Below, piece after piece: positions 1-64,000 of a stretch of DNA of 64,000 bases. The stretch comes from a plasmid, in the sequence record NZ_CP104760.1; one strand, written 5' to 3'. The notes under the pieces are model-generated. The model was not told where the DNA came from and made no database searches. It worked only from the letters and a program-made list of their open reading frames with translations. How positions within the stretch are numbered: position 1 is the first letter of the stretch; each line of letters starts with the position of its first letter. The position numbers and the translations under genes are program-made.

Positions 1-155
1 CAGAGAGGAGTTGCTCGCTCCGGCGCGCTGAATTCAGGAGCACAGTACTGCGGCGGCAAAAAGAGAAAAAGCGACCCTGGAGAACAGCACTTTCTCTCGT
101 CGAGGTAAAATCAGCGGCGAATCAGAGTAGAGGCGCGTGGGTAAGCCTTCTGCCG

Positions 156-1082
156 TTACTGGCCGTTTTTTTGCTGAATACTCTGGCAGATGGTGGTTTT
201 AAGCCATTGCGTAGAGGATTTTTTCCCGCTTCGCTTATGAGAGTAGATTTTTACGGTGAAGCGGGGCACGGCGAAAGGCAGGCGGAAGATCTTCACGCTG
301 GCGAGCGGTTGCAGACGGTTCGCAACGGAAGAGGGGATCGCCATAAGCAGTTCGCTCTCCGCCACGATAAACGGCGAGCTCAGCATCGAAGGCGTTTTTA
401 GCGTGATACGGCGCGCCAGTCCGAGACGCGCAAGGTGGGTATCCAGCAATCCCTTCTTTTCGTTCCAGGGGGTCACCACCAGATGCCCGGCGGCGAGATA
501 CTCCTCCAGCGTCAGGCTCGATCGGGCGCTATGGCTGAGCACGACAAATTCGTCACTGAAGAGATCGATCTCCTCCAGATCCGGGTGTATGACCTCATCC
601 GGTTCGCTGAAACTCAGCGCCAAATCCACTTCTCCCGCCAGTAATTCATTCAGCGCCGGTTTATGAGGCAAATAGCAAAGCTCAAAATCAATGCCCGGCG
701 CCGTTCTCTGCACGCTGTTCATCAACCCAGGAAAGACGCTGAAAGCGGTGTAGTCGGTTACGGCAAGACGAAACGCCTCTTTGCTCTTCAGAGGATCGAA
801 CGGCTGCACCGGATTAAGGTGCTGATTCAGAGCGGATAAGGACGCCGCGATATAAGGCGCCAGCTGGGAGGCGTAAACGCTGGGACACATTTTATGCCCT
901 TCGCGATAGAAGAGCGGATCTTTAAGAAATTCACGCAGCCGGGTTAAGGCATGGCTCAGCGCAGAGGTGCTCATAGAGAGTTCCGCTGCTGCCAGCCGGA
1001 CGGAACGATGCCGGTAGACCGCATCGAAAACAGGGAGCAGGTTCAGATCGAGCCGCCGCAGCACATGATGCATGAAATTCAC
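156..1082 (-). CDS. LysR-family transcriptional regulator
   Basis: 308-aa ORF. N-terminal HTH typical of LysR (LNLLPVFDAVYRHRSVRLAAAELSMSTSALSHALTRLRE) followed by a substrate-binding domain. Confidence 0.85.
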   Translation of the reverse strand: MNFMHHVLRRLDLNLLPVFDAVYRHRSVRLAAAELSMSTSALSHALTRLREFLKDPLFYREGHKMCPSVYASQLAPYIAASLSALNQHLNPVQPFDPLKSKEAFRLAVTDYTAFSVFPGLMNSVQRTAPGIDFELCYLPHKPALNELLAGEVDLALSFSEPDEVIHPDLEEIDLFSDEFVVLSHSARSSLTLEEYLAAGHLVVTPWNEKKGLLDTHLARLGLARRITLKTPSMLSSPFIVAESELLMAIPSSVANRLQPLASVKIFRLPFAVPRFTVKIYSHKRSGKKSSTQWLKTTICQSIQQKNGQ

Positions 1083-1167
1083 CTGTAATTGATTTTATTG
1101 CACTTAATTCATTGAAAGATACCGATTATCCTTACCGGCATCAAACTGTTTGGTTAAGGGAAAGTTT

Positions 1168-1656
1168 ATGAGTGTTACGATCCGACCGGCCCGCCTGGAA
1201 GATGCTGACGCTATTTATAATATGATCAACGGTTTAGCCGTTTATCGGGACGCGCCGCTGGAGTCTGTTCCCGATATCGAAGAGGTGCGAAAGTCGCTGT
1301 TTTCACCAGAAACCACAGCTGAAGCCTGTATTTGTGAAATTGACGGGATAATCGCTGGCTATTCAGTCATTTCGATGAGCCATGCGGCATGGTTAGGCCG
1401 CCGCAGCCTGAATATGGAAGATTTATATTTTACCCCCGACTATCGCGGGCGAGGCGCGGGCAAGGCGATGCTGCAATATATCGCGCAACTGGCGGTCAGT
1501 CGGCAGTGCAGCCGTATTGAATGGAACGTCCTCGAGTGGGATAACTGCGCCAAAGAGTTTTACCACAGCATCGATGCGCTGCCCCTGAGCGAGTGGGTTC
1601 GCTACCGGCTGGACGGCCCCGCGCTGCAGAAGTTCGCCGCCCGCGACGCCTCCTGA
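1168..1656 (+). CDS. GNAT family N-acetyltransferase
   Basis: ORF 1150-1656. Start chosen at ATG 1168 (MSVTIRPARLEDAD), preceded by AAGGGAAAG RBS. Acetyl-CoA-binding motif region YRGRGAGKAML. Confidence 0.8.
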   Translation: MSVTIRPARLEDADAIYNMINGLAVYRDAPLESVPDIEEVRKSLFSPETTAEACICEIDGIIAGYSVISMSHAAWLGRRSLNMEDLYFTPDYRGRGAGKAMLQYIAQLAVSRQCSRIEWNVLEWDNCAKEFYHSIDALPLSEWVRYRLDGPALQKFAARDAS

Positions 1657-1841
1657 ACAGCCTGTTTGCGCACGGCCTGATGCTTGCGGCCGTGAAGCGC
1701 GCGTTGTTTTTACCGCATAAAAAAAATCGCCACGGCGAGGCTTGAAAACTCTCCGGATGCATCTATAACTGTCACTGGACAGGGGAGACGCCTGTTCCCG
1801 ATGAGCTTTTGAATGAACGACTAATTCAGGAGGTTATCACT

Positions 1842-2336
1842 ATGTCTTTACGTAATTTCCCGGTGTTTCCTTTAATCAGCGATTCGCTTTTTTCCGATCG
1901 CTTCAGCCGCATTGACCGCCTTTTTAGCCAGCTGACCGGCGATACGCCTGTTGCCGTCGCGCCCCCTTATAACCTCAAACAGCTCGACGACGAGCGCTAT
2001 ACGCTCACCCTCAGCGTGCCCGGCTGGAAAGAGAGCGAGCTGGAAATCGAAGTGGCGGGCGGTCGCCTGACGGTGACCGGTCGAAAAGAGGAGCGTACCG
2101 AAAACGAGGCGTCATCTGACAGCGATCGCAGCGATGGAAGCTGGCTGCACCGCGGCATCAGCCGCACCGATTTCCGTCTGAGCTACAGCGTGCCGGAGCA
2201 TATGAAGGTGACGGAGGCGAGACTGCAGGACGGGCTGCTCAGCGTTGGCCTGCATCTGGAGATCCCGGAAAGCGAGAAACCGCGCCGCATACCCATTGCG
2301 CACCATGCGTCGGATGTAATTGAACATCAGGCTTAA
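1842..2336 (+). CDS. Hsp20/alpha-crystallin family small heat-shock protein (IbpA/IbpB-like) with C-terminal extension
   Basis: Start ATG 1842 preceded by CAGGAGG. N-terminus MSLRNFPVFPL...DRLFSQLTG and core YNLKQLDDERYTLTLSVPGW...EIEVAGGRLTVTGRK match the IbpA/B pattern. Confidence 0.8.
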   Translation: MSLRNFPVFPLISDSLFSDRFSRIDRLFSQLTGDTPVAVAPPYNLKQLDDERYTLTLSVPGWKESELEIEVAGGRLTVTGRKEERTENEASSDSDRSDGSWLHRGISRTDFRLSYSVPEHMKVTEARLQDGLLSVGLHLEIPESEKPRRIPIAHHASDVIEHQA

Positions 2337-2418
2337 GCCATCAGCCTGACCATCGGTGGAGGGTGCCGCTATCGGCATCCTCCCGCTATACATGCATCTG
2401 GAAATCAGGAGGACTGTC

Positions 2419-2715
2419 ATGAACAGCATTATCGTACCGGCAGACCGGCGGCTTTACCCGTCAGTAGCGGATGAGAGCGTGATGGCGGTCAGGATGAAAC
2501 TGGGTAATTCACGGCTCCAGGTCAATTACCGCCGAGTGCCAGGCGGCATTATGCCGGTTATCGCCGTCGATTTTTTCAACGAGAAAGGGAAACTCTATAG
2601 CCTGCAATATCATCTGCCGCCGGATACCCCTGAACGGACCGATCGCCGGATCTCGCTTCTGATGCGGCTGATAGAGAAAGAAGCTGGTCAGGCGTCTTTT
2701 GCGGCAGCGCTTTAA
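2419..2715 (+). CDS. hypothetical protein (98 aa)
   Basis: ORF with AGGAGG RBS 6 nt upstream of ATG 2419. No recognisable motifs. Confidence 0.5.
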   Translation: MNSIIVPADRRLYPSVADESVMAVRMKLGNSRLQVNYRRVPGGIMPVIAVDFFNEKGKLYSLQYHLPPDTPERTDRRISLLMRLIEKEAGQASFAAAL

Positions 2716-2762
2716 AATTTACTACGCGCTTTTAACTCAACAGTGGAAAGAGGGGAAAAAAG

Positions 2763-2849
2763 ATGCTGGCCGCCTTACTGGTAAACGCTTCATTTACGTC
2801 AACGCTGCTGGTGATGACGGCGTTTGCCCTGAAAGATATCAATAAATGA
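2763..2849 (+). CDS. candidate 28-aa hydrophobic small protein (MLAALLVNASFTSTLLVMTAFALKDINK)
   Basis: ATG 2763 preceded by AGAGGGGAAAAAAG. Predicted single TM helix. Immediately followed by a strong hairpin. Not in the ORF track because of its size. Confidence 0.25.
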   Translation: MLAALLVNASFTSTLLVMTAFALKDINK

Positions 2850-2886
2850 GATGTTTTTAGCAGTGACGTATTCAGCGACGTTTTAA

Positions 2887-2914
2887 AACAGCCATACGGC
2901 GACGTATGGCTGTT
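2887..2914. terminator. perfect 12-bp stem / 4-nt loop hairpin (AACAGCCATACG-gcga-CGTATGGCTGTT), likely bidirectional terminator
   Basis: Stem read directly. On the minus strand it sits 26 nt downstream of the hydrolase stop (2940) and is followed by TTTTAAAA. On the plus strand it follows the small ORF. Confidence 0.6.
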
Positions 2915-2939
2915 GTTGTCGGCGTGGAAATGGAACGCG

Positions 2940-3764
2940 TTATGAAAGGGTCTTGAGGAACGCCAGCAGATCGGTGTTCAGCTGCTCGGTATGCGTTACC
3001 GCAAAGCCGTGCGGCGCATTGTCGTACACCTTCAGCTGCGCGCCTTCAATCATCTCTGCGGCCAGCTTGCCGGTGGTTTCGAACGGCACCACCTGGTCGT
3101 TGCTGCCGTGAATAACCAGCGTAGGCACGTCGATTTTCGCCATATCGGGACGGAAATCGGTGGTGGAAAACGCCTTAACGCACTCCAGCGTACCCTTGAG
3201 CGACGCCAGCAGCGCGATATTCAGGGTCTGCGTCAGCACGCCTTCAGAGACGGTCTGTCCGGCATTGGTGCCATAAAAAGGAACGGCGAAGTCGCTGATA
3301 AACTGCGCGCGATCGTTGCGCAGCCCGGCCAGAATGCCGTCGAATACCGACTGATCCACGCCCTGCGGGAAATCTTCCCTTTTGCCGAAAGCTGGCGTGA
3401 CCGCGCCCAGCAGCACCAGGCCATCTACGCGCGCCGAGCCGTAGTTGTTGATGTAGCGCGTCACGTCGCCGCCGCCCATGGAGAAACCCACCAGCGTGAC
3501 GTTCTGCAGGTCGAGATGGGTAATCAGATCGTTGATATCGGATGCGAACGTATCGTAGTCATAGCCGGTCCACGGCTGATCGGAGCGGCCGAAACCACGA
3601 CGATCGAACGCGATGACGCGGTAGCCGTTTTCCGCCAGCAGGTTCAGCTGGTTGTCCCACATATCAGCGTCCAGCGGCCAGCCGTGGCTGAACAGAACGG
3701 GCTTCCCGTTGCCCCAGTCTTTAAAATAGATTTGCGTACCGTCAGCAGTGTTAATCGTGCTCAT
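2940..3764 (-). CDS. alpha/beta hydrolase (non-haem haloperoxidase/arylesterase-like)
   Basis: 274 aa. N-terminus DGTQIYFKDWGNGKPVLFSHGWPLDADMWDNQ. Nucleophile elbow GFSMGG. Typical of the non-haem chloroperoxidase/esterase subfamily. Confidence 0.8.
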   Translation of the reverse strand: MSTINTADGTQIYFKDWGNGKPVLFSHGWPLDADMWDNQLNLLAENGYRVIAFDRRGFGRSDQPWTGYDYDTFASDINDLITHLDLQNVTLVGFSMGGGDVTRYINNYGSARVDGLVLLGAVTPAFGKREDFPQGVDQSVFDGILAGLRNDRAQFISDFAVPFYGTNAGQTVSEGVLTQTLNIALLASLKGTLECVKAFSTTDFRPDMAKIDVPTLVIHGSNDQVVPFETTGKLAAEMIEGAQLKVYDNAPHGFAVTHTEQLNTDLLAFLKTLS

Positions 3765-3800
3765 TGTCTTTTCCTTGTGATGTTGAATGAAAAGCAGCTG

Positions 3801-5429
3801 TTATTCAGGCGCAACCAGATAACGCGCAACCGGCATCTGTTCGGCCTGATGGAATGCATAAACGCGGTTCTGAATTTTCTGGTCGTTCATGGTGTAGCGC
3901 TCAAGCTGGCGCAGATGCTCCATCCAGGAACCCACCACAAAGGTCTCAACGAAAAGGCCCGGCTGAAGGATATCTTCATAGACCGCCCAGTTGATGGCGC
4001 CGCCGCGCCGACGGACACGTCTCATATCCTGCATGCAGAGGGTAAAGGCGTGCGCGTCGGCCTGGCGGATCTGATACTCGTAGCTCACCCGCACCGGTCC
4101 GCGATCGTGATGAATATCGAGCGCCGGCACCGGCTCGCTGATCTCGCTGACATCAAGGTTGAGATCGGGATCTTTATCAAGACGCCAGCGCAGCACGGTA
4201 AGGCTGGCTAGTGCCATACCCAGCGTGGCGATGCAGAGCGAGACCGGGATACCGTAGCGGGACGCGAGCTGCCCCCAGACGGCGCTGCCCAGCGTCATCG
4301 AGCCGAAGAAAACGGTGAGATAGACCGCCAGCGCGCGCGCTTTAACCCAGCGGGCAGCGCTGCGCTGTGCACCCAGGTTCAGCGTCGAGAGCACGGCGAT
4401 CCACGCGAAGCCGGTAAAAAACTCAAAGGCGTTCAGCAGCCAGAAGTGCCTGATAAAGGCGAGCGCCAGCATGGTCGCGGCAAACATCAGGCTCGCCAGC
4501 ACCATCAGCCGATCGGGATTGAACCGTTTACGCAGCCGCGGCAGCAGCACCGCGCCGCTGATGGCGCCTACGCCGATACAGGCGAGCATAATGCCGTAAC
4601 CACCCGGGCCCAGCCCCAGCTCGCGACGCGCCACCAGCGGCAGCAGGGCCCAGCCAGCGCTACCAAAGACAAAGAAGGCGACGGTACGCACCAGCACGTT
4701 GCGCAGCACCGGCGCGGCGTGCACATAGCGCAGACCCGCGCGCACCGCCGAAAAGAAGTGCTCCGGCGGCAGCCGTTGCACGCTGGGCGCTTCTTTCCAG
4801 CGGTAGAGCACCCAGGCCACGCCGAGCACGGAGAGGGCGTTTAGCATGAAGACCATCCACGGCCCCGCGAACGACAGAATCAGACCGCCGAGCGCCGGGC
4901 CGATGGCGCGGCTGATGTTAATGCCGAGCGAGTTCAGCGCGATAGCGGGACCCAGCTCCTCTTTGCTGACCAGATCCGGCACGATGGCCTGAAAGGGCGG
5001 CGAACTCATTGCTGCGCCAGCGCTCATCAGGAAGGCGGCAATCAGCAACACCAGCGGCGTAACGTGCCCGGTGAAAGAGAGTAAAGTCAGACCGGTTGCG
5101 GCAATAAACACCCACAGCTGCGAAAAGAGCAGGTATTTGCGGCGATCGATAATATCCGCCAGCACGCCGGAGGGCAGCGCGAACAGGAACATCGGCAGGC
5201 TGCTGGCCGCCTGCACCAGCGCCACGTTCAGCGGATCGGCGCTGAGCGTCAGCATGGTCCAGTTGACGCCGACGTCATTCATCCAGGAGCCAATATTGGA
5301 GACGACCGTCGCTATCCACAGCATGCGGAACAGAGGCTGGCGCAGCGGCTGCCAGGGCGATGCGGCCGTCGGGACGGGCGCGATCGCCTCGTCCGGGGTG
5401 ACGGCATTGATATCGTTAACCTGCGCCAT
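3801..5429 (-). CDS. MFS transporter with ~120-aa C-terminal cytoplasmic extension
   Basis: ORF 3801-5477. Start set at ATG 5429 (MAQVND), preceded by AGAGAGG. 12-TM-like hydrophobic pattern. MFS signature LPSGVLADIIDRRK. Confidence 0.75.
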   Translation of the reverse strand: MAQVNDINAVTPDEAIAPVPTAASPWQPLRQPLFRMLWIATVVSNIGSWMNDVGVNWTMLTLSADPLNVALVQAASSLPMFLFALPSGVLADIIDRRKYLLFSQLWVFIAATGLTLLSFTGHVTPLVLLIAAFLMSAGAAMSSPPFQAIVPDLVSKEELGPAIALNSLGINISRAIGPALGGLILSFAGPWMVFMLNALSVLGVAWVLYRWKEAPSVQRLPPEHFFSAVRAGLRYVHAAPVLRNVLVRTVAFFVFGSAGWALLPLVARRELGLGPGGYGIMLACIGVGAISGAVLLPRLRKRFNPDRLMVLASLMFAATMLALAFIRHFWLLNAFEFFTGFAWIAVLSTLNLGAQRSAARWVKARALAVYLTVFFGSMTLGSAVWGQLASRYGIPVSLCIATLGMALASLTVLRWRLDKDPDLNLDVSEISEPVPALDIHHDRGPVRVSYEYQIRQADAHAFTLCMQDMRRVRRRGGAINWAVYEDILQPGLFVETFVVGSWMEHLRQLERYTMNDQKIQNRVYAFHQAEQMPVARYLVAPE

Positions 5430-5838
5430 AGCGTACCTCTCTGCGCGCGTCGGAGCCGATGCGCCACTGACCCGCACCGGTAATGGCCAGCGTGGTAAAG
5501 ATAATCAGTAGCAGCCAGCCAAACTGGCCTTCGGCAATGCTCCAGCCGGGGTGGACAACGGTCATGGCGACCAGCAGCACGCCGATAATCGGCAGGCAGG
5601 CGAGCCGGGTAAACAGGCCGAACAGGATAAAAATCGGGCAGATAACTTCGGCAAATATAGCCGGGATCAGGCTCATATAAGGACCGAGGCCAAAGGGATC
5701 CTCGATCCGCGTCAGTTCTTCACTGAAGTGAAACACCTTCGGCAGGCCATGCACGTAGAGCAACAGCAGGCAGCCGGTCAGGCGCAGGAAGAACAGCCCC
5801 GCATTAATGCGGGGCGGCTGAGAAAATCGCGTCGTCAT
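5416..5838 (-). CDS. DoxX-family membrane protein
   Basis: 140 aa with 4 TM-like segments. DoxX-like pattern (LRLTGCLLLLYVHGLPKV...). Overlaps the MFS start by 14 nt. Confidence 0.65.
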   Translation of the reverse strand: MTTRFSQPPRINAGLFFLRLTGCLLLLYVHGLPKVFHFSEELTRIEDPFGLGPYMSLIPAIFAEVICPIFILFGLFTRLACLPIIGVLLVAMTVVHPGWSIAEGQFGWLLLIIFTTLAITGAGQWRIGSDARREVRYGAG

Positions 5839-5843
5839 GGCGA

Positions 5844-7721
5844 TTAAAACGCGAAGCAGCTGCAGCCGAGCACGCCCCAGAAGGCGTTCTCCTCGGACAC
5901 CGGCAGGCTGGCGCCGCGCGCGATATCATGCGAGTGGCTGTGCACGCCGCACGGACCGCTGCACTGATGAGGCATTTGCTGCATCCCTACGCGGGTTGCT
6001 GCGGTCGGCGGCGCGCTGCGGTAGTGACCCGGCACCTTGACGACCGGCGACCACTCCGGCAGAACCGGAATAGAGGGCGGCGCTTCACTGTTAAACGCGC
6101 CGGCGGCGTAGACGATATTGCCGTCCACCAGGGTCAGCACCGACTCGATGCCTTTGATCTCCTCTTCCGGCACGCTGAAGTAGTCTTTGCTCAGCACCAC
6201 CATATCAGCCAGCTGGCCCGCTTTGATTTGACCTTTTTTACCCTGCTCGCTGGAGAACCAGGCGCTGCCCTGCGTCCACAACATCAGCGCGGTATCGCGA
6301 TCGAGACGCGCGTTGACGTCATACATCTGCATGCCGCCGACGGTACGGCCGGAGACCAGCCAGTAGAGCGCGGTCCAGGGGTTATAGCTGGCGACGCGCG
6401 TGGCGTCGGTGCCCAGGCCAACCGGTACGCCGGTCTCCAGCATACGCGCCACCGGCGGCGTGTGGCGGGTCGCTTCAATACCGTAACGCTCGGCAAAATA
6501 TTCGCCCTGGAACGCCATGCGGTGCTGCACCGCAATGCCGCCGCCCAGCTCTTTGATACGGTCGATATTGCGCTGGGTGACGGTCTCCGCATGGTCGAAG
6601 AACCAGTGCAGGCCGTTGAACGGGATCTCGCGGTTAACCTTTTCAAATACGTTGAGCATGCGGTCGATCGATTCGTCATAGGTAGCGTGCAGGCGGAACG
6701 GCCAGCGATGCTCCACCAGATGGCGCACCACGCGCTCCAGCTCATCCTCCATGCCCGGCGCCAGATCGGGACGCGGCTCGAGGAAATCTTCAAAGTCGGC
6801 AGCAGAGAAGACCAGCATCTCTCCCGCGCCGTTGTGGCGGAAGTAGTCGCTGCCCTGGCCCGGCGTCAGCATATCGGTCCACTTTTCAAAATCTTCCAGC
6901 TCGTGTCCCGGCCGCTGAGTAAAGAGGTTATAGGCGATGCGGATCGTCATCTGCTTCTTCTCATGCAGCTCGGCGATGACCTCATAGTCTTCCGGGTAGT
7001 TTTGAAAGCCGCCGCCCGCGTCGATGGCGCTGGTGAGGCCGAGACGGTTCAGTTCGCGCATAAACTGGCGGGTGGAGTTGATCTGCTGCTCCAGCGGCAG
7101 CTTCGGCCCTTTCGCCAGCGTGGCGTAAAGGATCATGGCGTTAGGACGCGCGATCAGCATGCCGGTCGGGTTGCCGTTGCTGTCGCGCTGAATTTCGCCG
7201 CCCGGCGGGTTCGGCGTATCTCGGGTGTAACCCACCACTTTCAGCGCGGCGCGGTTGAGCAGGGCGCGGTCATAGAGGTGGAGGACGAACACCGGGGTAT
7301 CCGGCGCGGCTTCGTTGATCTCGTCCAGCGTCGGCATGCGGCGCTCGGCGAACTGAAACTCGGTCCAGCCGCCCACCACGCGCACCCACTGCGGCGACGG
7401 GGTGCGTAGCGCCTGCTCTTTCAGCATGCGCAGCGCATCGGCGACCGAGGGCACGCCTTCCCAGCGCAGCTCCAGATTGTAGTTCAGGCCGCCGCGGATC
7501 AGGTGCAGGTGCGAGTCGTTAAGGCCCGGCACGGCAGTATGGCCCTTCAGGTCGATGACTTTGGTGCCTTCGCAGTGGTGCTGCATGACGTCAGCCAGGC
7601 TGCCCACTTCCAGAAATTTGCCGTCGCGGATGGCAACGGCATCGGCGATTGGGTTGCCGCGATCGACCGTATGAAACCGGCCATTAGTGAGAATGACGTC
7701 TGCTTTACCAAGGGTAACCAT
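5844..7721 (-). CDS. amidohydrolase-3 family metal-dependent hydrolase (YtcJ-like) with Cys/His-rich C-terminal tail
   Basis: 625 aa. Metal-binding HxH motif (LNDSHLHLIRGG). N-terminal pattern ILTNGRFHTVD typical of Amidohydro_3. ~40-aa tail CSGPCGVHSHSHD...GCSCFAF. Confidence 0.8.
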   Translation of the reverse strand: MVTLGKADVILTNGRFHTVDRGNPIADAVAIRDGKFLEVGSLADVMQHHCEGTKVIDLKGHTAVPGLNDSHLHLIRGGLNYNLELRWEGVPSVADALRMLKEQALRTPSPQWVRVVGGWTEFQFAERRMPTLDEINEAAPDTPVFVLHLYDRALLNRAALKVVGYTRDTPNPPGGEIQRDSNGNPTGMLIARPNAMILYATLAKGPKLPLEQQINSTRQFMRELNRLGLTSAIDAGGGFQNYPEDYEVIAELHEKKQMTIRIAYNLFTQRPGHELEDFEKWTDMLTPGQGSDYFRHNGAGEMLVFSAADFEDFLEPRPDLAPGMEDELERVVRHLVEHRWPFRLHATYDESIDRMLNVFEKVNREIPFNGLHWFFDHAETVTQRNIDRIKELGGGIAVQHRMAFQGEYFAERYGIEATRHTPPVARMLETGVPVGLGTDATRVASYNPWTALYWLVSGRTVGGMQMYDVNARLDRDTALMLWTQGSAWFSSEQGKKGQIKAGQLADMVVLSKDYFSVPEEEIKGIESVLTLVDGNIVYAAGAFNSEAPPSIPVLPEWSPVVKVPGHYRSAPPTAATRVGMQQMPHQCSGPCGVHSHSHDIARGASLPVSEENAFWGVLGCSCFAF

Positions 7722-7850
7722 AGAAACTCCTGAATGAAGGCGTCCGAAGCGGCAAGATCGGCCGTGGACAGCGCATTGTCCTGCCGTAAGTGCAGGTGAC
7801 TGGGATGGCGGGATTATGATCGGGAGGTCTGGAAAGCGTCTAGTTATACA

Positions 7851-7890
7851 AAAGGATAGGTATACGTTCGTATAGGTATACCTAAGGATA
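7851..7890. promoter_or_regulatory. repeat-rich candidate operator in divergent intergenic region
   Basis: AAGGATA-GGTATAC-gttcgt-ATAGGTATACC-TAAGGATAA. Direct repeats AAGGATA x2 and ATAGGTATAC x2. Palindromes GGTATACC and TATACG-tt-CGTATA. Confidence 0.3.
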
Positions 7891-8031
7891 ATAGTTTGAA
7901 AAAGAAAAGGTTCCTACACTGCGCTCAGACAGTGACCCACCGGTAGCGCGACATCCCGCCACTGGGTTAACAGGAAAACTGTTATTTACTGCCGTTAAAT
8001 TTTTCCACGGTATGTAGCCATACTAACCTCA

Positions 8032-8736
8032 ATGGGCAAAGACATGACCAATCGCAAACTTGAAGTACTGACGCCGCAAAACTGCCAGATCATCTTTATC
8101 GACCAGCAGCCGCAGATGGCTTTTGGCGTTCAGTCAATGGATCGCCAGGTGCTGAAAAACAACGTCGTGGCGCTGGCGAAAGCGGCGAAAGTCTTCAACA
8201 TTCCGACCGTACTGACTACCGTTGAGACAGAGAGCTTCTCTGGCAACACTTTCCCGGAGCTGCTGGACGTGTTCCCGGGCCAGGACATTCTTGAGCGCAC
8301 CTCAATGAACTCCTGGGACGATCAGAAAGTGCGCGACGCTCTGGCGGCAAACGGCAAGAAAAAGGTGGTGGTTTCAGGCCTCTGGACCGAGGTGTGCAAC
8401 AACTCCTTCGCGCTGTGCGCCATGCTGGAAGGCGATTATGAAATCTATATGGTAGCTGACGCATCAGGCGGCACCACTAAAGAGGCGCACGACTACGCGA
8501 TGCAGCGCATGGTTCAGGCTGGCGTGATCCCGGTGACCTGGCAGCAGGTGATGCTGGAATGGCAGCGCGACTGGGCCCATAAAGAGACCTATAACGCCGT
8601 TATGGACATTGCGAAAGAGCACTCAGGCGCTTACGGCATCGGCGTCGATTACGCCTACACCATGGTTCACAAAGCACCTTCTCGCCAGAAGAGCGAACAC
8701 CGTACGCTGGCGCCGGTTCCTGCGAACGTTCGTTAA
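8032..8736 (+). CDS. isochorismatase-family hydrolase (YcaC-like)
   Basis: Aligns by eye along its length with E. coli YcaC (NIPTVLTT, VSGLWTEVC, VADASGG). Start may be ATG 8044 (MTNRKL) rather than 8032. Confidence 0.8.
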   Translation: MGKDMTNRKLEVLTPQNCQIIFIDQQPQMAFGVQSMDRQVLKNNVVALAKAAKVFNIPTVLTTVETESFSGNTFPELLDVFPGQDILERTSMNSWDDQKVRDALAANGKKKVVVSGLWTEVCNNSFALCAMLEGDYEIYMVADASGGTTKEAHDYAMQRMVQAGVIPVTWQQVMLEWQRDWAHKETYNAVMDIAKEHSGAYGIGVDYAYTMVHKAPSRQKSEHRTLAPVPANVR

Positions 8737-8794
8737 TCTCGCCAGCTGGCCGGTGGTTCCTGTGGCCGGCCAGCCATGCTGGAAAGGAAAACCT

Positions 8795-9046
8795 GTGACT
8801 CCTTTATTGATCTCTCTGGGCGCGGGCGTGTTAATCGGCCTGGTTTACGCGCTGCTCAAGGTCCAGTCGCCCGCTCCGCCAGCGGTCGCGCTGGTGGGAC
8901 TGCTGGGTATGATCGTTGGCAGCTCCCTGGGCGGCGGGCTGTTTCACCGCGAGGCATCCGCTGTCGTTCCGGTAAAGGAGCAGACGCAGGGTGCCGCGGA
9001 TAAACGCGCGGTATCCCCTCCACTGACCGCGAAACAGGCGAACTGA
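8795..9046 (+). CDS. XapX-domain (DUF1427) small membrane protein
   Basis: GTG start 8795 after AAAGGAAAA. LISLGAGVLIGLVYALLKVQSPAPPAVALVGLLGM matches the XapX-domain signature. No in-frame ATG after the upstream gene stop. Confidence 0.55.
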   Translation: MTPLLISLGAGVLIGLVYALLKVQSPAPPAVALVGLLGMIVGSSLGGGLFHREASAVVPVKEQTQGAADKRAVSPPLTAKQAN

Positions 9047-9303
9047 TGATGCTGAAAACCTATTCTGTTTCGCTGGCGGCTGGCATGCTGGCCGGTCTGA
9101 TTTACGCCGCGCTGGGCGTGCATTCACCGGCACCGCCAATCGTTGCACTGCTGGGGCTGTTTGGCATGCAGGTGGGCGAACACCTTATTCCGCTGGTTAA
9201 AAGCGTGCGTCGCCGTCAGCCGGTTAACCTGCGCTGGTTTCGCCATGAATATCAACATAAAATCGGCGACACACCCCCGCCCTCAGGTGACAAAGCCCCC
9301 TAA
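9046..9303 (+). CDS. XapX-domain (DUF1427) small membrane protein, paralogue of preceding gene
   Basis: MMLKTYSVSLAAGMLAGLIYAALGVHSPAPPIVALLGLFGM. The start overlaps the previous stop (ATGA), indicating translational coupling. Confidence 0.65.
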   Translation: MMLKTYSVSLAAGMLAGLIYAALGVHSPAPPIVALLGLFGMQVGEHLIPLVKSVRRRQPVNLRWFRHEYQHKIGDTPPPSGDKAP

Positions 9304-9347
9304 GGAAGCGCCTCACGCAGGCCTGAGTTTCACGTAAGGAAAACAGC

Positions 9348-9737
9348 ATGCAGCTGTCGCAGCGCATCGTCGTCGTCGTCGATGATGAACGTTCTGTCCG
9401 CAATGGGCTTACCAACTTGCTTCAGTCTGAAGGTTATCTCACCCAGGCTTTTGAATCGGCAGAATCGCTTCTCTGTGATGAAGGCGCGATGGCGAATGCC
9501 GCGCTGTTTATCATTGATGTGCAACTGAAAGGCATGAATGGTTTCGAGCTTTTCATTAATCTTACCCGGCGGCTCTCCAGTCCGCCGGGTATTCTCGTTT
9601 CCGGCAACGGAGATGACAGCATGCTGCGGTACGCCATCGATCTTGGCGCAGTCGCTTTTTTGCCAAAACCTATCGAGATTGATACGTTGTTTGAACATAT
9701 CCGTCAGGCGTTCTCCTCGAGGGCCGCTCGCCAATGA
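9348..9737 (+). CDS. stand-alone response-regulator receiver (CheY-like) protein
   Basis: 129 aa. Acidic pocket VVVVDDE. Phospho-acceptor Asp in FIIDVQLKGMNG. Conserved Lys in AFLPKP. No output domain. Confidence 0.85.
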   Translation: MQLSQRIVVVVDDERSVRNGLTNLLQSEGYLTQAFESAESLLCDEGAMANAALFIIDVQLKGMNGFELFINLTRRLSSPPGILVSGNGDDSMLRYAIDLGAVAFLPKPIEIDTLFEHIRQAFSSRAARQ

Positions 9738-12700
9738 GCATCAATCCGCAAACGTCAGATTTAGCAGAAAACGATCCAATCGCGCTGTCAGACGATATCT
9801 CCTTTAGCCCGCTGGCGCAGGAGGGCAATGTTGAGTGGATTCTGTGTCGACATGCGGTTACCGGCGAAACCTTTGTGCTGGCTACCGCAGGCAATGAAGA
9901 GTCGGTTTTTCAGGTTACGCAACTGCTGAAAAATGAGTATGCGCTGCGTGCCAGACTCTCTGAGCGCTGGGCGTTAAAACCCCTGAGCCACACGCTCTGT
10001 CAGGGCCGTTACGCCCTGATTTACAGCGCCTTTAACTACCGTACGCTGGCGGATATCCTCAGTATGCCCCCTGGCGGCATCGCTGAATTTCTTGCCAGCG
10101 CAACGCTGCTCTGCAATACGCTGAGCCTGATGCATCAGCAGGGTCTGGTGCACGGCGATATCAAACCGGCGAACTTTTTTTACAGCGATGAAGGCACCGT
10201 TCACCTTGGCGGCTTCGGACTGGCATCGGTAGACAGCGACCTGCTTCAGCAGCCGCGCCTGCCGGTCGCGGGCGGCACGCTCGCCTATATGTCGCCTGAG
10301 CATACTTCCCGCTCAGCGCACCCTGTGAGCCGCGTGAGCGATTTGTACAGTCTGGGTATTGTGCTGTATGAGTTACTGACCGGCAGGCTCCCTTATGGCA
10401 ATGCCGATGGCGGCCATGCAGAGTGGGTACACCATCATATTGCGTCAGAAGCGCTGCCGCCTCATCTGATACGACAGGAGATCCCGGCTGTTCTCTCCGC
10501 CATCATCTTACGGCTGCTGGCGAAATCGCCGGAGTACCGTTACCAGACGGCGGAAGGGGTGCTGGCCGATCTGCGGCGTTGCGCATCGACGCTGAGGCCG
10601 GATGGAAAGATAGAGACTTTTGCTCTTGGCATGCAGGATTCTCAGGCTGCGAATTTATCATCCGACGCGCTCTGTTCGGATCATCCTCAGGCGACCGATA
10701 TTCTGGCGGCTTTCGACGAGGTCAGCAGAAGCGGCAAACACAGTCTGGTGGTGATAAGCGGCGCGCCGGGCGCGGGCAAATCTTCGCTGATCGCCTCGTC
10801 GTTTAAGCTGCTGCGGAATAAGAACGCCCTGATGACCGTCGTTAAGGCGGACCGCCACTCTCCCGTTTTACCCTACGCTGTTTTTACCGCCGCCTTCAGA
10901 ACGCTGACGCTGCATGTGCTGGGTCTTCCCACCGAAGAGATGACGCGCTGGAAGGCGCACATCGCCTGCCTGCTGGGCGACTATGCCGGGCTGGCGGTTA
11001 ACCTGGTGCCTGAGCTGGGCGTATTGCTCAATCAGAAAGCAGCTGTTCATACGCATACGCACTCTCTTGACGCCAGAAATCGCTTTAACCTGGTGGCATG
11101 CAGCCTGGTTAAAGCCTTTACGGCGCCGGGCCGTCCGCTGGTTATTCTTATCGACGATGTTCACTGGGCCGACCGCGCCACGCTGCTGCTGCTGCAAAAC
11201 CTGCTGACCCAGAGCGAGGAGATCCCTCTGCTGCTGGCGATTGCACATCGTGACAGCGTTTCGTTACCCTGCGCCGCGATAGCCGAGAATCTGAAAGCTG
11301 TCCGGGCCTGCGCGGCCCGCATTACGGATATCACGCCCGAGCCCTTTTCAGTAAAAAAGATAACAAACTGGCTGGCCGGGCTTTTTCATACCCGCAGCGG
11401 CGAGACGGAAGAGCTGGCGCAGCTTATTCACGAAAAAACCGCAGGCAACCCGCTCGCAACGCATGATTTTTTTCGCCAGGCGCTGCGCGACGGCTTTATA
11501 TCCCATAACGCGCCATTTCGCTGGGCCTACGACGCGCAGGCGATCAAAAACTGCCACTATGCGGCAAACGTCGCGGCCAGCGTGTTGCAGCATCTGACCA
11601 CGCTGCCGCTGCCGACCCGCCATCTGCTGGGGAAGTTTGCCTCTCTGGGCAGCGCAGGTGAGCTGGATACCATGAGCAGCATCCTCGATCTCGCCGTGGC
11701 GGAGATTGAACGGACGCTTCTGCCAGCGGTAGTGGCAAAGCTGATTTCGCTGAACGGCAGGGAGTACGCTTTTATGCATGACAGTATGCATGAGGCGGCG
11801 CTTAATCTGCTGGAACCCGCCGAACAGGATGCCTTCCATTATCTGGCCGCGCTGCACTATATGCATAAGTCGAACGTCGACATCACCAGTGCCGTTCTTT
11901 TCAGGGCCGCGCACCACCTGCTGACGATAAAAAACAGCGGGCTGCTGGCGCATGATGCGCATACCTTCGGTCAGCTGCTGCTGAAAGCGAGCAGGCGAGC
12001 AAAAGATAGCGGCGATTATTTCTCGGCGCTGCGATACCTGCGAACCGCGCGCTTGCTTCATGACAGCACGGGCAGCGCCGATCAGGGGGAGTTTTTACTT
12101 GAGGAGGCCGAGTGCGAATTCCTTAACGGCAACCTCGCTGTCGCGCTGGCGTTGTGCTCAGAAATTGCGGCCTCGCCCGGCGAAATAACGGAGAAAGCTG
12201 AAGCGGCCTGTCTGATCGCCGAAATTCATATGCGCCAGTCAGACAGCAAACTCGCGCTGGAGACTGCGCTTGCCTGGCTGGCGGTGTTCGGCATTCAGCT
12301 CAACCGCTACCCGGACAGCAAAGAGTGCGATGCGGCACGGATCCTCCTCAAAGAGGCGGTCGGTAAAAACCCCTATTCCCGGTTCCGCGCGCTGCCGCTC
12401 CTCAACTGTAAAAAAACAGAAGCGGTCATGAACCTGATGGCCAGCGCCAGCACCTTTGCCGCCTTCAGCAATCCGCGGCTGCACTTTATGATCCTGTGCC
12501 AGCTCCTGCATCTGACGATGGCGCGCGGCCTGAGCGGCGCATCGACTCTCGCCTTATCCTGGTATGGCGTGGTGTGCGGCGATCAATATGCTGAATACAG
12601 CCGGGGATTCGCCAGTACGCTTCTGGCGCGCGAGCTGGTGTATAAACATGATTTTGTGAGTTTTAAAGCGCGTACGCTTCTTCCGCTTGATCAGGTCAGC

Positions 12701-15301
12701 GTCTGGACGATGCCGCTGACCTATGCCATTGAACGCGCAAAAGCCGCCTTTGACGTCGGGGTTGAGACCGGCGACAGGACGTCAGCCTGCCTGGCGCTGC
12801 GCCATATGGTGATGAACTATCTTGCCCGCGGCGACCATCTGGAGGCTGTCCATACCTCTGTCACGCGCGGCATGCTGTTTGTCCGTAAGGCGCAGTATCG
12901 GGACGTAGAGGTCGTTCTGAGCATGCAGCTGGATTATATTCAGTTCCTGCGTAAGCCGCGCGGAAGCGAATTTTCAGGCCGCGATTTCCTGCCTCCGACG
13001 CTGGAGGCGGTGAAAGTTGAAAACGCCGTTGAGCCTATGTATCTGATCCAGTTCTGGACGCGGCTCTATAAAGGCATGGCGCACTTTTTCGCCGCTGAAT
13101 ATGCCTGCGCCGCGCAGTACTTCGCCGATGCAGCGCCCTTTACCGACCATATTCCCGGCCATGTGCACATGCTGGATTTCCATCTCTACAGCGCGCTGGC
13201 GCTGACGATACCGCTGAAGCCTGGTCCCCTCAGCGGCCCGTTACGCCAGCAGCTGCAGCTGCATCTCGACAAACTCGTCACCTGGGCGAACGAAAACGCA
13301 AAAACCTTTTCAGACAAAGAGGCGCTGCTGCGCGCTGAGCTGCTGCGCCTTGACGGAGAGGCTGCGCTGGCGTCCGAACAGTTTGAAAAAGCCATCGCTT
13401 TGTCGCGCGAAGGGCAGTTCCATCATATCAACGGGCTGGCGTGCGAGCTGGCAGCGCGTATGGCGTATGCGAGAAATATGGCGTTCTCGGGCGATGCCTA
13501 TATCAAAGGGGCGATATCCGCCTGGGATCGCTGGGGCGCGGGCGCGAAGGTGCGCCAGCTGGAGATGCAGTATCCCTCTGTTACCGGACATCACACGCAG
13601 ACCGCGCTGAGCACCGTCTCCTTTGAGCAAAGCGCGGTGAGCAGCGATCTGCAGAGCATGGTGACGGTGATGCGCGCGCTCACCGAGGAGATCAATCTGG
13701 ATCGCCTTATTCATATTCTGATGATGATGCTGGTCGAGCGGGCAGGGGCGCAGCACTGCATGCTGATACGGCTGACCGAGGGCAATATACCGGAAATTCA
13801 GGCGAGGGCGTCCACTACCGTCGAAGGGGTGAAGGTCAAAATTGTGCGCGAACTCCCCACCGCGACCGATCTCCCGCTTTCGGTTTTATCTGCGGTGATC
13901 CGCACCGGCCAGGAGATTCGCACCGGTAAGCCGGAGGTATTCAGCCCCTTCAGCCAGGATAATTATCTGGTGGCGTCTGGCGCGGCGGTCATGTGCGTGC
14001 CGATGTTCCGGCAGGCGCAGATGGTCGGCGTGCTCTATCTGGAAAACCGGCTGATGCCTGACGTCTTCACCGCCGATCACTCCAGGATCGTATCAATGCT
14101 CGGGGCGCAGGCCGCCGTCTCTCTTGAGACCGCTCGCCTCTATGCCGAACTGGTCGATGAGAACAACCAGCGCCGCAAAATCGAAAAGCAGCTGCGCGCC
14201 AGTCAGACGTCGCTGATGCTGGGGGAGAAAATAAGCCATACCGGCACCTGGCACTGGCACGTTGAGCCCGACATCCAGTACATCTCCGACGAATATAAAC
14301 GCATCATGGGGCTGCCGGACTCGCAGACCACCACCTCAATGGCGGAGTTTCAGCGTCGCGTTCACCCGGACGATATTCTCTCTCTGCGGGAGCTGATTGA
14401 GACCAGCGTTGAGAAAGGCGTCGTTATGCAGGCGGAGTTTCGCATTATCCGCGATGATGGCGAGTGTCGGTACATTAAAGGCATTGGCGAACCAAACGAT
14501 AACTGGCCTGAAGTGGCGGAGTATTTCGGCACCCTGACGGATATCACCGCGCAACGCCAGTCTGAGGATGCGGTCAGGATCGCGCAGGCGGATCTGGCTC
14601 GCGTCGCCCGCGCGACCACGGTGGGCCAGCTTACCTCTTCCATCGCTCATGAGATCAACCAGCCGCTGATGTCGATTGTAGCGAACGCTGGCGCGGGTCT
14701 GAGATGGCTGAAGCGCGAACCGCCGCAGCTGGAAAATGTCAGCCAGAGCATGGAGGAGATTATCCGGGAAGGTCGCCGCGCGGGCGATATTATTCGCGGG
14801 CTTCAGGCGCTGACCCGTAACCAGGCGGCGGAGTTCGCTCCGGCAAGGCTGCACCCTATCGCGCGGGATATATTAAACCTGTCGCGGCTTGAGCTGGAGC
14901 GCCGGTTCGTCTCCCTTGAGCTGAACCTGGCCGCTGAGAGTGATGAAATTTTTTGTGAGAGCGTACAGATTCAGCAGGTGCTGCTTAACCTTGTTATCAA
15001 CGCCATCGAAGCCATGACCGACAACGCGGGTATGAGCATCCTGCGTATTTCCTCCTCCCAGCCGGGCGACAACCTTATCCGTATGGAGGTCGCTGATAAC
15101 GGTACGGGCCTTTCCGATGAGATGATCGGAAAAGTGTTCGATTCGTTCTACACCACCAAAGCGGAGGGAATGGGCATGGGGCTGACGATCAGCAATGAAA
15201 TCATCAAACGTCATGGTGGAGAATTACGGGCGGAAAACCGCCCGGAAGGCGGGTGCGTTTTCTGGTTTACGCTGCCTTTGGCGCCCGCATCTCAAGCCTG
15301 A
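9734..15301 (+). CDS. 1855-aa multidomain sensor: protein-kinase-like domain / AAA (STAND-like) ATPase / helical repeats / GAF / PAS / histidine kinase
   Basis: Kinase-like motifs HGDIKPANFF and AYMSPE. Walker A GAPGAGKSS and Walker B LVILIDDVHWAD. GAF-like region ~aa 1290-1450. PAS-like region ~aa 1480-1600. HK H-box SIAHEINQPL, N-box LLNLVINAIEAM, G1 DNGTGL, G2 GMGMGLTIS. ATG overlaps the upstream REC stop (ATGA). Confidence 0.85.
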   Translation: MSINPQTSDLAENDPIALSDDISFSPLAQEGNVEWILCRHAVTGETFVLATAGNEESVFQVTQLLKNEYALRARLSERWALKPLSHTLCQGRYALIYSAFNYRTLADILSMPPGGIAEFLASATLLCNTLSLMHQQGLVHGDIKPANFFYSDEGTVHLGGFGLASVDSDLLQQPRLPVAGGTLAYMSPEHTSRSAHPVSRVSDLYSLGIVLYELLTGRLPYGNADGGHAEWVHHHIASEALPPHLIRQEIPAVLSAIILRLLAKSPEYRYQTAEGVLADLRRCASTLRPDGKIETFALGMQDSQAANLSSDALCSDHPQATDILAAFDEVSRSGKHSLVVISGAPGAGKSSLIASSFKLLRNKNALMTVVKADRHSPVLPYAVFTAAFRTLTLHVLGLPTEEMTRWKAHIACLLGDYAGLAVNLVPELGVLLNQKAAVHTHTHSLDARNRFNLVACSLVKAFTAPGRPLVILIDDVHWADRATLLLLQNLLTQSEEIPLLLAIAHRDSVSLPCAAIAENLKAVRACAARITDITPEPFSVKKITNWLAGLFHTRSGETEELAQLIHEKTAGNPLATHDFFRQALRDGFISHNAPFRWAYDAQAIKNCHYAANVAASVLQHLTTLPLPTRHLLGKFASLGSAGELDTMSSILDLAVAEIERTLLPAVVAKLISLNGREYAFMHDSMHEAALNLLEPAEQDAFHYLAALHYMHKSNVDITSAVLFRAAHHLLTIKNSGLLAHDAHTFGQLLLKASRRAKDSGDYFSALRYLRTARLLHDSTGSADQGEFLLEEAECEFLNGNLAVALALCSEIAASPGEITEKAEAACLIAEIHMRQSDSKLALETALAWLAVFGIQLNRYPDSKECDAARILLKEAVGKNPYSRFRALPLLNCKKTEAVMNLMASASTFAAFSNPRLHFMILCQLLHLTMARGLSGASTLALSWYGVVCGDQYAEYSRGFASTLLARELVYKHDFVSFKARTLLPLDQVSVWTMPLTYAIERAKAAFDVGVETGDRTSACLALRHMVMNYLARGDHLEAVHTSVTRGMLFVRKAQYRDVEVVLSMQLDYIQFLRKPRGSEFSGRDFLPPTLEAVKVENAVEPMYLIQFWTRLYKGMAHFFAAEYACAAQYFADAAPFTDHIPGHVHMLDFHLYSALALTIPLKPGPLSGPLRQQLQLHLDKLVTWANENAKTFSDKEALLRAELLRLDGEAALASEQFEKAIALSREGQFHHINGLACELAARMAYARNMAFSGDAYIKGAISAWDRWGAGAKVRQLEMQYPSVTGHHTQTALSTVSFEQSAVSSDLQSMVTVMRALTEEINLDRLIHILMMMLVERAGAQHCMLIRLTEGNIPEIQARASTTVEGVKVKIVRELPTATDLPLSVLSAVIRTGQEIRTGKPEVFSPFSQDNYLVASGAAVMCVPMFRQAQMVGVLYLENRLMPDVFTADHSRIVSMLGAQAAVSLETARLYAELVDENNQRRKIEKQLRASQTSLMLGEKISHTGTWHWHVEPDIQYISDEYKRIMGLPDSQTTTSMAEFQRRVHPDDILSLRELIETSVEKGVVMQAEFRIIRDDGECRYIKGIGEPNDNWPEVAEYFGTLTDITAQRQSEDAVRIAQADLARVARATTVGQLTSSIAHEINQPLMSIVANAGAGLRWLKREPPQLENVSQSMEEIIREGRRAGDIIRGLQALTRNQAAEFAPARLHPIARDILNLSRLELERRFVSLELNLAAESDEIFCESVQIQQVLLNLVINAIEAMTDNAGMSILRISSSQPGDNLIRMEVADNGTGLSDEMIGKVFDSFYTTKAEGMGMGLTISNEIIKRHGGELRAENRPEGGCVFWFTLPLAPASQA

Positions 15302-15333
15302 AGCAGGGCGATCCAGGCAGCAACGGGGCGCGG

Positions 15334-15948
15334 TTAGCTTTGCTCAGGCAGACCCAGCTTTTCCGCCGCCCTGACGAGGTCCGAGACTGACCGGACCGCC
15401 ATTTTTTCCATTACCCTGCGCTTATGCACCTTAGCCGTTATTTCGCTGATCCCCATTTCAGCCGCAACCTGCTTGTTCAGCAGGCCGCGAATAACATACT
15501 GCATAAGCTCTTTCTCGCGCGGCGTCAGCGAACTAAAGCGCGCGGTCATTGCTCGCTTCTCCTGCGACGCCAGCGCGCATTTTTCCGACAGCGCCAGTGC
15601 TTCTGAAACCACCCTCAGCAATGCGTCCGGCATAACGGGCTTGGTGAGGAACTCAAATGCACCCGCCTTCATCGCCCTGACGGTAAGCGGGATGGTGCCA
15701 TACCCGGTCAGAAAGATGGTCGGAATCGAATAGCCCCGCTCCGTCAGATGAAGCGAGACATCAAAACCATCAAGCTCCGGCATGTTCAGATCCACTATCA
15801 GGCAGCAGGGCGTACTGTAATCGGCCTGGTCAAGAAAGGCAGACGGAGAGAGAAAAGTCGAAACCTGGTAACCTTCGGAACTGAGAAGGTTCTGCAGCGA
15901 GGCGATGACCGATTCTTCATCATCAACGATATAAATTGTTTTATCCAT
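15334..15948 (-). CDS. FixJ/NarL (LuxR-type HTH) family response regulator
   Basis: 204 aa. Receiver motifs IYIVDDEES, LIVDLNMPELDG, AFEFLTKP. C-terminal LuxR HTH (LTPREKELMQYVIRGLLNKQVAAEMGISEITAKVHKRRVMEKM). Confidence 0.9.
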   Translation of the reverse strand: MDKTIYIVDDEESVIASLQNLLSSEGYQVSTFLSPSAFLDQADYSTPCCLIVDLNMPELDGFDVSLHLTERGYSIPTIFLTGYGTIPLTVRAMKAGAFEFLTKPVMPDALLRVVSEALALSEKCALASQEKRAMTARFSSLTPREKELMQYVIRGLLNKQVAAEMGISEITAKVHKRRVMEKMAVRSVSDLVRAAEKLGLPEQS

Positions 15949-16454
15949 AAGGATGCATTCTGGCTTTTATTCTTTCTGTGTTTGCAGGCGAGTCAATATA
16001 TCCTGAACGCAGTATGAATGGAATCATCCATTGTAATGGCTAACAGCGTCATGCGTCGCTTACCCGGCTGATATTGTGCAGGTTTTAACGGCACAGAGGA
16101 AAATCATATTGATATTTTATCAGGCAACACATCATTTTCTGTTTATGCCTCGTCCTTATCACCAGGCAAGTTTTAGCATGTTAGTCTATATATTAAGGCA
16201 GTTAATCCAGCGTCTGTAATAATTCTGTCGCAGAACTTACAGACTATTCCGCTTGCAGGGTTTATGTCGCGTTTCTGGTTGGTTATTTATAGCCGCAGCT
16301 TTTTTAAGAGCCTTTTTTCACCGTTAATTCTGGTTTAAAAAATGTCGCTGACGCTGGCGTTTTATTTATATGAGATCCCGCAGAAAGAGGGCGCAGGCGG
16401 CTTTTAAAATCGCCGCGTGCGGTTGAGTAATTAGCGGAAAGTCGTCAGGCAGCC

Positions 16455-17264
16455 CTAACGCAAAGGCAGACATGAGTCGGGAAGGGCGCTGCGGTGTTTA
16501 TAGCACAGGGAGAAGAAGGCAAAAATCAGCACCAGTTCTGCGGCATCCCCGCCGTAATACATCCATTCCGCCGCCGCCTCTATTTCACTTAACGGGCTCA
16601 TGGTCGCGCGTGGATAACCGTAGCCATACATGATCTTTGCAAGAATGCCATGGGCCGCCGTCGCCAGAAACAGAACGGCGAGGCGCATCGCCCTGCCGGG
16701 ACGACGCGGCGCAGGATCGGGGCCCGCAATCGACCAGGTGAACAGATAGCCGGAGAGGACAAAATGGAGGTGCAGGAAAACAAACGCCGCGGGATGGGTC
16801 ATGCTAAACAGATAAAACGGCGTCAGGTAGAGCAGGTACATGCCGCCGATGTCGAGCACCGCCGCAGTGACAGGATGAATAAGCACACGAACGGGTCGAG
16901 CGTTAAGGAACGCCATCAGCCTGCGTGACATTTCGCGCGATGCGTTACGCAGCAAAAGTATCCCCGGCGCGCCAAATACCAGGCCGAGCGGGCCAAACAT
17001 GCCCAGCAGCAGATGCTGAACCATATGACCGCGCATATCCCGGTGGGCCCAGTCTGCTATCGGCGGCAGCATCGCCGCCATAATCATCAGGATCCCGGCG
17101 GAAAAGCTCGCCGTTCGCCAGCCGCTCCAGCGCGAGCGGGGCGAGCGCCGCAGTCGATAAGCGTAAAAGAGATAAACGCAGAGTATCAGCGCGGGCAGCA
17201 CAACCAGCAGCAAAAGCAGCAGCGCCGTGGCGCTCGACGAGCCATGATGCATGGCGTGATCCAT
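16455..17264 (-). CDS. CtaG/Caa3-type cytochrome-oxidase-assembly-factor-like (COG3336) integral membrane protein
   Basis: 269 aa with ~7 TM segments. Conserved His pair in HMVQHLLLG. Family assignment from memory of the CtaG/CopD-like pattern, moderate confidence. Confidence 0.5.
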   Translation of the reverse strand: MDHAMHHGSSSATALLLLLLVVLPALILCVYLFYAYRLRRSPRSRWSGWRTASFSAGILMIMAAMLPPIADWAHRDMRGHMVQHLLLGMFGPLGLVFGAPGILLLRNASREMSRRLMAFLNARPVRVLIHPVTAAVLDIGGMYLLYLTPFYLFSMTHPAAFVFLHLHFVLSGYLFTWSIAGPDPAPRRPGRAMRLAVLFLATAAHGILAKIMYGYGYPRATMSPLSEIEAAAEWMYYGGDAAELVLIFAFFSLCYKHRSALPDSCLPLR

Positions 17265-17713
17265 CAGCGTTTCCCTGCCGACCGGCGCAGCAACATCCAG
17301 CCGATAAGCAGCAGTAGCAACCCTGCTGCATTCCAGGTCAGATCGTACAGCAGCAGGTTATCTACGTATCGGACCTGATGCAGACGGAGAAGTTTATGAT
17401 CGACGATGCCATCAAACAGCTGGAATCCACCGAGGCCAAAAAAGAACCCCGCCCAGGCGGGCAGGCGATCTATCGCCTGACGACGGCGTAAATCGGCGAA
17501 TAAATAGAATCCCGCGACAAAAAAGATCAGCTCGCCGGAGTGCAGTATCCCGTCGGACAGCAGGCTGAACGCTGGCGTGCCCCAGTCAAAAAAATGGTGC
17601 CAGGCAAGGAGCTGGTGAAACACAACTTCATCCAGCGCAGCCATCATCCCCACCCCAAGCGGGATCGTTGCCATCAGTGACCGCCGGGGATCTTTCCGCT
17701 CCGGTAAGCTCAT
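17264..17713 (-). CDS. DUF2243-like membrane protein
   Basis: Start ATG 17713 with strong RBS AGGAGAGG. Stop overlaps the start of the CtaG-like gene. 4 TM-like segments. Confidence 0.55.
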   Translation of the reverse strand: MSLPERKDPRRSLMATIPLGVGMMAALDEVVFHQLLAWHHFFDWGTPAFSLLSDGILHSGELIFFVAGFYLFADLRRRQAIDRLPAWAGFFFGLGGFQLFDGIVDHKLLRLHQVRYVDNLLLYDLTWNAAGLLLLLIGWMLLRRSAGKR

Positions 17714-17845
17714 TGTCCTCTCCTGAGGTTGTCTGGTTTTCTTTGCCGTAAAATCCTGGTAAAAAAATGCGAGAAGTCCAGTTTTTAACTGAAGGTTCTT
17801 CACCATGACCGTTTCGCTTTCCGACTAGCAGCCAGGCGCGCGCCG

Positions 17846-18748
17846 TTATTTTTTCTCATAGCGCGCAATCTCGTGCGGCGCACGTAAACTTATCCATTCG
17901 ACAAAGCTGCGATGTTTGGCCACGTAATGCACATCCTGCCGCCAGAGCAGATGAATGGGGCGCGGCGCAGGCAGTGCATCCTCCAGCAGCGGAACCAGCC
18001 GCCCGGCCGCGATATCGTCAGCTAACAAAAACCGCGGCTGTAAAATCAGCCCCGCGCCTGCCAGCGCGGCGCGGCGTAAAGCCTGTCCGTCGTTACAGCT
18101 AAAGGTTGCGTTCTCCGGCCACAGCAGGCTGTCGCCGCTACGCCAGCCGTTAAGGCTGTTCCAGTTGCTGTAGCGCAGACAGCGGTGCGTTTTCAGCGCG
18201 TCCGTACTTTGCGGCGCACCATAGCGCGCCAGGTAGGCAGGAGCGCCCGCGATGACCATACGGTAGTCGCCCAGACGCTGAGCGACCAGCGGCGTATCAG
18301 TGGGCAGCTCGCCGATACGGAAAACAAAATCAAAACCCTCGGCAACGACATCGACAAAACGATCGCTGAGATCAAGCTCAATATGCACGTCGGGAAACTG
18401 CTGCTGAAATTCACTGCATAAGGGCGCAACAAGCGTGCTGCCCAGCGTTGTCGCGGCGCTGATGCGAAGGCTGCCGGCAGGAAAACGACGCAGGCTTTCT
18501 ATACGGTTCTCGGCTGAGTGGAGCGCATCAAGCACGTGAAGGCACTCTTCATACCAGGCCTTACCCGCTTCCGTCAGGGTCTGGCGACGGGTATTACGCT
18601 GCAGCAGCCTCGCCTGTAGCTGCGTCTCCATCTGCGCGACGGTTTTTCCCACCATCACTGAAGAGATATCGAGCCGCTTTGCCGCTTCGCTAAAGCTGCC
18701 GCTCTCGACCACCGCAACGAAAACCTCCATGCCGCGTAGTTTATTCAT
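17846..18748 (-). CDS. LysR-family transcriptional regulator
   Basis: LysR HTH: MEVFVAVVESGSFSEAAKRLDISSVMVGKTVAQMETQLQARLLQR. 300 aa. Confidence 0.85.
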   Translation of the reverse strand: MNKLRGMEVFVAVVESGSFSEAAKRLDISSVMVGKTVAQMETQLQARLLQRNTRRQTLTEAGKAWYEECLHVLDALHSAENRIESLRRFPAGSLRISAATTLGSTLVAPLCSEFQQQFPDVHIELDLSDRFVDVVAEGFDFVFRIGELPTDTPLVAQRLGDYRMVIAGAPAYLARYGAPQSTDALKTHRCLRYSNWNSLNGWRSGDSLLWPENATFSCNDGQALRRAALAGAGLILQPRFLLADDIAAGRLVPLLEDALPAPRPIHLLWRQDVHYVAKHRSFVEWISLRAPHEIARYEKK

Positions 18749-18849
18749 GATTACTAACTTTTAGTTTGGGATGTTTTAATTTTTGGCCTGTTTTTCTGCT
18801 GATTGCAATCTATCAATATGGAATCAGGTTTTATTAATGAGGAATTACA

Positions 18850-19446
18850 ATGAAAGTCATGGTAATTGGCGCCAGCGGCACCATTGGCCGGGCGGTAGTG
18901 GATAATCTTGCCCCGGATCACGACATTATTCGGGTGGGTAAAACCCAGGGCGATCTGCAGGTTGACCTGACGGATGAGTCCAGCGTTAAGCGGCTGTTTG
19001 AGCAAAGCGGCGAGCTGGACGCTATTATCGCGGCGACCGGCAGCGTTCACTTCGGCCCCCTAAATGAGATGAGCAGCGAGCAGTTCAATAAAGGGCTGCA
19101 GGATAAGCTGATGGGGCAGGTCAGGCTTGTGCTGATCGGACAGCACTATCTGAAGCCCGGCGGCGTCTTTACGCTCACCACCGGAATTCTGACCCAGCAC
19201 CCTATCCGCACCGGCGTTAACGCGACGGCGGTCAACGGCGCGCTGGAAGGGTTCGTGCTTGCCGCAGCCAATGAGCTGCAGGGGCAGCGTATTAATGCGG
19301 TCAGCCCAACGGTTCTTACTGAAGCGCTGGAGAAATATGGCCCCTTTTTCCCCGGTTTCGAAAGCGCCGCAGCCAGCCGCGTCGCGCTGGCCTATCGCCG
19401 GAGCCTGGAGGGCATTGATAACGGCAAAGTTTACCGCGTCTGGTAA
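18850..19446 (+). CDS. short-chain dehydrogenase/reductase-like NAD(P)-binding protein
   Basis: Rossmann motif VIGASGTIGRAV. 198 aa. Divergent from the LysR gene. Confidence 0.7.
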   Translation: MKVMVIGASGTIGRAVVDNLAPDHDIIRVGKTQGDLQVDLTDESSVKRLFEQSGELDAIIAATGSVHFGPLNEMSSEQFNKGLQDKLMGQVRLVLIGQHYLKPGGVFTLTTGILTQHPIRTGVNATAVNGALEGFVLAAANELQGQRINAVSPTVLTEALEKYGPFFPGFESAAASRVALAYRRSLEGIDNGKVYRVW

Positions 19447-19467
19447 GAGTGATACGCGCTGGCGAAA

Positions 19468-19746
19468 TCACTTCGCCAGCGCGTGCGCCTGTTTATAAAC
19501 AGTCAGCAGGAGCTGTTCAATATTCATAAACGGGCCTCCGGCGCTGATTGTCTGGCGCAGCCAGACAATCTCAGGCTCCACGCCTCGGGGGAACAGACGC
19601 CTGTCGCTGGCGCGTCTGAGCCAGCGGCTCAGGAAAATAATGTGTGCCGTGGGGGATCGCGCGGCCTGATATTTAGCGGCGAACTTAAGGGCGACCAGCG
19701 CGCAATAATAAAAGTGCGCTTTATCTTCCACGTCGAGCCGGTTCAT
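19468..19746 (-). CDS. hypothetical protein (92 aa), last gene of dad-containing operon
   Basis: ORF 13 bp downstream of dadX, same strand. No motif recognised. Confidence 0.4.
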   Translation of the reverse strand: MNRLDVEDKAHFYYCALVALKFAAKYQAARSPTAHIIFLSRWLRRASDRRLFPRGVEPEIVWLRQTISAGGPFMNIEQLLLTVYKQAHALAK

Positions 19747-19758
19747 CTTTAAGCCTCC

Positions 19759-20829
19759 TTAACCTGTAACGACGGGCACTCTGGGGGCCAGCGCGCTGAG
19801 TAACTCATAACCCAGGGTGCCGGCCGCGTGCGCAACGTCATCCACCGGCAGTGCGGGGCCCCACAGCTCCACCGGGCTGCCCACCTGCGCATCAGGGCAG
19901 GGGGTCAGGTCAACGGCGATCATGTCCATAGAGACGGTGCCGACGATCCCGGTTCTCACGCCATTCACCAGCACCGGCGTCCCGCTGGGAGCCTGCCTGG
20001 GATAGCCGTCCGCATAGCCGCAGGCCACAATCCCGATACGCTGCGGCCCCGCTGCGCTAAACCTGCCACCGTAGCCAACGCGGGCGCCTGTCTGCAAATG
20101 CTGCACGGCGATAATCTGGCTGGTTAAGCGCATCACCGGCATAAGGCCGGTATCGGCAATATCCTGCCAGCGACCGCTGGGCGATGCGCCATAAAGCACG
20201 ATCCCGGGACGCACCCAGTCCGCATGGGTTTGCGGATGCCATAAGGTTGCCGCAGAGTTAGCCAGGCAATGCGGCAGCCGCAACGCTGCCGTCAGCGACC
20301 CGATCAGCGCCATCGGCTCCGCGACGCCCGCGTCCTCGTCGGCGCTGGCGAAGTGGGACATAAGGATGATTTCCCCGATCTGAGGCGTGGCGCTGGCCTC
20401 ACGCCAGGCGGCATGGAGGCGCTCCGGCGCAAAGCCGAGACGGTTCATACCGGAATTCACCTTCAGGTAAACAGGAATGGGGCGCTGTACGCGAGCGGCG
20501 GCTATAGCGGCCAGCTGCCAGAAGCTGTGCACGGCGGTTGTCAGCTGATAGCGGTCGATAAGCAGCAGATCGTCAGGCTCGAAAAACCCCTCCAGCAGCA
20601 GGATCGGACCCGTCCAGCCCAGCTCCCGCAGCCGGATCGCTTCATTAAGATCGAGCAGGGCAAAACCATCGCTGCTTTGCAAAGCCCGCCAGACATGATC
20701 GATACCGTGTCCGTACGCGTTCGCTTTTACTACGGACCAGATTTTTGCCTGGCCCGCTTTCTGACGAATAAGAGCAAGATTATGCCGCAGGGCGGCAGGC
20801 GAGATTTCAGCCCGAACAGGACGTGGCAC
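19759..20829 (-). CDS. dadX: alanine racemase, catabolic
   Basis: PLP-Lys motif [10 protein letters not shown]. 356 aa. Downstream of dadA as in the enterobacterial dadAX operon. Confidence 0.85.
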
Positions 20830-20850
20830 AGGCGCTCCTCCAGCTATCGG

Positions 20851-22146
20851 TTAATGGGCTTCTACAGCCGTATCGTGGAAACGTTCTCCGGTCAGGCCGT
20901 GATAGCGCGCAACGGACAGATCGCTGAAAGGGATAGCGGGCGTGGTGCCGGAAATCAGGTCGGCTATCAGCTGCCCCGAACCGCAGGCCATCGTCCATCC
21001 CAGCGTGCCGTGACCGGTATTGAGATAGAGGTTTTTAAAGCGGGTAGCGCCAACGATCGGGGTGCCATCCGGGGTCATGGGCCGCAGCCCGGTCCAGAAC
21101 GTCGCGCTGGCGAGATCGCCGCCGCCGGGATAAAGATCCTCTACTACCATTTTCAGCGTTTCTCGCCGCGCATTTTTCAGGCGGGTATTAAAGCCGACGA
21201 TTTCCGCCATGCCGCCGACGCGAATGCGATCGTCAAAGCGCGTCACCGCGACCTTATAGGTTTCATCAAGGATGGTGGAGGCGGGTGCCTTAGCGGCGTC
21301 GGCAATGGGAATCGTCAGCGAGTAGCCTTTCAGCGGGTAAACAGGAAGGGAGACCAGCCCCTTTAACAGCCGGGTCGAAAAGGAGCCAAGCGCCACGATA
21401 TAGCGATCGGCGGTCATCAGACGCTCTCCGCACTTCACGCCGATAATACGGTCGCCCTCTGCGATCAAACGCTCGACGTCAAGGTCATAGACAAAGGTCA
21501 CGCCAGCCGCCGCGGCCCGCTGCGCCAGCTTTTTAGTAAACATCTGGCAGTCGCCCGTTTCATCGTTAGGCAGGCGCAATCCTCCCGTCAGCTTGTGCGC
21601 CGAGGCGGCAAGCGCTGGCTCCGAGAGCCGCAGCTGATGCGGCTCCAGCAGCTCATAGGGCACGCCAGCCTCCTCTAATACAGCAATATCCTGCGCCGCA
21701 TGAGCGAACTGCGCGTCGGTGCGAAACAGCTGTAAGGTGCCGCCCTGACGCTCGTGGTAATGCATCCCGGTGTCGCGGCGCAGTTCACGCAGACAGTCGC
21801 GGCTGTATTCGGCGATGCGCACCATACGCGCTTTGTTAACGGCATACTGCTCCGCGTTGCAGTTTTTCAGCATCTGCCACATCCACTGCAGCTGAAACAG
21901 CGAGCCATCCGGGCGAAGCGCCAGCGGCGCGTGCTTCTGAAACATCCATTTGATGGCTTTTAACGGGATGCCCGGCGCAGCCCAGGGCGTCGCGTAGCCG
22001 GGCGAGATCTGTCCCGCGTTGCCCGCGCTGGTCTCCTCCGCGGCGGCTGGCTGACGATCCACCACAATCACTTCGTGTCCGGCTTTGGCGAGATACCACG
22101 CGCTGGTCACGCCGACCACGCCGCTACCCAAAATTAATACTTTCAT
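20851..22146 (-). CDS. dadA: D-amino acid dehydrogenase small subunit
   Basis: FAD motif [31 protein letters not shown]. 431 aa, typical DadA length and N-terminus. Confidence 0.85.
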
Positions 22147-22193
22147 CTGGCGAACTCCTTGAGCGTAGCGGCTGCCAGGCAGCCGTTTCAGGG

Positions 22194-23690
22194 TTAGCTG
22201 TTGCTGGGGAAGGCAAACTGCGCCGCTTCCTGCGATTTCTGCCGGGGCCAGCGCTGAGTGATGGTTTTACGACGCGTATAGAAGCGCACGCCGTCAGGAC
22301 CGTAAGCATGCAGATCGCCGAACAGTGAACGTTTCCAGCCGCCAAAGCTGTGAAAGGCGACCGGCACCGGCAGCGGCACGTTAACGCCGACCATGCCCGC
22401 TTCGATTTCGTTGCCGAAGGTGCGCGCCGCTTCGCCGTCACGCGTAAAAATACAGGTGCCGTTGCCATATTCATGACGGTTGATCAGCGCGATGGCTTCG
22501 CCAAGCGAGCTGACGCGCACCACGCAGAGAACGGGTCCGAATATCTCCTCTTTATAGATACGCATCTCCGGCGTGACGCGATCGAACAGGCATCCCCCGA
22601 GGAAGTAGCCGTTCTCGTGGCCTGCTACGCGCAGCGTGCGGCCGTCAATGACCAGCTCAGCGCCCGCGGCGACCCCGTCATCGATGTAGCCGGTCACCTT
22701 TTCCTTGTGCGCGGCGGTCACCAGCGGGCCCATATCCAGACCGCAGGCGGTGCCCGCCCCGACCTTCAGCGCAGTGATTTTGGGCGAGAGCCGGGCGATG
22801 AGCGCATCAGCCACCGCATCGCCGACACATACCGCAACAGAGATCGCCATGCAGCGCTCACCGCAGGAGCCGTAGGCTGCCCCCATCAGCGCGCTGACCG
22901 CGTTATCAAGATCGGCGTCCGGCATGACGACCGCATGATTTTTCGCTCCGCCCAGCGCCTGCACGCGTTTGCCGCGCCGGGTGCCTTCGCGGTAGATATA
23001 CTCGGCAACCGGCGTAGAGCCGACAAAGCTGATCGCCTTCACCTCGTCGCTTTCGATCAGCGCATCGACCGCCTCTTTATCGCCGTTCACCACGTTCAGC
23101 ACGCCTGCGGGTAAGCCAGCCTGCTGGAACAGCGAGGCGATAAGCAGCGTGGAGCTGGGATCGCGCTCAGAGGGCTTGAGCACAAAGGTGTTGCCGCAGG
23201 CGATCGCCAGCGGATACATCCACAGCGGCACCATGGCTGGAAAGTTAAAGGGCGTAATGCCAGCCACCACGCCTACCGCGTGAAAGTCACTCCATGAGTC
23301 GATATCCGGTCCCGCATTGCGGCTGTATTCGCCTTTAAGCAATTCAGGCGCCGCGCTGGCGTATTCCACGTTCTCTATTCCGCGTTTCAGTTCGCCCGCC
23401 GCGTCCTCCAGAGTCTTGCCATGCTCTTCGCTGATAAGCTGAACGATCGCTTTTTCATTGGCCTCCAGCAGCTGTTTAAAGCGAAACAGCACCTGCACCC
23501 GCTTCGCCGGGGGCATGCTGCGCCAGGCGGGCAGCGCGGCGCTGGCGGCAGCAATCGCCTCCTGTACCGTGGTGGCGCTCGCCAGCTCAACCTGACGAAT
23601 CGCTTCGCCGGTAGCGGGGTTGAACACGCTGGCTGTACGGCCGTCGGGCTTGCGCATTTCGCCGTTTATCAGATGGGTAATAATGGTCAT
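22194..23690 (-). CDS. mmsA: CoA-acylating methylmalonate/malonate-semialdehyde dehydrogenase
   Basis: Start ATG 23690 ([10 protein letters not shown]), preceded by GAGG. ALDH motifs and catalytic Cys region. MmsA-type N-terminus and length (~498 aa). Confidence 0.8.
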
Positions 23691-23704
23691 GTTGCTTGCC
23701 TCGC

Positions 23705-25036
23705 TTAACTGATGTGATGCAGGGCTTCGCCCACCGCGTCGAACAGGCGATCCAGTTCCGCGGGCTGCGTGTTGAACATCGGGCCGAACTGCAGCGTGTC
23801 GCCGCCAAAACGCACGTAAAAACCCGCTTTCCATAGCGCCATCCCGGCATCGAAAGGCCGAACCGTGGCATCGCCGTCCCGCGGCGCCAGCTGAATAGCG
23901 CCCACCAGACCGCAGTTACGGATATCGACGACGTTTGGACAGCGGGCAAGGGCGTGAAGGGTGCGCTCAAAGCAGGGCGCCAGTTCGGCAGACTGGGCAA
24001 TCAGCGACTCGCTCTCCAGCAGGTCGAGGGTCGCAAGCCCCGCCGCGCAGGCGACCGGGTGCGCTGAGTAGGTGTAGCCGTGGGCAAACTCAACGGCGTG
24101 CTCGGGCAGCGACTGCGACATAAAGGTGTTATAGATTTCGCTGCTGGCGACCACGCCGCCGAGCGGAATAGCGCCGTTAGTGACCTGCTTGGCGAAGTTG
24201 AGCATATCTGGCGTGACGCCAAAATACTCCGCGCCGCTCCAGCGCCCCATGCGGCCAAAGCCGGTAATGACCTCATCGAATATCAGCAGGATATTGTGCT
24301 GGGTACAGATTTCACGCAGGCGCTGCAGATAGCCGCGCGGCGGGATAATGGCGCCAGCAGATCCCGAGAGCGGCTCGACGATCAGCGCGGCAATGTTCGA
24401 GGCGTCATGCAGCTCAATCAGCCTGAGCATCTCATTCGCCAGCGCTTCGCCGCCGGTTTCGGCCTGTCCTCGGGTAAAGGGGAGATCGGCCTGTAGCGTG
24501 TGCGGGAGATGATCGACATCCATAAACTGGCCGAACATCTTGCGGTTGCCGCCGATGCCGCCCAAGCTGGTCCCGGCGATATTCACGCCGTGGTAGCCGC
24601 GCGCCCGGCCAATCAGTTTGGTTTTCGCCGGCTGGCCTTTGGCGCGCCAGTAGGCACGCGCCATCTTCACTGCCGTATCGGCTGATTCGGAGCCCGAACC
24701 GGTAAAAAAGACGTGATTTAACTCGCCTGGCATGCGGCGCGCGATCTTGTCGGCCAGTTGAAACGAGAGCGGATGACCGTACTGGAAGCCGGGCGAGTAA
24801 TCGAGCGTGCTGAGCTGCTTCGCCACGGCCTGCTGGATCGCGCTGCGGGTATGGCCAGCGCCGCAGGTCCAGAGTCCGGAGAGGCTGTCGAATATCTGCC
24901 GCCCCTTATCATCCGTTAGCCAGCGTCCCTCAGCGGCAACGATAAAGCGCGGATCGCGCTGGAAATTACGGTTGGCGCTGAATGGCATCCAGTGCGCCTG
25001 TAAATTGAGCGAGGCGGTATTAACGGATTCGGACAT
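23705..25036 (-). CDS. class-III omega-aminotransferase (beta-alanine/omega-amino acid:pyruvate transaminase-like)
   Basis: 443 aa. Motifs SLSGLWTCGAGH, FFTGSGSESADTAVKMAR and DEVITGFGRMG (PLP-Lys region) match the omega-amino acid-pyruvate aminotransferase subfamily. Confidence 0.8.
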   Translation of the reverse strand: MSESVNTASLNLQAHWMPFSANRNFQRDPRFIVAAEGRWLTDDKGRQIFDSLSGLWTCGAGHTRSAIQQAVAKQLSTLDYSPGFQYGHPLSFQLADKIARRMPGELNHVFFTGSGSESADTAVKMARAYWRAKGQPAKTKLIGRARGYHGVNIAGTSLGGIGGNRKMFGQFMDVDHLPHTLQADLPFTRGQAETGGEALANEMLRLIELHDASNIAALIVEPLSGSAGAIIPPRGYLQRLREICTQHNILLIFDEVITGFGRMGRWSGAEYFGVTPDMLNFAKQVTNGAIPLGGVVASSEIYNTFMSQSLPEHAVEFAHGYTYSAHPVACAAGLATLDLLESESLIAQSAELAPCFERTLHALARCPNVVDIRNCGLVGAIQLAPRDGDATVRPFDAGMALWKAGFYVRFGGDTLQFGPMFNTQPAELDRLFDAVGEALHHIS

Positions 25037-25134
25037 GATTTTTCCTCCAGACGGGTGTCAGGAGAGTTTGCAATCAAGTCTCAGGTAAGTTAAATGCATA
25101 TAAACTCACCTTCACTTATGGAAATTCTCACCTT

Positions 25135-26037
25135 ATGAAAAGCAAATCTCTGGCCCAGGTCACCGATTTTGACCTGAAGCTGCTGCGCATATTTAAAACG
25201 GTGAGCGAGTGCGGAAGTTTCTCAGCCGCCGAAAGCCTGCTGGGCATTACGCGCTCCGCCATCAGCCTTAACATGAGCGACCTGGAAAAGCGGCTGGGTA
25301 TGCGTCTGTGCCAGCGCGGACGATCGGGCTTTGCGCTGACGGATGAAGGGCGCGAGATTCTCAGGCACAGCGACAGCATGATGGCGGCGATTGAGAACTT
25401 CCGGCAGCAGGTTAACCAGATGCACAAGCAGCTGCGCGGCGAGTTCAATATCGGGATTATTAATAATCTGGTGACGCAGCCGCGTATGAAAATCACCCAT
25501 GCGCTGGATTCGCTGCGCGCCAGCGGCCCGGATATTCGGCTGAATATCAGCATGATGACCGCTTCTGATATCGAACGCGGGCTGATGGACGGCCGGCTGC
25601 ATGTCGGCGCGCTGCCGCTGACGTCGCCGATTTCGGGACTGGACTACATGCAGCTTTATGATGAGAAATCAAACCTTTACTGTAGCAGCAAGCACCCGCT
25701 CTTCTCTCAGGAAACGCCGCCTGACGATGCACAGCTGATGCAGTTTGACGCCGTTGCGCCGGGCTTTCGCATGACGGCCGAGGCGATTGGCATGCATCAG
25801 AAGCTTCACTGCACGGCGACCGCCTCTGATCGTGAAGGCATCGCGTTTCTGATCCTGACCGGACGCTTTATCGGCTTCCTGCCCGATCACTATGCCGCGC
25901 AGTGGGTGGAAAAAGCGCAGATGCGCGCCGTTGCGCCAGTGCGCCTGCACTTCAGCAGTAAAATCGGTATCGCCACCCGCACCGGCCGCCGTGCAAATGC
26001 CATTCTGGAAAAATTCATCCAGTCACTCGATCTCTAA
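25135..26037 (+). CDS. LysR-family transcriptional regulator (divergent from aminotransferase operon)
   Basis: HTH: LKLLRIFKTVSECGSFSAAESLLGITRSAISLNMSDLEKRLGMRLCQR. Confidence 0.85.
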   Translation: MKSKSLAQVTDFDLKLLRIFKTVSECGSFSAAESLLGITRSAISLNMSDLEKRLGMRLCQRGRSGFALTDEGREILRHSDSMMAAIENFRQQVNQMHKQLRGEFNIGIINNLVTQPRMKITHALDSLRASGPDIRLNISMMTASDIERGLMDGRLHVGALPLTSPISGLDYMQLYDEKSNLYCSSKHPLFSQETPPDDAQLMQFDAVAPGFRMTAEAIGMHQKLHCTATASDREGIAFLILTGRFIGFLPDHYAAQWVEKAQMRAVAPVRLHFSSKIGIATRTGRRANAILEKFIQSLDL

Positions 26038-26247
26038 AACCCGCCTCTCTTCTGCTTTATGACGCCGGTCACACCCATCTGGCGATCGGCGTCAAAGTTT
26101 GACCATAAGTAAACCATATTGGTTGACTTTGTTAATTTTGTGCTTCTATTCTCCGAGTGGTAATGCATACAAGGATGCACACAAATTAAGGAAGTAACAC
26201 ACCCAACTGTTCCTGTTCGCAACATCTAACGTTTGGACGAGGTCGTT

Positions 26248-27081
26248 ATGGTCAGTGTTCGTTTATCCGCTTTTAAAAAGCTCGCCTGCTGTCTGGCGCT
26301 GGGCAGCGCGCTGTGCGCCCCGGCATCTTCCGCCCTGGCTGCCGACAACTTCTGGCAGACAATTCAGCAAAAAGGCGTGCTGCGCTGCGGCGCGGCACCA
26401 GCGGCGCCTTACGTCATGCGCGATCCAAAAACGCAGCAGTACAGCGGCTACTTTGCCGAACTGTGCCGCGACTTTGCGCAGAACGTGCTGAAGGTGAAGG
26501 TGCAGTTCGTTGACGCCAGCTGGGACACGCTGGTCGCGGGCCTGCAGAGCGACAAATGGGATTTGGCGATGGCGCTGAATCAGACGCCGGAGCGCGCGCT
26601 GGCGGTGGGCTTCTCAGTACCGGCGCAGGATTATCAAATCTCTTTCCTGGTCAATAAGCAGAACCCGAAGGTAAACGGCCTGGGCAATAAACTGGCGGAT
26701 TACGATAAGGAAGAGGTGACCTTCGCGGTAATGTCGGGCACGGCGCAGGATAAAGCGATCAGCGCCGCGATCAAAAAAGCCAAAATTATGCGTCTGCCGG
26801 GTAACGACGAAAGCCGCATGGCCCTGATGGCGCGGCGCGCGGACGTACTGGTTGACGCCAGCGACACCAACCACCTGTTCGCCGTGGCGAACCCGGACTG
26901 GGCGAAAGAGATCCTGCCCACCCCGGCGCTGGCGAAGCAGGGCGTCTCCTTCGGCCTGCCGCGCGCTGTCTCCGCGGCCGATCTGGATGTACTTAACATT
27001 TACCTGAGCCAGCGTCGCGCCACGGGCGATATCGACAGGCTGGTTAACCAGGCATCCATTCAGGCGAACGCCGCTAAATAA
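26248..27081 (+). CDS. polar amino-acid ABC transporter substrate-binding protein (family 3)
   Basis: Start ATG 26248 after GGACGAGG. Signal peptide ending SSALAADN. SBP_bac_3-like layout. Confidence 0.75.
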   Translation: MVSVRLSAFKKLACCLALGSALCAPASSALAADNFWQTIQQKGVLRCGAAPAAPYVMRDPKTQQYSGYFAELCRDFAQNVLKVKVQFVDASWDTLVAGLQSDKWDLAMALNQTPERALAVGFSVPAQDYQISFLVNKQNPKVNGLGNKLADYDKEEVTFAVMSGTAQDKAISAAIKKAKIMRLPGNDESRMALMARRADVLVDASDTNHLFAVANPDWAKEILPTPALAKQGVSFGLPRAVSAADLDVLNIYLSQRRATGDIDRLVNQASIQANAAK

Positions 27082-27137
27082 CAGCTGATTGAATTTCACA
27101 GAGTCGCGTGCATGCCGCACGCAGCGGAGAAATAACT

Positions 27138-27974
27138 ATGAATGGCTCAACCAATCTGGCGGCGGCTCCCGCTCGCCCGCAGGACGTACGCCCGTTATTT
27201 ATCAATGAATTTAATAAAGGCGAATTTATTCAGCTGGAAAACGTCAGCAAGGCATATGGTGATTTGGTCGTTATGGATAATTTCCAGCTCAGCATGAAAA
27301 ACGACGACCGGCTGGTGATTATTGGGCCTAGCGGCAGCGGTAAAAGTTCTTTGCTGCGCGTATTAATGGGGCTGGAAGGGATTCAGCGCGGAACCATTAA
27401 TTTTCAGAAGCAACACTATATTGTCGGCGACAAAGAGAAGCAGGCAAAAATCGTCGATAATAATATTCAGAAAAAAATAGGAATGGTATTTCAGCACTAC
27501 ACGCTCTTCCCGCATCTCTCTGTTTTACAGAACCTGATCCTGGCGCCGGTTAAGGTGCACAAGGTGGCGAAAAAAACCGCCACCGATAAGGCGCGCGCTT
27601 TGCTGGCGCGCTTCGGGCTGGAAAGCAAGCTTAACGCCTATCCGAGCCAGCTGTCGGGCGGACAGAAGCAGCGTGTGGCGATTGCGCGCGCGCTGATGCT
27701 GGAGCCGGAGCTGATGCTGTTTGACGAAGTTACTTCCGCGCTCGATCCGGAAATGGTCACCGAAGTGCAGAACGTGATGATGCAGCTTGCCGAGCAAAAA
27801 ATGGCGATGATTATCGTGACCCACGATATGCACTTTGCGCGCAATATCGCCTCGCGCGTTATTTTCTGCGCTAACGGAAGGATCGTCGAACAGGGTCATC
27901 CTGAAATGTTATTTACCTGCCCGAAAGAGACCCGCACCCGTGAGTTTCTGGAAAAAGTCTTACACCTTAATTAA
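27138..27974 (+). CDS. amino-acid ABC transporter ATP-binding protein
   Basis: Start ATG 27138 after GGAG. Walker [13 protein letters not shown] signature LSGGQKQRVAIARAL. Walker B LMLFDEVTSALD. Confidence 0.85.
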   Translation: MNGSTNLAAAPARPQDVRPLFINEFNKGEFIQLENVSKAYGDLVVMDNFQLSMKNDDRLVIIGPSGSGKSSLLRVLMGLEGIQRGTINFQKQHYIVGDKEKQAKIVDNNIQKKIGMVFQHYTLFPHLSVLQNLILAPVKVHKVAKKTATDKARALLARFGLESKLNAYPSQLSGGQKQRVAIARALMLEPELMLFDEVTSALDPEMVTEVQNVMMQLAEQKMAMIIVTHDMHFARNIASRVIFCANGRIVEQGHPEMLFTCPKETRTREFLEKVLHLN

Positions 27975-27983
27975 GGGGGCGCG

Positions 27984-28655
27984 ATGGATTATCAATTTAA
28001 CTTCCACTTTCTCAGCGGACATTTCGACGCGCTGTGGGATGGCTTAAAAATAACCCTTGAGCTTTCACTGATGGCAAACGTGCTTGGCCTGACGCTGGGA
28101 TTTATTTTATGCCTGATGGCGATGAGCCGCTTTTCTGTTATTCGCTGGCCAACGAAATTATTTATTGAGTTTTTTCGCTGTACGCCGGTATTGCTGCAAA
28201 TCGTCTGGTTTTACTACTGCGTTCCAATGATGTTCAACCTGTTTATCGACCCGATATATATGGGCTTTCTGGCGCTAGGGCTGAACCTGGCCGCGTTTAA
28301 CGCCGAGGCCTACCGCGCGGGCGTGCAGGCCGTACCGCGAGAACATCACGACGCTGGCGTAGCGCTGGGGCTGAACGGCCTGCAGCAGACGCTTTATGTG
28401 GTGCTGCCGCAGGCGTTTCGCAGCGCGCTGCCGGTGCTGATGACCAACGGCATTTCCATCCTGCAGCAGACGGCGCTGGTCGCGATTGTCGCCATCTCCG
28501 ACCTGATGTACGTGGGGAAGAACATTGCCACCGAGAGCTATCGTCCGCTGGAAACCTACTCGCTGATCGCGCTGATCTACTTCGCGCTATCGCTGCCGAT
28601 TTCCCAGCTGGTTTCCTGGATCGAGCGTCGTCAGGACGCGGCGACGGCGCGCTAA
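27984..28655 (+). CDS. amino-acid ABC transporter permease (His/Glu/Gln/Arg/opine family)
   Basis: 223 aa, 5-6 TM segments. Permease of the polar amino-acid type. Confidence 0.8.
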   Translation: MDYQFNFHFLSGHFDALWDGLKITLELSLMANVLGLTLGFILCLMAMSRFSVIRWPTKLFIEFFRCTPVLLQIVWFYYCVPMMFNLFIDPIYMGFLALGLNLAAFNAEAYRAGVQAVPREHHDAGVALGLNGLQQTLYVVLPQAFRSALPVLMTNGISILQQTALVAIVAISDLMYVGKNIATESYRPLETYSLIALIYFALSLPISQLVSWIERRQDAATAR

Positions 28656-28665
28656 GGAGCGGATT

Positions 28666-29331
28666 ATGACGCTTGATTTCACGCAGGTTTTTTCTTACTG
28701 GCACGTGCTACTGCAGGGGCTGGGTATCACGCTGATTTTTACGCTGAGCTGCGCCGTGCTGGGAAGCCTGGCGGGCTTTGTTATCAGCCTGCTGCGCCTC
28801 TCCTCTTTTGCGCCGCTGCGCTGGCTGCTCACGCTCTACGTGGAGTTCTTTCGCGGAACGCCGCTGCTGATCCAGCTGTTCTGGGTGTTCTTTTGCTTTC
28901 CGGTGGTCTTCCGGCTCGATATTTCGCCCTGGGTCTGCGTCACGCTTTCACTGGTGATGTATATGGCGGCGATCACCAGCGAAACCTTTCGCGGCTCGCT
29001 GAAGTCGATCGCTGGCGAGCAGCATGACGCCTGCGTGGCGCTCAGCCTGACGCCTGCCGCCAGGGTGCTTTACGTTATTTTCCCGCAGGCGCTGCTGCGC
29101 GCCGTGCCAACGTTGCTGTCGAACGTGGTCAGCCTGTTTAAAGAGAGCGCGCTGATCTCGTCCGTCGGCGTCGCCGACCTGATGTTCGTCGGCCAGAACA
29201 TATCCAACAGTACGGCGCGTCCGGTTGAGTTTCTCACCGCCGTCGCTGTGATCTATTTCGTCGTGGCATTCCCCTTAACGCGTCTGGTGGGCGTCGTCGA
29301 GTCGCGTTTGCTGCGTCGCTACGCCCTTTGA
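28666..29331 (+). CDS. amino-acid ABC transporter permease (second subunit)
   Basis: 221 aa, paralogous to the preceding permease. Confidence 0.8.
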   Translation: MTLDFTQVFSYWHVLLQGLGITLIFTLSCAVLGSLAGFVISLLRLSSFAPLRWLLTLYVEFFRGTPLLIQLFWVFFCFPVVFRLDISPWVCVTLSLVMYMAAITSETFRGSLKSIAGEQHDACVALSLTPAARVLYVIFPQALLRAVPTLLSNVVSLFKESALISSVGVADLMFVGQNISNSTARPVEFLTAVAVIYFVVAFPLTRLVGVVESRLLRRYAL

Positions 29332-29356
29332 TAACCGATCCACAGGAGCTGTAACC

Positions 29357-30235
29357 ATGAAGATGAAAGGCATTTTACCTGCGCTGGTCACCCCGTTTAA
29401 CGATGCGGGCGACGTCGATCACGATCAACTGGCCGCGATTCTGGAGTATCAGCTTAAGGCGGGCGTAAGCGGTTTTGTACCGCTCGGCTCGACCGGCGAA
29501 TACTATGCGCTCACCAACGAAGAGCGCCGTCAGGTACTGAAAACGGTGAAAACCGTGGTGGGGGATCGCGGCACGCTGATCGCAGGTGCCAACGGCTCCT
29601 GTACCCGCGAGGTGCTGGAACAGGTCAGACAGACGGTTGAGGCGGGCTACCACAATCTGCTGATCGCGCCGCCCTATTACGCGCTGCCGTCACAAGAGGA
29701 GCTGATAGCGCATTACCAGGCGATTTTAAATGAATTTAGTGACATTAACCTGGTTCTCTATAACTATCCCGTGCGCACCAATGTAGAGGTAGGCTTTGGC
29801 GTGCTGGACGCGTTTAAAGATCATCCTCGGGTCGTCGGCATTAAGGAGAGCAGCGGCAGCGTGCTGCGCGCCGTTGAGATTGGCAACGCTTATAAAGCGC
29901 ATTATCAGCTCTCCTGCGGCTCCGACGACGTCGCCTTTGACTTCTTTATGTGGGGCGCCAGCAGCTGGATCTGCGGACCGGCCAACTGCTTCCCGGATCA
30001 GATCTGCGACTTCTACCGTAAGTTCAGCAGCGGCGATCTGGCTGGCGCGCAGAACGTGATGCGCGCGCTGTTCCCGGTGATGGCGAGCATGGAAGAGGGC
30101 AAATTTATTCAGAAGGTAAAATATGGCTGCGAGCTGGCGGGCTTCAGGCCGGGCAATGCGCGTATGCCGCTGCTGCCGCTGACCGCCGAAGAGAAGGCCG
30201 ATTTCCGCAAAATTTTTGAAGCGTCGCAGGGCTAA
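29357..30235 (+). CDS. DapA/DHDPS-family lyase (candidate 1-pyrroline-4-hydroxy-2-carboxylate deaminase, HypD-like)
   Basis: DHDPS-family N-terminus ILPALVTPF...GSTGEYYALT. 292 aa. Genomic context with hydroxyproline genes. Confidence 0.65.
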   Translation: MKMKGILPALVTPFNDAGDVDHDQLAAILEYQLKAGVSGFVPLGSTGEYYALTNEERRQVLKTVKTVVGDRGTLIAGANGSCTREVLEQVRQTVEAGYHNLLIAPPYYALPSQEELIAHYQAILNEFSDINLVLYNYPVRTNVEVGFGVLDAFKDHPRVVGIKESSGSVLRAVEIGNAYKAHYQLSCGSDDVAFDFFMWGASSWICGPANCFPDQICDFYRKFSSGDLAGAQNVMRALFPVMASMEEGKFIQKVKYGCELAGFRPGNARMPLLPLTAEEKADFRKIFEASQG

Positions 30236-30297
30236 ACCGACTGGCGCGCAGGCTGGCGAATAGCCCGTTTGTCAGCCGCTTAACTGAGTGAAACAAC

Positions 30298-31563
30298 ATG
30301 TCGAAACAGCAGCAGTCAGTAGTGATTGGTGGCGGTATTGTTGGCGTCTGTTGCGCCCTCTACCTGCAAAAGGAGGGGCATCAGGTGTGGCTGATCGATC
30401 CGGCCGCGCCGGGCGACAGCACGGCCAAATGGAGCTGCGGGCAGATGGCGGTGAGCGAAATTATCCCGCTCTCTAAGCCAGGCATACTCAAGCGTATTCC
30501 CGGCTGGCTGCTGGATCAGACCGGGCCTTTGGCGCTGCGTCCGGCGGCGGTGCCGTCGATTTTACCCTGGTTTTTACGCTTCGTCGGCAACGCGCGTCCC
30601 AGCCGCATTAACGCGATTTCGCAGGCGATGGCGACGCTTACGCGTGAAGTCTACAACGATTTTGCCGCGCTGCTGGCGCTCTGCCCGGATAAAACGCTGC
30701 TTGGTCAGCGTCCGGTAATTGAAGTGTTTGATACGCCGCACGGCCTGGCGGCCGAGCGCGAGCACCTGGAGCTGCGCGAGCGGCTGGGCTTCAAGGCTGA
30801 GATGCTCGACGCGGGCGCCATTGGCGAACTGGAGCCGGTGCTGGCGGGCAAGTTTTCCCACGGCGTGCTCTTTCCCGACTGGTGCGCGGTCAGCGATACC
30901 AAAGGTTTTATCGCCGCGCTCACCGAGGCGTTCGTGCGTCAGGGCGGCATACGCATTGACACCGAAGCGGCCACTATTCTCGAGGCGCAGGGCGTAGCCA
31001 CCGGCGTCACGCTGCACGACGGCCGTATGCTCTCTGCCGATCACGTTGTGGTGGCGGCGGGAACCGGTTCGCGCCGCTTTTTCCCGCAGCTTGGGGTGCG
31101 CGTGCCGCTGACCGGCATTTCCGGCTATCAGGCGCTCCTGCCGCAGCCAGAGGTGGAGTTTCGTCACTCGGTCATCTATGCGGATGGCGGTTTTTGCTTT
31201 ACGCCCATGACGCGGGGTCTGCAAATTGGCGGCACCATCGAGTTTGCAGGCGCCGACGCCAGACCTGACTTCAGGCGCGCGGAAATTATCCTGCAAAAGG
31301 CGCGCAGACTGCTGCCGCAGCTTAACGACACGGCGAAGGAGTTTGGCGTAGGGCATCGTCCTTTTTTACCCGATACCAAACCGATCATCGATCGCTCGCG
31401 CCGCCTGCAAAACGTCCTGATGGCTTTTGGTCACGGGCAGCTCGGCCTGACGCTGGGTGCCACTACGGGTCGCCTGATCGCCGATCTTGCCGCGAAGCGT
31501 TCGACTGCGCAGGACCTGACGCCCTTTAGTGCCTATCGATTTATGGAAGGAGAACGCACATGA
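30298..31563 (+). CDS. FAD-dependent oxidoreductase (DadA/DAO superfamily; candidate D-hydroxyproline dehydrogenase HypO-like)
   Basis: FAD dinucleotide motif VVIGGGIVGVCCALYLQKEGHQVWLID. 421 aa. Confidence 0.65.
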   Translation: MSKQQQSVVIGGGIVGVCCALYLQKEGHQVWLIDPAAPGDSTAKWSCGQMAVSEIIPLSKPGILKRIPGWLLDQTGPLALRPAAVPSILPWFLRFVGNARPSRINAISQAMATLTREVYNDFAALLALCPDKTLLGQRPVIEVFDTPHGLAAEREHLELRERLGFKAEMLDAGAIGELEPVLAGKFSHGVLFPDWCAVSDTKGFIAALTEAFVRQGGIRIDTEAATILEAQGVATGVTLHDGRMLSADHVVVAAGTGSRRFFPQLGVRVPLTGISGYQALLPQPEVEFRHSVIYADGGFCFTPMTRGLQIGGTIEFAGADARPDFRRAEIILQKARRLLPQLNDTAKEFGVGHRPFLPDTKPIIDRSRRLQNVLMAFGHGQLGLTLGATTGRLIADLAAKRSTAQDLTPFSAYRFMEGERT

Positions 31564-33041
31564 GCTTTAGCAACACCCTGTTTATCAATGGAGAGTGGAA
31601 GCCACCGGTCAGGGGCGGCAGCTTCGATACCATCGATCCCGCAACTGAGGTCGCTATCGCGCAGGTGGCGGCGGCCACCAGAGAGGATGTTGATCTGGCG
31701 GTTCAGGCGGCACGGCGCGCCTTTGACGACGGCGGCTGGCCTCTGCTGAGCGGAAAGCAGCGCGCTGACTATCTGCGCCGCATCGCCAGCCTGATCCGCG
31801 ATAAACAGCAGACGCTGGCGGAGCTGGAGGTGCGCGACAACGGTAAGCCGCTGCCGGAGGCGCTGTGGGATATTGGCGATACCGCCTACTGCTTCGACTT
31901 TTACGCCGACCTGGCGGAGAAGCTGGATGGCGAGCGAGAGCAGACGGTCGCGCTCACCGACGAACGCTTCAGCTCGGTCGCGCGCAAAGAGCCGGTAGGC
32001 GTCTGCGGCGCGATCGTGCCGTGGAATTTCCCGATGCTGATGGCGGCCTGGAAAGTGGCGCCTGCGCTGGCGGCGGGCTGTACCGTCGTGCTGAAACCCT
32101 CGGAGGTCACGCCGCTTACCGCCCTGCAGCTGGCGGAGATTGCCCGCGAGGCAGAGCTGCCGCCGGGCGTGCTCAACGTTATCACCGGCTTTGGCCCGGA
32201 GGCTGGCGCGCCGCTGAGCGAGCACCCGGATGTCGACAAGCTCGCCTTCACCGGCAGCGTGCCGACCGGCCGTAAAATCATGCAGACCGCGGCCGCTGAT
32301 ATTAAAAACGTCAGCCTTGAGCTGGGCGGGAAGTCCGCTTTTATTGTGTTTGACGACAGCGATATTGAAAAAGCAGTGGAGTGGATCCTCTTCGGTATTT
32401 TCTGGAACAAAGGCGAAGTCTGTTCCGCGACGTCACGCGTGCTGGTACAGCGCGGACTCTATGAGCCTCTGCTGGCGCGGCTGGTGGAGGAAGCGGAGAA
32501 GATCCGCATCGGCAACGGCATGCAGGCGGACGTGCTGCTGGGGCCGCTGGTTAATGCGGCGCAGTATGATAAGGTCCGGCGCGCTATCGCGCAGGGCGTG
32601 GAGCAGGGCGCGACGCTGCTGAGCGGGGGGGCGCGTCCGGCGGGACATGAGAAGGGCTTTTTCCTGCAGCCGACTATTTTTACCGATATGACGGAAGAGA
32701 GCGATATCTGGCGGGAAGAGATCTTCGGCCCGGTGGTCTGCGTGCGGGCGTTTGACAACGAAGCGGAAGCCATCGCCTCCGCCAACCGTTCGCGCTTTGG
32801 CCTGGCGGCCGCTGTTATGTCAGCCGATCTCGAACGCGCGGAGCGGGTAGCGCGCAGGCTACGGGCAGGCATCATCTGGATCAACTGTTCGCAGCCTACC
32901 TTCACTGAGGCGCCGTGGGGCGGCTATAAGCAGAGCGGTATCGGCCGCGAGCTAGGCGAATGGGGATTAAACAACTACCTGGAAATCAAACAAATTACCC
33001 GCTACGACAGCGAAGAGCCCTGGGGCTGGTACCTGAAATAA
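31560..33041 (+). CDS. NAD(P)-dependent aldehyde dehydrogenase (candidate alpha-ketoglutarate-semialdehyde dehydrogenase)
   Basis: ALDH motifs FTGSVPTGRKI, ELGGKSAFIVFDD and catalytic Cys in GEVCSATSRV. Start overlaps the upstream stop (ATGA). Confidence 0.75.
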   Translation: MSFSNTLFINGEWKPPVRGGSFDTIDPATEVAIAQVAAATREDVDLAVQAARRAFDDGGWPLLSGKQRADYLRRIASLIRDKQQTLAELEVRDNGKPLPEALWDIGDTAYCFDFYADLAEKLDGEREQTVALTDERFSSVARKEPVGVCGAIVPWNFPMLMAAWKVAPALAAGCTVVLKPSEVTPLTALQLAEIAREAELPPGVLNVITGFGPEAGAPLSEHPDVDKLAFTGSVPTGRKIMQTAAADIKNVSLELGGKSAFIVFDDSDIEKAVEWILFGIFWNKGEVCSATSRVLVQRGLYEPLLARLVEEAEKIRIGNGMQADVLLGPLVNAAQYDKVRRAIAQGVEQGATLLSGGARPAGHEKGFFLQPTIFTDMTEESDIWREEIFGPVVCVRAFDNEAEAIASANRSRFGLAAAVMSADLERAERVARRLRAGIIWINCSQPTFTEAPWGGYKQSGIGRELGEWGLNNYLEIKQITRYDSEEPWGWYLK

Positions 33042-33052
33042 GAGATAACGCG

Positions 33053-34078
33053 ATGCGCTGGAAAAAAACGCTACAGCTGATTGATGTGCACTGTGAAGGT
33101 GAGATAGGCAAAGTCATTACGTCGGGCGTCATAGATATTCCGGGCGCCACGATGCTCGACAAGATGAATTACATCAACGAGGTCGATGACAGTCTGCGCC
33201 GTTTAGTCACGCTGGAGCCGCGCGGCTGCCTGCAGATGTCGGTAAACCTGCTGCTGCCGCCGACGGTGCCGGGGGCCCATGCCGGTTTTATCGTGCTCCA
33301 GGCGGACAAAGCGCATCCAATGTCCGGCAGCAACTGCATCTGCGTGGTGACCGCGCTGCTTGAGACCGGCATGGTCGCCATGCAGGAGCCGGAAACCCGG
33401 GTCGTCCTCGACACGCCGGCCGGCATCGTGACGGCCATTGCACGCTGCTCCGACGGCCGCTGTCTCAGCGTTTCGCTCGATATGGTGCCCGCCTTTGTTG
33501 AGCATCTGGATCGCGAGTTCGAGATCCCCGGCGTGGGCAAGCTGAAGGCGGATATCGCCTTTGGCGGCGTCTACTATGCGCTGGTGGATGTGGAGCAGAT
33601 CGGTCTGACCATCGGGCCTGATAACGCGCGCGCCCTGGCGAGCTACGGCGTCGATTTTCGCCACTACATCAACCAGCAGATCAAGGTAGCGCATCCTCTG
33701 CTGCCGCAAATCAATGAGGTCGCCTACGTTATGTTTCGCCAGCGCGAAGAGAGCCGAATCTGGCGCACCTGCACTACGCTGCCGCCGGGGCGGGTCGATC
33801 GCTCACCCTGCGGCACCGGCAGCTCGGCAAACCTGGCGACGCTTGACGCGCGGGGCGAGGTTGAAATCGGCGATGAGCTGACCTCGCGCTCTACCATTAA
33901 CGGCGAGTTCAGGGTGCAGCTGCTCGGCCGTACGCAGGTTGGCGAGAAGTCGGCCGTGTTGCCGCGCGTAACGGGACGGGCCTGGGTTTACGGCTTTCAG
34001 CAGCTGGGGGTGGATCCGGACGATCCTCTCTCCGCCGGCTTTATGCTGAGCGACACCTGGGGACCGGCATTGTCCTGA
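33053..34078 (+). CDS. proline racemase-family enzyme with Cys/Cys catalytic pair (candidate 4-hydroxyproline 2-epimerase)
   Basis: Start ATG 33053 (MRWKKTLQLIDVHCEGE). First catalytic Cys in MSGSNCICVV. Second in DRSPCGTGSSA. A Cys/Cys pair indicates an epimerase/racemase rather than a dehydratase. Confidence 0.75.
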   Translation: MRWKKTLQLIDVHCEGEIGKVITSGVIDIPGATMLDKMNYINEVDDSLRRLVTLEPRGCLQMSVNLLLPPTVPGAHAGFIVLQADKAHPMSGSNCICVVTALLETGMVAMQEPETRVVLDTPAGIVTAIARCSDGRCLSVSLDMVPAFVEHLDREFEIPGVGKLKADIAFGGVYYALVDVEQIGLTIGPDNARALASYGVDFRHYINQQIKVAHPLLPQINEVAYVMFRQREESRIWRTCTTLPPGRVDRSPCGTGSSANLATLDARGEVEIGDELTSRSTINGEFRVQLLGRTQVGEKSAVLPRVTGRAWVYGFQQLGVDPDDPLSAGFMLSDTWGPALS

Positions 34079-34130
34079 CTGATGCTGACCGCTAACATGC
34101 CTTTAAATTCTTCAGCCAAAGAGTCGGATA

Positions 34131-34841
34131 ATGCGCAAAAAAAGTGAGAAAGAAGAGGGAGCAGGACGTCGCCACGGCGGACGTTATATCTATGAAGAGC
34201 TGCGCCGCCAGATCCTCACGCTTCAGCTAAAGCATGGCGAGCAGCTGGATGAGATTTCGCTGGCGACCACCTTTGGCCTGTCGCGGTCGCCGGTGCGCGA
34301 TGCGATGGCGCGGCTGGTCAGTGAAGGGCTGGTGACTATTCTGCCCAACCGGACGGCGATCGTGACGCCGTTTGAGATTGAGGAGTTTCCTAACTACATC
34401 ACGGCGCTGGACTTAGTGCAGCGCGCGGTGACCCGTCTGGCGGCGCTGCATCGCAACGATGAGGATATCGCCCGTATCGAGGCGGCCAACGAAGCCTATA
34501 TGGAGATGGTTTATAAAGGTGACTTTAGCGCCATGACCGAGCGCAACAAGGAGTTTCATCTTGCGATAGCCGCTGCGGCGCGCAACGGCTATCTGGCGAA
34601 ATATTATGACAAATTACTGTCGGAAGGGCAGCGCATACAGCATTTACAGTTCGATTTTATGACGCGTCAGGACGCGCCCTCAAAGCTGGGACGGGATCAC
34701 GATGAGCTGATCGCGGCGATTAAATCGGGCGACCCGGATCTGGCGGACACCAGAGCGCACGAACATACGATGCTGTTTCAAAATCGCTTTCTGACCTTTA
34801 TGCAGCGCAATTTATTAAAGGATATGGAGCTGAACTATTAA
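34131..34841 (+). CDS. GntR-family (FadR/FCD subfamily) transcriptional regulator
   Basis: wHTH: IYEELRRQILTLQLKHGEQLDEISLATTFGLSRSPVRDAMARLVSEGLV. C-terminal FCD-like helical domain. Confidence 0.8.
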   Translation: MRKKSEKEEGAGRRHGGRYIYEELRRQILTLQLKHGEQLDEISLATTFGLSRSPVRDAMARLVSEGLVTILPNRTAIVTPFEIEEFPNYITALDLVQRAVTRLAALHRNDEDIARIEAANEAYMEMVYKGDFSAMTERNKEFHLAIAAAARNGYLAKYYDKLLSEGQRIQHLQFDFMTRQDAPSKLGRDHDELIAAIKSGDPDLADTRAHEHTMLFQNRFLTFMQRNLLKDMELNY

Positions 34842-34892
34842 TTAACGGCTCCGATTCTGCCCGCTGATTTTGTCGCACCCGCAGATTCGTTC

Positions 34893-34915
34893 CGGCAGAC
34901 TGCTGCCGCCTTTTT
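34893..34915 (+). terminator. rho-independent terminator (CGGCAG-actg-CTGCCG followed by CCTTTTT)
   Basis: 6-bp GC-rich stem, 4-nt loop and T-run read directly. 50 nt downstream of the GntR stop. Confidence 0.55.
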
Positions 34916-34954
34916 AAGCTTTTTCATATTTAACCATCGTTAAAAGGACTAAAA

Positions 34955-35710
34955 ATGAATCGCTTTCAGAACAAGAACGTCATTATTACCGGCGGCGCGG
35001 GAGGTATAGGCGAGGCCGTCTGCCGCCGCTTTGCGCGCGAGGGCGCGCAGGTGTGGATTCTGGACAGCAACGCCCGGGCAGCGGCGGCGCTGGCAGAAGA
35101 TATCAACGCTTCGGGCGGCAGGGCGCGCTGGCAGGCGGTGGATCTCTCCAGCCGAGAGGCGATTGCGGCCTTTGTCTCTGAGCTGAAAGCGCAGGAAAGC
35201 CGCATTGATGTGCTGATCAACAATGCGGGTATTAACCGGCGCGGCGCGCTGCTTGATCTGAGCGAAACGGACTGGGAAGAGACCTTTACCCTGAACCTTG
35301 ATGCGCTGTTTCATATGTGTCGCGCCGTACTGCCGCATATGATCGCGCAGGGCGGCGGCGCCATCGTCAATACCGCCTCGCAGTGGGGCCTGCACCCGGC
35401 GCCGGGTCATATCGCCTACAATACCTCTAAAGCCGCCGTGGCGGCATTTACCCTTAACCTCGCCCGCGACTACGCGCCGGCAAAGGTGCGAGTTAACGCC
35501 GTCTGCCCCGGCGAGGTCCGCACGCCCATGCTGGAGAGCAATCTTGCCCGCAGCGGCCGCTCGCTGGACGATCTTAATGCGCTGGTGCCGTTCGGGCGTA
35601 TTGGCGAGCCGGAAGAGATTGCCGCGGCGATCGCTTTTCTCGCTTCTGATGAAGCGCCCTATCTGTGCGGTTCTTTGCTGGAAATCACTGGCGCACAAGC
35701 CGTCGCTTAA
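34955..35710 (+). CDS. SDR-family oxidoreductase
   Basis: TGGAGGIG cofactor motif. NNAG. Catalytic YNTSK. Confidence 0.8.
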   Translation: MNRFQNKNVIITGGAGGIGEAVCRRFAREGAQVWILDSNARAAAALAEDINASGGRARWQAVDLSSREAIAAFVSELKAQESRIDVLINNAGINRRGALLDLSETDWEETFTLNLDALFHMCRAVLPHMIAQGGGAIVNTASQWGLHPAPGHIAYNTSKAAVAAFTLNLARDYAPAKVRVNAVCPGEVRTPMLESNLARSGRSLDDLNALVPFGRIGEPEEIAAAIAFLASDEAPYLCGSLLEITGAQAVA

Positions 35711-35724
35711 CCAAAGGAGTGAAG

Positions 35725-36477
35725 ATGAGTTCTCTGTCAGGAAAAACGGTGCTGGTAACCGGTGCGACCAAGGGCATCGGCAGCGAAATAGTAAAAGCGC
35801 TGCTCGCGGAAGGCGCGAGGGTTATCGGTCACTACGGCCGCGACAGGCAGAGCGCCGGGCAGATGCTGGCACGCTATCCCGAACGTCTGCAGTTGATTCA
35901 GTCAGATTTAGCGCAGGCGGACGGCGCACAGCGGCTGTGGCAGCAGGCGCTGAGCCTCACCGAGACCATTGACGTGCTGGTGAACAACGCCGGGATTTAC
36001 GTCGCGACGCCGCTGAACGACGCGGCGGCCTGGGACGACGGCTGGCAGCTTAATTTACAGGTGAATCTGAAAGCGCCGGCAGACCTGTGCCGACTGGCTA
36101 TCGAACACTTCGCCGCGCACGGCGGCGGCATCATTATCAATATGGCCAGCCGCTCCTCACATCGCGGCGATGGGCCGGATCATCTTGCCTACGGCGCGGC
36201 TAAAGGCGGTCTGCTGGCGCTGACCAAAGGCATCGCGCGCGGCTACGGTCATCAGAACGTGCTGGCCTACGCGCTGGCGCCCGGCTGGGTGCGCACCGCC
36301 ATGGCGGAAGAGCATATCGCCAGCGTTGGCGAAGAGAAGGTCACGGCCGATCTGCCGCTGCGGGAAGTGACGCCTCCCTCCGACGTCGCGGCGATGATCG
36401 CCTTTCTCGCCAGCGGTAAATGTCGCCATGCCACCGGCTCGACAATCGACATTACAGGCGCAGACTACGTTCGTTAA
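35725..36477 (+). CDS. SDR-family oxidoreductase
   Basis: Start ATG 35725 after AAGGAG. TGATKGIG. NNAG. YGAAK. Confidence 0.8.
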   Translation: MSSLSGKTVLVTGATKGIGSEIVKALLAEGARVIGHYGRDRQSAGQMLARYPERLQLIQSDLAQADGAQRLWQQALSLTETIDVLVNNAGIYVATPLNDAAAWDDGWQLNLQVNLKAPADLCRLAIEHFAAHGGGIIINMASRSSHRGDGPDHLAYGAAKGGLLALTKGIARGYGHQNVLAYALAPGWVRTAMAEEHIASVGEEKVTADLPLREVTPPSDVAAMIAFLASGKCRHATGSTIDITGADYVR

Positions 36478-36624
36478 CGTTTTCTCTCGTTGCGGGCATG
36501 CTTAAAACCTCTGTTCGGCGTCTGCCCGCCTTTTCTGAGCTGTTCCTGATCCATTAAGCCAGGCTTAACCCTTTGTAAGTATGCGGATATATCGCCTGGC
36601 TTCTCTCTGCCTCTCTGTGCAAGA

Positions 36625-36640
36625 TGTGATCTTGGTCACA
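36625..36640. promoter_or_regulatory. CRP-consensus site TGTGA-tcttgg-TCACA upstream of gcd
   Basis: Perfect match to both CRP half-sites with 6-bp spacer, ~355 bp upstream of the gcd start. Confidence 0.45.
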
Positions 36641-36994
36641 TCGTCCCGATCTATTAATCATAATTTAAAGTTATGTAAACACGCTGCATTGACTTTGTTA
36701 AAGGCCGGGATCTATCCTTCACGCCGCCATGTGTACAGGTTTGTATGCATTTATCTGCTGAAGCAGATTACGCAATGCTTAAAGCACAAGGCTGATAAAG
36801 ATGCGCGGACGCTAAGTCCAGGTTGCAACATCAAATAACCCCGCAAAATTTATGACGTTCCTGTTCGTAACTGAAACGGGCGGGCAGCCTTTTGCCTGAT
36901 AACTGTCGGCGGGAAAGGACGTCTCTTTTCACCGGGATATTTATCAGTTGAGAGCGGAGTGGATGCCTTTATTAATTAACAAGGGAAATAATTT

Positions 36995-39373
36995 ATGGAT
37001 GTGAATAAAACGGGGAAGCTCGGGCGAATCTGGCTAAGGCTGGTTGGCATTGTCACCGCCCTGGCCGGTCTCTATTTTATCGGCGGCGGGGGCTGGCTGG
37101 TCTGGCTGGGCGGCAGCGGATACTTTTTGATTGCTGGCGTGCTGCTGCTCGTCAGCGGTATTTTACTGTTCCGCCGTCATATGGCGGGCGCACTGCTGTT
37201 CGGCGTTACGCTGATCTTCAGTATTATCTGGTCGTTAATGGATGTTGGGCTGCAGTTCTGGCCGCTCTTTTCCCGACTCTTCGCACCCGCTGCGGGCGCG
37301 GTGCTGATTGCGTTTTCCGTTCCTCTGCTCTCCCGCCATCGTCAAACGCGTCACTGGTCGCTGGCCTTCGGCGGCGTGGTTGCGGTTGGCGTAATTGCCG
37401 CCTTTATCAGCACCTTCCAGCCAAAGGGAATTATCCGCAACGGAGATGTGGCAGCAAACAACGCGTCCGCTCACGATATCGCACCAGACTCCGGCCCTCA
37501 GGACTGGCAAACCTGGTCGGGAGATAGCAGGGGCTCACGCTTTTCAACGCTGAGCGATATCACCCCTGAAAACGTAAACGATCTTAAGGTCGCCTGGACG
37601 GCGCATACCGGCGAAGCCGTGGTGCCGGATAAAGGTGATGCGGAAGATCAGAACACGCCGCTGCAGATCGGCGACAGCCTGTTTGTCTGCACCGCCTACA
37701 CCTCGCTGATCTCCTACGATATCGACAGTGGTCAGGAAAAATGGCGTTACACCGCGGGCCGGGGCAACTCTACCTATCAGCGCTGCCGGGGCATTGGCTA
37801 CTTTGATGCGACCCGCGCTAAAAACGTGGTATCGCCAGGCAGCGCGCTTGACGCCTCCGTCAGCCCGCAGCGGCTGTTCTTCCCAACCGGTGACGGGCGC
37901 CTGGTCGCCATTGATGCGCACACGGGCAAGCCCGCCGCGAACTTTGGCGATAACGGCGTTGTCGACCTGAAGACCGGCATGGGTGAAGTGAAGCCTGGCT
38001 ACTATCAGCAGTCTTCCGCGCCGTTGGTGGCTGGCAACCTGGTTATCGTCGGCGGCCGCGTTATCGATAACTTCGAAACCGGTGAGCCGCCGGGCGTGGT
38101 TCGCGCCTTCGATGCCGTGACCGGAAAGCTGGTATGGGCGTGGGATCCAGGTAATCCTGCGGTGACGCGCGAGCCGCTCTCCCCGGCAGGTTACACGCGC
38201 GGCACGCCAAACGTCTGGGTCGGTATGTCTTATGACGCCGATCTCGGCCAGGTTTACCTGCCAACAGGCAACGCCACGCCGGACTTCTTCGGTGGCGAAC
38301 GTACCCCGGAAGATGACAAGTACAGTTCCTCTATCGTGGCGGTCAATGTGGCAACCGGTCGTCCGGTCTGGCACTTCCAGACCGTTCATCACGACCTGTG
38401 GGACTTTGATGTCACGGGCACGCCGCTGCTGTATGACATTAAAAACGATGACGGCACCGTCACGCCTGCGCTGGCTGAAACCTCTAAAACCGGCATGATT
38501 TACCTGCTCGATCGCCGTAACGGTAAACCGATCGCGCCGATTGAGGAGCGTCCTGTACCACAGGGCAATCTGCCGGGCGAACGCTATTCGCCTACGCAGC
38601 CTTACTCCTCAATGCCGGGTATCGGCAATGAGACGCTGAAAGAGTCCGATATGTGGGGCGCCACGCCGTTCGATCAGCTGCTGTGCCGCATTCGCTTTAA
38701 GTCCAGTCGCTATGAAGGCATTTTTACTCCTCCTGGGCTGGATATGACGCTGCAATATCCAGGATCGCTTGGTGGAATTAACTGGGGAGGCGTCTCAGTT
38801 GACCCCACGACGAATCTGATGTTTGTTAATGATTTACGTCTGGGTCTGTACTACAAAATGGTCGCTGCCAAAGACATTCCACCGGGACAAGGCACCAGCG
38901 AAGGGATGGGGTGGATTGTCCAGAAAGGGCTTCCGTTTGGTACTTTGCGTGAGCGTCTGATGTCGCCGCTGGGTGTGCCTTGCCAGGCGCCGCCTTTCGG
39001 CACGCTCTCGGCGATTAACCTGAAAACGCATCAGCTGGTATGGCAGATTCCAGTAGGCACCGTCCAGGATACCGGGCCGTTAGGGATACCGGTTGGCCTG
39101 CAGATGCCGCTGGGTATGCCAACCCTGGGGCCATCGCTGGCCACGCGTTCTGGCCTGCTGTTCTTTGCGGGTACGCAGGATTTTTATCTGCGCGCGTATA
39201 ACAGCCACACGGGCGAGGAGCTGTGGAAATCACGTCTGCCAGTGGGTAGCCAGAGCGGTCCCATCACCTACCGCTCGGCGAAGACAGGCAAGCAATACGT
39301 GGTTATTTTTGCCGGCGGTTCACCACATTCTGGCAAGCGCGGCGATGACGTTATCGCCTACAGCTTGCCCTGA
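36995..39373 (+). CDS. gcd: membrane-bound PQQ-dependent glucose dehydrogenase
   Basis: 792 aa. 5-TM N-terminus then PQQ beta-propeller. Collinear by eye with E. coli Gcd (LYFIGGGGWL, TVHHDLWD, KTGKQYVVIFAGG...DVIAY). Confidence 0.9.
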   Translation: MDVNKTGKLGRIWLRLVGIVTALAGLYFIGGGGWLVWLGGSGYFLIAGVLLLVSGILLFRRHMAGALLFGVTLIFSIIWSLMDVGLQFWPLFSRLFAPAAGAVLIAFSVPLLSRHRQTRHWSLAFGGVVAVGVIAAFISTFQPKGIIRNGDVAANNASAHDIAPDSGPQDWQTWSGDSRGSRFSTLSDITPENVNDLKVAWTAHTGEAVVPDKGDAEDQNTPLQIGDSLFVCTAYTSLISYDIDSGQEKWRYTAGRGNSTYQRCRGIGYFDATRAKNVVSPGSALDASVSPQRLFFPTGDGRLVAIDAHTGKPAANFGDNGVVDLKTGMGEVKPGYYQQSSAPLVAGNLVIVGGRVIDNFETGEPPGVVRAFDAVTGKLVWAWDPGNPAVTREPLSPAGYTRGTPNVWVGMSYDADLGQVYLPTGNATPDFFGGERTPEDDKYSSSIVAVNVATGRPVWHFQTVHHDLWDFDVTGTPLLYDIKNDDGTVTPALAETSKTGMIYLLDRRNGKPIAPIEERPVPQGNLPGERYSPTQPYSSMPGIGNETLKESDMWGATPFDQLLCRIRFKSSRYEGIFTPPGLDMTLQYPGSLGGINWGGVSVDPTTNLMFVNDLRLGLYYKMVAAKDIPPGQGTSEGMGWIVQKGLPFGTLRERLMSPLGVPCQAPPFGTLSAINLKTHQLVWQIPVGTVQDTGPLGIPVGLQMPLGMPTLGPSLATRSGLLFFAGTQDFYLRAYNSHTGEELWKSRLPVGSQSGPITYRSAKTGKQYVVIFAGGSPHSGKRGDDVIAYSLP

Positions 39374-39446
39374 TGGCAGACGCCTGTAGCAGGTGAACAG
39401 CGCTCAGGAGAGCCGTGAGTGACGCTCGCGGCTCGCCTGTTACTGG

Positions 39447-40358
39447 CTACTGATAGATGATTCCCGGCGGGTTCACCTCTGACGCGCTGACCGCTTCGCT
39501 CGACTGTCCCCACCGCTTTAACGCCTCACGATACTTCCCGTTCTGAATCAGCCCGTTTATCGCCTCCTGCAGCGCGATGTCCAGGCCGTTTCCCTTTTTG
39601 CTTGTGACGGCGACCGGCGTACGATAAGGGCCATAGCCGATGATTTTGGTTTTCCCGTTCAGCGCGACTTTCCAGGAGGCGGAAGAATCTGGACCAAACA
39701 TTGCGTCGGCGCGTCCTGAAAGCAGGTAGAGCATGGAGGAGGCTTCGTCCGACAGATAGATGAAGTCGACAGGCTTCAGCCCCTTTGCCCGGTTTTTTTC
39801 ATCCCAGCTGAGCAGTATTCTCTCCTGATTGGTGCCCGACTGAACGATGATGCGCTTGCCTGCCGCTTCCTCAGGGGAGTTGATGCTGGTCAGGCTGCTG
39901 TCAGCCCTGGCGGAAAAGCTCTGTCGGCTGGAGCGGTAGGTGGCGAAATCAAACTTCTTTTTTCTCTCCTCGGTGACCGCGATATTAAACATGGCCGCAT
40001 CATACCGCCCGGAGGTAATGCCCAGCGGCCAGTCCTCCCAGGCGGCCGGAATAATTCTCAGCTTCAGCCCCAGGCTCTGCGCAATCAGCGACGCGATGTC
40101 CGGATCGCTGCCGATAAGCGATTTATTGTCAGAGCCGAGAAAGTAGAGAGGCGGCGAATGGGTGGTTGAAATGGCGATGGTCAGATAGCCCGGCGTAATA
40201 AAGTGAAAATCTGCAGGTATTTTTGCGACAGCGTTGGGGTTAATCGGGGCGCTCAGCGGTTGTTCATTTTTGACAATATCCACGCGCTTAAAATCATCTG
40301 CATAGAGCGTGAGAGGAAGAAAGAGGGTAAAACAAAGCAGTTTTGCTAATAAGTTCAT
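39447..40358 (-). CDS. ABC transporter substrate-binding protein (polar amino-acid family)
   Basis: 303 aa. Signal peptide. Paralogue of 42771-43712 (shared blocks [39 protein letters not shown]). Confidence 0.75.
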   Translation of the reverse strand: MNLLAKLLCFTLFLPLTLYADDFKRVDIVKNEQPLSAPINPNAVAKIPADFHFITPGYLTIAISTTHSPPLYFLGSDNKSLIGSDPDIASLIAQSLGLKLRIIPAAWEDWPLGITSGRYDAAMFNIAVTEERKKKFDFATYRSSRQSFSARADSSLTSINSPEEAAGKRIIVQSGTNQERILLSWDEKNRAKGLKPVDFIYLSDEASSMLYLLSGRADAMFGPDSSASWKVALNGKTKIIGYGPYRTPVAVTSKKGNGLDIALQEAINGLIQNGKYREALKRWGQSSEAVSASEVNPPGIIYQ

Positions 40359-40559
40359 CGGGCGGTCCTTATCTGGCCGAGGCGTGGCCTTAATTAATAA
40401 TGACGGGAGTGCATATCTTTTTATTCGCGTATCAGCGGGAAATAACGATATCCTGTTTTAACGCGTTTGCTTAATAACCATTCCGGCTATCAAAGCCGTT
40501 ATATTAAATAACGGCTTTTCTTTGGGGCGGGAGGAAAGCAAGAAGACGCTCAATAACTT

Positions 40560-41348
40560 TTATAGCACCCGTGACAGGAACTGTCGGGTGCGCTCATTTT
40601 TGGCATCCGCCAGAATTTCCGCACCGCCGGTTTCAATAATTTTCCCGTGATCCATAAAGACAATATTGTCGGCAACTTCGCGTGCAAACCCAATTTCGTG
40701 CGTCACCACGACCATCGTGGTACCTGAGCGGGCCAGGTTTTTGATAACCTCCAGCACTTCGCCCACCAGCTCGGGATCGAGCGCTGAGGTTGGCTCATCA
40801 AAAAGCATCACGCGCGGCCTGAGCATCAGCGCGCGGGCAATCGCTATACGCTGCTGCTGACCGCCCGACAGATGTCGCGGCCAGGCGTCGGCCTTATGGG
40901 CGAGTCCCACGGTGGTCAGCAGCCTGCTGGCGAGCGCGATAGCCTCATCTTTCTTCAGCTGCTTATGCGCGACCGGCGCCTCAATTAAGTTCTGCAGAAC
41001 GGTCATATGGGGGAAAAGGTTAAAGTTCTGAAAGACGTAACCCACGTTAATGCGTTGCTTAAGGATCTCCTTCTCCTTAAGCTCGTGAAGCCGATCGTTT
41101 TTCTTTCTGTAACCGATATATTCCCCGTCTATTTGAATAAAGCCCTGATCGACGCGCTCAAGGTGGTTGATGGTTCTTAACAGCGTTGATTTTCCCGAGC
41201 CGGAAGGCCCCAGAATAACGGTAACGGTACCCGGTTTAATATTGAGCGAAATATCATCCAGCGCCTTATGGCGTCCAAAGTATTTTGTGATGGATGAAAT
41301 CACGATCTCACCGCGCAGAGGCTTATCGAAATCGACGGCTTTAAGCAT
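40560..41348 (-). CDS. ABC transporter ATP-binding protein
   Basis: Walker [13 protein letters not shown] signature [15 protein letters not shown]. Walker [13 protein letters not shown]. Confidence 0.85.
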
Positions 41349-42254
41349 TTAATTTTCCTCTACGGCCTGGATGGATTTTACGCGTGAGAATAAAGGTTTC
41401 AGCGATCCTTGCGGGCTGCGCTGCGCGCTTTTCGCCAGATGCCGTTCGACAAAATACTGAATGGCGGAGAGTGCCGTAGTGATAATCAAATACCAGGCTG
41501 CGCCCACCATCAGCAGCGGAATGACCTCCTGGTTGCGGTTGTAGATCATCTGAATGGTGTAAAACAGCTCCGGCATGGCCAGCACATAAACCATCGCGGT
41601 TCCCTTCGCCAGACTGATGATTTCATTAAAAGCAGTAGGAATAATGGCTCTAAGCGCCTGCGGCAGGATAATGCGCAGGGTTCTGCGCCGCGCGGAAAGC
41701 CCCAGCGCTGCGGCTGCCTCAAACTGGCCATGATCGACGCCCATAAAGCCGCCGCGAATGATCTCCGCGCTGTAGGCGGACTGTACTAATGTCAGGCCGA
41801 TCACCGCGGCGGGAAACTGTCCAAGCACGTTGATCGTCGGGAAACTGCCCCAGCTCAGCGTGGTAAAGGGGATGCCTATTGAGAGCCGGTCATAGAGATA
41901 GGAGAAGTTATAAAGCACGATTAGCACCACGATCAGCGGCAGCGAGCGAAACAGCCAGATATAGCCCCAGGAGAGCGTCCGCAGCAGCCATGAGGATGAC
42001 ATACGCGCCATCGCGAGCAGGCCGCCAAACAGCAGGCTAAGTACGGTGCCCCACAGCGTCAGCAGCAGCGTCTGCCATAAACCGTGAATAATAACCGGAT
42101 CAAAAAACCATCGCGCAAATACGCCCCATTCCCAGCGCGGGTTCAGCGCGACTGACTGAATAATCCCGGCGAAAATCGCCAGCGCGAAGATACTGCCTGC
42201 GATCCTTCCGGGATAGCGCGCCGGAACGACTTTTAATGTGTGGTGTTTATTCAT
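41349..42254 (-). CDS. ABC transporter permease (polar amino-acid type)
   Basis: 301 aa, multi-TM. Directly abuts the ATPase gene. Start overlaps the GNAT stop by 1 nt. Confidence 0.8.
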   Translation of the reverse strand: MNKHHTLKVVPARYPGRIAGSIFALAIFAGIIQSVALNPRWEWGVFARWFFDPVIIHGLWQTLLLTLWGTVLSLLFGGLLAMARMSSSWLLRTLSWGYIWLFRSLPLIVVLIVLYNFSYLYDRLSIGIPFTTLSWGSFPTINVLGQFPAAVIGLTLVQSAYSAEIIRGGFMGVDHGQFEAAAALGLSARRRTLRIILPQALRAIIPTAFNEIISLAKGTAMVYVLAMPELFYTIQMIYNRNQEVIPLLMVGAAWYLIITTALSAIQYFVERHLAKSAQRSPQGSLKPLFSRVKSIQAVEEN

Positions 42255-42769
42255 CAGGAATTCACTTCAAGAGGGTCAATGGCCTTGCGGAAACCCAGTC
42301 GGCCGTCGTAAGGAGGCAGCGAGTAGCGCTCCAGATCGCCGCTCAGATCGTGCAGGGCGTGAAAACCGTGGCGCAGATAGAGCCGGGTGGCGCCGCGCTG
42401 CCGGAAGCCGGTTGTCAGGTAGATCTGGCTATAGCCCGCTTTCGCCGCCAGTCTCTCCAGCTCCGATAATATTTCTCCCGCCAGGCCCTGCTGGCGAAGA
42501 TCGGATCGCACCCAGATGCGCTTGAATTCGGCGGTCTGCGCGTCATAGCGTTTAAAGCCGCCCATGGCGAGGATCTGGCCCGCCTTCTCCAGCACGATAA
42601 AGCCACCCTGAGGCGGCAGATACCATTCGGTTTGTTCAGGCACGGCGTGACGAGAAAAGTAGTCGCCATAGATGCTGGCGTACTCTTCCATTAGCCCTTT
42701 CATAATCTCTGCGAGCGCCTCGTCAGCCGGCGAGACGAGGCGAAAAGCGTAGCTGCTCTCCAGCGGCAT
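42254..42769 (-). CDS. GNAT family N-acetyltransferase embedded in transporter operon
   Basis: 171 aa. GNAT motif RQQGLAGEILSELERLA. Confidence 0.75.
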   Translation of the reverse strand: MPLESSYAFRLVSPADEALAEIMKGLMEEYASIYGDYFSRHAVPEQTEWYLPPQGGFIVLEKAGQILAMGGFKRYDAQTAEFKRIWVRSDLRQQGLAGEILSELERLAAKAGYSQIYLTTGFRQRGATRLYLRHGFHALHDLSGDLERYSLPPYDGRLGFRKAIDPLEVNS

Positions 42770-42770
42770 A

Positions 42771-43712
42771 CTAATCTCCCAGTCCTGGCGGATTAATTTC
42801 AGAGCGATCGATTTTTTCGATCCCCTCGCCCCAGCGATTCAGCACCTTGAGGTAGTCACCGTTTTCAATAACGCCGTTAAGCGCGACGTTAACGGCGTTT
42901 ACCAGCCCTGAATCTTTTTTAACGGCCGCGCCGATATGTGCCGTTTTCGGCCAGCCGCCTGCCACGCTGCCGACCCGATGCGTAGTGCCCGTCAGGGCGG
43001 CTTTCCAGGCGCCGATCACATTAGGGCCAAAGTAGGCATCTGCGCGTCCCGATTGCAGCGTCAGATTGAGCATCGCTTCATCGCGGGAATAAACCGGAGT
43101 GAAGGGTTTAAGCCCTTTCGCCTGATTCTGCTTGTCCCAGGCCAGCAGCACCGCTTCCTGATTGGTGCCGGAGGTCACGATAATGCGCAGCCCGGCAATA
43201 TCCTCTGGCTTAGAGATTGAGGTAATGGGGCTATCCTTTTTCACGTAGAAGCCCAGCGTATCGCGGCGATAGGTGGCGAAGTCAAACTTTGCCTTGCGCG
43301 CGTTCGTTACCGTTACGTTGGTGATAGCGGCATCATATTTCCCTGCGATAACGCCCAGCGGCCAGTCTTCCCACGAGGTCGGGACGATATTCAGCTTCAG
43401 GCCCAGGCTATCCGCGATCAGCCTTGCCATATCGACCTCGCTGCCGAGCAGGGTTTTATTGTCGTCGGCATAAACAAAAAGCGGGGGAGAGTTATGTGCC
43501 AGTACTGCCACGGTAAAGTAGCCGGGCTTTACAAAATGAAAGTCCTTTGGCAGCACGGCAAGCGCCGCGGGATTTTCAGGCGTATCGACAGGTTGTTTAT
43601 TCGCTTCGAGGCTGATGGGCTGACCGTTCAGCGAGACAGCGTTCTCATCCGCCAGCACCGGACAGGTGGCGAATAACAGCAGAGCGACTGAAAGCGTTTT
43701 TTTGATATTCAT
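42771..43712 (-). CDS. ABC transporter substrate-binding protein (second copy)
   Basis: 313 aa. Signal peptide [21 protein letters not shown]. Confidence 0.75.
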
Positions 43713-45025
43713 TGACCCGCCTGCCGTTGCGTTATTTTTTTGTTCAGCAAATTCTCCCGCAGGGTATTTGCGCGATAGCTTTTGGGCGTAAGCCCTCTTT
43801 CCTGAAGAAGCGGCACGACCCGATCGACGAAGCGGGGAAACGTATCGGGCGTTCCGCCCATGATGATAAAACCGTCTGCTGCTCTGTTCTCAAACCAGTG
43901 CTGCAGTCCGTCGGCTACCTCTTCTGCCGTGCCGATAAACACCGGACGCGGCGTCGCGGACTCCAGCGCCGCCTGGCGTAGCGTAAAGCCTTGCTCTTTC
44001 GCCTTGCGTTTGATTTCGTCGGTATAGCCGCGAAAGCTGTTCTGCCCGAGCGTGCCCAGCTCCGGGAAAGGTTCGTCGAGCGGATACTGTGAAAAATCAT
44101 GGTGATCAAAATAGCGACCCAGGAAGTTCAGTGCCTCCTCGACGGAAACCAGCCCGGCGACGGACTGATACTGCTTTTCCGCATCCTCGGCGGACTCACC
44201 GACAATCACCGTCACGCCCTGCAAAATCGCTAAGTCAGCTTCGCTGCGCCCATAGTTGTTCAGCTCTCCTTTCAGGGATTCATAATAGGCCTGCGCTTTT
44301 TCGACGCTGTCCTGACGGGTAAAGACCGCCTCTGCCTGGGCGGCGGCGAGCGCGATCCCCGCATCGGAGGTGCCCGCCTGGAATATAACCGGCTGCCCCT
44401 GCGCCGAACGTCCTATATTCAGCGGACCCTGAACCTGAAAATATTTACCTTCGTGATTGAGGGTGTGCATTTTCTCCGGTTCAAAGAACTGGCCCGTCTC
44501 TTTATTGCGCACAAACGCATCTTCATCCCAGGAGTTCCATAAGCCTTTCACCACCTCGATATACTCTTGCGCTATCTGGTAGCGCTCTCCATGGTCGGGA
44601 TGCTTCTCGCGGGAAAAGTTTTTCGCCGAGCCCTCAAGCGGCGTCGTGACCACGTTCCAGCCCGCCCGCCCATCACTGAGATGATCGAGGCTCATAAATT
44701 GCCGGGCAACGGTAAACGGTTCGCTGTAGGAGGTCGAGACGGTGCCGACCAGTCCGATTTTGCGGGTTACCAGCGCCAGCGCGGAGAGCAGCGTCATCGG
44801 CTCAAAGCGGTTGAGAAAGTGGGGCGCGGATTTTGCGTTAATAAAGAGGCCATCGGCGACAAAGACAAAATCGAAAATTCCCTCTTCCGCCTTGGTCGCA
44901 ATGCTGCGTGCGAAATCAAAGCTGATGCTGGCATCTGCCTGCGCGGTTTGATGACGCCATGCGGACATATTTCCCATCGCGCCATGGATCATGGTGCCAA
45001 GATGCATTTTCCTGTTTTTCATCAT
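43709..45025 (-). CDS. NtaA/SnaA/DszA-family FMNH2-dependent monooxygenase (LLM class)
   Basis: 438 aa. Length and N-terminal pattern [18 protein letters not shown]...[10 protein letters not shown] typical of the nitrilotriacetate-monooxygenase-component-A family. Stop overlaps the SBP start (ATGA). Confidence 0.7.
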
Positions 45026-45110
45026 ATTCCAGATTAATCAATGCCGGTAAATAAGACGTATGAATAGCCGCCGCTTTTACCTGGGGCGGCTATTTATCCC
45101 TGACGTCACG

Positions 45111-46100
45111 TTAATTAAGCGATCTATTCGCTAGCAGTTCGATCGATCTCACCCGGGCGCGCGCTTCCGCGACAGGCGTATCAACGATGAATTCATCAAT
45201 ATGATATTTCTCATGCAGTCGCGTCAGCTTTTGGTGGATATCGCCAGCGGTGCCGTGCAGCAGCGACGGCATCCGCTTTTCAATGGTGTAATGCTGATAC
45301 CCCGCCTGCCTGACGTAGAGTTCAGCCAGCTCGTAAGTCGAGACGTTAACGCCCGGCTGGCCTTCGGCCATGACGTGATAAACACACAGGCCCTCAGCGA
45401 GCGCGGCGGCCTCAGCCTGGGTGGTGGCGGCGATGACCTGAAGCGCCACCAGCGCTTTTTTGCCGCCGCTGTGCTCCGTGTAGGCCAGCAAAGCGTCCTG
45501 CATCAGCTGTTCGTCGCCGTTGATGTGTGCCGCATAGACAAAATCCCACCCCAGCTCGGCGGCGAGCCGGGCGCTTTCCCGGCTGGCGCCGAGTAAAAAT
45601 CGCGAGGCGGGCTGAGCAGGGGCGGGCGTCGCCTTGAGTTCCTTCTGCTTTTCCTCCCGCGCTGGCCGTAACCAGCCGTCCAGCAGGCGAATCTGAGCGG
45701 CAAAGTCGCCTTTTTCTGCGGGATTCACGCCCTGTTGCAGCGCCCTGGTGGCAAGCGGCAGGCCGCCGGGCGCTTTACCCACACCTAAATCGATACGGTC
45801 AGGCGCAAGCGCAGAAAGCAGGTTAAAATTCTCCGCTACTTTATAAGGGCTGTAGTGCTGGAGCATGACCCCGCCTGAGCCGAGCCGAATGCTTTTCGTC
45901 TCGCCGATCGCTCTGGCGATCAGCAACTCCGGCGAAGGGCTGGCCAGGGCCGTGGAGTTATGGTGCTCCGCAAACCAGTAGCGGTGATAGCCTAATCGCT
46001 CCGCTATCTGAACGAGCTGCAATGAGCGAGACAGTGCGCTCGCTGCGTCTTCAGATTTATCGAGCGGGCATTTATCCAAAATGCTTAGCTGGTAGGTCAT
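45111..46100 (-). CDS. luciferase-like (LLM class) flavin-dependent oxidoreductase
   Basis: Start ATG 46100 (MTYQLSILDK) after AGGAGG. Motifs YHRYWFAEHH and LGSGGVMLQHYSPYKVAE typical of LLM monooxygenases. Confidence 0.7.
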   Translation of the reverse strand: MTYQLSILDKCPLDKSEDAASALSRSLQLVQIAERLGYHRYWFAEHHNSTALASPSPELLIARAIGETKSIRLGSGGVMLQHYSPYKVAENFNLLSALAPDRIDLGVGKAPGGLPLATRALQQGVNPAEKGDFAAQIRLLDGWLRPAREEKQKELKATPAPAQPASRFLLGASRESARLAAELGWDFVYAAHINGDEQLMQDALLAYTEHSGGKKALVALQVIAATTQAEAAALAEGLCVYHVMAEGQPGVNVSTYELAELYVRQAGYQHYTIEKRMPSLLHGTAGDIHQKLTRLHEKYHIDEFIVDTPVAEARARVRSIELLANRSLN

Positions 46101-46754
46101 TTGTCCTCCTGTATACATGTTTGCATTTTTTTATTTATTGCCTGTGATTGCAAAGAACAAAAAAGCAAAAACAAATTATCTATCTGGCAATGCAGCAAGC
46201 TTTTTTCTGGGCTCGGTTGTCACTTTTCTGCTTTTTCACTCTTTTTCGCTAAGCGATCAACTTTAAATTAAGGGCGTTTGCCGGGCGGTGGGGAGCCAGA
46301 AAATCAACGGCTTTAACCGCTTATTAGCGGGAAAGGATTGCCTGACAGGATGAATGATATGAAACCATCAAGATAAAGCGTGACAAATACCTTTTTTAAC
46401 TAACAGTTATTTCTAAGCGTGAGATCGCTAAGACAAGAAGAAAGAGAGTGGCAATTACTGATTTTCAGCCAACGGGATTGTTATTATTTCAAACAGGCGA
46501 ACCCGGGTAGTAATCGATCCCACCCTAAACGAGACGTTAAAGCGTAACGCGGCGGATGAGGATAGTGAGCATTTTGTAACTTTTTGATGTTTAAATATTG
46601 GCTGTTTCGCCCGAAGGAAATTTACGCACGGGCATCAACTTTTAGCCGTTAACAAGGCGTTTGAGCAAGAGGGCGGGAAAGAGAGGTATTTTGCGGTAAA
46701 GAACTGACGGCACAGGTTTGCGTCGGGAAAATAACCGAACGCCATCTTATGGGA

Positions 46755-47085
46755 TTAATAGTAGATTAAAATAACACACTCCAGCTCTTCCTGAAGACGG
46801 TATACTTCTTTGAAGTAACTTTGGCATTCGGCGTTGTTATAGTTAGCCGCATCATTATTTTTCAGGCGCTCACATATCTTGCCATAAAGAAAGCGGTAAG
46901 CGTGCTTGTCCGAATTTTCGCCATGGCAAACAAAATGAAGGAAATTCAGGGTATGTCCATACTCTATAAAGCCCAGGGCCGCAGCCGGGATAAAATATGC
47001 CTTTTTGATAATCTACCAGTCGATATTTTCTGAACAGGGCTTTGTTTCCCTTTGGGCGGGGCGCTACCTTCTTACGCGGCGGCAC
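46755..47085 (-). pseudogene. frameshifted low-GC gene remnant
   Basis: Two overlapping protein-like frames on the minus strand (…YRLVDYQKGIFYP… and …FIPAAALGFIEYGHTLNFLHFVCHGENSDKHAYRFLYGKICERLKNN…). Neither has a credible start. GC is visibly lower than the flanks. Confidence 0.3.
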
Positions 47086-47207
47086 CTGATACCATAACCG
47101 TTGCTGGCGGCAAAATTAACTTTAACGCTTCAGTTATAGCGGCCCCTGTGCGGTATATAATTCATCTGATGGCCAGCATGCCACGCTGGGTCAGATTGCC
47201 AGAGACA

Positions 47208-47251
47208 GCGCGTAATCCCCTTACCCGTTACACCGGCGAAGGATTACGCGC
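47208..47251. repeat. 11-bp perfect inverted repeat GCGCGTAATCC…GGATTACGCGC with 22-nt spacer
   Basis: Read directly. Lies 48 bp downstream of the iutA stop on the transcribed strand. No T-run. Confidence 0.5.
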
Positions 47252-47298
47252 GGAAATGTCCTCACAAAAGCGCTGACAGAACAGATGCCAGCCTGAAA

Positions 47299-49488
47299 TC
47301 AGAACACCACAGAATAATTGAGACCAAAGGTTCGGCCACGGCCCTTATAGGTATAAAGGCCTGCATCGCCATAGGTCGGGCTGTAAAGCCCCGGCGCTCG
47401 CTGACCCCATACCGTGGTGTAATCCTTATCCAGCAGGTTCTCTACGCTGAAGCTGAGTTTTCCGACCGGCAGAGCGTAGCTTCCCAGGAAATCAACGGTG
47501 TTATAGCCATCGATTTTTTTCCCATCAGCGTCGGTGAGATCAAAGGTTTGCGTGCTCTGGACGCGCAGATTCCAGTCGCCCGGCGCCCAGTTCAGCCAGG
47601 CGCTGACTTTAGATGGGCTGGCGCTGTCTATTGTCAGCTTCTCCCATTTATCCTCTACGCGCGTTTCCGATTTGATGATATTGAAGTTAGAGCCGGTGCT
47701 CCATTCGCTGTCGTCAAAGAAATAATCAACCTGTCCCTCAACGCCATAAATGCGACGCTTGTCGTCATCCAGATTAATGGTCATGTCGGTTTTATTGATA
47801 CTGATGGTTTTATCTGAGAGCGAATAATAGGCCGCGAGCTGGGTGCGCAGGTTATCCCCGGTAAAGCGCCAGCCTAGCTCATAAGAATCAACTTTAATCC
47901 CATCCAGTCTGGAATCATTCACGTTAACGCTGTTGGTGAGGTTGTAATGGCCGTTAGCTAACCGGTAGGTGCCTGAGCCGTAATATTTTGCCAGGTCCGG
48001 GATTTCAAAGCCCTGCGAGAAGTTAAACCATACCTGCTGGCGCTCGGTCAGACGTCCCAGAATGCCGGCATTGAACAGCAGATTATTGTAGTCAGTTGAA
48101 CCGCCAGGAACTGCATCCGCCGACCTCGCCTGGCCGGTGGCGATCGCCTGCTGCTGCGCATAGCCAACAAAGTCGTCTACCTTGTTTTTCGTATACTGAT
48201 AGCGAACGCCGCCGCTTAGCGTGATGGCATCGATGTCGTAGCTGGACTGCAGGAATGGCGCGAGGTTGGTAATGCTGTAGCCCGGATAGCGCCCGACATT
48301 ATAGGCATTTTTCAGCGTCATCCCGCCGCTTTGCGCAGCCGTGTTCAGGTCAAAGAATTGCTGGTTAGCGTCAAAGGTTTCATGATCGACGTCGACACCG
48401 TAAGTCAGCGACAGAGAGTCGACCGGTTTACTGTTAATGGTCAATTTGCCGCCATAAAAATCGGTTTTTTGCTGCGAGGCGCCGATGCTGGTGACGCGAT
48501 TGCGGCTGAGGGTAGGGAAAGGGTAGAAGCTCAGGTTTTCGTCACGATAGTAAACCTGTGCCACCAGATCCTGACCCATAAAATCGGTATTGGAATACTG
48601 CAGGTTAATCAGATGGCGCTCGGTTCCAGGCAGACGGTCAGAGTCGAGACTGCCAGAATTGTGGGCGTTGCCGGAGCCGGTTACGGCCGAGAAGTTCTCG
48701 CCCAGATAAAGCCCGTGTTTGCCGTCTGATTCGCTTTTGAAGTACTGCGTGGTCAGCTGCAGCTGCTGGTTCTCATCAATATTGAGCGTGCCGGTGCCCA
48801 TAATATCCAGGCGATCGGAGTACTGCAGCCCGGTCTGGGTATTATCGATGATCGCCTCATTGCCTTTGCCATCATACCAGCCGCCATAGCGCTGATAGGC
48901 AACCGACAGGCGGCCCGCAGCCTTGTCGTCGCCGCCGCTCACGGCAGCGGCAATATTTTCATCACGATCGTTATGGCTGTTGAACCCGCTCTTAAACCCG
49001 GTTTGCAGTTCCGCTTCTGTTCCCGCCTGGCCTTTTTTAGTGACGATGTTAATCAAGCCGCCGGTACTGCCGCCGCCGTAGAGCGAGGTTGCGCCTGAAA
49101 TCACCTCAATACGTTCGATATTAAAGGGATCGATCGCGTCCAGCTGGCGGCTGTCGCTGCGCGATGAGTTGAGGCGAACGCCGTCCACCATCACCATCAT
49201 CGAGCGACCGCGCATGTTCATGCCGTAGTTCGTTCGCCCCTGACTGCTGACGTCCATGCCTGGAATAAGCTGCGCCAGCACCTCCTTCAACTCTTTACCG
49301 CCCTGAACCTGCTGCTCAATCTCAGCCTGCTCAATGATCCAAGTGGTTTGCGCCATCTCCGCCACGCTGCGATGCGTGCGGCTGGCGGAGACGACCATCT
49401 GTTCTTCTTTTGGCTCTTCAGCCCAGGCGCTGGAAGAGAGCATTGCGAGTAAACAAGGATTTAAAACCCACAGATACGGCTGTTTCAT
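47299..49488 (-). CDS. iutA: TonB-dependent ferric-aerobactin receptor
   Basis: 729 aa. Collinear by eye with E. coli IutA (VAEMAQTTW, IQGGKELK, NYGMN, LNSSRTDSRQLD, GATSLYGGGSTGGLINIVTKKGQ, C-terminal KGRGRTFGLNYSV-F). Signal peptide and C-terminal Phe. Confidence 0.9.
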   Translation of the reverse strand: MKQPYLWVLNPCLLAMLSSSAWAEEPKEEQMVVSASRTHRSVAEMAQTTWIIEQAEIEQQVQGGKELKEVLAQLIPGMDVSSQGRTNYGMNMRGRSMMVMVDGVRLNSSRSDSRQLDAIDPFNIERIEVISGATSLYGGGSTGGLINIVTKKGQAGTEAELQTGFKSGFNSHNDRDENIAAAVSGGDDKAAGRLSVAYQRYGGWYDGKGNEAIIDNTQTGLQYSDRLDIMGTGTLNIDENQQLQLTTQYFKSESDGKHGLYLGENFSAVTGSGNAHNSGSLDSDRLPGTERHLINLQYSNTDFMGQDLVAQVYYRDENLSFYPFPTLSRNRVTSIGASQQKTDFYGGKLTINSKPVDSLSLTYGVDVDHETFDANQQFFDLNTAAQSGGMTLKNAYNVGRYPGYSITNLAPFLQSSYDIDAITLSGGVRYQYTKNKVDDFVGYAQQQAIATGQARSADAVPGGSTDYNNLLFNAGILGRLTERQQVWFNFSQGFEIPDLAKYYGSGTYRLANGHYNLTNSVNVNDSRLDGIKVDSYELGWRFTGDNLRTQLAAYYSLSDKTISINKTDMTINLDDDKRRIYGVEGQVDYFFDDSEWSTGSNFNIIKSETRVEDKWEKLTIDSASPSKVSAWLNWAPGDWNLRVQSTQTFDLTDADGKKIDGYNTVDFLGSYALPVGKLSFSVENLLDKDYTTVWGQRAPGLYSPTYGDAGLYTYKGRGRTFGLNYSVVF

Positions 49489-49510
49489 TTGTTATTTTTT
49501 TCCGATGAAT

Positions 49511-50836
49511 TTAATACTGAAATGAATTAACGGATTGTTGATGATCCTGTTCGTGCTGCTCCGGCTGCTGTGTACGCCAGTGGATCACGCCAGGGGTGGT
49601 GGTCAGCTCGAAGGGCGCTTCCGGGTGCGCGCGATTGAGAATGCGGGCGGCACGCCAGGCCATCAGGCTGAGCTGGGGTTCAGCAATGCCAAGGCGCTGC
49701 ATCCCGGCATTGACGGCAAAAAGGCAATTACTTTCCGGCCCGTCCCAGTTAAGGGTGAAATCAGTGTTGATCTGGAAATTTTCGTCGCGGTCCAGCGGCA
49801 GGCGGTGCGCGACTGGCGCCAGGAAGGCTGGGCGCACAGCGCGGTAGCCGGTAGCAAAAATCACCACATCCGTTATCAGCTCCTCTTCTCCGCTGTCGAG
49901 GTGATGACGCAGCCCCAGCCGCTGCGCATCCTGTTCCTGCTGAAGAGAGATAACCGAACGTGACGGCATCAGACGCGCCCACGGCTGCTCGCGCAGCACT
50001 TCAAACCGGTGATACATCGCCCGATAGATGGCGAGAAGCGACTCGCTGGTAATGCCGTCTGACGTCATCTTCTGTTCGTTCAACATCTGCTGACGTGCGC
50101 TTTCGTCCAGAGTCGAGAAGCTTTCCAGATATTCCGGCGTGAAATACTCATTGGCAAAGGCGGCTTCATCCAGCGCGTTGTAGTTGTTGCGGCGCGATAC
50201 CCAGTTCAGTGAGGCGGGCTGGCCCCACTCGCCGCGGAAGATATTGAGGAAAAGATCGGCTCCGCTCTGTCCTCCGCCGACAAGAGTGACGCGCTTATTT
50301 CTCAGGTCTGGCTTGCGCAGCATCATCTCGCTGGCGTGGAAGCAGCGATCGCTCTGTTCAGTGACGCACGCTGGCAGACTGGCCTGTTTGCCAATGCCAA
50401 GGCATATATGTCGCGCCTGAAAACGGTCGTGGGCGGTTTCGACCGTGAACAGCCGGGTCACGTCGTTAAAACTTACGCGCGTTACCGGCTGGTTAAATGC
50501 CAGATTGCTGAGACGCTTCGCCACCCAGGCAAGGTAATCCGCAAACTCCTCTCTGGACACCGTACGCTGTTCAGTGGTCAAGAAGCGGTAGAATTTTTTC
50601 CGCTGTACCAGATAGTTAACAAAGCTATAGCGGTTCGTCGGCTCAACTGCGCTCACCAGATCTTTGAGAAAGCAGGTTTGCATCGCGCAGTCTGGCACCA
50701 TCATGCCCGGATGCCAGGCGAAGTGGGGCTTACGCTCAAGAAACAGCGAGCTAAAACCTTCCAGTCCTTCAGCCAGAGCGGCAACGCTGAGGTTGAACGG
50801 TCCGATGCCGATGCCAATGAAATCATATACCTTCAT
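49511..50836 (-). CDS. iucD: L-lysine N6-monooxygenase
   Basis: 441 aa. FAD motif DFIGIGIGPFNLS. HPGMMVPDC. QKMTSDGIT. Collinear with E. coli IucD. Confidence 0.9.
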   Translation of the reverse strand: MKVYDFIGIGIGPFNLSVAALAEGLEGFSSLFLERKPHFAWHPGMMVPDCAMQTCFLKDLVSAVEPTNRYSFVNYLVQRKKFYRFLTTEQRTVSREEFADYLAWVAKRLSNLAFNQPVTRVSFNDVTRLFTVETAHDRFQARHICLGIGKQASLPACVTEQSDRCFHASEMMLRKPDLRNKRVTLVGGGQSGADLFLNIFRGEWGQPASLNWVSRRNNYNALDEAAFANEYFTPEYLESFSTLDESARQQMLNEQKMTSDGITSESLLAIYRAMYHRFEVLREQPWARLMPSRSVISLQQEQDAQRLGLRHHLDSGEEELITDVVIFATGYRAVRPAFLAPVAHRLPLDRDENFQINTDFTLNWDGPESNCLFAVNAGMQRLGIAEPQLSLMAWRAARILNRAHPEAPFELTTTPGVIHWRTQQPEQHEQDHQQSVNSFQY

Positions 50837-52560
50837 TTTGCAGACTCCTGGGTGACCAGATAGAGAGGGTTATCAAGATCGGTGAGATAGTCAGGCAGCA
50901 TTCGGCTGCCGCCGTCATGCTCTGAGAAAGTCAGCTTTACCGGATTGAGGATGACGCGGATGATCTGTGGCCTGAACAGGTCAAACATAGCGAAGCGCTC
51001 GGCCATCTCCGGGTGTTGCGCCATGTACTGCTGAACCGTGCTGGCGAGCAGGCGGTAGAAATGGGGTTCGTCGATGCCCGACTGCAGCGTGAGACGAGAG
51101 ATAAAGCGCAGCACGGTGACAAAATGTCCGGTCTGCAGGTCGTGAATAAGATAGTCGGCGCTGAGGCGCGCGGTGACATCCTTAACGGCGGCGGGCAGCG
51201 ACGCCGCTTCCGGAAAATCTTTATCAACGAGGCGCATATCGCCCTGAAAATCCTTGAGCAGAATGCGCTGCGGTATAGCGTCCTTCATCACCAGCGTGAC
51301 GTTCTGACCATGCGCAATAAGCGCCACGCCGTAGCGACACATCAGGTGATAGAAGGGGATCACGACCGCTTCAAACATCCGGCTAAGCCAGCTTGCCGCA
51401 TCCAGACCCGAGCGTTTGATCCAGGCGTCAATCAGCGGACGGCCGGCGTTATCCGTTTCCATCAGCGCCGCCATCAGCACGGCCTGCTCGCCCGGCTGCA
51501 GATAGCAGCAAGGGTTTTCGCGCCAGATAACGCCGAGCATCTCCTGGTAGCGATACGGCGCTTCAGGTAGCGCGGCATAGCCTTCGTGGGATAAATAGCC
51601 TGCGGCAGGCTCCGCCAGAATCTGGGCGCCCGTCGCGCGTAGCGTTTTATCCTGAGCGAACTGCGTCTTTAACCAGCCGGATGCCAGCGGCCCAGCGGCG
51701 ATATACTTTCCAGGGATGCCGCGATAGCAGGAGGTGTTGTAGATTGTCAGCGGCAGTTTGATATCGAACCGCGCCGGTCGGCTAACGTTGGTCAGCGTGC
51801 GCAGCGACTGCTGGGCCAGATAGTGGTCACCGAAGGCACCCAGCTCAACCATCTCTCCGCGTGCCAGATAAGGCAGAAAATGAATCGCGATTTTTTGCTG
51901 CCACTGCCAGGGGTGGACGGGCACTGCGATCCAGTTTTCGTCGAGTCCGGCTGACTGCCAGCGCTGATGAAAACGCGTTAACTCCGCGTCATTCATGGCA
52001 CTGGCGATCAAGGCAGAGATGTCGCACGCCTCATCGTGGCGCCAGATAAATTTATCCCGTCGAACCGCTATCCAGTGCAGGCGAAACCGGTTCCCATACT
52101 CCGGCGCATAGGCGCGCAGGGCATCCAGTCCCCAGCCGCGGCGGCCTTTGTTGAAGATAAACTTTGGATGCCCGCTGAGCAGGCACTGCAGCTCATCCGG
52201 ATCACGATCAATCAGATCGTCCGCGCTCAGGGAGTGGCGCGCTTCCAGCAGCTGTAAATCGCCGCGCAGCGTGGCGTAGAGATCTTCCAGATGCTCTGCC
52301 GTCTGGGCATCGCTCATCTCCAGCACGACGGCCAGCTGACGCAGCAGCGCGTCAGCGTCCATCTGCCCGCCGCGTAGAGAACCGGCATCGATGTGTAGCC
52401 AGCCCCAGATGCTGCGGCTGGCCGTAAATTCCCAGCGTGCCGCGCCAACGGCGATTTCCCAGCGTCCTGCTTTTTTTTCCACCGCGCGCAACGCCTGCTC
52501 GTACTCAAGCTCGGCGAGCATTTTGGCAATCATGTCGCGATTAACGCGTTCCCACATCAT
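50833..52560 (-). CDS. iucC: aerobactin synthase (IucA/IucC family NIS synthetase)
   Basis: 575 aa. IucA/IucC-family blocks. Position between iucB and iucD. 4-nt overlaps at both ends. Confidence 0.85.
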   Translation of the reverse strand: MMWERVNRDMIAKMLAELEYEQALRAVEKKAGRWEIAVGAARWEFTASRSIWGWLHIDAGSLRGGQMDADALLRQLAVVLEMSDAQTAEHLEDLYATLRGDLQLLEARHSLSADDLIDRDPDELQCLLSGHPKFIFNKGRRGWGLDALRAYAPEYGNRFRLHWIAVRRDKFIWRHDEACDISALIASAMNDAELTRFHQRWQSAGLDENWIAVPVHPWQWQQKIAIHFLPYLARGEMVELGAFGDHYLAQQSLRTLTNVSRPARFDIKLPLTIYNTSCYRGIPGKYIAAGPLASGWLKTQFAQDKTLRATGAQILAEPAAGYLSHEGYAALPEAPYRYQEMLGVIWRENPCCYLQPGEQAVLMAALMETDNAGRPLIDAWIKRSGLDAASWLSRMFEAVVIPFYHLMCRYGVALIAHGQNVTLVMKDAIPQRILLKDFQGDMRLVDKDFPEAASLPAAVKDVTARLSADYLIHDLQTGHFVTVLRFISRLTLQSGIDEPHFYRLLASTVQQYMAQHPEMAERFAMFDLFRPQIIRVILNPVKLTFSEHDGGSRMLPDYLTDLDNPLYLVTQESAK

Positions 52561-53507
52561 AAGCCCACCTCCGTGAAGAACCGGCTACGCTCGCTCATCA
52601 CCAGGCGGGAGCGCTTGTGTGGAAAATCGAACTCTTTAAGGGTGTGGTAACCAGCAACGGGCAGGTGCCGGAACAGACGCTGATTGTCGTAACGCGGTTC
52701 AGCGACGATGCGCTGCGTACGGGGTTCGTCGAGGAATAAACAGTGTGTCAGCCCGCGAAGCCAGCTGCGGATAAAGTGCGCGCCACGCCACGCCTCTTCG
52801 CCAACCAGCATATGCAGGCCGCGATCGTAAGGGTGCCAGCGGTAGTGGCGGCCGATGCGATCTTCCGCCGCCCAGTAAATTTCAAAATAGCCAAACGGCT
52901 CATCGTCGAAACAGCCAATCACGGGGTAGCAGTAAGAGGCGTCGAGCTGTTTGCGCAGGTAATTTTCCAGCTCCTGCTGTGGCGCCGCCATTTCCCAGAA
53001 GGCGTTGACGCGCGGCGTGTTCATCCAGCGGGTAAAGCGCGCGGCGTCCTCCGCCACGTCAGCGACGCGAAAGCTGAGCGTCCGTTTAATCTGCGGATCG
53101 TAACGTCGATATATTTCACCGTCTGGTCTTGCCGGACGCACCGGATAACAGAGCTGACGATCGTCATCGAACTGCATTTTCCCGCTGGCAACCGGCTGCT
53201 CGCCGCAGCGCCAGAGCGGCAGCTGCCAGAAGGACTCGCGTGAAAAGTAATCGCTGTTGACGGCATCGAAAAGCCTCTGCGCCTGAGGCTCATGCCGCCA
53301 CTGCGCCCAGGGGAGATGAATGCCGCTCAGGTGCGGCGCGGCGACCAGCAGCTGATCGATCGCCTCTGCAAGCCAGCCGTCCGGGAGGGCCGTTATGAAC
53401 TGCAGCGAGGCGCTATTATCCAGCCCAAGCAGTAGCGGCAAGGTCTGTCCGGTAAGCGCGCACCGGAAACCCTGATCGCCATGAACGATATTCGCCTTTG
53501 GCATCAC
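52557..53507 (-). CDS. iucB: N6-hydroxylysine O-acetyltransferase
   Basis: 316 aa. Position and size of IucB. Acyl-CoA N-acyltransferase-like C-terminal half. Confidence 0.85.
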   Translation of the reverse strand: MMPKANIVHGDQGFRCALTGQTLPLLLGLDNSASLQFITALPDGWLAEAIDQLLVAAPHLSGIHLPWAQWRHEPQAQRLFDAVNSDYFSRESFWQLPLWRCGEQPVASGKMQFDDDRQLCYPVRPARPDGEIYRRYDPQIKRTLSFRVADVAEDAARFTRWMNTPRVNAFWEMAAPQQELENYLRKQLDASYCYPVIGCFDDEPFGYFEIYWAAEDRIGRHYRWHPYDRGLHMLVGEEAWRGAHFIRSWLRGLTHCLFLDEPRTQRIVAEPRYDNQRLFRHLPVAGYHTLKEFDFPHKRSRLVMSERSRFFTEVGL

Positions 53508-55246
53508 GCCTTCTCCCTGTAAAACGGATTCTGGAAATCGAAGTAGATCACTGCCGGATCGGCAAGGGTGTTTTCATTGCGATCGTGGAGATAACAAAAG
53601 AAGTTGCCTTTGCAGTTCCAGTATCTGTTGTCGAGCACGTAATCGAGGCAGCGGGTATCGCTGACGCGGCTGCGCAACTCCGCCAGTCTGTCGCGCACCA
53701 GCGACATAAGACGCGCTTCTGTTTCAAAGCCCGCCGCGCCCAGCGCAGCGGTGACGGCCAGCGTCGAGTTAACCAGCAGGTAATAGGGGAAGTAGCGCAG
53801 AACCTGCTCGCGGCTGAAGCGATTTTCTGCATCGGCTTCGTCAATTTGAGTGAGCCAGTCGCCGGCGTTTTCAGTGAAGCCGCTTCCCTGACAGTCGCGA
53901 TAGAGCAGCCCAACCGGCAAATCCTGCTGCATTTCCACCAGGATGTTTTGCTGATGCGCCAGCAGGACCAGACCGTAATCCGCTTCTGTGCCGAACAACG
54001 GCAGCAGTACACGATCGCAGTAGGCGGTCAGCCAGCATTGCGCCGCCTGGCTTAACGTCAGCCCAAGCCGGACGCTGAGCCTTCTGACCGCCGCCGCCAG
54101 CAGGCTCTCTCCGCCGTCAGGCGCAGCCTGCGTCAGGCTGACCAGCACGTTAGTCTGCGTTTCCGGGGTATCGAAGAGGAGATTCACGCGAAACGCCATC
54201 AGGCTCTCCTCCTGAATCGCGCCATCGACCGAGCGCAGCCCGGCCCAGCCATCCTCCTGCATAACGCGCATCGCTGGATATTGCATCTGCAGCGCCTGCC
54301 AGCGTGGCGTCTGGGCCAGACGGGCAAGACGCATTCCACGTTTCACCTCTTTCACCGACAGGGTGCGCACGGAATTGGTCAGGCGCACGCTAAGCGAGAA
54401 TTTGATCATGTCGTTGCTGGAGGGGGAATAAAGCGAACGCGATGAGCTGGTGGGCAGCCAGGCGTTCCCGGCTTCCCCTAAATCGATCACCGCGCCGTTA
54501 GTCACCAGCTGCTGACACCAGCCCTGCGATAACAGATGTCGGGCCTGCCAGGGATGCATGGGGATCAGCCAGCGCGTGTCCGTAAACTGGCTCAGCAGCG
54601 CGGGCGCGCTCTGTGCGGCAAAGCGCAATAAGCGGGCGCGCAGCGATAAGCCGAGGCTTTCGCCAGCAATATACTGGCAGTCGACGGAGAGCCAGTGCAG
54701 CGGGAAGTCTGAACCGAAATCAGGCAGATAGCGGCGGGCTTCCGACGCATCGAAGGGCTCGTGCGATTTTGGGGCAGGGTGGAAGGCGTGCCCCACCAGA
54801 AGCGCCTGTTCCGCTTCAGCAAATGAGAGCGGCCTTTGTCGTAACGCAGGCCAGCGATGTCGCAGAGTGATCGCCTGCCAGGTGTTCGCATGGCTTTGCG
54901 AGACGCGCTGTTGAAACCGTTCGATGACCTCACTGTCCAGCTCGGCCCGAATAGCTGGCTTTGCCAGGATCAGGGAGAGCAGGGTTTCAAAGCTGACGGC
55001 TTTGCCCTCCGGCGACCCCGGGCTGATGAACAGGGCGGGAAACTGATAGTGATGGTGCTGAGTGGGTGAAAAATAGCGCAGAGGCAGGCACAGGGCGTGC
55101 GACGCCGAAAGCGGCAGGTAAATATGGTGCTTCTGCGCTGGCGGCGCGTCTGGAACATACTTCCAGTCACCCGTTTCCCGGAAAAGCGCATTAAGAAAAC
55201 ACTGCGCCGCCACGTCAACGCCAGCCATCTGAGAAAGAGAATCCAT
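53504..55246 (-). CDS. iucA: N2-citryl-N6-acetyl-N6-hydroxylysine synthase (IucA/IucC family)
   Basis: 580 aa. First gene of the operon. IucA/IucC-family blocks. Fur box immediately upstream. Confidence 0.85.
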   Translation of the reverse strand: MDSLSQMAGVDVAAQCFLNALFRETGDWKYVPDAPPAQKHHIYLPLSASHALCLPLRYFSPTQHHHYQFPALFISPGSPEGKAVSFETLLSLILAKPAIRAELDSEVIERFQQRVSQSHANTWQAITLRHRWPALRQRPLSFAEAEQALLVGHAFHPAPKSHEPFDASEARRYLPDFGSDFPLHWLSVDCQYIAGESLGLSLRARLLRFAAQSAPALLSQFTDTRWLIPMHPWQARHLLSQGWCQQLVTNGAVIDLGEAGNAWLPTSSSRSLYSPSSNDMIKFSLSVRLTNSVRTLSVKEVKRGMRLARLAQTPRWQALQMQYPAMRVMQEDGWAGLRSVDGAIQEESLMAFRVNLLFDTPETQTNVLVSLTQAAPDGGESLLAAAVRRLSVRLGLTLSQAAQCWLTAYCDRVLLPLFGTEADYGLVLLAHQQNILVEMQQDLPVGLLYRDCQGSGFTENAGDWLTQIDEADAENRFSREQVLRYFPYYLLVNSTLAVTAALGAAGFETEARLMSLVRDRLAELRSRVSDTRCLDYVLDNRYWNCKGNFFCYLHDRNENTLADPAVIYFDFQNPFYREKA

Positions 55247-55268
55247 TAGTCAGTCTCACTGAATAAAT

Positions 55269-55287
55269 GATAATGATTATCGTTATA
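55269..55287. promoter_or_regulatory. Fur box GATAATGATTATCGTTATA (16/19 to consensus) in iucA/shiF divergent promoter
   Basis: Compared by eye to GATAATGATAATCATTATC. On the iucA strand it overlaps a putative -10, with a TTGCCA -35-like hexamer upstream. Confidence 0.7.
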
Positions 55288-55410
55288 ATAATTATTTCAT
55301 TTACAATGGCAACTAATTTTGCAATATTTGCATACATATCATGTCAGGTATACCCCTGTTTTTAACGGTGTCTTTACATTTATGCGTCAGTTACCTCAAA
55401 ACTGCTTAAT

Positions 55411-56589
55411 ATGAAAGCGTCAGGAAAATCGAGCTGGCCTCTGGCTTTCTGTGCCGGTTTACTGGGGATTGGTCAGAATGGCTTACTGGTCGTGCTGCCC
55501 CAGCTGGTTGATATGACGGGCCTGACGCTCTCGACCTGGGCAGGCCTGTTGATGTTTGGTTCGATGTTGTTTTTGCCCGCCTCTCCGTGGTGGGGGCGCG
55601 TCTCTGAAGTGAAGGGCTGTAAGTTTGTCGTGGTGGTTTCGCTGGCAGGCTATTTGCTGAGCTTTGGCGTGATGGCGTTGATGGTATGGCTGATGGCCGA
55701 AAGAGAGGCGGGAATCTATGCAGGGCTTGCGGGCCTGATCCTTTCGCGCGTGATTTATGGCCTGACCGTCTCGGGTATGGTCCCCGCCGCGCAAACCTGG
55801 GCAATGCAGCGCGCGGGAACGGATAAGCGTATGGCTGCGCTGGCGGTTATCAGCTCCGGCCTGAGCTGTGGAAGATTGCTGGGGCCGCCTCTGGCCGCGC
55901 TTGCTCTTGGCGTTTACCCCATGGCCCCCCTTTGGCTGATGGCCGTCGCGCCACTCTTCGCCTTGATACTTATTAGCGGCCAGTATCGCGATCCACCCCT
56001 GGCGGCTGTTCCGCATCACTCTGCGCGTTTGCATTCAGGTTTGCTGCCATGTCTGCTGCTGGCCGCGCTGCTCGCCCTGTGCATCAGCCTGATGCAGATC
56101 GGACTGACGCCCATCCTGCGGGGCATTATTGACGCGCCGGCGGCGGTCAGTCGTCACATTGCCTGGCTACTGAGCCTGGCTGCAGCCAGTACGCTGCTGG
56201 CGCAGTTTCTGATCGTAAGGCCGCAGCGGCTAGGCTTACAGCCGCTTCTTTTCACTGCGGCGCTATTGATGAGCACAGGGCTGGGCATGATGGTTATCGG
56301 CAATTTAATGTCGCTTTATGCGGGGATTGCCGTCACCTCCTTCGGCGCCGCTATGGCTACGCCTGCTTATCAGCTCCTGCTTAACCAGAAACTTTCCCTC
56401 GGCAAAGGGGCCGGCCTGATAGCTACCAGCCACACGCTTGGCTATGGCCTGAGCGCCTTGTTGATCCCCTTTATCACATGGCTATCGGGGCAGAACCACC
56501 TGCTGGCGGGCGCATGGATAGCGTCAATGCTGTTCTTTATGATGACCTGCTGGCTGGGATTAACGGCACGCGCTGAAAGCACGCGCTAA
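55411..56589 (+). CDS. shiF: MFS transporter divergent from iucA (ShiF-like)
   Basis: 392 aa, 12-TM pattern. Divergent placement relative to iucA matches the ShiF arrangement of aerobactin loci. Confidence 0.7.
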   Translation: MKASGKSSWPLAFCAGLLGIGQNGLLVVLPQLVDMTGLTLSTWAGLLMFGSMLFLPASPWWGRVSEVKGCKFVVVVSLAGYLLSFGVMALMVWLMAEREAGIYAGLAGLILSRVIYGLTVSGMVPAAQTWAMQRAGTDKRMAALAVISSGLSCGRLLGPPLAALALGVYPMAPLWLMAVAPLFALILISGQYRDPPLAAVPHHSARLHSGLLPCLLLAALLALCISLMQIGLTPILRGIIDAPAAVSRHIAWLLSLAAASTLLAQFLIVRPQRLGLQPLLFTAALLMSTGLGMMVIGNLMSLYAGIAVTSFGAAMATPAYQLLLNQKLSLGKGAGLIATSHTLGYGLSALLIPFITWLSGQNHLLAGAWIASMLFFMMTCWLGLTARAESTR

Positions 56590-56604
56590 GCGTCAGGAAA
56601 AAAT

Positions 56605-57492
56605 ATGTCCATCATTTCAGGTTACCGGTTATTCAACGTCACCCTGCAGCAAAAGAAATGGCTTTCGCCTTCCCTTGTGCGCTGCGTATTTACGGGAGAA
56701 GAGGTGAGGATGATGAAGATGGACGGACCCGATCAACGTATCAAAATTCTCTTTCCGTCGCAGAAGGGGGACGCTCCCTCGTTAACGGCACAGTCGCCCT
56801 GGCGGGAACAGCTTAAACGCCTTCCGCCAGAGCAAAGGCCCGTTCCGCGCACTTATACGCTTCGCCGCGTCAACGCAGACCCATGCCAGGCAGAGGTCGA
56901 GTTTGTTATTCACGGTACCGACGGGCCTGCTTCGGCCTGGGTCATTCGCGCCATGCCAGGCGATGCTTTGCAGATGATCGCCCCCAACCAGCAGCACAGC
57001 GGCGACAGCGGCGGATATGAATGGAAACCGCATTCCGCAGTCGAGCGCGCGCTGGTGGTTGCCGATGAGACAGCGCTGCCAGCGGTGAAGGGGATCCTCA
57101 GACAGGTGGCGAAAATGGCATCGCCGCCTGCGCTTCAGATTTTTCAGGAGGTGCCACGCTCAGAGGACCGCGTCGACTGGCGTGAATATGCGTTTGCGGA
57201 GGTATTCTGGCTGCCGCGCGACAGAACCGGGGCGACTCACGGCGCGGCGCTGCTGGCGGCGGTTAAGGCGTACGTATCTCTTCCTGACTACGCGCTCACG
57301 ACTTACCCGAACAAGACGTATGAGGACGAACAGACGATCTTATGGCATGGCGCAGAGAGCGAAAATAACCGTTTTTATGGCTGGGTGGCTGCGGAGTCAT
57401 CAGCCGTAAAACATATCCGGCGCTATCTGGTGGGTGAGCGCAAGGTTGCCAGTGAGAACGTCAGCTTTATGGCCTACTGGAGTAAAAGCTAA
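56605..57492 (+). CDS. siderophore-interacting protein (FAD-binding ferric-siderophore reductase, ViuB/YqjH-like)
   Basis: 295 aa. FAD-binding RTYTLRR motif. SIP-family layout. 15 bp downstream of the shiF-like gene. Confidence 0.7.
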   Translation: MSIISGYRLFNVTLQQKKWLSPSLVRCVFTGEEVRMMKMDGPDQRIKILFPSQKGDAPSLTAQSPWREQLKRLPPEQRPVPRTYTLRRVNADPCQAEVEFVIHGTDGPASAWVIRAMPGDALQMIAPNQQHSGDSGGYEWKPHSAVERALVVADETALPAVKGILRQVAKMASPPALQIFQEVPRSEDRVDWREYAFAEVFWLPRDRTGATHGAALLAAVKAYVSLPDYALTTYPNKTYEDEQTILWHGAESENNRFYGWVAAESSAVKHIRRYLVGERKVASENVSFMAYWSKS

Positions 57493-58140
57493 TGTCAGGC
57501 TGATAAAGCAAGGTGCCTGAGTTTCATCGCGTTTGTTGCGGCTGAGGCCCCTGCATTATCACAGGCCCAGGGAAAATGCTCAGGTGCCGCAATACGTCAA
57601 CGCCGCATGAGGCGGTTTTCAAGCCATTCCTCTCCCCTCCGCAGACCGCGCGCGATTTTATGGCTCTGCATCTGCCGCTCGCGCTTCTGGCGACAGGCGA
57701 CCTGCTGACGCGGAGGCTGGCGTCCGGCAGCGTCTTAGAGGATGACTTGCACTCTATGCTTCAGGCAGGGGAAACCTCTGACGCAGGGGCCTTTATGCGT
57801 GAACTGGCGCAGCGGGTGAGTCAAACAGTCGGTTTATTGCAGACCTCCCTCACCGTATCAGCCTGACGTTTGCGCTGTAGCGACGCTGGCACCGCCCCGG
57901 CGGCCCGAACAGTTATCAGCCCGCTCCCGTTATTCCCGCTATTGAAGCAACGGTGCGACGTAAATCATGCGGCGCGCACTTATCGATCCTGCACCTGTTC
58001 CGACGCTGGCAGAACATCTGACAGACGTATACAGGCCCGCTTTTACGATCCACTTCAAACTATCAGTAAATCATCTGAGCAATGGCAAAAATTAAGTTGC
58101 CTGTTTCATCGGCTCATCGAATGATGAGTAGAACGTTTTA

Positions 58141-58154
58141 GTAGAACGTTCTAC
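58141..58154. promoter_or_regulatory. perfect 14-bp palindrome GTAGAACGTTCTAC (LacI-family-type operator) plus upstream half-site GTAGAACGTT (58128-58137)
   Basis: Read directly, ~60 bp upstream of the PTS EIICB start. Central CG as in LacI/GalR-family operators. Confidence 0.5.
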
Positions 58155-58211
58155 CTACTCCAACAGCACTTAAAAAGTGTCTTCCAGGGCCTTGAATCGG
58201 GGAAAAACAGC

Positions 58212-59711
58212 ATGAGTCTGTTCTCAGGATTAATTAAATCGTTATCAAAATTGTCGATGATAGGGCGCGCCTTGATGTTGCCTATCTCGCTGCTGCCTGC
58301 CGCTGGCCTGTTACTGGCTTTCGGCGACAAATTTCATTTGCCGCTGATGATGAATGCCGGGGGCGTCATCTTCGATAATTTACCGATGCTGTTCGCTATC
58401 GGTTCCGCGGTCGGGCTGGCTTCGGAGTCGGGAATCGCGGCGCTGTCGGCTGCGGTGTCGGTCTTTGTGACCAATATTACGATCGGCACGGTGATGGGCA
58501 TTACCCCGGAGATGGCGTCGCAGGGGGGCAAATATGCGATGGTGGTGGGGATCCCCACGTTGCAAATGGGGGTATTCGGCGGCCTGATTTGCGGCGTGCT
58601 CGCCGCCTGGTGTTATAACCGCTTCCATACTTTGCAGCTGCCTGAGTTCCTCGGTTTCTTCTCCGGCAAACGCTTTGTCGCCATCGCGACGGCCTGTTTA
58701 TCCTTTTTAATGGGGCTGCTGCTGCCTTATGTCTGGCAGCATATCCAGTCGGGCATTGATGCGCTCTCTGTGATGGTAAACGGCAACAACCAGGCGGCAT
58801 CCACCTTTATTTTCGGTCTGGTAGAGCGCGCGCTTATTCCGCTCGGACTGCATCATATCTGGTATCCCTCTTTCTGGTACTCGTTTGGCGACTACACCAC
58901 CCATGCCGGGCTGGTGATCCATGGCGATCAGACCATCTGGTTTAAGATGCTGGAAGAGGGCGTGAAATCCTTTAGCAGCGACTCGTACCAGAACGCCGGT
59001 AAGTTTATGCAGGGCGAATTCCCGTTGATGCTGTTTGCTCTGCCTGCCGCCTGCCTTGCTATGTATCACGAAGCGCATACCGCCAATAAGAAGATCGCGG
59101 CAGGGATCCTCTTTTCCGCCGCGCTGACCTGCTTTTTGACCGGGATCACGGAGCCCGTTGAGTTTACCTTTATCTTTGTGGCGCCGGTGCTCTACGTCTT
59201 TAACGCCATCATGGCGGGCCTGGCCTACATGATGATGTATCTGATGCATGCGCATATCGCTAAATCCTTCTCCGCCGGCTTTATCGATTATCTGTCGTTT
59301 GGCATCCTGCCGTCCTTTAACGGATATCAGACTAACTACCTGAACGCCGTGATCATCGGCGTGCCGATGGGACTGATTTACTACTTTACCTTCCGCTATG
59401 TCATCCGCCGTCTGGATATTAAAACCCCAGGCCGCACGCTGGTCACGGCCAGTGTGAACGATAAATCGGATAACGAGGTCGCAACGGAAATCATTGGCTT
59501 GCTTGGCGGGGCACAAAATATCAATACTGTGGGATCCTGCATCACCCGGTTGCGTCTTGACGTAGTGAAAAGCGAGCTGGTAGATAAAGATGGCCTTAAC
59601 GGCGTTGGCGCACGCGGCGTGGTCTTTATCGGCGATACGGGAATACAGGTGATTTTTGGCGCCCGCGCGCAGTTTATCGCGCAAACCATGCAGACCATGC
59701 TGGCAAAATAA
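58212..59711 (+). CDS. PTS system EIICB component, glucose/maltose/alpha-glucoside family
   Basis: 499 aa. EIIC membrane domain. C-terminal EIIB with phosphocysteine motif VGSCITRLRLDV. Confidence 0.85.
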   Translation: MSLFSGLIKSLSKLSMIGRALMLPISLLPAAGLLLAFGDKFHLPLMMNAGGVIFDNLPMLFAIGSAVGLASESGIAALSAAVSVFVTNITIGTVMGITPEMASQGGKYAMVVGIPTLQMGVFGGLICGVLAAWCYNRFHTLQLPEFLGFFSGKRFVAIATACLSFLMGLLLPYVWQHIQSGIDALSVMVNGNNQAASTFIFGLVERALIPLGLHHIWYPSFWYSFGDYTTHAGLVIHGDQTIWFKMLEEGVKSFSSDSYQNAGKFMQGEFPLMLFALPAACLAMYHEAHTANKKIAAGILFSAALTCFLTGITEPVEFTFIFVAPVLYVFNAIMAGLAYMMMYLMHAHIAKSFSAGFIDYLSFGILPSFNGYQTNYLNAVIIGVPMGLIYYFTFRYVIRRLDIKTPGRTLVTASVNDKSDNEVATEIIGLLGGAQNINTVGSCITRLRLDVVKSELVDKDGLNGVGARGVVFIGDTGIQVIFGARAQFIAQTMQTMLAK

Positions 59712-59761
59712 CAGGTGACTCATGTCTCCGGCTCCGGCTGGAGACGCTATTTCAAGGCAGG

Positions 59762-60799
59762 ATGATTCCTTCAGGAGCAGGTTTGAAAAAAGTCAGCATC
59801 ATTGATGTTGCCAAAGAGGCTGGCGTATCCGTCTCTACCGTCTCACTGGTGTTGCGGCAGAAAGGCAAGATCTCCGACGCGACCATTGCAAAGGTGCAGG
59901 CAGCTATTGAGCAACTGGGCTATGTGCATAACGTAGCGGCGGCTAATCTGCGCGCCAGCACTTCAAACCTGATAGGTCTGATCCTCTGCGATTTTAGCGA
60001 CAGCTATGCCATCAAAGTGATGGCAAGCGTGGTAAAGGAATTAGAAAAACACGGATTTATGGTGTTTCTTGGCCAGCCCCAGGATAACGGGGCCAGCCTT
60101 GAGCGTTGTCTTCTCTCATTCAAACAGCAGGGCGTGGCGGGCATTATTTATCTGACCTCTGACACTAAGCACGCCACGCTGCCTGAACAGCTTCGCCAGT
60201 GCCCGTTGCCATTGGTTGTCGTCTCTCAGATATTGATTAATGAGGCCTGTAACCTGGTCATGCGCGACAACCGACAGGCCGCCGCGCTGGCGACACGCTA
60301 TCTGCTGGAACGCGGACACCGTAATATCGGTTACATCGGTGGGCAGGCCGACTGTCTGCTTCGCATGCAGCGACTGCAGGGATTTCGCGCCAGCCTGCAG
60401 CAAAACGGCATTGTGCAAAAAGAGGACTCGGCGCCCGCATGCAGCGAAGATACCTGGGCGGCAAGCCAGGTCACTCGCCATCTGCTGGAAAAAAACCACA
60501 CCCTGACCGCGCTGCTTTGTCATTCGCCGACGGCGCTGATTGGCGCCATTAACGGGATTCATCAGGTCGGGCGCACGCTGGGTAAGGATCTGTTTCTGAC
60601 GCAGCAAGTGGCGCTGATCGGCTTTGAAGATATGCTGCACGTCAATCTTACCTCGCCGTCGTTGACCTGCGTGTCATCCGCCAGCGAGGAAACCGGGCGG
60701 CAGGCAGCAGAGCTGATGATGAGTCAGATCAGGGAGCCCGCGTTGCCGACGCAGCGCATTATGCTGAGCGGGGAGCTTGTCGTCAGGGAGTCGGCGTAG
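59762..60799 (+). CDS. LacI-family transcriptional regulator
   Basis: HTH: VSIIDVAKEAGVSVSTVSLVLRQKG. Periplasmic-binding-protein-like effector domain. True start may be TTG 59786. Confidence 0.8.
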   Translation: MIPSGAGLKKVSIIDVAKEAGVSVSTVSLVLRQKGKISDATIAKVQAAIEQLGYVHNVAAANLRASTSNLIGLILCDFSDSYAIKVMASVVKELEKHGFMVFLGQPQDNGASLERCLLSFKQQGVAGIIYLTSDTKHATLPEQLRQCPLPLVVVSQILINEACNLVMRDNRQAAALATRYLLERGHRNIGYIGGQADCLLRMQRLQGFRASLQQNGIVQKEDSAPACSEDTWAASQVTRHLLEKNHTLTALLCHSPTALIGAINGIHQVGRTLGKDLFLTQQVALIGFEDMLHVNLTSPSLTCVSSASEETGRQAAELMMSQIREPALPTQRIMLSGELVVRESA

Positions 60800-60932
60800 T
60801 GGTTGTGTACGCCGGAAAGATGACATAAACGTTGCTGGCCGTTCATGCCAGGGGGATTGCGGAAAAGAAGAAAAGAGGTGGGCTCAGCGGCCCTCGTCAA
60901 AGCTTTACCCCAGATTGCCTGGGGTATTTTAT

Positions 60933-62207
60933 TTACAGCATGCTGTAGAGCAGCGCGGACATGGTGAGCAGGCCACCGATAATAACGGTGATTGCCATCC
61001 CGCCTCTCAGCGCATGCAGCTCCTTTCTGGTATAGACAAGGTAAGAAGGGATAGCGAACACAAAGATAGCAATCAGAGGCCCGCATACCGTTTCAATCAG
61101 CGCCATTACATCAGGGTTCCAGTATGCGACCGCAAACGACACCGCAAACAAGATTGCGAACGCCATGGCTTTTGCCCGCTTACGGCCCGCGTCATCTTTT
61201 ACGCCAACAGCATCGCCGATGAGCGTTGAGAAGGTTTCCGCAACCGGCAGGCAGACCCCAAGAAAGGATTTTGTCATCGCCACCATGGCGATAAAAGGCG
61301 CAATCAAAAATAACAGGCCAGCCCCCCCGCTCCCTTCCATAACGGAAAGTACATTCAGGTTTTGTGCTCGGGCATTCACAAACACGTCATGCGGCATGCT
61401 CAGCACGCAGCTCAGGACGAAAAAGATAACGCTGGAAAAAATGGCGCAATAAGCCAGACGAATCACGCTGACGGCTTTCTCTTCGCCGCCGTTTCCTTTT
61501 TCCAGATAATAAGAGGATAAAGGCGACATCATCGGCGCAGAACAAAAGGAGAAGGTGATCAACGGCAGCGTCAACCAGAGCGCTTTAAGTGAGATACCGG
61601 AAGACGCACCCGTGATTTCCTGCATTGACGCCGTCAGGTTTGAAAGATGCCAGGAAGGGATCTGCATCACAGCAATCAGCAAGAGAGAGAGCGCAAAGGG
61701 TATAGCCAGCGTGCTCATCGTACTTACAACACGGTCACGCCCTTTGCTTAACACAATAAACAAGCACGCGACGACGATGAATGACAACAGCGCGCGGCTG
61801 ACTTCGGCGAAGTGCAGATGGACGGTAAAATAGTTGTCCAGCGCGTTAACCAGTGAAACAGCGTAAACAAGCGTGACGGGGAAGTGGGCTACGCAGAAAA
61901 ATAGCTTAATGCCCTGACGGCCTTTCGGACCGAAAAATTTACCGAAGAGAGGAAGGGAGGCATTGTCTGCCTGCTTATCACGCATAAAGATGCGACAGAT
62001 CAGTAGATGCGGTACCAGAGACAGCGGTAAAGCCAGTAAAAACATCATTAACAACACGACAGCTCCCCGCGTGCCCACTTCTACTGGCAGAAAAAGCGTA
62101 CCCGCACCTACTGTCGTACCGTATACCCCCATCATCCAGACCGTATCTTTAATCGACCATGCTGTTCTGCTCGCGGCTACGTTTTTATTTTTTACTTGAG
62201 TATTCAT
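60933..62207 (-). CDS. HAAAP-family amino-acid permease (serine/threonine or aromatic amino-acid transporter-like)
   Basis: 424 aa, 11 TM-like segments. Size and composition of the SdaC/TdcC/Mtr family. Long AT-rich 5-prime leader. Confidence 0.6.
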   Translation of the reverse strand: MNTQVKNKNVAASRTAWSIKDTVWMMGVYGTTVGAGTLFLPVEVGTRGAVVLLMMFLLALPLSLVPHLLICRIFMRDKQADNASLPLFGKFFGPKGRQGIKLFFCVAHFPVTLVYAVSLVNALDNYFTVHLHFAEVSRALLSFIVVACLFIVLSKGRDRVVSTMSTLAIPFALSLLLIAVMQIPSWHLSNLTASMQEITGASSGISLKALWLTLPLITFSFCSAPMMSPLSSYYLEKGNGGEEKAVSVIRLAYCAIFSSVIFFVLSCVLSMPHDVFVNARAQNLNVLSVMEGSGGAGLLFLIAPFIAMVAMTKSFLGVCLPVAETFSTLIGDAVGVKDDAGRKRAKAMAFAILFAVSFAVAYWNPDVMALIETVCGPLIAIFVFAIPSYLVYTRKELHALRGGMAITVIIGGLLTMSALLYSML

Positions 62208-62764
62208 TTCTGCACTATATCTATTGAATGTTAAAACAATTACGCTACATTATTGCTTCTTCTTTAACTAAATCGACGCACTAGCGCATAAAAACACCTG
62301 AAATGGGGCGGGCCAGACGCTTATCAGAAGGCGTCGAATTGTCCGTTAAAATACCGCACAGGCCAAATCATTTCGTAGAAGTGTGACCAGACTGGCTGAA
62401 GGATGCTGCATTGTTATGCTCATCTTGCCAGCGTCAAACACTGGTCAGGGCGGCTGGGCGCTGGATGCCTGCCGGGACAGATGCTGCAAAATGTTCTTAC
62501 CATGCTGATATTTTCACGAAGCAAAAAAATATTTCGCTTACGGCAGTTGTTTTTGCTGTTTCATATCATTAATTATCTGGGTCTGGGTAACGAATTAAAT
62601 ACGTCGCCACACCAAAAAAATATTGCTACGTCGGGGATATTACTATTGCTGGTGCTTACAGAGATATTTTAAGTGCGCTTTTATATTAAGGGTCAGGCAA
62701 AAGCATGGCCATGTAATTTTAAATTTAAAAGGTAATGCTTATCCGCACCCTACAGCATAAAAAA

Positions 62765-62794
62765 AGCCCCATCAAAAAATGCTGGGGCTTTTTT
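62765..62794 (-). terminator. rho-independent terminator AGCCCCA-loop-TGGGGCT flanked by A- and T-runs
   Basis: 7-bp stem. A7 before and T6 after, so functional in either direction. Follows the minus-strand gene that ends at 62886. Confidence 0.7.
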
Positions 62795-62885
62795 ATATAA
62801 CTGCCGGACGATTCAACCGATCATTTATTTAACCGTTCGGTTCCGGCATGTTTTTTAAGGCGAAAATGGCTATCAGCTTTACGCT

Positions 62886-63980
62886 TTATGAGTCCCAGAT
62901 AGCACCGTACGCCCCGCGGCCACGAGCCTCACACCCTTCCACCACGTAATCAGTAAGCCCACGGTTTGCAATGCACACTACCGCTTCCGCCTCTATGCGT
63001 TCTGCTTCCTGCCAGGCAAGCTCCAGCAGATCCGGTTTACCCTTCGCATCGGTGTCCCAGATAATGATATCCGGCACCACGGTCAGCACCTCGTCAACAA
63101 AAGCATCGCCGTAGGTAAGACGGGGATTACGCGTTGACCAGATCAGACTGCGGCGCGGCCGGTTAGCCACCAGGTGGGGTAGCAGAGGGCCAATACCGCT
63201 GCCCGTGGCGACAAACACCACTGAGTGAAAGAGCTGATGCACACTGCCAACGCCAGGCGTGGGAATGCCGCGAAACCAGACATGGCCTGGCGGATTATCA
63301 ATAAACTCGCTGGTCCAGTCACCCGCCCGTGAAACCAGCATCCGGCAGCCGCGCCCCTGCAGCACCGGGATGTTAGCAAACGCATGCCATTCACTCAGCG
63401 GATGACGACTAATGGTAAACGACGAGCCGGTAAAGGGATCGCGTGGCAAGTTGAAATGCAGCAGCACCGCATGCTCCGACGGGCGGGTAAAGGTCACCGG
63501 TACCCGACGCAGATGAAGCCAGGGCACCAGCACACTGACAGTAATGGTCAGCAGCCCCCAGAAGGCGGGTAGCATGTACACTGAATGGTGCGTGTCACGG
63601 GCAAAACAGCTTACCTGAGCCCATGAGAGAAACAGTGCCAGCCAGCCAACGTAGCGATGAACGTGTTCAAACTGATTATGATAACGCGCGCGCACCGCCG
63701 GCAGGGCCATCAGGCAGATCAACGCCAGCAGCAGCCCCAGCATAAGATTAAGCATCACCAGCTGCAGTGAAACGCCCGGCAAATGATGCATATAGTTCCA
63801 GCAAACGCCGGCCGTAAATCCCAGCGTCCATAAAGTGGCAAATAATGCACAACCTGAATGTATCCCGCCAAAGTGATAGACCTTGGCCAGATGTCGACGC
63901 ACCTTTAATGGCCAGTTTCGCGGGGTTTTCCAGACAAGGCGGAACAGCAGATTAATCAGATATTGCTGACGAATAAGCAC
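62886..63980 (-). CDS. ferric-reductase-like transmembrane oxidoreductase (His-rich TM domain plus FNR-like FAD/NAD-binding domain); N-terminus may lie beyond window
   Basis: N-terminal half multi-TM with conserved His residues. C-terminal GSGIGPL NAD-binding-type motif. Reading frame stays open to the window edge and the annotated start is GTG. Confidence 0.5.
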   Translation of the reverse strand: MLIRQQYLINLLFRLVWKTPRNWPLKVRRHLAKVYHFGGIHSGCALFATLWTLGFTAGVCWNYMHHLPGVSLQLVMLNLMLGLLLALICLMALPAVRARYHNQFEHVHRYVGWLALFLSWAQVSCFARDTHHSVYMLPAFWGLLTITVSVLVPWLHLRRVPVTFTRPSEHAVLLHFNLPRDPFTGSSFTISRHPLSEWHAFANIPVLQGRGCRMLVSRAGDWTSEFIDNPPGHVWFRGIPTPGVGSVHQLFHSVVFVATGSGIGPLLPHLVANRPRRSLIWSTRNPRLTYGDAFVDEVLTVVPDIIIWDTDAKGKPDLLELAWQEAERIEAEAVVCIANRGLTDYVVEGCEARGRGAYGAIWDS

Positions 63981-64000
63981 GGTAATTAATAAATTACCCA

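Follow-up and report, generated by a model that had tools for sequence, protein, structure and literature searches.

The three signalling genes described here encode a single-domain receiver (REC), an 1855-amino-acid sensor kinase and a response regulator. They are best explained as the control unit of a ten-gene hydrolase and efflux island that is conserved and, in most cases, carried on plasmids, with the large protein acting as a soluble 'dual kinase' sensor like those of the HstK/CP1 type; this explanation as a whole is given a probability of about 0.6. The island spans positions ~2940-15948 of the window, i.e., the 64,000-nucleotide stretch of plasmid record NZ_CP104760.1 that was analysed. 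The original prediction described a self-contained cassette with no obvious target operon and with unrelated flanks. Instead, the signalling genes sit in a conserved ten-gene block that consists of two divergent operons with a common promoter region and an operator array between them.

The leftward operon begins with a gene for an Amidohydro_3 metal-dependent hydrolase (5844-7721, minus strand; Pfam Amidohydro_3, 450.6 bits). It continues on the same strand with genes for a DoxX-family membrane protein (5416-5838; Pfam DoxX, 52 bits) and an MFS_3 (EntS-like) transporter (3801-5429; Pfam MFS_3, 610 bits; the start is the PGAP start from a near-identical plasmid record), both syntenic, and ends with an alpha/beta hydrolase gene (2940-3764; Pfam Abhydrolase_1, 129.9 bits). 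The alpha/beta hydrolase is syntenic in most loci at 80-93% amino acid identity, and the Amidohydro_3 protein shows 89-97% amino acid identity across genera despite diverged synonymous sites. The rightward operon, on the plus strand, starts with a gene for a YcaC-like isochorismatase-fold cysteine hydrolase (8032-8736; Pfam Isochorismatase, 98.8 bits), which is 90-98% identical in amino acids across genera. Two DUF1427/XapX-like small membrane protein genes, the receiver gene and the kinase gene follow. DUF1427 protein a has a GTG start and was placed at 8795-9046 by translation (Pfam DUF1427, 57.9 bits); PGAP annotates an identical protein in the near-identical plasmid record, and an open reading frame at 8776-9003 was rejected for this gene as it is in the wrong frame. 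DUF1427 protein b (9046-9303; Pfam DUF1427, 87.1 bits) is over the cutoff for the NCBIfam XapX domain (60.1 bits). These mini-proteins had been regarded as an unrelated flank, but both are members of the receiver-kinase operon.

Characterised close relatives of the island enzymes were not found in NCBIfam and PDB comparisons. The alpha/beta hydrolase matches no NCBIfam model at cutoff (the best is PcaD-like, 106 bits versus 256), and the YcaC-like hydrolase scores 131.9 bits against NCBIfam YcaC, under the cutoff of 310. PDB relatives are YcaC (1yac, 4wgf) for the latter and uncharacterised hydrolases only for the Amidohydro_3 protein.

The receiver (9348-9737, plus strand; Pfam Response_reg, 73.2 bits) comprises 129 amino acids and displays a complete pocket, with acidic D12/D13, acceptor D57, S85 and K107. 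The response regulator (15334-15948, minus strand) is a 204-amino-acid protein of the FixJ/NarL family with a receiver and a GerE HTH (Pfam Response_reg, 89.4 bits; GerE, 65.3 bits), and its pocket is also complete (acidic D9/D10, acceptor D53, T81 and K103). These two genes and the kinase gene (9734-15301, plus strand) are located exactly where the original prediction placed them. The ATGA overlap of receiver stop and kinase start at 9734-9737 is likewise seen in the sequence; it supports translational coupling of the two genes and is conserved in most loci. The regulator gene is convergent with the kinase gene as described, and 32 bp separate the two stop codons. Recurrence of the three genes together is supported: the receiver gene is present beside the kinase gene in all loci, and the regulator gene adjoins it in 24 of ~30 informative enterobacterial loci. 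In Serratia, the regulator gene is found at the opposite end of the block, and the three genes also occur together around a 31%-identical Rhizobium homologue of the kinase.

The best NCBIfam match of the single-domain receiver is the FixJ receiver; the regulator scores 173.7 bits with FixJ (cutoff 255) and 161.9 bits with TtrR (cutoff 290). The alpha1 segments of both proteins read SVxxxLxNLLxSEGY and are 0.56-0.60 identical, compared with about 0.26-0.3 overall. Receiver, kinase and regulator also diverge in parallel across loci. The FixJ-receiver best matches, the alpha1 signature and the parallel divergence together point to a common partner kinase for both receivers.

The operator array, at 7838-7881, is composed of three 12-bp palindrome-like units, GTCTAGTTATAC, GGATAGGTATAC and GTATAGGTATAC, which have the form GTATA-NN-TATAC and a strict 16-bp period. 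The pattern GTATANNTATAC, with at most one mismatch, has three matches in the 64 kb, all in the array, where 0.4 are expected. In an alignment of 26 loci, the array stands out as conserved in an intergenic region that otherwise varies, and an extra 16-bp unit is present in five of these loci. Distant loci carry three units (P. agglomerans), four (Serratia) or five (Leclercia). A sigma-70-like leftward promoter is predicted at 7813-7842 on the minus strand from a consensus match only (-35 TAGACG, 18-nt spacer, -10 CATAAT), and its -35 overlaps the first operator unit. The GGATTATG block, which represents this -10 read on the other strand, is kept in the 26 aligned loci. After the array, at ~7886-7894, there is a conserved AGATAATAG with a plus-strand -10-like GATAAT; the last palindrome is directly upstream of it, in spacer position.

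The REC+GerE regulator is the sole DNA-binding protein conserved with the block and is itself best conserved in its HTH (0.87 identity), and for these reasons it is the candidate array-binding protein. Palindromes of 12 bp suit GerE-type dimers of the NarL/FixJ family, and the leftward -35 lies right against the array, an arrangement seen at activator-dependent promoters. These features, and the association of the regulator with the block in most loci, in Serratia at the other end, speak against a rather unlikely alternative. In this alternative, a different, unlinked DNA-binding protein controls the array, or the REC+GerE regulator is a repressor there, and the two-component system only modulates or serves another output. 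Evidence for it comes from the six of ~30 informative loci in which the adjacent regulator is missing, four of which retain the enzymes and a largely intact operator; in some regulator-less loci a MarA-like AraC gene (family read from N-terminal sequence) is found just downstream. Either the regulator is encoded elsewhere in these genomes or another protein binds the array. In addition, the last palindrome is between the expected -35 and the GATAAT, a typical repressor position, and this placement fits repression as well as activation.

The 1855-amino-acid protein contains the motifs quoted in the original prediction (HGDIKPAN at residue 140, YMSPE at 185, GAPGAGKSS at 343, LIDDVHWAD at 472 and SIAHEINQP at 1636), and every domain claimed for the three proteins is over its Pfam gathering score. 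The large protein has no membrane or signal-peptide domain match. Residues 321-1290 (10694-13603, plus strand) comprise a P-loop NTPase (Pfam AAA_16, 321-500, 85.1 bits), an arm made up of helices and a winged helix, and an extended TPR-like solenoid, for which the TPR_16 match is weak. Walker A K349 and Walker B D474/D475 are present, and the Walker motifs are invariant in 114 homologues. An AlphaFold2 model of this region (pLDDT 84, pTM 0.71) has as its best Foldseek matches 6mfv_A, a STAND-TPR protein (E 3e-11), and MalT 8bob_C (E 3e-6). The model and these matches identify the region as a STAND module of the MalT type.

The module is followed by a GAF domain (residues 1321-1465; Pfam GAF 1321-1464, 38.8 bits), a coiled linker and a PAS domain (residues 1511-1600; Pfam PAS_3 1516-1593, 41.9 bits), encoded at 13694-14533 on the plus strand. 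GAF and linker are the most conserved stretches of the protein (0.83-0.85 identity). The intact histidine-kinase core (14624-15283, plus strand) displays HisKA (Pfam, 1631-1698, 32.9 bits), with H1639 in the SIAHEINQP motif, and HATPase_c (1743-1850, 85.6 bits); the H-box His is invariant (114/114 homologues). The best NCBIfam match of the core is FixL (kinase core only, 183 bits versus a cutoff of 850), and TtrS, AtoS, ZraS and PgtB are also among the best matches. FixL and TtrS have FixJ/NarL-type partners, and AtoS, ZraS and PgtB have NtrC-type partners. The suggestion that this H-box class pairs with NarL/FixJ-type regulators is consistent with the first two but not with the other three.

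The N-terminal domain (residues 38-290; 9845-10603, plus strand) has the eukaryotic-type protein kinase fold that had been proposed (Pfam Pkinase, 38-272, 77.9 bits), but the activity that the name suggests is not supported; the domain is a predicted pseudokinase. PknB aligns with the C-lobe only, HRD is replaced by HGD and DFG by GFG. Three canonical catalytic or ATP-binding features are gone, the beta3 Lys, the Gly-rich loop and the DFG Asp, the last being Gly in 113 of 114 homologues. Judged from these residues, the Hanks-type domain appears to be a conserved, catalytically dead pseudokinase. A degraded active site is not proof of inactivity, and for related DLHK pseudokinases ATP binding in some other way has been suggested (PMC12599244). 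It is nevertheless doubtful that the domain is a working non-canonical Ser/Thr kinase and the protein a true dual kinase, the reading suggested by the NCBI name 'trifunctional', whose signal path would include Ser/Thr phosphorylation of the protein itself, the receiver or the regulator. Consistent with activity are the retained HRD Asp (109/114 homologues) and catalytic-loop Asn (80/114), a nearly invariant SPE motif, a C-lobe under purifying selection (0.67 identity) and the binding of ATP by some kinases that have no canonical Lys or DFG (PMC12599244). On the other hand, all three features are consistently missing together across members of the clade, and also in the Rhizobium homologue with 31% identity, residues 30-62 contain no Lys at all, and by the working criterion of the field the loss of any one of these residues already defines a pseudokinase (PMC12599244).

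The same gene block surrounds the kinase gene in ~35 loci of Erwiniaceae, Yersiniaceae and Enterobacteriaceae, in the genera Pantoea, Erwinia, Tatumella, Kalamiella, Rouxiella, Chimaeribacter, Serratia, Enterobacter, Huaxiibacter, Leclercia and Cronobacter, and synteny still holds where kinase identity has fallen to 51-54%. Genes for the hydrolases and the transporter accompany the kinase in three families, on chromosomes and plasmids alike, and genes outside the block vary from locus to locus. On the right-hand flank, CtaG-like, DUF2243 and LysR genes are not conserved, and the CtaG-like gene is unrelated to the module, as had been said. Within the rightward operon, intergenic gaps are at most 58 bp, there are two start/stop overlaps and no convincing terminator was found; the receiver and kinase genes follow closely on the YcaC-like and DUF1427 genes, in the same orientation. 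These observations, and a conserved operator array that is confined, within the window, to the common promoter region, make it very unlikely that the three genes are an inserted, self-contained regulatory cassette with a regulon elsewhere and unrelated passengers alongside. The unconserved right-hand flank would agree with such a cassette, as would the Rhizobium homologue, which has the three signalling genes without the hydrolase island; moreover, the link of the regulator to the adjacent promoters is one that we infer. An anti-phage or defence sensor (Avs or kinase-defence type) in place of a metabolic regulator is highly improbable: STAND NTPases and Ser/Thr kinases do occur in defence systems and the PADLOC models PD-T4-6, mad6 and MkoA match the kinase fold, but these matches are confined to the generic kinase domain (residues ~60-310), the other island proteins have no PADLOC defence-model match, the output domain is of the histidine-kinase type and comes with two receivers that look cognate, and the partners conserved alongside it encode hydrolases and a transporter.

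The combination of a Hanks domain with a MalT-like AAA/TPR module that controls transcription is found in PknK of Mycobacterium tuberculosis, an active kinase-AAA-TPR-LuxR protein. In contrast to PknK, with its active kinase and fused DNA-binding domain, the protein described here has a degenerate kinase domain and a proposed output by two-component phosphotransfer. With the STAND ATPases of the MalT and PH0952 type it shares a Walker A/B P-loop NOD, a helical/winged-helix arm and a C-terminal TPR-like sensor solenoid, and by analogy its module would switch under the control of ligand and ATP. It differs from them in the added N-terminal pseudokinase and in its output, where GAF-PAS-histidine kinase takes the place of a LuxR-type DNA-binding domain; at the sequence level, no similarity to STAND proteins of solved structure was found.

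The sensor architecture is already known, also under NCBI's 'trifunctional' kinase name, and the protein belongs to a described but little-studied family. The cyanobacterial, cytoplasmic HstK or cbSTKIII 'dual protein kinases' (Anabaena Alr2258 HstK, Pkn40/Pkn41) also unite in one polypeptide a Hanks-type kinase domain at the N-terminus, one or more GAF domains and a C-terminal HisKA/HATPase_c; the HstK papers give expression data for members, not targets (PMC1262709, PMC2176072). By comparison, the 1855-amino-acid protein is enterobacterial and plasmid-borne, its kinase domain is degenerate, and it is tied to a hydrolase/efflux island and two receiver proteins. The CP1 family, which occurs in cyanobacteria and proteobacteria, consists of cytosolic Ser/Thr (pseudo)kinases in which a COG3899-type predicted ATPase is a constant fusion partner and GAF (FhlA-like) or PAS a frequent one; catalytic motifs are degraded in ~40% of members, and almost nothing is known of their function (PMC12599244). 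Membership of the protein in CP1 is assigned by architecture and motif pattern only, and among its nearest 50%-identity cluster representatives GFG outnumbers DFG by ~66 to 25. In the FixL-FixJ-FixT system of Caulobacter crescentus, which also combines a HEINQP-class kinase core, a FixJ-family REC+GerE regulator and a single-domain receiver, that receiver feeds back on the FixL-type kinase (PMC7078487). Unlike FixL, the large protein has no heme-PAS and aligns with the FixL model over the kinase core only; the regulator is under the FixJ equivalog cutoff; and, unlike FixT, the receiver keeps all phospho-acceptor residues and has one Cys only, and is thus not an Fe-S receiver.

Literature searches found no experimental data on any member of the clade; anatomy, synteny and operator conservation are observed, and the remaining steps of the mechanism are those we infer. 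Most likely, a ligand-gated cytoplasmic kinase phosphorylates the FixJ/NarL-type regulator, which switches on both operons, with the single-domain receiver as modulator. An intracellular small molecule would be sensed by the STAND arm, the GAF-PAS region or both, and the Hanks-fold pseudokinase, its ATP- and metal-binding residues lost, is probably a docking or allosteric module. The physiological role of the island is a guess, the molecule probably being a substrate or product of the island hydrolases or a xenobiotic that they detoxify. Sensing may cause a nucleotide-dependent conformational or oligomeric switch that leads to autophosphorylation at H1639 and transfer of the phosphoryl group to D53 of the regulator. 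Regulator dimers would then bind the phased palindromes between the divergent promoters and turn on the Amidohydro_3-DoxX-MFS_3-alpha/beta hydrolase and YcaC-like hydrolase-DUF1427-DUF1427-REC-kinase operons. Because receiver and kinase belong to an induced operon, the circuit would be autoregulated, and the ATGA overlap may ensure that they are made in a fixed ratio. A role of the receiver as phosphate sink or connector is a reasonable hypothesis; it may compete for phosphoryl groups or inhibit the kinase, a feedback comparable to that of FixT on FixL. The locus supplies a candidate regulon and operator for a little-studied kinase family.

The three signalling genes are recovered from the ORF list and translations with the coordinates, strands and overlap of the original prediction. 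The first, at 9348-9737 on the + strand, encodes a single-domain receiver (REC) of 129 amino acids, a bare Response_reg domain by Pfam. The second, at 9734-15301 (+), encodes the 1855-amino-acid sensor, here termed the large protein or the kinase, and its ATG overlaps the TGA of the REC gene in the sequence ATGA at 9734-9737. The third, at 15334-15948 on the - strand, is convergent with the kinase gene, with 32 bp between it and the kinase stop codon, and encodes a 204-amino-acid regulator displaying Response_reg and GerE domains (Pfam). The reading of the large protein as a fusion of a kinase-like fold, an NTPase, sensor domains and a histidine kinase was also correct, and all of its Pfam domains exceed the gathering scores. 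Pfam gives no membrane-domain match for this protein, and its sequence reads as soluble throughout.

The Hanks-type domain comprises amino acids 38-272 (Pkinase, 77.9 bits against a cutoff of 31.7). Among solved kinases, PknB aligns over the C-lobe only (E 4e-27), and in this alignment the HRD and DFG motifs of PknB are HGD and GFG in the large protein. The Gly-rich loop is degenerate and amino acids 30-62, the expected place of beta3, do not contain a single Lys. Full-length homologues of at least 51% identity, 114 in all, were aligned with MAFFT. The Asp of DFG is replaced by Gly in 113 of them and the Lys of VAIK by Thr or Ser, such that the motif reads [VI]LA[TS]; at the Arg of HRD stands Gly, Ser, Asn or Cys, with the Asp of H[GSNC]D kept. 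Of the three canonical residues, the beta3 Lys (VAIK) and the DFG Asp are missing and the HRD Asp is present. In the field, a protein that lacks any one of these three is counted as a pseudokinase (PMC12599244); the domain therefore qualifies, and the kinase domain of this clade is predicted to be catalytically dead. C-lobe identity among the homologues is 0.67, which points to continued purifying selection on a degenerate domain.

The next domain, without another in between, is AAA_16 (amino acids 321-500, 85.1 bits; Pfam), whose Walker A sequence GAPGAGKS (K349) and Walker B sequence LVILIDD (D474/D475) are invariant in the 114 aligned homologues. A sequence search of the PDB yields no sequence-level relatives of the STAND region, and the STAND class was assigned from an AlphaFold2 model together with Foldseek. 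The model, of amino acids 291-1320 (pLDDT 84, pTM 0.71), displays a P-loop alpha/beta domain, helical and beta-hairpin subdomains and a long helical-repeat solenoid. The best Foldseek match is the STAND-TPR protein 6mfv_A (E 3e-11, TMt 0.51) and the second is MalT 8bob_C (E 3e-6, TMt 0.57); SAMD9, CED-4, Roq1, ORC/Cdc6 and an NLR resistosome have lower ranks. STAND proteins of the MalT clade consist of a NOD, a helical/winged-helix arm and a C-terminal repeat sensor. The modelled fold is alike, and on this basis the NTPase and helical region are assigned as a MalT-clade STAND module.

The remainder of the protein consists of GAF (amino acids 1321-1464, 38.8 bits), PAS_3 (1516-1593, 41.9 bits), HisKA (1631-1698, 32.9 bits) and HATPase_c (1743-1850, 85.6 bits) domains, all above the Pfam cutoffs, and the H-box His is invariant in the 114 homologues (MAFFT). 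In NCBIfam the histidine-kinase core is most like FixL, AtoS, ZraS and TtrS, well under every equivalog cutoff. Identity as a FixL oxygen sensor is rejected: the score with the FixL equivalog NF041777 is 183 bits against a cutoff of 850, the alignment is limited to the kinase core (FixL positions 228-484 with amino acids 1597-1852) and the heme-PAS of FixL is unmatched.

REC and the regulator both have full-length Response_reg matches (Pfam). The phospho-acceptor constellation is intact in both, D12/D13, D57, S85 and K107 in REC and D9/D10, D53, T81 and K103 in the regulator, by which they are predicted to be phosphorylatable CheY-like receivers. By sequence, the regulator is a REC and GerE protein of the FixJ/NarL family. 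It is not assigned as an orthologue of FixJ or TtrR, as both equivalog scores are under the curated cutoffs (FixJ NF006900, 173.7 bits against 255; TtrR NF040749, 161.9 bits against 290). Its HTH is the most conserved segment (identity 0.87), with 0.70 in the receiver and 0.43 in the linker. The best NCBIfam match of both REC and the regulator receiver is the FixJ receiver. Overall, the two receivers are only about 26-30% identical in 25 locus-matched pairs, and a helix alpha1 signature, SVxxxLxNLLxSEGY, is common to both, with 0.56-0.60 identity over these pairs. In two-component specificity, receiver alpha1 is the main kinase-docking surface. Because this surface is shared, a single kinase serving both REC and the regulator would fit. 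A His-Asp-His-Asp relay via REC is unlikely because the island is without an Hpt protein. It is more plausible that REC may act as a phosphate sink, competitor or allosteric inhibitor like Caulobacter FixT, a precedent for allosteric inhibition (PMC7078487). The ATGA coupling suggests a fixed REC:kinase ratio.

It had been proposed that the three genes form an orphan cassette with unrelated flanks. This is wrong: when the window proteins were compared with 32 related loci by tblastn, and further distant loci were inspected, the kinase was always found inside the same block of ten genes. The leftward operon, on the - strand, encodes an alpha/beta hydrolase (2940-3764), an MFS_3 transporter (3801-5429), DoxX (5416-5838) and Amidohydro_3 (5844-7721). 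A divergent promoter region of 310 bp lies between the Amidohydro_3 gene and the rightward operon, which begins on the + strand with a YcaC-like isochorismatase-fold hydrolase (8032-8736). This is followed by two genes for DUF1427/XapX-like proteins, the first (8795-9046, +) with a GTG start and overlapping the start of the second (9046-9303, +). A 75-amino-acid ATG ORF at 8776-9003 covers the first of these genes in an incorrect frame and was rejected on comparison with the annotated plasmid record. Neighbouring + strand genes are never more than 58 bp apart and overlap at two junctions, and the operon shows no credible terminator; REC and the kinase thus most likely form the end of the YcaC-like/DUF1427 operon.

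Both a genome scaffold (99% identity) and the 278-kb plasmid p277859 (99.4%) of Pantoea piersonii match the window. The block is found on both chromosomes and plasmids, in Pantoea, Erwinia, Tatumella, Kalamiella, Rouxiella, Chimaeribacter, Serratia, Enterobacter, Huaxiibacter, Leclercia and Cronobacter, and the sequence outside it varies from locus to locus. In Serratia plymuthica the regulator is at the opposite end, having moved with the block, which ties it to the block. A homologue of the large protein in Rhizobium leguminosarum is 31% identical and has the same Pfam architecture and dead-kinase motifs (HKD, GFG, beta3 Lys absent). It adjoins a REC and GerE regulator and a single-domain REC without the hydrolase island, and therefore the triad predates its association with the island. 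Across loci, identity is 89-97% for Amidohydro_3, 90-98% for the YcaC-like hydrolase and 52-78% for the kinase; REC, kinase and regulator diverge in parallel. As third-codon positions have diverged in all island genes (50-76% identity), the conservation of the enzymes represents strong purifying selection and not recent transfer. No insertion signal is seen in base composition, GC being 0.56-0.59 in the block vs 0.53-0.63 in the flanks.

Several loci display duplication or loss. Enterobacter ludwigii E2023-21 has two whole-island copies, one chromosomal (L011) and one on a plasmid (L030), whose kinases share 74% and 77% identity with that of the window, which suggests that they were acquired independently. 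The kinase gene is in fragments in Pantoea sp. Eser, a stink-bug symbiont (L031, 10001-15517), and in Pantoea conspicua it is divided between two reading frames (L027, 10001-15546). P. conspicua and P. brenneri retain only REC and the kinase, without enzyme genes or regulator, and in P. brenneri (L029, 15584-16012) a putative C-terminal fragment of a Tn3-family transposase (translated ORF, by eye) abuts the kinase gene. The broken kinase genes and partial loci point to decay and rearrangement of the island.

Between the two divergent operons, conservation is poor save for one stretch, 7838-7881, with the sequence GTCTAGTTATAC-N4-GGATAGGTATAC-N4-GTATAGGTATAC. It consists of three palindrome-like units with an exact 16-bp period. 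These units are the only three matches to GTATANNTATAC (at most one mismatch) in the 64-kb window, with 0.4 expected; three matches were reached in 1 of 100 shuffles. One additional 16-bp unit is found in five loci (L003, L005, L018, L021 and L030; intergenic, ~8000-8300 in each), and distant loci retain the period with three units in P. agglomerans, four in Serratia and five in Leclercia. The variation in unit number is also seen in L035 (6104-6166) and L036 (6160-6226). The counts of 3, 4 or 5 arise via exact-period insertions, as in a short tandem repeat selected for phase, and with a period of 16 bp adjacent palindromes lie on roughly opposite sides of the DNA. A predicted sigma-70-like promoter points toward the Amidohydro_3 operon (TAGACG-18-CATAAT); its -35 overlaps the array and its -10 is kept in all aligned loci. 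On the opposite side, the array abuts the conserved AGATAATAG.

No DNA-binding protein other than the regulator accompanies the block, and we infer that the array is the regulator's binding site. Regulation from this candidate operator may be positive or negative. The last palindrome is so placed with respect to a -10-like element on the + strand that a repressor would fit as well. Among about 30 informative loci, six are without an adjacent regulator, and four of the six still have the enzymes and an operator that is mostly intact, a weak point of the model. Regulator-less genomes include Ca. Pantoea formicae, two Chimaeribacter species and Pantoea sp. C3. The preferred reading is that the regulator would activate both operons.

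About 25 bp downstream of the array, within CTACACTGCGCTCAGACAGTGAC, is an inverted repeat, CACTG-N8-CAGTG (window 7917-7934), located in what is presumably the 5′ leader of the YcaC-like operon, and retained in most of 26 aligned loci. It could represent a second operator or an mRNA 5′ stem-loop. Rfam finds no match anywhere in the window, this repeat included, and the conserved 5′ region is therefore unexplained by any known riboswitch or sRNA.

Upstream of the regulator gene, at the right-hand end of the conserved block, is an AT-rich, gene-free stretch of ~500 bp (15949-16454) with a sigma-70-like site, TTGACT-16-AAGAAT, at 15996-15969 (-). No copy of the GTATA-NN-TATAC motif is present in this stretch, and the regulator gene is thus probably not autoregulated via the array operator. 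The CtaG-like gene beyond it had been considered unrelated, and it indeed lies outside the conserved block and differs between loci. This non-conserved right flank (16455-25036, -) encodes CtaG-like and DUF2243 membrane proteins, a LysR regulator and, beyond LysR, a D-alanine/beta-alanine-type catabolic set unrelated to the triad (DadX racemase, D-amino-acid dehydrogenase, CoA-acylating semialdehyde dehydrogenase and class-III aminotransferase). Loci without the regulator have a different right-hand neighbourhood in common (L005, 16378-17537; L023, 16588-18870; L009 and L026, ~16300-17500; L029, 18289-19993). By N-terminal sequence, it carries putative MarA/SoxS-like AraC-family, NADPH-dependent FMN reductase-like, porin-like and secreted hydrolase-like genes.

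An anti-phage defence system is rejected, as PADLOC-DB 2.0 gives only generic kinase-fold matches to the large protein (PD-T4-6, mad6 and MkoA, at amino acids ~60-310 only) and none to REC or the island enzymes. The observed anatomy, motif status, synteny and operator conservation are best explained by a circuit to which we assign a probability of roughly 0.6. A ligand would gate the kinase through a STAND/GAF-PAS switch, the kinase would transfer phosphate to both receivers, the regulator would bind the array and activate the two operons, and REC would provide feedback. From the enzyme classes, the island might serve to detoxify or catabolise a compound with an amide or ester group. This is only a guess because the island enzymes have no characterised close relatives in NCBIfam and PDB sequence searches. 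A tentative and rather doubtful proposal is that the pseudokinase and STAND modules form an intracellular, ligand-triggered oligomerisation switch that gates the histidine kinase, as a 'signalosome-type' two-component sensor, whereby a xenobiotic or a plant- or insect-derived amide or lactam would induce hydrolase-efflux detoxification via phased GerE-type sites.

The architecture of the large protein is not new, being already known and widely annotated. Fusions of Hanks kinase, GAF and histidine kinase are on record from Anabaena, under the names HstK and 'dual protein kinases' (cbSTKIII) (PMC1262709, PMC2176072). The CP1 family of bacterial Ser/Thr (pseudo)kinases, which are cytosolic and occur in cyanobacteria and proteobacteria, always has the COG3899 ATPase fusion and often GAF or PAS; about 40% are pseudokinases, and of their role 'almost nothing is known' (2025 review, PMC12599244). 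The large protein has the domains of these HstK/CP1-type dual (pseudo)kinases: Hanks fold, COG3899/AAA_16 ATPase, GAF/PAS, and HisKA with HATPase_c. Close homologues are named 'trifunctional serine/threonine-protein kinase/ATP-binding protein/sensor histidine kinase' by NCBI. With amino acids 1-560 as query, an exhaustive profile-free search gives 7116 clusters at 50% identity with E <1e-30. Among them the enterobacterial clade stands well apart, its next relatives being only 36-42% identical; among these, GFG is commoner than DFG, and the dead-kinase state is hence widespread. Literature searches did not find experimental work on proteobacterial members.

The prediction of a catalytically dead kinase domain corrects, for this clade, the assumption on which the trifunctional-kinase annotation rests. 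The locus offers the family a concrete circuit, with a candidate cognate regulator, a co-translated receiver, an operator array and two candidate target operons, in hosts that are easily manipulated (Pantoea, Serratia, Enterobacter and Cronobacter). What is added is the conserved pseudokinase status, the MalT-type STAND assignment and the ten-gene island with its phased array, and together these three points render a large uncharacterised sensor family experimentally approachable. The biological payoff hinges on the inducing signal and on the substrate of the strongly conserved Amidohydro_3 and YcaC-like hydrolases. If the oligomerisation switch is true, the island would give the CP1 pseudokinase-ATPase fusions, a family of >7000 clusters, their first system that is both genetically tractable and defined in its output.

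What the first reader, a model, noticed from the sequence alone, without database searches (positions are those of the whole stretch)
9734..10650. Kinase-like N-terminal domain of the giant sensor looks catalytically degenerate (pseudokinase)
The catalytic-loop Asp and APE motif are present (HGDIKPAN, YMSPE). The position of the Mg-binding DFG is GFG (HLGGFGLA). The beta3 VAIK lysine position reads FVLAT. No Gly-rich GxGxxG loop is visible (LAQEGNVEW). Loss of both the ATP-anchoring Lys and the DFG Asp is the classic pseudokinase signature. The domain may act as a scaffold or allosteric sensor feeding the AAA/HK parts rather than as a phosphotransferase.
Basis: inference. Interest (0 to 1): 0.6.

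Follow-up and report, generated by a model that had tools for sequence, protein, structure and literature searches.

The report
Conserved pseudokinase domain on giant histidine-kinase sensor
The N-terminal domain of this 1855-residue plasmid-encoded bacterial sensor is a well-folded protein-kinase look-alike that has lost the residues that hold ATP and magnesium; this loss is shared by a whole, already catalogued family, so the finding is correct but not new.

Summary
Observation confirmed. Gene 9734..15301(+) encodes Pkinase-like / AAA_16 / ~800-aa helical region / GAF / PAS / HisKA / HATPase_c. Alignment to M. tuberculosis PknB, to Lys/Asp-bearing relatives, and a confident AlphaFold2 model all agree. 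The beta3 Lys position is Ala50 (FVLAT). DFG is GFG (Gly160). The Gly-rich loop is AQEGN. HGD-IKPAN (D142, K144, N147), alphaC Glu68 and SPE (187-189) are kept. Residues 1-56 contain no Lys, and no conserved acidic residue lies near GFG. All 19 full-length Enterobacterales orthologues lack both residues, yet the domain has dN/dS of 0.06-0.17, like the other domains. Among 64 family representatives clustered at 50% identity, 51 lack both residues, including 36 of the 40 scored as ending in the query-type histidine kinase. The domain meets the sequence definition of a pseudokinase and is a selected, folded module. A non-phosphotransferase regulatory or scaffold role within a cytoplasmic sensor that signals to FixJ/LuxR-type regulators is the most likely reading, but it is untested. 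The class is already described: the "CP1" COG3899-linked bacterial pseudokinases (Kannan-lab atlas 2025, review PMC12599244), and BphS/BpdS/HstK-type dual-kinase sensors. This protein is a new member of a known kind; interest is modest.

The parts
9348..9737 (+). Stand-alone receiver (REC-only, 129 aa) gene; its stop overlaps the sensor's start codon (ATGA)
   Evidence: Pfam Response_reg E=2.4e-20. Sequence read. Present immediately upstream in all 19 orthologous loci.
9734..15301 (+). Giant cytoplasmic sensor gene (1855 aa): kinase-like domain, AAA_16, helical middle region, GAF, PAS, HisKA, HATPase_c
   Evidence: Exact match to WP_269950649.1, Pantoea piersonii plasmid. No 19-residue window reaches transmembrane hydrophobicity (maximum Kyte-Doolittle 1.48).
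9791..10603 (+). Protein-kinase-fold (pseudokinase) domain, aa 20-290
   Evidence: Pfam Pkinase aa 38-272. AF2 model pLDDT 89, bilobal kinase fold closest to PknB.
9881..9883 (+). Codon for Ala50, at the position of the ATP-anchoring beta3 (VAIK) Lys
   Evidence: Alignments. Strand beta3 = residues 46-52 in the model. Coordinates.
9935..9937 (+). Codon for Glu68, the retained alphaC Glu (invariant 'NE' in orthologues)
10151..10174 (+). Catalytic loop HGDIKPAN (aa 140-147): His, Asp142, Lys144 and Asn147 kept; HRD Arg replaced by Gly
   Evidence: phmmer alignment to PknB HRDVKPAN. Orthologue variation.
10211..10219 (+). GFG (aa 160-162) in place of the Mg-binding DFG
10286..10300 (+). YMSPE (aa 185-189): end of the activation segment, APE-equivalent; part of the invariant GGTLAYMSPEH block
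10694..11233 (+). AAA_16 P-loop NTPase domain (aa 321-500). Walker A GAPGAGKS is at nt 10760-10783 and Walker B LVILIDD at nt 11138-11158
   Evidence: Pfam AAA_16 E=1.1e-23. Both motifs are conserved in orthologues.
13694..14125 (+). GAF domain (aa 1321-1464)
   Evidence: It is the most conserved domain among orthologues (75% mean identity).
14279..14512 (+). PAS domain (aa 1516-1593)
14624..15283 (+). Histidine-kinase core: HisKA (aa 1631-1698; phospho-acceptor His1639 at nt 14648-14650) and HATPase_c (aa 1743-1850); FixL-like
   Evidence: The H-box SIAHEINQPL is essentially invariant in orthologues.
15334..15948 (-). Convergent FixJ/LuxR-type response regulator (REC + GerE HTH, 204 aa), the probable cognate output
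   Evidence: Found in the same position in 18 of the 19 full-length orthologous loci, all except L007, and also in the disrupted locus L056.

Best explanation
The N-terminal domain is a genuine, folded Hanks-type kinase fold that has lost canonical ATP/Mg2+-dependent phosphotransfer. It lacks the beta3 Lys, the DFG Asp and a Gly-rich loop. It has been kept for a long time as a non-catalytic module of a cytoplasmic sensor chassis: pseudokinase, then P-loop AAA_16 NTPase, then a helical region, then GAF. In this protein the chassis drives a FixL-like histidine-kinase output. That output probably signals to the convergent FixJ/LuxR regulator and to the co-translated stand-alone receiver, controlling the adjacent hydrolase/transporter genes. 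The parts of the fold that stay most conserved are the catalytic loop, the activation segment/P+1 loop (GGTLAYMSPEHTxRT) and the SDLYSLG region, which in active kinases bind the protein substrate. The likeliest role is therefore protein-protein or intramolecular docking (dimerisation, scaffolding, or allosteric coupling to the NTPase and histidine kinase), not phosphorylation. Shown here: fold, residue losses, their conservation, purifying selection, domain architecture and gene neighbourhood. Inferred: absence of catalysis, the docking role, and the regulatory targets.
For: Residue mapping comes from three independent routes: phmmer against PknB, MAFFT with PknB and Lys/Asp-bearing relatives, and AF2 secondary structure with PknB as the best fold match. 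No Lys occurs in aa 1-56, and D167/D169 are not conserved. All 19 full-length orthologues from about 12 Enterobacterales genera lack the beta3 Lys and the DFG Asp. The Mg-binding Asn147 varies among them (N/H/K/T), and one orthologue has HGN. dN/dS of the domain is 0.06-0.17, equal to or lower than the AAA_16 and middle regions. Of 64 family representatives clustered at 50% identity, 51 lack both residues. That includes 36 of the 40 scored as ending in the query-type histidine kinase. At least three of the full-length members scored 'noHK' carry HisKA_2/HisKA_3 histidine kinases instead. In an NJ tree the degenerate forms make one derived group, and the query's subclade often also loses the catalytic Asp. 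Pfam Pkinase scores are 60-106 bits for the degenerate forms, against 233-265 bits whole-protein for the proteins with Lys/Asp-bearing domains; those proteins each hold two or three kinase stretches, so the gap overstates the per-domain difference. The Walker A/B motifs and the H-box are intact and conserved, so the protein has other working ATP-using modules and a working output. The literature independently classes COG3899-linked kinase domains of proteobacteria and cyanobacteria as a family rich in pseudokinases.
Against: The H-x-D-x-K catalytic loop, the alphaC Glu and usually the Asn are conserved across most of the wider clade. That could reflect a residual or non-canonical activity rather than a purely structural role. 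Some kinases lacking one of these residues still work: CASK has GFG and WNK has a relocated Lys (both from my own knowledge), and ULK4 binds ATP without metal. The docking or scaffold role is an inference from which surfaces are conserved; no partner interface was modelled. The model's coordinates could not be inspected, so the state of the pocket is not known.
Confidence: 0.75

Rival explanations
1. The domain keeps a non-canonical nucleotide-dependent function. It could bind ATP or another nucleotide without the Lys/Asp pair, as ULK4 does. It could catalyse Mg-independent phosphotransfer, as CASK (which also has GFG) does. Or it could carry out a different chemistry such as AMPylation, as SelO does. 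Under any of these the protein would be a true dual-activity enzyme.
For: His140, Asp142 and Lys144 are conserved in 18 of 19 orthologues. Asp142 is conserved in 56 of 64 family representatives, alphaC Glu in 58 of 64 and Asn147 in 54 of 64. The review makes the same suggestion for the related DLHK family, which also has GFG and lacks the beta3 Lys.
Against: The strands beta1-beta3 have no Lys and no conserved Arg that could replace the anchor. There is no Gly-rich loop. The Mg-binding Asn147 is not conserved among orthologues, and the catalytic Asp is Asn or Ala in L003, P0157, P0167, P0178, P0188 and P0273, all from the query's own branch. The three active-site arginines proposed for DLHK have no conserved counterpart visible in the beta2 strand here.
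Confidence: 0.17
2. The degraded ATP pocket has become the ligand-sensing site of the sensor. It would bind the small-molecule inducer of the adjacent hydrolase/transporter genes, and the AAA_16, GAF and PAS domains would only relay the signal.
For: The protein is cytoplasmic. It sits in a conserved island of hydrolase and transporter genes. The related BphS/BpdS sensors respond to small aromatic compounds. Pseudokinase pockets can bind ligands (general knowledge; mentions drug binding to the TYK2 pseudokinase).
Against: There is no direct evidence. GAF and PAS are the classical ligand-binding domains, and GAF is the most conserved part of the protein (75% identity). The N-lobe residues lining the pocket vary among orthologues.
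Confidence: 0.06
3. The domain is a decaying, functionless remnant of a once-active kinase.
For: It has lost two of the three catalytic-triad residues and has a low Pfam score.
Against: dN/dS is 0.06-0.17 in ten pairwise comparisons, as low as in the AAA_16 domain. About 60 positions are invariant across eleven subfamily sequences. The AF2 model is confident. The domain is retained in 50%-identity cluster representatives carrying several different output domains.
Confidence: 0.02

Closest known systems
CP1 family of bacterial Ser/Thr (pseudo)kinases (Kannan-lab atlas, bioRxiv 10.1101/2025.01.12.632604; review PMC12599244)
   Same: Found in proteobacteria and cyanobacteria, cytosolic with no transmembrane region. 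The kinase-fold domain is fused to a COG3899-type predicted ATPase, often with GAF (FhlA-like) and PAS domains. A large fraction lack catalytic residues, and no member has been studied experimentally.
   Different: The atlas reports only 17% of CP1 lacking the DFG Asp and 37% lacking the HRD Asp. The histidine-kinase-linked branch studied here almost always lacks the DFG Asp and the beta3 Lys but mostly keeps the HRD Asp. The papers do not discuss the histidine-kinase output or the partner regulators. Formal assignment with the atlas's own classifier could not be run.
DLHK pseudokinases (e.g. P. aeruginosa Q9I0B5)
   Same: The same motif pattern: VAIK becomes AVLT, the HRD Asp is kept, and DFG becomes GFG. 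Proteobacterial, no transmembrane region, and described as closely related to CP1.
   Different: DLHK domains are fused to DEAD-like helicase and DNA2 domains and are not N-terminal. This protein has AAA_16, GAF, PAS and a histidine kinase and no helicase domain.
BphS1/BpdS large sensor kinases of Rhodococcus (with BphT/BpdT regulators)
   Same: [quoted passage not shown] They work as two-component systems with a partner regulator (BphT/BpdT) to control catabolic gene clusters. That the partner is LuxR-type is my own knowledge.
   Different: They are actinobacterial and sense aromatic hydrocarbons.
HstK family of cyanobacteria (Phalip et al. 2001, cited in PMC2853384)
   Same: [quoted passage not shown] Variants exist with the output swapped for a cyclase, as seen in this family.
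   Different: The two cyanobacterial relatives shown in the alignment (P0084, P0097) keep the beta3 Lys and a DFS/DFG Asp, so they are probably active kinases. The window protein does not keep them.
Eukaryotic pseudokinase regulators (JAK JH2, KSR, HER3, ULK4, CASK)
   Same: A kinase fold with lost catalytic residues that acts as an allosteric or scaffolding partner of a catalytic module. CASK also carries GFG, and ULK4 lacks the Lys and the DFG Asp (and my own knowledge). One relative (P0207) even has a canonical kinase immediately followed by the GFG pseudokinase, as in JAKs.
   Different: There is no specific homology beyond the shared kinase fold. The regulated module here is a histidine kinase or P-loop NTPase on the same chain.

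Membership tests
Catalytically competent Hanks-type Ser/Thr protein kinase | Bilobal protein-kinase fold | tested here: met
   Pfam Pkinase E=1.1e-21. AF2 model pLDDT 89. Best PDB matches are PknB, TM 0.71-0.82.
Catalytically competent Hanks-type Ser/Thr protein kinase | beta3 (VAIK) Lys that anchors the ATP phosphates | tested here: not met
   The position is Ala50. No Lys occurs in aa 1-56. It is absent in all 19 orthologues.
Catalytically competent Hanks-type Ser/Thr protein kinase | DFG Asp that binds Mg2+ | tested here: not met
   The position is Gly160 (GFG). It is G or S in all orthologues.
Catalytically competent Hanks-type Ser/Thr protein kinase | Gly-rich GxGxxG loop | tested here: not met
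   The loop reads AQEGN. Lys/Asp-bearing relatives also lack the motif, so this is a family trait.
Catalytically competent Hanks-type Ser/Thr protein kinase | HRD catalytic Asp, catalytic-loop Lys and Asn | tested here: met
   HGDIKPAN aligns to PknB HRDVKPAN. The Arg is replaced by Gly. The Asn varies among orthologues and the Asp is lost in some relatives.
Catalytically competent Hanks-type Ser/Thr protein kinase | Measured ATP binding and phosphotransfer | not testable with these tools
   This needs purified protein.
Pseudokinase (sequence definition: at least one of VAIK-Lys, HRD-Asp, DFG-Asp missing) | Loss of at least one catalytic-triad residue within a recognisable kinase fold | tested here: met
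   Two of the three are lost.
CP1 bacterial (pseudo)kinase family | Kinase-fold domain physically linked to a COG3899-type predicted ATPase | tested here: met
   AAA_16 follows directly at aa 321-500. Source names such as 'Predicted ATPase' and 'predicted ATPase/signal transduction histidine kinase' are given to near-identical proteins. COG3899 itself could not be scanned.
CP1 bacterial (pseudo)kinase family | No transmembrane region; proteobacterial or cyanobacterial; frequent GAF (FhlA) and PAS domains | tested here: met
   Maximum hydrophobicity 1.48. Host is Pantoea, a gammaproteobacterium. GAF and PAS are present.
CP1 bacterial (pseudo)kinase family | Assignment by the atlas's own pattern-based classifier and family-specific constraints | not testable with these tools
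   The classifier and its profiles are not available. The motif frequencies in this branch differ from the CP1 averages.
DLHK pseudokinase family | Fusion to DEAD-like helicase and DNA2 domains | tested here: not met
   No such Pfam domains are present.
BphS/BpdS-type dual-domain sensor kinase two-component system | N-terminal Ser/Thr-kinase-like domain plus C-terminal histidine-kinase core on one large cytoplasmic protein, paired with a LuxR-type regulator next to catabolic genes | tested here: met
BphS/BpdS-type dual-domain sensor kinase two-component system | Sequence homology to BphS1/BpdS over the full length | not tested
   Those sequences could not be retrieved with the tools.

The most novel reading that the evidence does not exclude
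The GFG kinase-fold domain is not inert. It would be a conserved switch module that uses its intact catalytic loop and substrate-binding groove, either to dock one of the two receiver proteins or a segment of its own chain, or to perform a non-canonical nucleotide reaction. Through that it would gate the P-loop NTPase and hence the histidine kinase. This would be a bacterial, single-chain analogue of JAK-type pseudokinase control, reused with histidine-kinase, GGDEF and cyclase outputs across many phyla.
Probability: 0.15. Interest if true: 0.65.

Novelty: new member of a known kind. Interest (0 to 1): 0.3.

Why it matters
Some source names, such as UniRef's, call close relatives of this protein 'trifunctional serine/threonine-protein kinase/ATP-binding protein/sensor histidine kinase'. 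For this protein and most of its histidine-kinase-linked relatives, the Ser/Thr kinase activity that name implies is very unlikely. No member of this large pseudokinase group has been characterised experimentally. A Pantoea plasmid copy with a compact, conserved gene neighbourhood (two receiver proteins and a hydrolase/transporter island) would be a tractable model. It could be used to ask what a bacterial pseudokinase does inside a two-component sensor. For this window alone, the result is a correct annotation refinement rather than a discovery.

Tried and rejected
1. A relocated catalytic Lys (WNK-like, in beta2 or the G-loop): rejected. Residues 1-56 contain no Lys, and Arg39 is R/H/Q among orthologues.
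2. A replacement acidic residue near GFG: D167 and D169 exist, but their positions are not conserved.
3. A decaying remnant or pseudogene: rejected by dN/dS of 0.06-0.17.
4. A simple story that the kinase lost catalysis when another output was fused: only partly supported. Lys/Asp-bearing forms also occur with cyclase, second-kinase, sigma-54 and even histidine-kinase outputs.
5. DLHK membership: rejected, because no helicase or DNA2 domains are present.
6. A sequence search of PDB with the AAA_16 plus middle region (aa 311-1300) found nothing, so that region has no structural template.
7. The first homologue search returned only proteins of 545 aa or less. Full-length relatives had to be recovered from genome loci and from the representative search.
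8. Many top hits in the representative search were unrelated multi-kinase-domain proteins that scored by summed domains. They were excluded by requiring an adjacent AAA_16 or middle region.
9. Kwon et al. 2019 (Sci Signal) and Phalip et al. 2001 (HstK) could not be read.
10. A literature search for COG3899, HstK and the 'trifunctional' name found no functional study of a proteobacterial member.
11. The coordinates of the AF2 model are not exposed, so the pocket geometry could not be inspected.
Full report
**What is there.** The finding lies at the 5' end of a 5568-nt ORF, 9734..15301 on the + strand. The ORF encodes an 1855-aa protein.
- Pfam finds Pkinase (aa 38-272, E=1.1e-21), AAA_16 (321-500), a weak TPR match inside an ~800-aa middle region, GAF (1321-1464), PAS_3 (1516-1593), HisKA (1631-1698) and HATPase_c (1743-1850).
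- The histidine-kinase core is most like FixL.
- The protein is identical to WP_269950649.1 of Pantoea piersonii, variously named 'AAA family ATPase' and 'ATP-binding sensor histidine kinase'.
- The window matches plasmid p277859 (NZ_CP115897.1) at 99.3% identity.
- No 19-residue window reaches transmembrane hydrophobicity, so the protein is cytoplasmic.
- A 129-aa stand-alone receiver gene (9348..9737) overlaps the start codon by ATGA.
- A FixJ/LuxR-type response regulator (15334..15948) lies convergently downstream.

**Checking the observation.** All quoted peptides are present at the stated place.
- phmmer against PDB aligns aa 113-289 to M. tuberculosis PknB (E about 4e-27). HGDIKPAN falls on HRDVKPAN, GGFGLA on MDFGIA, and YMSPE on YLSPE.
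- The N-lobe does not align by phmmer.
- In that alignment PknB K40 falls on Ala50 (FVLAT), E59 on Glu68, D138 on Asp142, N143 on Asn147 and D156 on Gly160.
- Relatives that still have Lys and Asp (for example cyanobacterial P0084 'VVIKL ... HKDIKPAN ... DFS') share the same columns. This anchors the assignment inside the family.
- An AlphaFold2 model built on a 79-sequence alignment is confident (mean pLDDT 89.2, pTM 0.89). It puts strand beta3 at residues 46-52 and helix alphaC at 55-70. Its best PDB matches are PknB kinase domains, with TM-score 0.71 normalised to the query and 0.82 to the target.
- Residues 1-56 contain no Lys at all. The only acidic residues after GFG are D167 and D169, and those positions vary among orthologues.
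- One nuance: Lys/Asp-bearing members of the same family also lack GxGxxG. The missing Gly-rich loop is an older family trait and not independent evidence.

**Is it a one-off?** No.
- A scan of one genome per species found 19 full-length orthologues of 1840-1902 aa. They come from Rouxiella, Pantoea, Erwinia, Cedecea, Pseudescherichia, Chimaeribacter, Phytobacter, Kosakonia, Franconibacter, Enterobacter and Silvania. One further copy, in Enterobacter sp. EA-1, is disrupted.
- Every orthologue has Ala or Thr at the Lys position and Gly or Ser at the DFG-Asp position.
- The Mg-binding Asn147 varies (N/H/K/T), and the Cedecea copy has HGN.
- The alphaC 'NE', GGTLAYMSPEH, SDLYSLG, Walker A, Walker B and the H-box are essentially invariant.
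- Nei-Gojobori dN/dS for ten pairs is 0.06-0.17 in the kinase-like domain. This is the same as or lower than in the AAA_16 and middle regions (0.09-0.28). The domain is under purifying selection and is not decaying.

**The wider family.** An exhaustive phmmer search of 1.84 billion cluster representatives gave 1901 proteins at E<=1e-30.
- Among the best 150, 64 have the kinase-fold domain next to an AAA_16 or middle region.
- Of those 64, 51 lack both the Lys and the DFG Asp. That includes 36 of the 40 my query-derived profile scored as ending in a histidine kinase. Only 10 keep both.
- At least three full-length members scored 'noHK' carry other histidine-kinase types.
- An unsupported neighbour-joining tree puts the Lys/Asp-bearing forms basally and the degenerate forms in one derived group. 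In the query's own subclade the catalytic Asp is also often Asn or Ala.
- The same chassis (kinase fold, AAA_16, middle region, GAF) carries different outputs: HisKA, HisKA_2 or HisKA_3 histidine kinases, GGDEF, adenylate/guanylate cyclase, a sigma-54 AAA+ domain or a second kinase.
- Degenerate domains score 60-106 bits against Pfam Pkinase. The proteins with Lys/Asp-bearing domains score 233-265 bits in total, but each holds two or three kinase stretches, so these totals are not per-domain values.

**Mechanism (inferred).** The protein has an intact P-loop NTPase and an intact histidine kinase, so ATP use and signalling output are provided elsewhere in the chain.
- The kinase fold has lost what holds ATP and Mg.
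- It keeps, with near invariance, the catalytic loop, the activation segment/P+1 loop and the following helices. These are the surfaces that bind protein substrates in active kinases.
- I therefore favour a non-catalytic docking or allosteric role: dimerisation, binding of a segment of its own chain, or binding of a partner such as one of the two receiver proteins. This role would couple to the NTPase and the histidine kinase. My confidence that the domain is not a conventional phosphotransferase is about 0.75.
- The main rival is non-canonical nucleotide binding or catalysis. It is kept at about 0.17, because H-x-D-x-K and usually Asn are conserved across the wider clade and the literature raises this for the related DLHK family.
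- A ligand-sensing pocket and a functionless remnant are less likely. The remnant reading is contradicted.

**Comparison with what is known.** The class is already catalogued.
- The Kannan-lab atlas of bacterial Ser/Thr kinases and its 2025 review define the CP1 family. CP1 is found in cyanobacteria and proteobacteria, has no transmembrane region, is always linked to a COG3899 predicted ATPase, and often carries GAF/FhlA or PAS domains. About 34% of members lack the VAIK Lys and 17% lack the DFG Asp. None has been studied experimentally.
- The sister DLHK family shows the same AVLT / HRD / GFG pattern but is fused to helicase domains, which this protein lacks.
[quoted passage not shown] Examples are BphS1/BpdS in Rhodococcus, which control catabolic genes, and HstK in cyanobacteria.
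- This protein meets the testable CP1 features. Formal assignment needs the atlas's classifier.
- The motif frequencies of the histidine-kinase-linked branch (almost always GFG with the HxD Asp mostly kept) differ from the CP1 averages. This is a small refinement, not a new kind.

**Verdict.** The pseudokinase interpretation is supported by sequence, model, conservation and selection, while the functional role remains inference. The protein is a new member of a known kind, and interest is modest (0.3). The value lies in correcting the 'trifunctional Ser/Thr kinase' type of annotation and in offering a compact, conserved plasmid locus as a model for an unstudied bacterial pseudokinase family.

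Noticed in passing
window 2940-15948; loci L001-L019: A gene island is conserved across about 12 Enterobacterales genera. On the minus strand it holds an alpha/beta hydrolase, an MFS transporter, DoxX and an amidohydrolase_3. Divergent from these on the plus strand are a YcaC-like isochorismatase-family hydrolase, two DUF1427 genes, the REC gene and the giant sensor, followed by the convergent LuxR regulator. The two enzymes compared are 84-96% identical to the window's across genera, but the regulator genes only 47-80%. The substrate of the pathway is unknown.
   Followed up: partly
whole window: The window comes from a large, non-mobilizable Pantoea piersonii plasmid. It is 99.3% identical to NZ_CP115897.1 p277859, from a human blood isolate, and the sensor protein is identical to WP_269950649.1.
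   Followed up: yes
L056:9974-10417: In Enterobacter sp. EA-1 the orthologous sensor ORF stops after 147 aa, and the flanking amidohydrolase and isochorismatase matches are also partial. The locus is probably degraded or a pseudogene.
   Followed up: no
protein P0207 (representative search): This relative has a high-scoring canonical kinase domain (aa 104-374). It is followed by the GFG pseudokinase (aa 457-711) and then AAA_16 and GAF, a JAK-like kinase-plus-pseudokinase tandem in a bacterium.
   Followed up: no
proteins P0199, P0212, P0239, P0246, P0249, P0250, P0294: The same kinase-fold / AAA_16 / middle / GAF chassis is joined to interchangeable outputs. These include HisKA_2 and HisKA_3 histidine kinases, GGDEF, adenylate/guanylate cyclase, and a sigma-54 AAA+ domain plus a second kinase.
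   Followed up: partly
L003:9971-15547 (Cedecea): This orthologue has HGN instead of HGD and GFC instead of GFG. It has therefore lost all three catalytic-triad residues, yet the ORF is full length.
   Followed up: no
window 9734-9737: The receiver gene's stop codon overlaps the sensor's ATG (ATGA), which suggests translational coupling of the stand-alone receiver and the sensor.
   Followed up: no
window 4001-6000 and 28001-30000: Two 2-kb bins have unusual AT skew: +0.25 at 63% GC in the first and -0.18 in the second. The first covers the minus-strand MFS/DoxX/amidohydrolase genes. The second was not examined.
   Followed up: no

Follow-up and report, generated by a model that had tools for sequence, protein, structure and literature searches.

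A dadA-dadX pair in a probable beta-alanine catabolic operon on a Pantoea piersonii plasmid

Layout of the locus

The stretch of DNA analyzed here (64,000 nucleotides of record NZ_CP104760.1, called the window below) carries a compact gene cluster located on a Pantoea piersonii plasmid of about 278 kb. The P. piersonii plasmid p277859 is 99% identical to the window, and a P. soli plasmid carries the identical gene order. The features of the locus, numbered from the first nucleotide of the window, are as follows.

25135..26037, plus strand: divergent LysR-family regulator (Pfam HTH_1 and LysR_substrate)
25037..25134, no strand: lysR-aptA control region of 98 bp, the presumed LysR-dependent operon promoter
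23705..25036, minus strand: aptA, a bauA-like predicted omega-amino acid (beta-alanine):pyruvate aminotransferase (NF052567)
22194..23690, minus strand: mmsA, a bauC-like predicted CoA-acylating (methyl)malonate-semialdehyde dehydrogenase (TIGR01722)
22169..22185, minus strand: GC-rich stem-loop in the mmsA-dadA spacer (GGCUGCC-UGG-GGCAGCC), without a U-tract
20851..22146, minus strand: dadA paralog, predicted D-amino acid dehydrogenase (PRK00711)
19759..20829, minus strand: dadX paralog, predicted catabolic alanine racemase (NF002970), with a GTG start and a GGAGGAG ribosome-binding site
19468..19746, minus strand: orf92, an optional fifth gene of 92 codons for amino acids, with an AAGGAGG ribosome-binding site
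19455..19483, no strand: perfect 12-bp hairpin that overlaps the stop codon of orf92 and lies between this gene and a convergent SDR gene

The minus-strand order aptA-mmsA-dadA-dadX followed by a 92-residue ORF, which an earlier note on this DNA had described, was reproduced exactly by the ORF listing and by reading of the gene junctions. The note had given intergenic gaps of 12-47 bp and a divergent LysR gene upstream; from the listing, the junctions and simple arithmetic, the gaps are 14 bp (aptA-mmsA), 47 bp (mmsA-dadA), 21 bp (dadA-dadX) and 12 bp (dadX-orf92), and the regulator gene indeed diverges from aptA at a distance of 98 bp. The start of mmsA was placed at the ATG at 23690, 14 bp past the aptA stop codon. 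A longer mmsA ORF, reaching to 23834, was rejected: it overlaps aptA, and the TIGR01722 match begins only at its residue 53. An Rfam search of the window gave no matches, and a repeat search revealed no flanking repeats as a sign of an insertion. The adjacent ABC transporter is part of a divergently oriented hydroxyproline-type cluster and lies outside the operon.

Identity and probable substrates of AptA and MmsA

All family assignments in this work are based on scores above the curated cut-offs of the respective models. AptA matches NF052567 with 694 bits (cut-off 500) over residues 11-442 and also belongs to the Pfam family Aminotran_3. It aligns with the beta-alanine:pyruvate transaminase of P. 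aeruginosa (PDB code 4B98) at 79.8% identity over 435 residues without a single gap and is also close to 4UHM (800 bits) and 3A8U (750 bits), in keeping with the pyruvate-type aminotransferase of the earlier note. This 80% identity to named and structurally solved pyruvate transaminases suggests that the amino acceptor of AptA is pyruvate and not 2-oxoglutarate. MmsA matches the CoA-acylating methylmalonate-semialdehyde dehydrogenase model TIGR01722 with 663 bits (cut-off 448) and scores 942 and 772 bits against the solved enzymes 5TJR and 4ZZ7, respectively.

Taken together, these assignments point to beta-alanine as the substrate of the operon. The substrate range cannot be read from the sequence; the orthologous Pseudomonas enzymes are promiscuous in vitro. 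3-Aminoisobutyrate and related omega-amino acids are probably also substrates.

The proposed transcription unit

The control region was compared in 14 enterobacterial loci, with dadAX either present or absent. The blocks TAGGTGAG, CCATAA, ATTTAACTTA, TGCAAACTCTTC and GGAG are strongly conserved, and the LysR gene is kept beside aptA in most loci. By its position, this regulator appears to be the counterpart of BauR and PP_0595. A promoter scan of the lysR-aptA region found no strong sigma-70 consensus, which would be expected of an activator-dependent promoter.

The five genes from aptA to orf92 lie on one strand, are separated by short gaps and are preceded by ribosome-binding sites, and the scan for promoters and terminators found no site resembling either in any junction of the operon. 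The genes from aptA to orf92 are presumably co-transcribed from the lysR-aptA promoter. The transcript likely ends at the hairpin at 19455..19483, a putative terminator for which the 61-nt stretch containing it has a minimum free energy of -25.7 kcal/mol; as this hairpin is not followed by a T-run, it was not called by the terminator scan.

A hairpin without a U-tract lies in the mmsA-dadA spacer. It is found at the same position in nine of the ten fused loci with differing stem sequences, and unfused loci have terminator-like hairpins at this site. Possible explanations are a remnant of the mmsA terminator and an element for mRNA stability, and the hairpin could attenuate read-through into dadA. 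We make no functional claim for a selected RNA structure in the spacer, as the RNAalifold consensus contains only four pairs and the stability of the hairpin in the window does not exceed that of shuffled sequence (z = -0.2).

Linkage, selection and probable loss among relatives

In each of the 12 distinct contexts examined, operon-type dadA lies directly 3' of mmsA, with a spacer of 36-51 bp. These contexts span three enterobacterial families, include Pantoea, Erwinia, Enterobacter and Klebsiella, and are found on plasmids or beside IS/Tn3 elements. No match was found in 5,426 complete E. coli genomes; one source labels a member of the cluster 'Escherichia c...'. The dN/dS ratios of dadA (0.10) and dadX (0.09) fall within the range of the four enzymes overall (0.05-0.10), and the plasmid copies of both genes are under purifying selection. 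MmsA, DadA and DadX have diverged in a correlated manner (r = 0.72-0.90).

What follows mmsA varies among the loci: dadA only, dadAX, or dadAX-orf92, with the arm often missing altogether. In the AptA tree, loci that carry the complete set are interleaved with loci that have only dadA, only mmsA, or aptA by itself, which indicates that the dadAX arm is often dispensable, presumably because the chromosomal dadAX can serve in trans. Related loci probably lost the arm on repeated occasions. A simple insertion of dadAX into an ancestral aptA-mmsA|SDR arrangement, first inferred from Chimaeribacter, was abandoned in view of the interleaved AptA tree and the correlated divergences of DadA, DadX and MmsA. 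An ancient fusion from which the arm was then lost more than once is at least as likely. The earlier proposal of selection for co-expression of the recycling arm is supported by the constant linkage in the contexts examined and by dN/dS values of about 0.1, but the repeated apparent loss of the arm means that such selection is not universal.

The same data bear on whether the genes are merely neighbors. The aptA-mmsA unit might end at the spacer hairpin, and dadA-dadX, with or without orf92, might form a separate unit for alanine or D-amino acids on mosaic accessory DNA. The retention of a hairpin at the ancestral mmsA terminator site and the variable downstream content, from which the arm is so often absent, would both fit such an arrangement. 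However, the spacer of 36-51 nt has no U-tract and no room for a promoter, and the scan detected no promoter-like site in it; operon-type dadA adjoins mmsA in every context examined; the divergences of the proteins are correlated; and the long upstream region of canonical dadA (329-507 bp of non-coding DNA vs 47 bp for operon dadA) is missing. We therefore regard adjacency without co-expression as unlikely.

A second, separate copy of dadA-dadX

Plasmid DadA matches PRK00711 with 720 bits (cut-off 383) over residues 1-418. Plasmid DadX matches NF002970 with 616 bits, narrowly above the DadX-specific cut-off of 600. Every operon copy of DadX conserves the columns of E. coli DadX residues K35 and Y253, which we take to be the PLP lysine and the catalytic tyrosine.

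The earlier note had proposed a check for a second dadAX pair elsewhere in the genome, and such a pair was found. The chromosome of P. piersonii (P0257) contains the canonical nhaB-fadR-ycgB/dadA-dadX locus, and sequencing run SRR23994397 contains both the plasmid and the chromosomal type of DadA. The two P. piersonii DadA proteins are about 70% identical (72% in the local BLASTP alignment and 69.8% in another alignment), and the two DadX proteins are 62% identical. Hence, the operon pair is an extra, dedicated copy. Its paralogous nature and the plasmid location of the locus both go beyond the earlier note.

Operon DadA proteins are 77-98% identical among themselves and 69-77% identical to canonical ones, which in turn share 75-94% identity with each other. 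The operon clade has a moderate bootstrap value of 75 out of 100, and the tree does not fix the position of the root. DadX shows a similar pattern, with the operon copies standing apart from the canonical ones. Given its different context, its separate clade and this level of identity, plasmid dadA does not qualify as an ortholog of canonical enterobacterial dadA. A comparison of CRP sites upstream of dadA found a near-consensus site in E. coli only and was uninformative for Pantoea.

Such divergence raises the question of whether the operon enzymes have changed their job and act on something other than alanine, such as a different D-amino acid or the product of another amine donor. The operon clade shares no more than 60-77% identity with the canonical enzymes, the DadX score barely exceeds its cut-off, and the DadA family is known to be broad. 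The DadA and DadX models nevertheless remain the best matches over the full length, and both E. coli DadX active-site columns are retained. Moreover, L-alanine is the sole amino acid expected from the upstream enzyme, and the variant with dadA only makes sense if a host racemase supplies D-alanine. A change of substrate thus appears improbable to us. That the plasmid pair is the sole dadAX of the genome, merely relocated beside aptA-mmsA without a dedicated function, has nothing in its favor and is effectively ruled out by the chromosomal copy in its nhaB-fadR-ycgB context, with a DadA about 70% identical, in the same sequencing run.

The fifth gene

The protein encoded by orf92 in the window matched no Pfam or NCBIfam model, and 6 of its 31 relatives gave a weak match to DUF2913. 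Its family comprises about 90 small proteins that share an HFYYC...WL motif, and the dN/dS ratio of orf92 against P. soli is 0.25. The AlphaFold model is a four-helix protein (pLDDT 95), for which a search of the PDB gave no meaningful match (best E = 0.9). A homolog is also located 3' of dadX in two loci (L088 and L096) and is absent from the remaining fused loci; relatives elsewhere occupy unrelated contexts.

Proposed function of the operon

We consider it probable that the locus is a plasmid-borne, LysR-controlled operon for beta-alanine catabolism with a dedicated, paralogous dadA-dadX pair that recycles pyruvate. In a transamination of beta-alanine with pyruvate, AptA would form malonate semialdehyde and L-alanine, and MmsA would convert the semialdehyde to acetyl-CoA, CO2 and NADH. 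DadX would racemize L-alanine to D-alanine, which DadA, a membrane-associated flavoenzyme, would oxidize to pyruvate and NH4+ while passing the electrons to quinone. The net reaction would be beta-alanine + CoA + NAD+ + Q + H2O -> acetyl-CoA + CO2 + NH4+ + NADH + QH2. With the dadAX arm, the transamination would in effect become an oxidative deamination that is irreversible: the amino acceptor would be regenerated, build-up of alanine prevented and nitrogen freed. The built-in pyruvate-recycling loop that the earlier note had proposed, together with a release of ammonia, is the best reading of the locus, with the activities and the operation of the cycle in vivo deduced from the gene content. 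Placing dadAX in the same transcription unit would make it independent of the host's dad regulation, which suits a module that moves horizontally.

A more far-reaching and rather doubtful version holds that a long-standing lineage of dadA-dadX paralogs and aptA-mmsA evolved together into a self-contained, horizontally mobile 'transaminase-to-deaminase converter', perhaps including the fast-evolving orf92, in which the enzymes are kinetically or physically specialized. Alanine might, for example, be channeled between AptA, DadX and membrane-bound DadA. If so, the module would work in any host whatever its alanine regulation.

Comparison with known systems

The closest relatives of the aptA-mmsA part are bauRABCD of P. 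aeruginosa and PP_0595-PP_0597 of P. putida, which likewise combine a divergent LysR gene, a beta-alanine:pyruvate transaminase and a CoA-acylating semialdehyde dehydrogenase in one operon. In P. putida, beta-alanine and 3-aminoisobutyrate (3-AIBA) induce the orthologous operon PP_0596/PP_0597 by way of the neighboring LysR protein PP_0595, which activates its promoter, and fitness defects of dad genes mark pyruvate-transaminase flux. The alanine produced in Pseudomonas is handled by an unlinked dad operon under Lrp/DadR control. In the Pantoea operon, by contrast, the dadA-dadX pair lies directly 3' of mmsA; at the loci examined in Pseudomonas, Acinetobacter, Xenorhabdus and Photorhabdus, dadA is never found within 10 kb. 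Unlike P. aeruginosa bauRABCD, the Pantoea operon contains neither a permease nor a bauB-like gene; we take the accessory genes of the P. aeruginosa locus to include bauB and bauD, the latter a permease.

The earlier note had pointed out that dadAX stands alone in E. coli, where dadA-dadX does lie by itself between ycgB and cvrA. That locus shares with the plasmid pair both enzymes, the gene order, the short gap and the NCBIfam models. However, canonical enterobacterial dadAX is chromosomal and has its own long upstream region, which in E. coli reportedly binds Lrp, whereas the Pantoea pair is plasmid-borne, follows mmsA after 47 bp and belongs to a separate clade.

A further parallel is found in taurine degradation, where the aminotransferase Tpa and the alanine dehydrogenase Ald are clustered and co-induced (PMC8667426). 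Both clusters join an aminotransferase that depends on pyruvate to a means of regenerating pyruvate from alanine with release of ammonia, but the enzymes are unrelated: Ald is a single reversible NAD-dependent enzyme, whereas the Pantoea operon uses a racemase and a quinone-linked, effectively irreversible dehydrogenase. The principle is thus already known, in trans from the dad regulon of Pseudomonas and in cis, with alanine dehydrogenase, from the taurine clusters. In the open-access literature searched, we found no account of an aptA/bauA-mmsA-dadA-dadX operon.

Significance

The Pantoea operon is a modest variation on known pathways and no new kind of biology. The irreversible quinone-linked DadX/DadA route would offer an alternative to alanine dehydrogenase in omega-transaminase biocatalysis, where removal of alanine and regeneration of pyruvate are the usual bottleneck. 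As one strain carries two dadAX copies, one in cis and one in trans, it could be used to gauge what membership in an operon gains beyond membership in a regulon. In summary, a pathway built on a pyruvate-dependent aminotransferase needs an alanine sink, and the operon appears to be a clean natural example of this design rule, in which the need would be met by duplication of dadAX and the wiring of one copy into a catabolic operon on mobile DNA.

Organization of the putative operon

The putative operon consists of five closely spaced minus-strand genes and is preceded by a divergent LysR gene, which lies 98 bp upstream of aptA:

25135..26037, divergent from aptA: LysR gene
25036..23705, minus strand: aptA, omega-aminotransferase (NCBIfam score 694, cut-off 500)
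23690..22194, minus strand: mmsA, CoA-acylating MMSDH (663, cut-off 448)
22146..20851, minus strand: dadA, D-amino acid dehydrogenase (720, cut-off 383)
20829..19759, minus strand: dadX, catabolic alanine racemase, GTG start (616, cut-off 600)
19746..19468, minus strand: orf92, 92 aa

All four enzymes were assigned by scores above the curated NCBIfam cut-offs. In the window sequence, the successive gaps from aptA to orf92 are 14, 47, 21 and 12 bp, and a Shine-Dalgarno sequence precedes each of the five genes. Hence, the gene order, identities, spacing and divergent regulator described in the earlier note were all recovered. A longer mmsA ORF (to 23834) from a mechanical ORF listing is not the gene, which starts at the ATG at 23690. 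On the far side of orf92, the 3' end of a short-chain dehydrogenase gene in convergent orientation lies 21 bp away; a perfect hairpin of 12 bp overlaps the stop codon of orf92.

Enzymes and pathway

AptA is 79.8% identical, over 435 residues with zero gaps, to the solved P. aeruginosa beta-alanine:pyruvate transaminase (4B98) and almost as similar to the omega-amino acid:pyruvate aminotransferases of P. putida and Pseudomonas sp. (4UHM, 3A8U), while MmsA matches the solved methylmalonate-semialdehyde dehydrogenase 5TJR with 942 bits. The orthologous pair of P. putida, PP_0596/PP_0597, is required for growth on beta-alanine and 3-aminoisobutyrate (bioRxiv 10.1101/2021.12.09.472016). Therefore, the proposed chemistry, in which pyruvate-dependent transamination and MmsA are followed by the return of alanine to pyruvate through DadX and DadA, is the accepted one. 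It joins two known routes, the bauR/bauA/bauC-type beta-alanine route and the DadX/DadA alanine route. The importance of the Dad step is also already known, but in trans: fitness defects in the unlinked dad genes of P. putida were taken as a signature of pyruvate-dependent transamination (bioRxiv 10.1101/2021.12.09.472016).

A separate lineage of DadA and DadX

The earlier note had asked whether a second dadAX copy exists elsewhere in the genome, and the P. piersonii chromosome does carry one. A cluster-member look-up returned both the plasmid DadA (P0238, WBG93338.1, annotated 'plasmid') and a canonical DadA (P0257, WBG92392.1) on a 3.88-Mb contig in the context nhaB-fadR-ycgB/dadA-dadX; sequencing run SRR23994397 holds the two together. 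The canonical Pantoea pair, which is flanked by fadR-ycgB (SpoVR family) on one side and an MFS gene and cvrA on the other and has a non-coding stretch of about 490 bp before dadA, agrees in context with the E. coli locus. Against P0257, the window DadA has 72% identity in a BLASTP local alignment (69.8% in a multiple alignment); the window DadX and its chromosomal counterpart share 62%.

DadA identities are 75-94% among canonical copies (83-95% within Erwiniaceae only), 77-98% among operon-borne copies and 69-77% between the two types; the DadX values are 70-79%, 69-93% and 60-67%, respectively. In a neighbour-joining tree, whose root position is unsettled, the operon DadA copies group together with a bootstrap of 75/100. 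Operon-type dadA lies immediately 3' of mmsA, across a spacer of 36-51 nt, in all contexts examined (P. piersonii, P. soli, P. latae, Kalamiella sp., Erwinia sp. CGal63, two MAGs, an Enterobacter ludwigii-type contig set, Klebsiella variicola, Pantoea sp. FN0302 and a metagenome contig). No dadA was found near aptA in the Pseudomonas, Acinetobacter, Xenorhabdus, Photorhabdus and Tatumella loci examined, and the cluster was not found among 5,426 complete E. coli genomes.

Comparison of P. piersonii with P. soli gives dN/dS values of 0.05 for aptA and mmsA, 0.10 for dadA, 0.09 for dadX and 0.25 for orf92. Across ten fused loci, where dadA directly follows mmsA, the pairwise divergences of MmsA, DadA and DadX are correlated (r = 0.72-0.90). 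By these comparisons, the block is inherited as a unit, with its genes kept by selection.

In K. variicola (L092), the cluster borders IS and Tn3 transposase genes. The E. ludwigii-type contigs (L084-L086) carry, 3' of dadX (10548-12476), another DAO-family FAD oxidoreductase of 407 aa together with a pyridoxamine-phosphate-oxidase-like gene, with heavy-metal P-type ATPase and ArsR-like genes beyond. In Kalamiella sp. (L003), the fused operon is chromosomal. On the downstream side of dadX (15648-16444, then 16977-20644) come an ORF with a Tlde1 domain, from an L,D-transpeptidase-like type VI effector family, and a small ORF; the core genes icd, rluE and mnmA lie beyond.

Probable co-transcription

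Co-transcription of the operon genes is likely from the sequence. A scan of the region found no sigma-70-like promoter, and none of the gene junctions gave a terminator-like site; the few terminator-like hits were all intragenic and at chance level. Only 47 bp of non-coding DNA precede the operon copy of dadA, compared with 329-507 bp for canonical copies. A GGAG ribosome-binding site is conserved in all fused loci, and the lysR-aptA intergenic region is strongly conserved whether the locus has dadAX or not.

A GC-rich hairpin without a U-tract in the mmsA-dadA spacer of the window counts against a simple single-transcript picture. Hairpins with differing stem sequences occupy this position in 9 of the 10 fused loci, and unfused relatives have terminator-like hairpins immediately 3' of mmsA. 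The stability of the window hairpin does not exceed that of shuffled sequence, and the consensus-structure signal across loci is weak. The hairpin is possibly a relic with an attenuating or stabilising effect on the transcript.

The distal gene orf92

orf92 is a real gene. Its family comprises about 90 small proteins that share an HFYYC...WL motif with invariant Cys and Trp, and the encoded protein is confidently predicted to form a four-helix bundle. We found no informative family match and no PDB fold match; a relationship to DUF2913 is weak. Homologs follow dadX in two compared loci, so that three divergent operons have the gene; among those after dadX is a 40%-identical homolog on a metagenome contig:

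19468-19746, minus strand: orf92, window
5969-6262: homolog, locus L088
4001-4279: homolog, locus L096

The gene evolves very fast, with 40-64% identity among the three operons, in which DadA is 84-88% identical. Most fused loci lack it, and its relatives outside fused loci occur in unrelated gene contexts. orf92 is an optional passenger of the operon.

Plasmid setting

The window AptA is 100% identical to a protein of P. piersonii (formerly Kalamiella). Aligned end to end, the 6.5-kb region shares 99.0% identity with circular plasmid p277859 of P. piersonii URMC-2103A041; with a 276-kb P. soli plasmid of unchanged gene order, it shares 82%. Elsewhere, the window holds genes typical of the accessory cargo of plasmids, with a PQQ glucose dehydrogenase in addition to the following:

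9734-15948: 1855-aa giant kinase with Ser/Thr-kinase-like, ATPase and FixL-like histidine-kinase regions, then a convergent FixJ/TtrR-like response regulator
16455-17806, minus strand: CtaG-like cytochrome oxidase assembly protein and DUF2243 membrane protein, flanked by the response regulator and a YafC-like LysR gene
26233-34841, plus strand: hydroxyproline-type catabolic cluster, adjoining the operon's LysR gene
30298-31563, plus strand: FAD-dependent D-amino-acid-dehydrogenase-like protein of that cluster
31560-33041, plus strand: aldehyde dehydrogenase of that cluster
47299-57492: aerobactin-like siderophore cluster (TonB-dependent receptor, IucD-, IucC-, IucB- and IucA-like genes, MFS exporter, siderophore-interacting protein), gene names as annotated on the 99%-identical plasmid

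The hydroxyproline-type cluster also contains a four-gene amino-acid ABC transporter, a DapA-like protein, a proline-racemase/hydroxyproline-dehydratase-like protein and a GntR regulator. Its synteny with lysR/aptA is kept in Pantoea, Chimaeribacter, Enterobacter and Klebsiella, and also in a strain labelled P. putida NBRC 14671; the two clusters therefore travel together.

Probable history and proposed role of the cis arm

Four locus states are interleaved in the AptA tree: aptA-mmsA-dadA-dadX, aptA-mmsA-dadA (Pantoea sp. FN0302), aptA-mmsA (Chimaeribacter, P. coffeiphila) and aptA alone. Among the same loci, the operon DadA clade reaches as deep as the divergence of AptA and MmsA, which points to an old fusion from which the distal genes were repeatedly lost; some of these states could also have arisen through recombinational gain. 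The FN0302 operon (L093/L094, 5126-9929), without dadX and orf92, represents an intermediate state, and a host enzyme must provide racemisation there. Its downstream flank has the same convergent SDR and LysR genes as the window. Many Pantoea, Tatumella, Photorhabdus and Xenorhabdus loci among the AptA relatives L001-L080 have lysR-aptA or aptA alone, without mmsA; there, either the semialdehyde step must be supplied elsewhere or the aminotransferase must have another role.

Taurine clusters are a precedent for encoding an acceptor-regenerating enzyme beside a pyruvate-dependent aminotransferase: there, Tpa is accompanied by a 'pyruvate-regenerating alanine dehydrogenase' (PMC8667426). In the open-access literature we found no description of a dedicated dadAX paralog lineage fused to a beta-alanine operon and plasmid-mobile among Enterobacterales. 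The comparative evidence supports the earlier reading of dadAX as a built-in arm that would recycle pyruvate. The interleaved states and probable repeated loss suggest that this cis arm is useful but dispensable, as expected where chromosomal dadAX can substitute.
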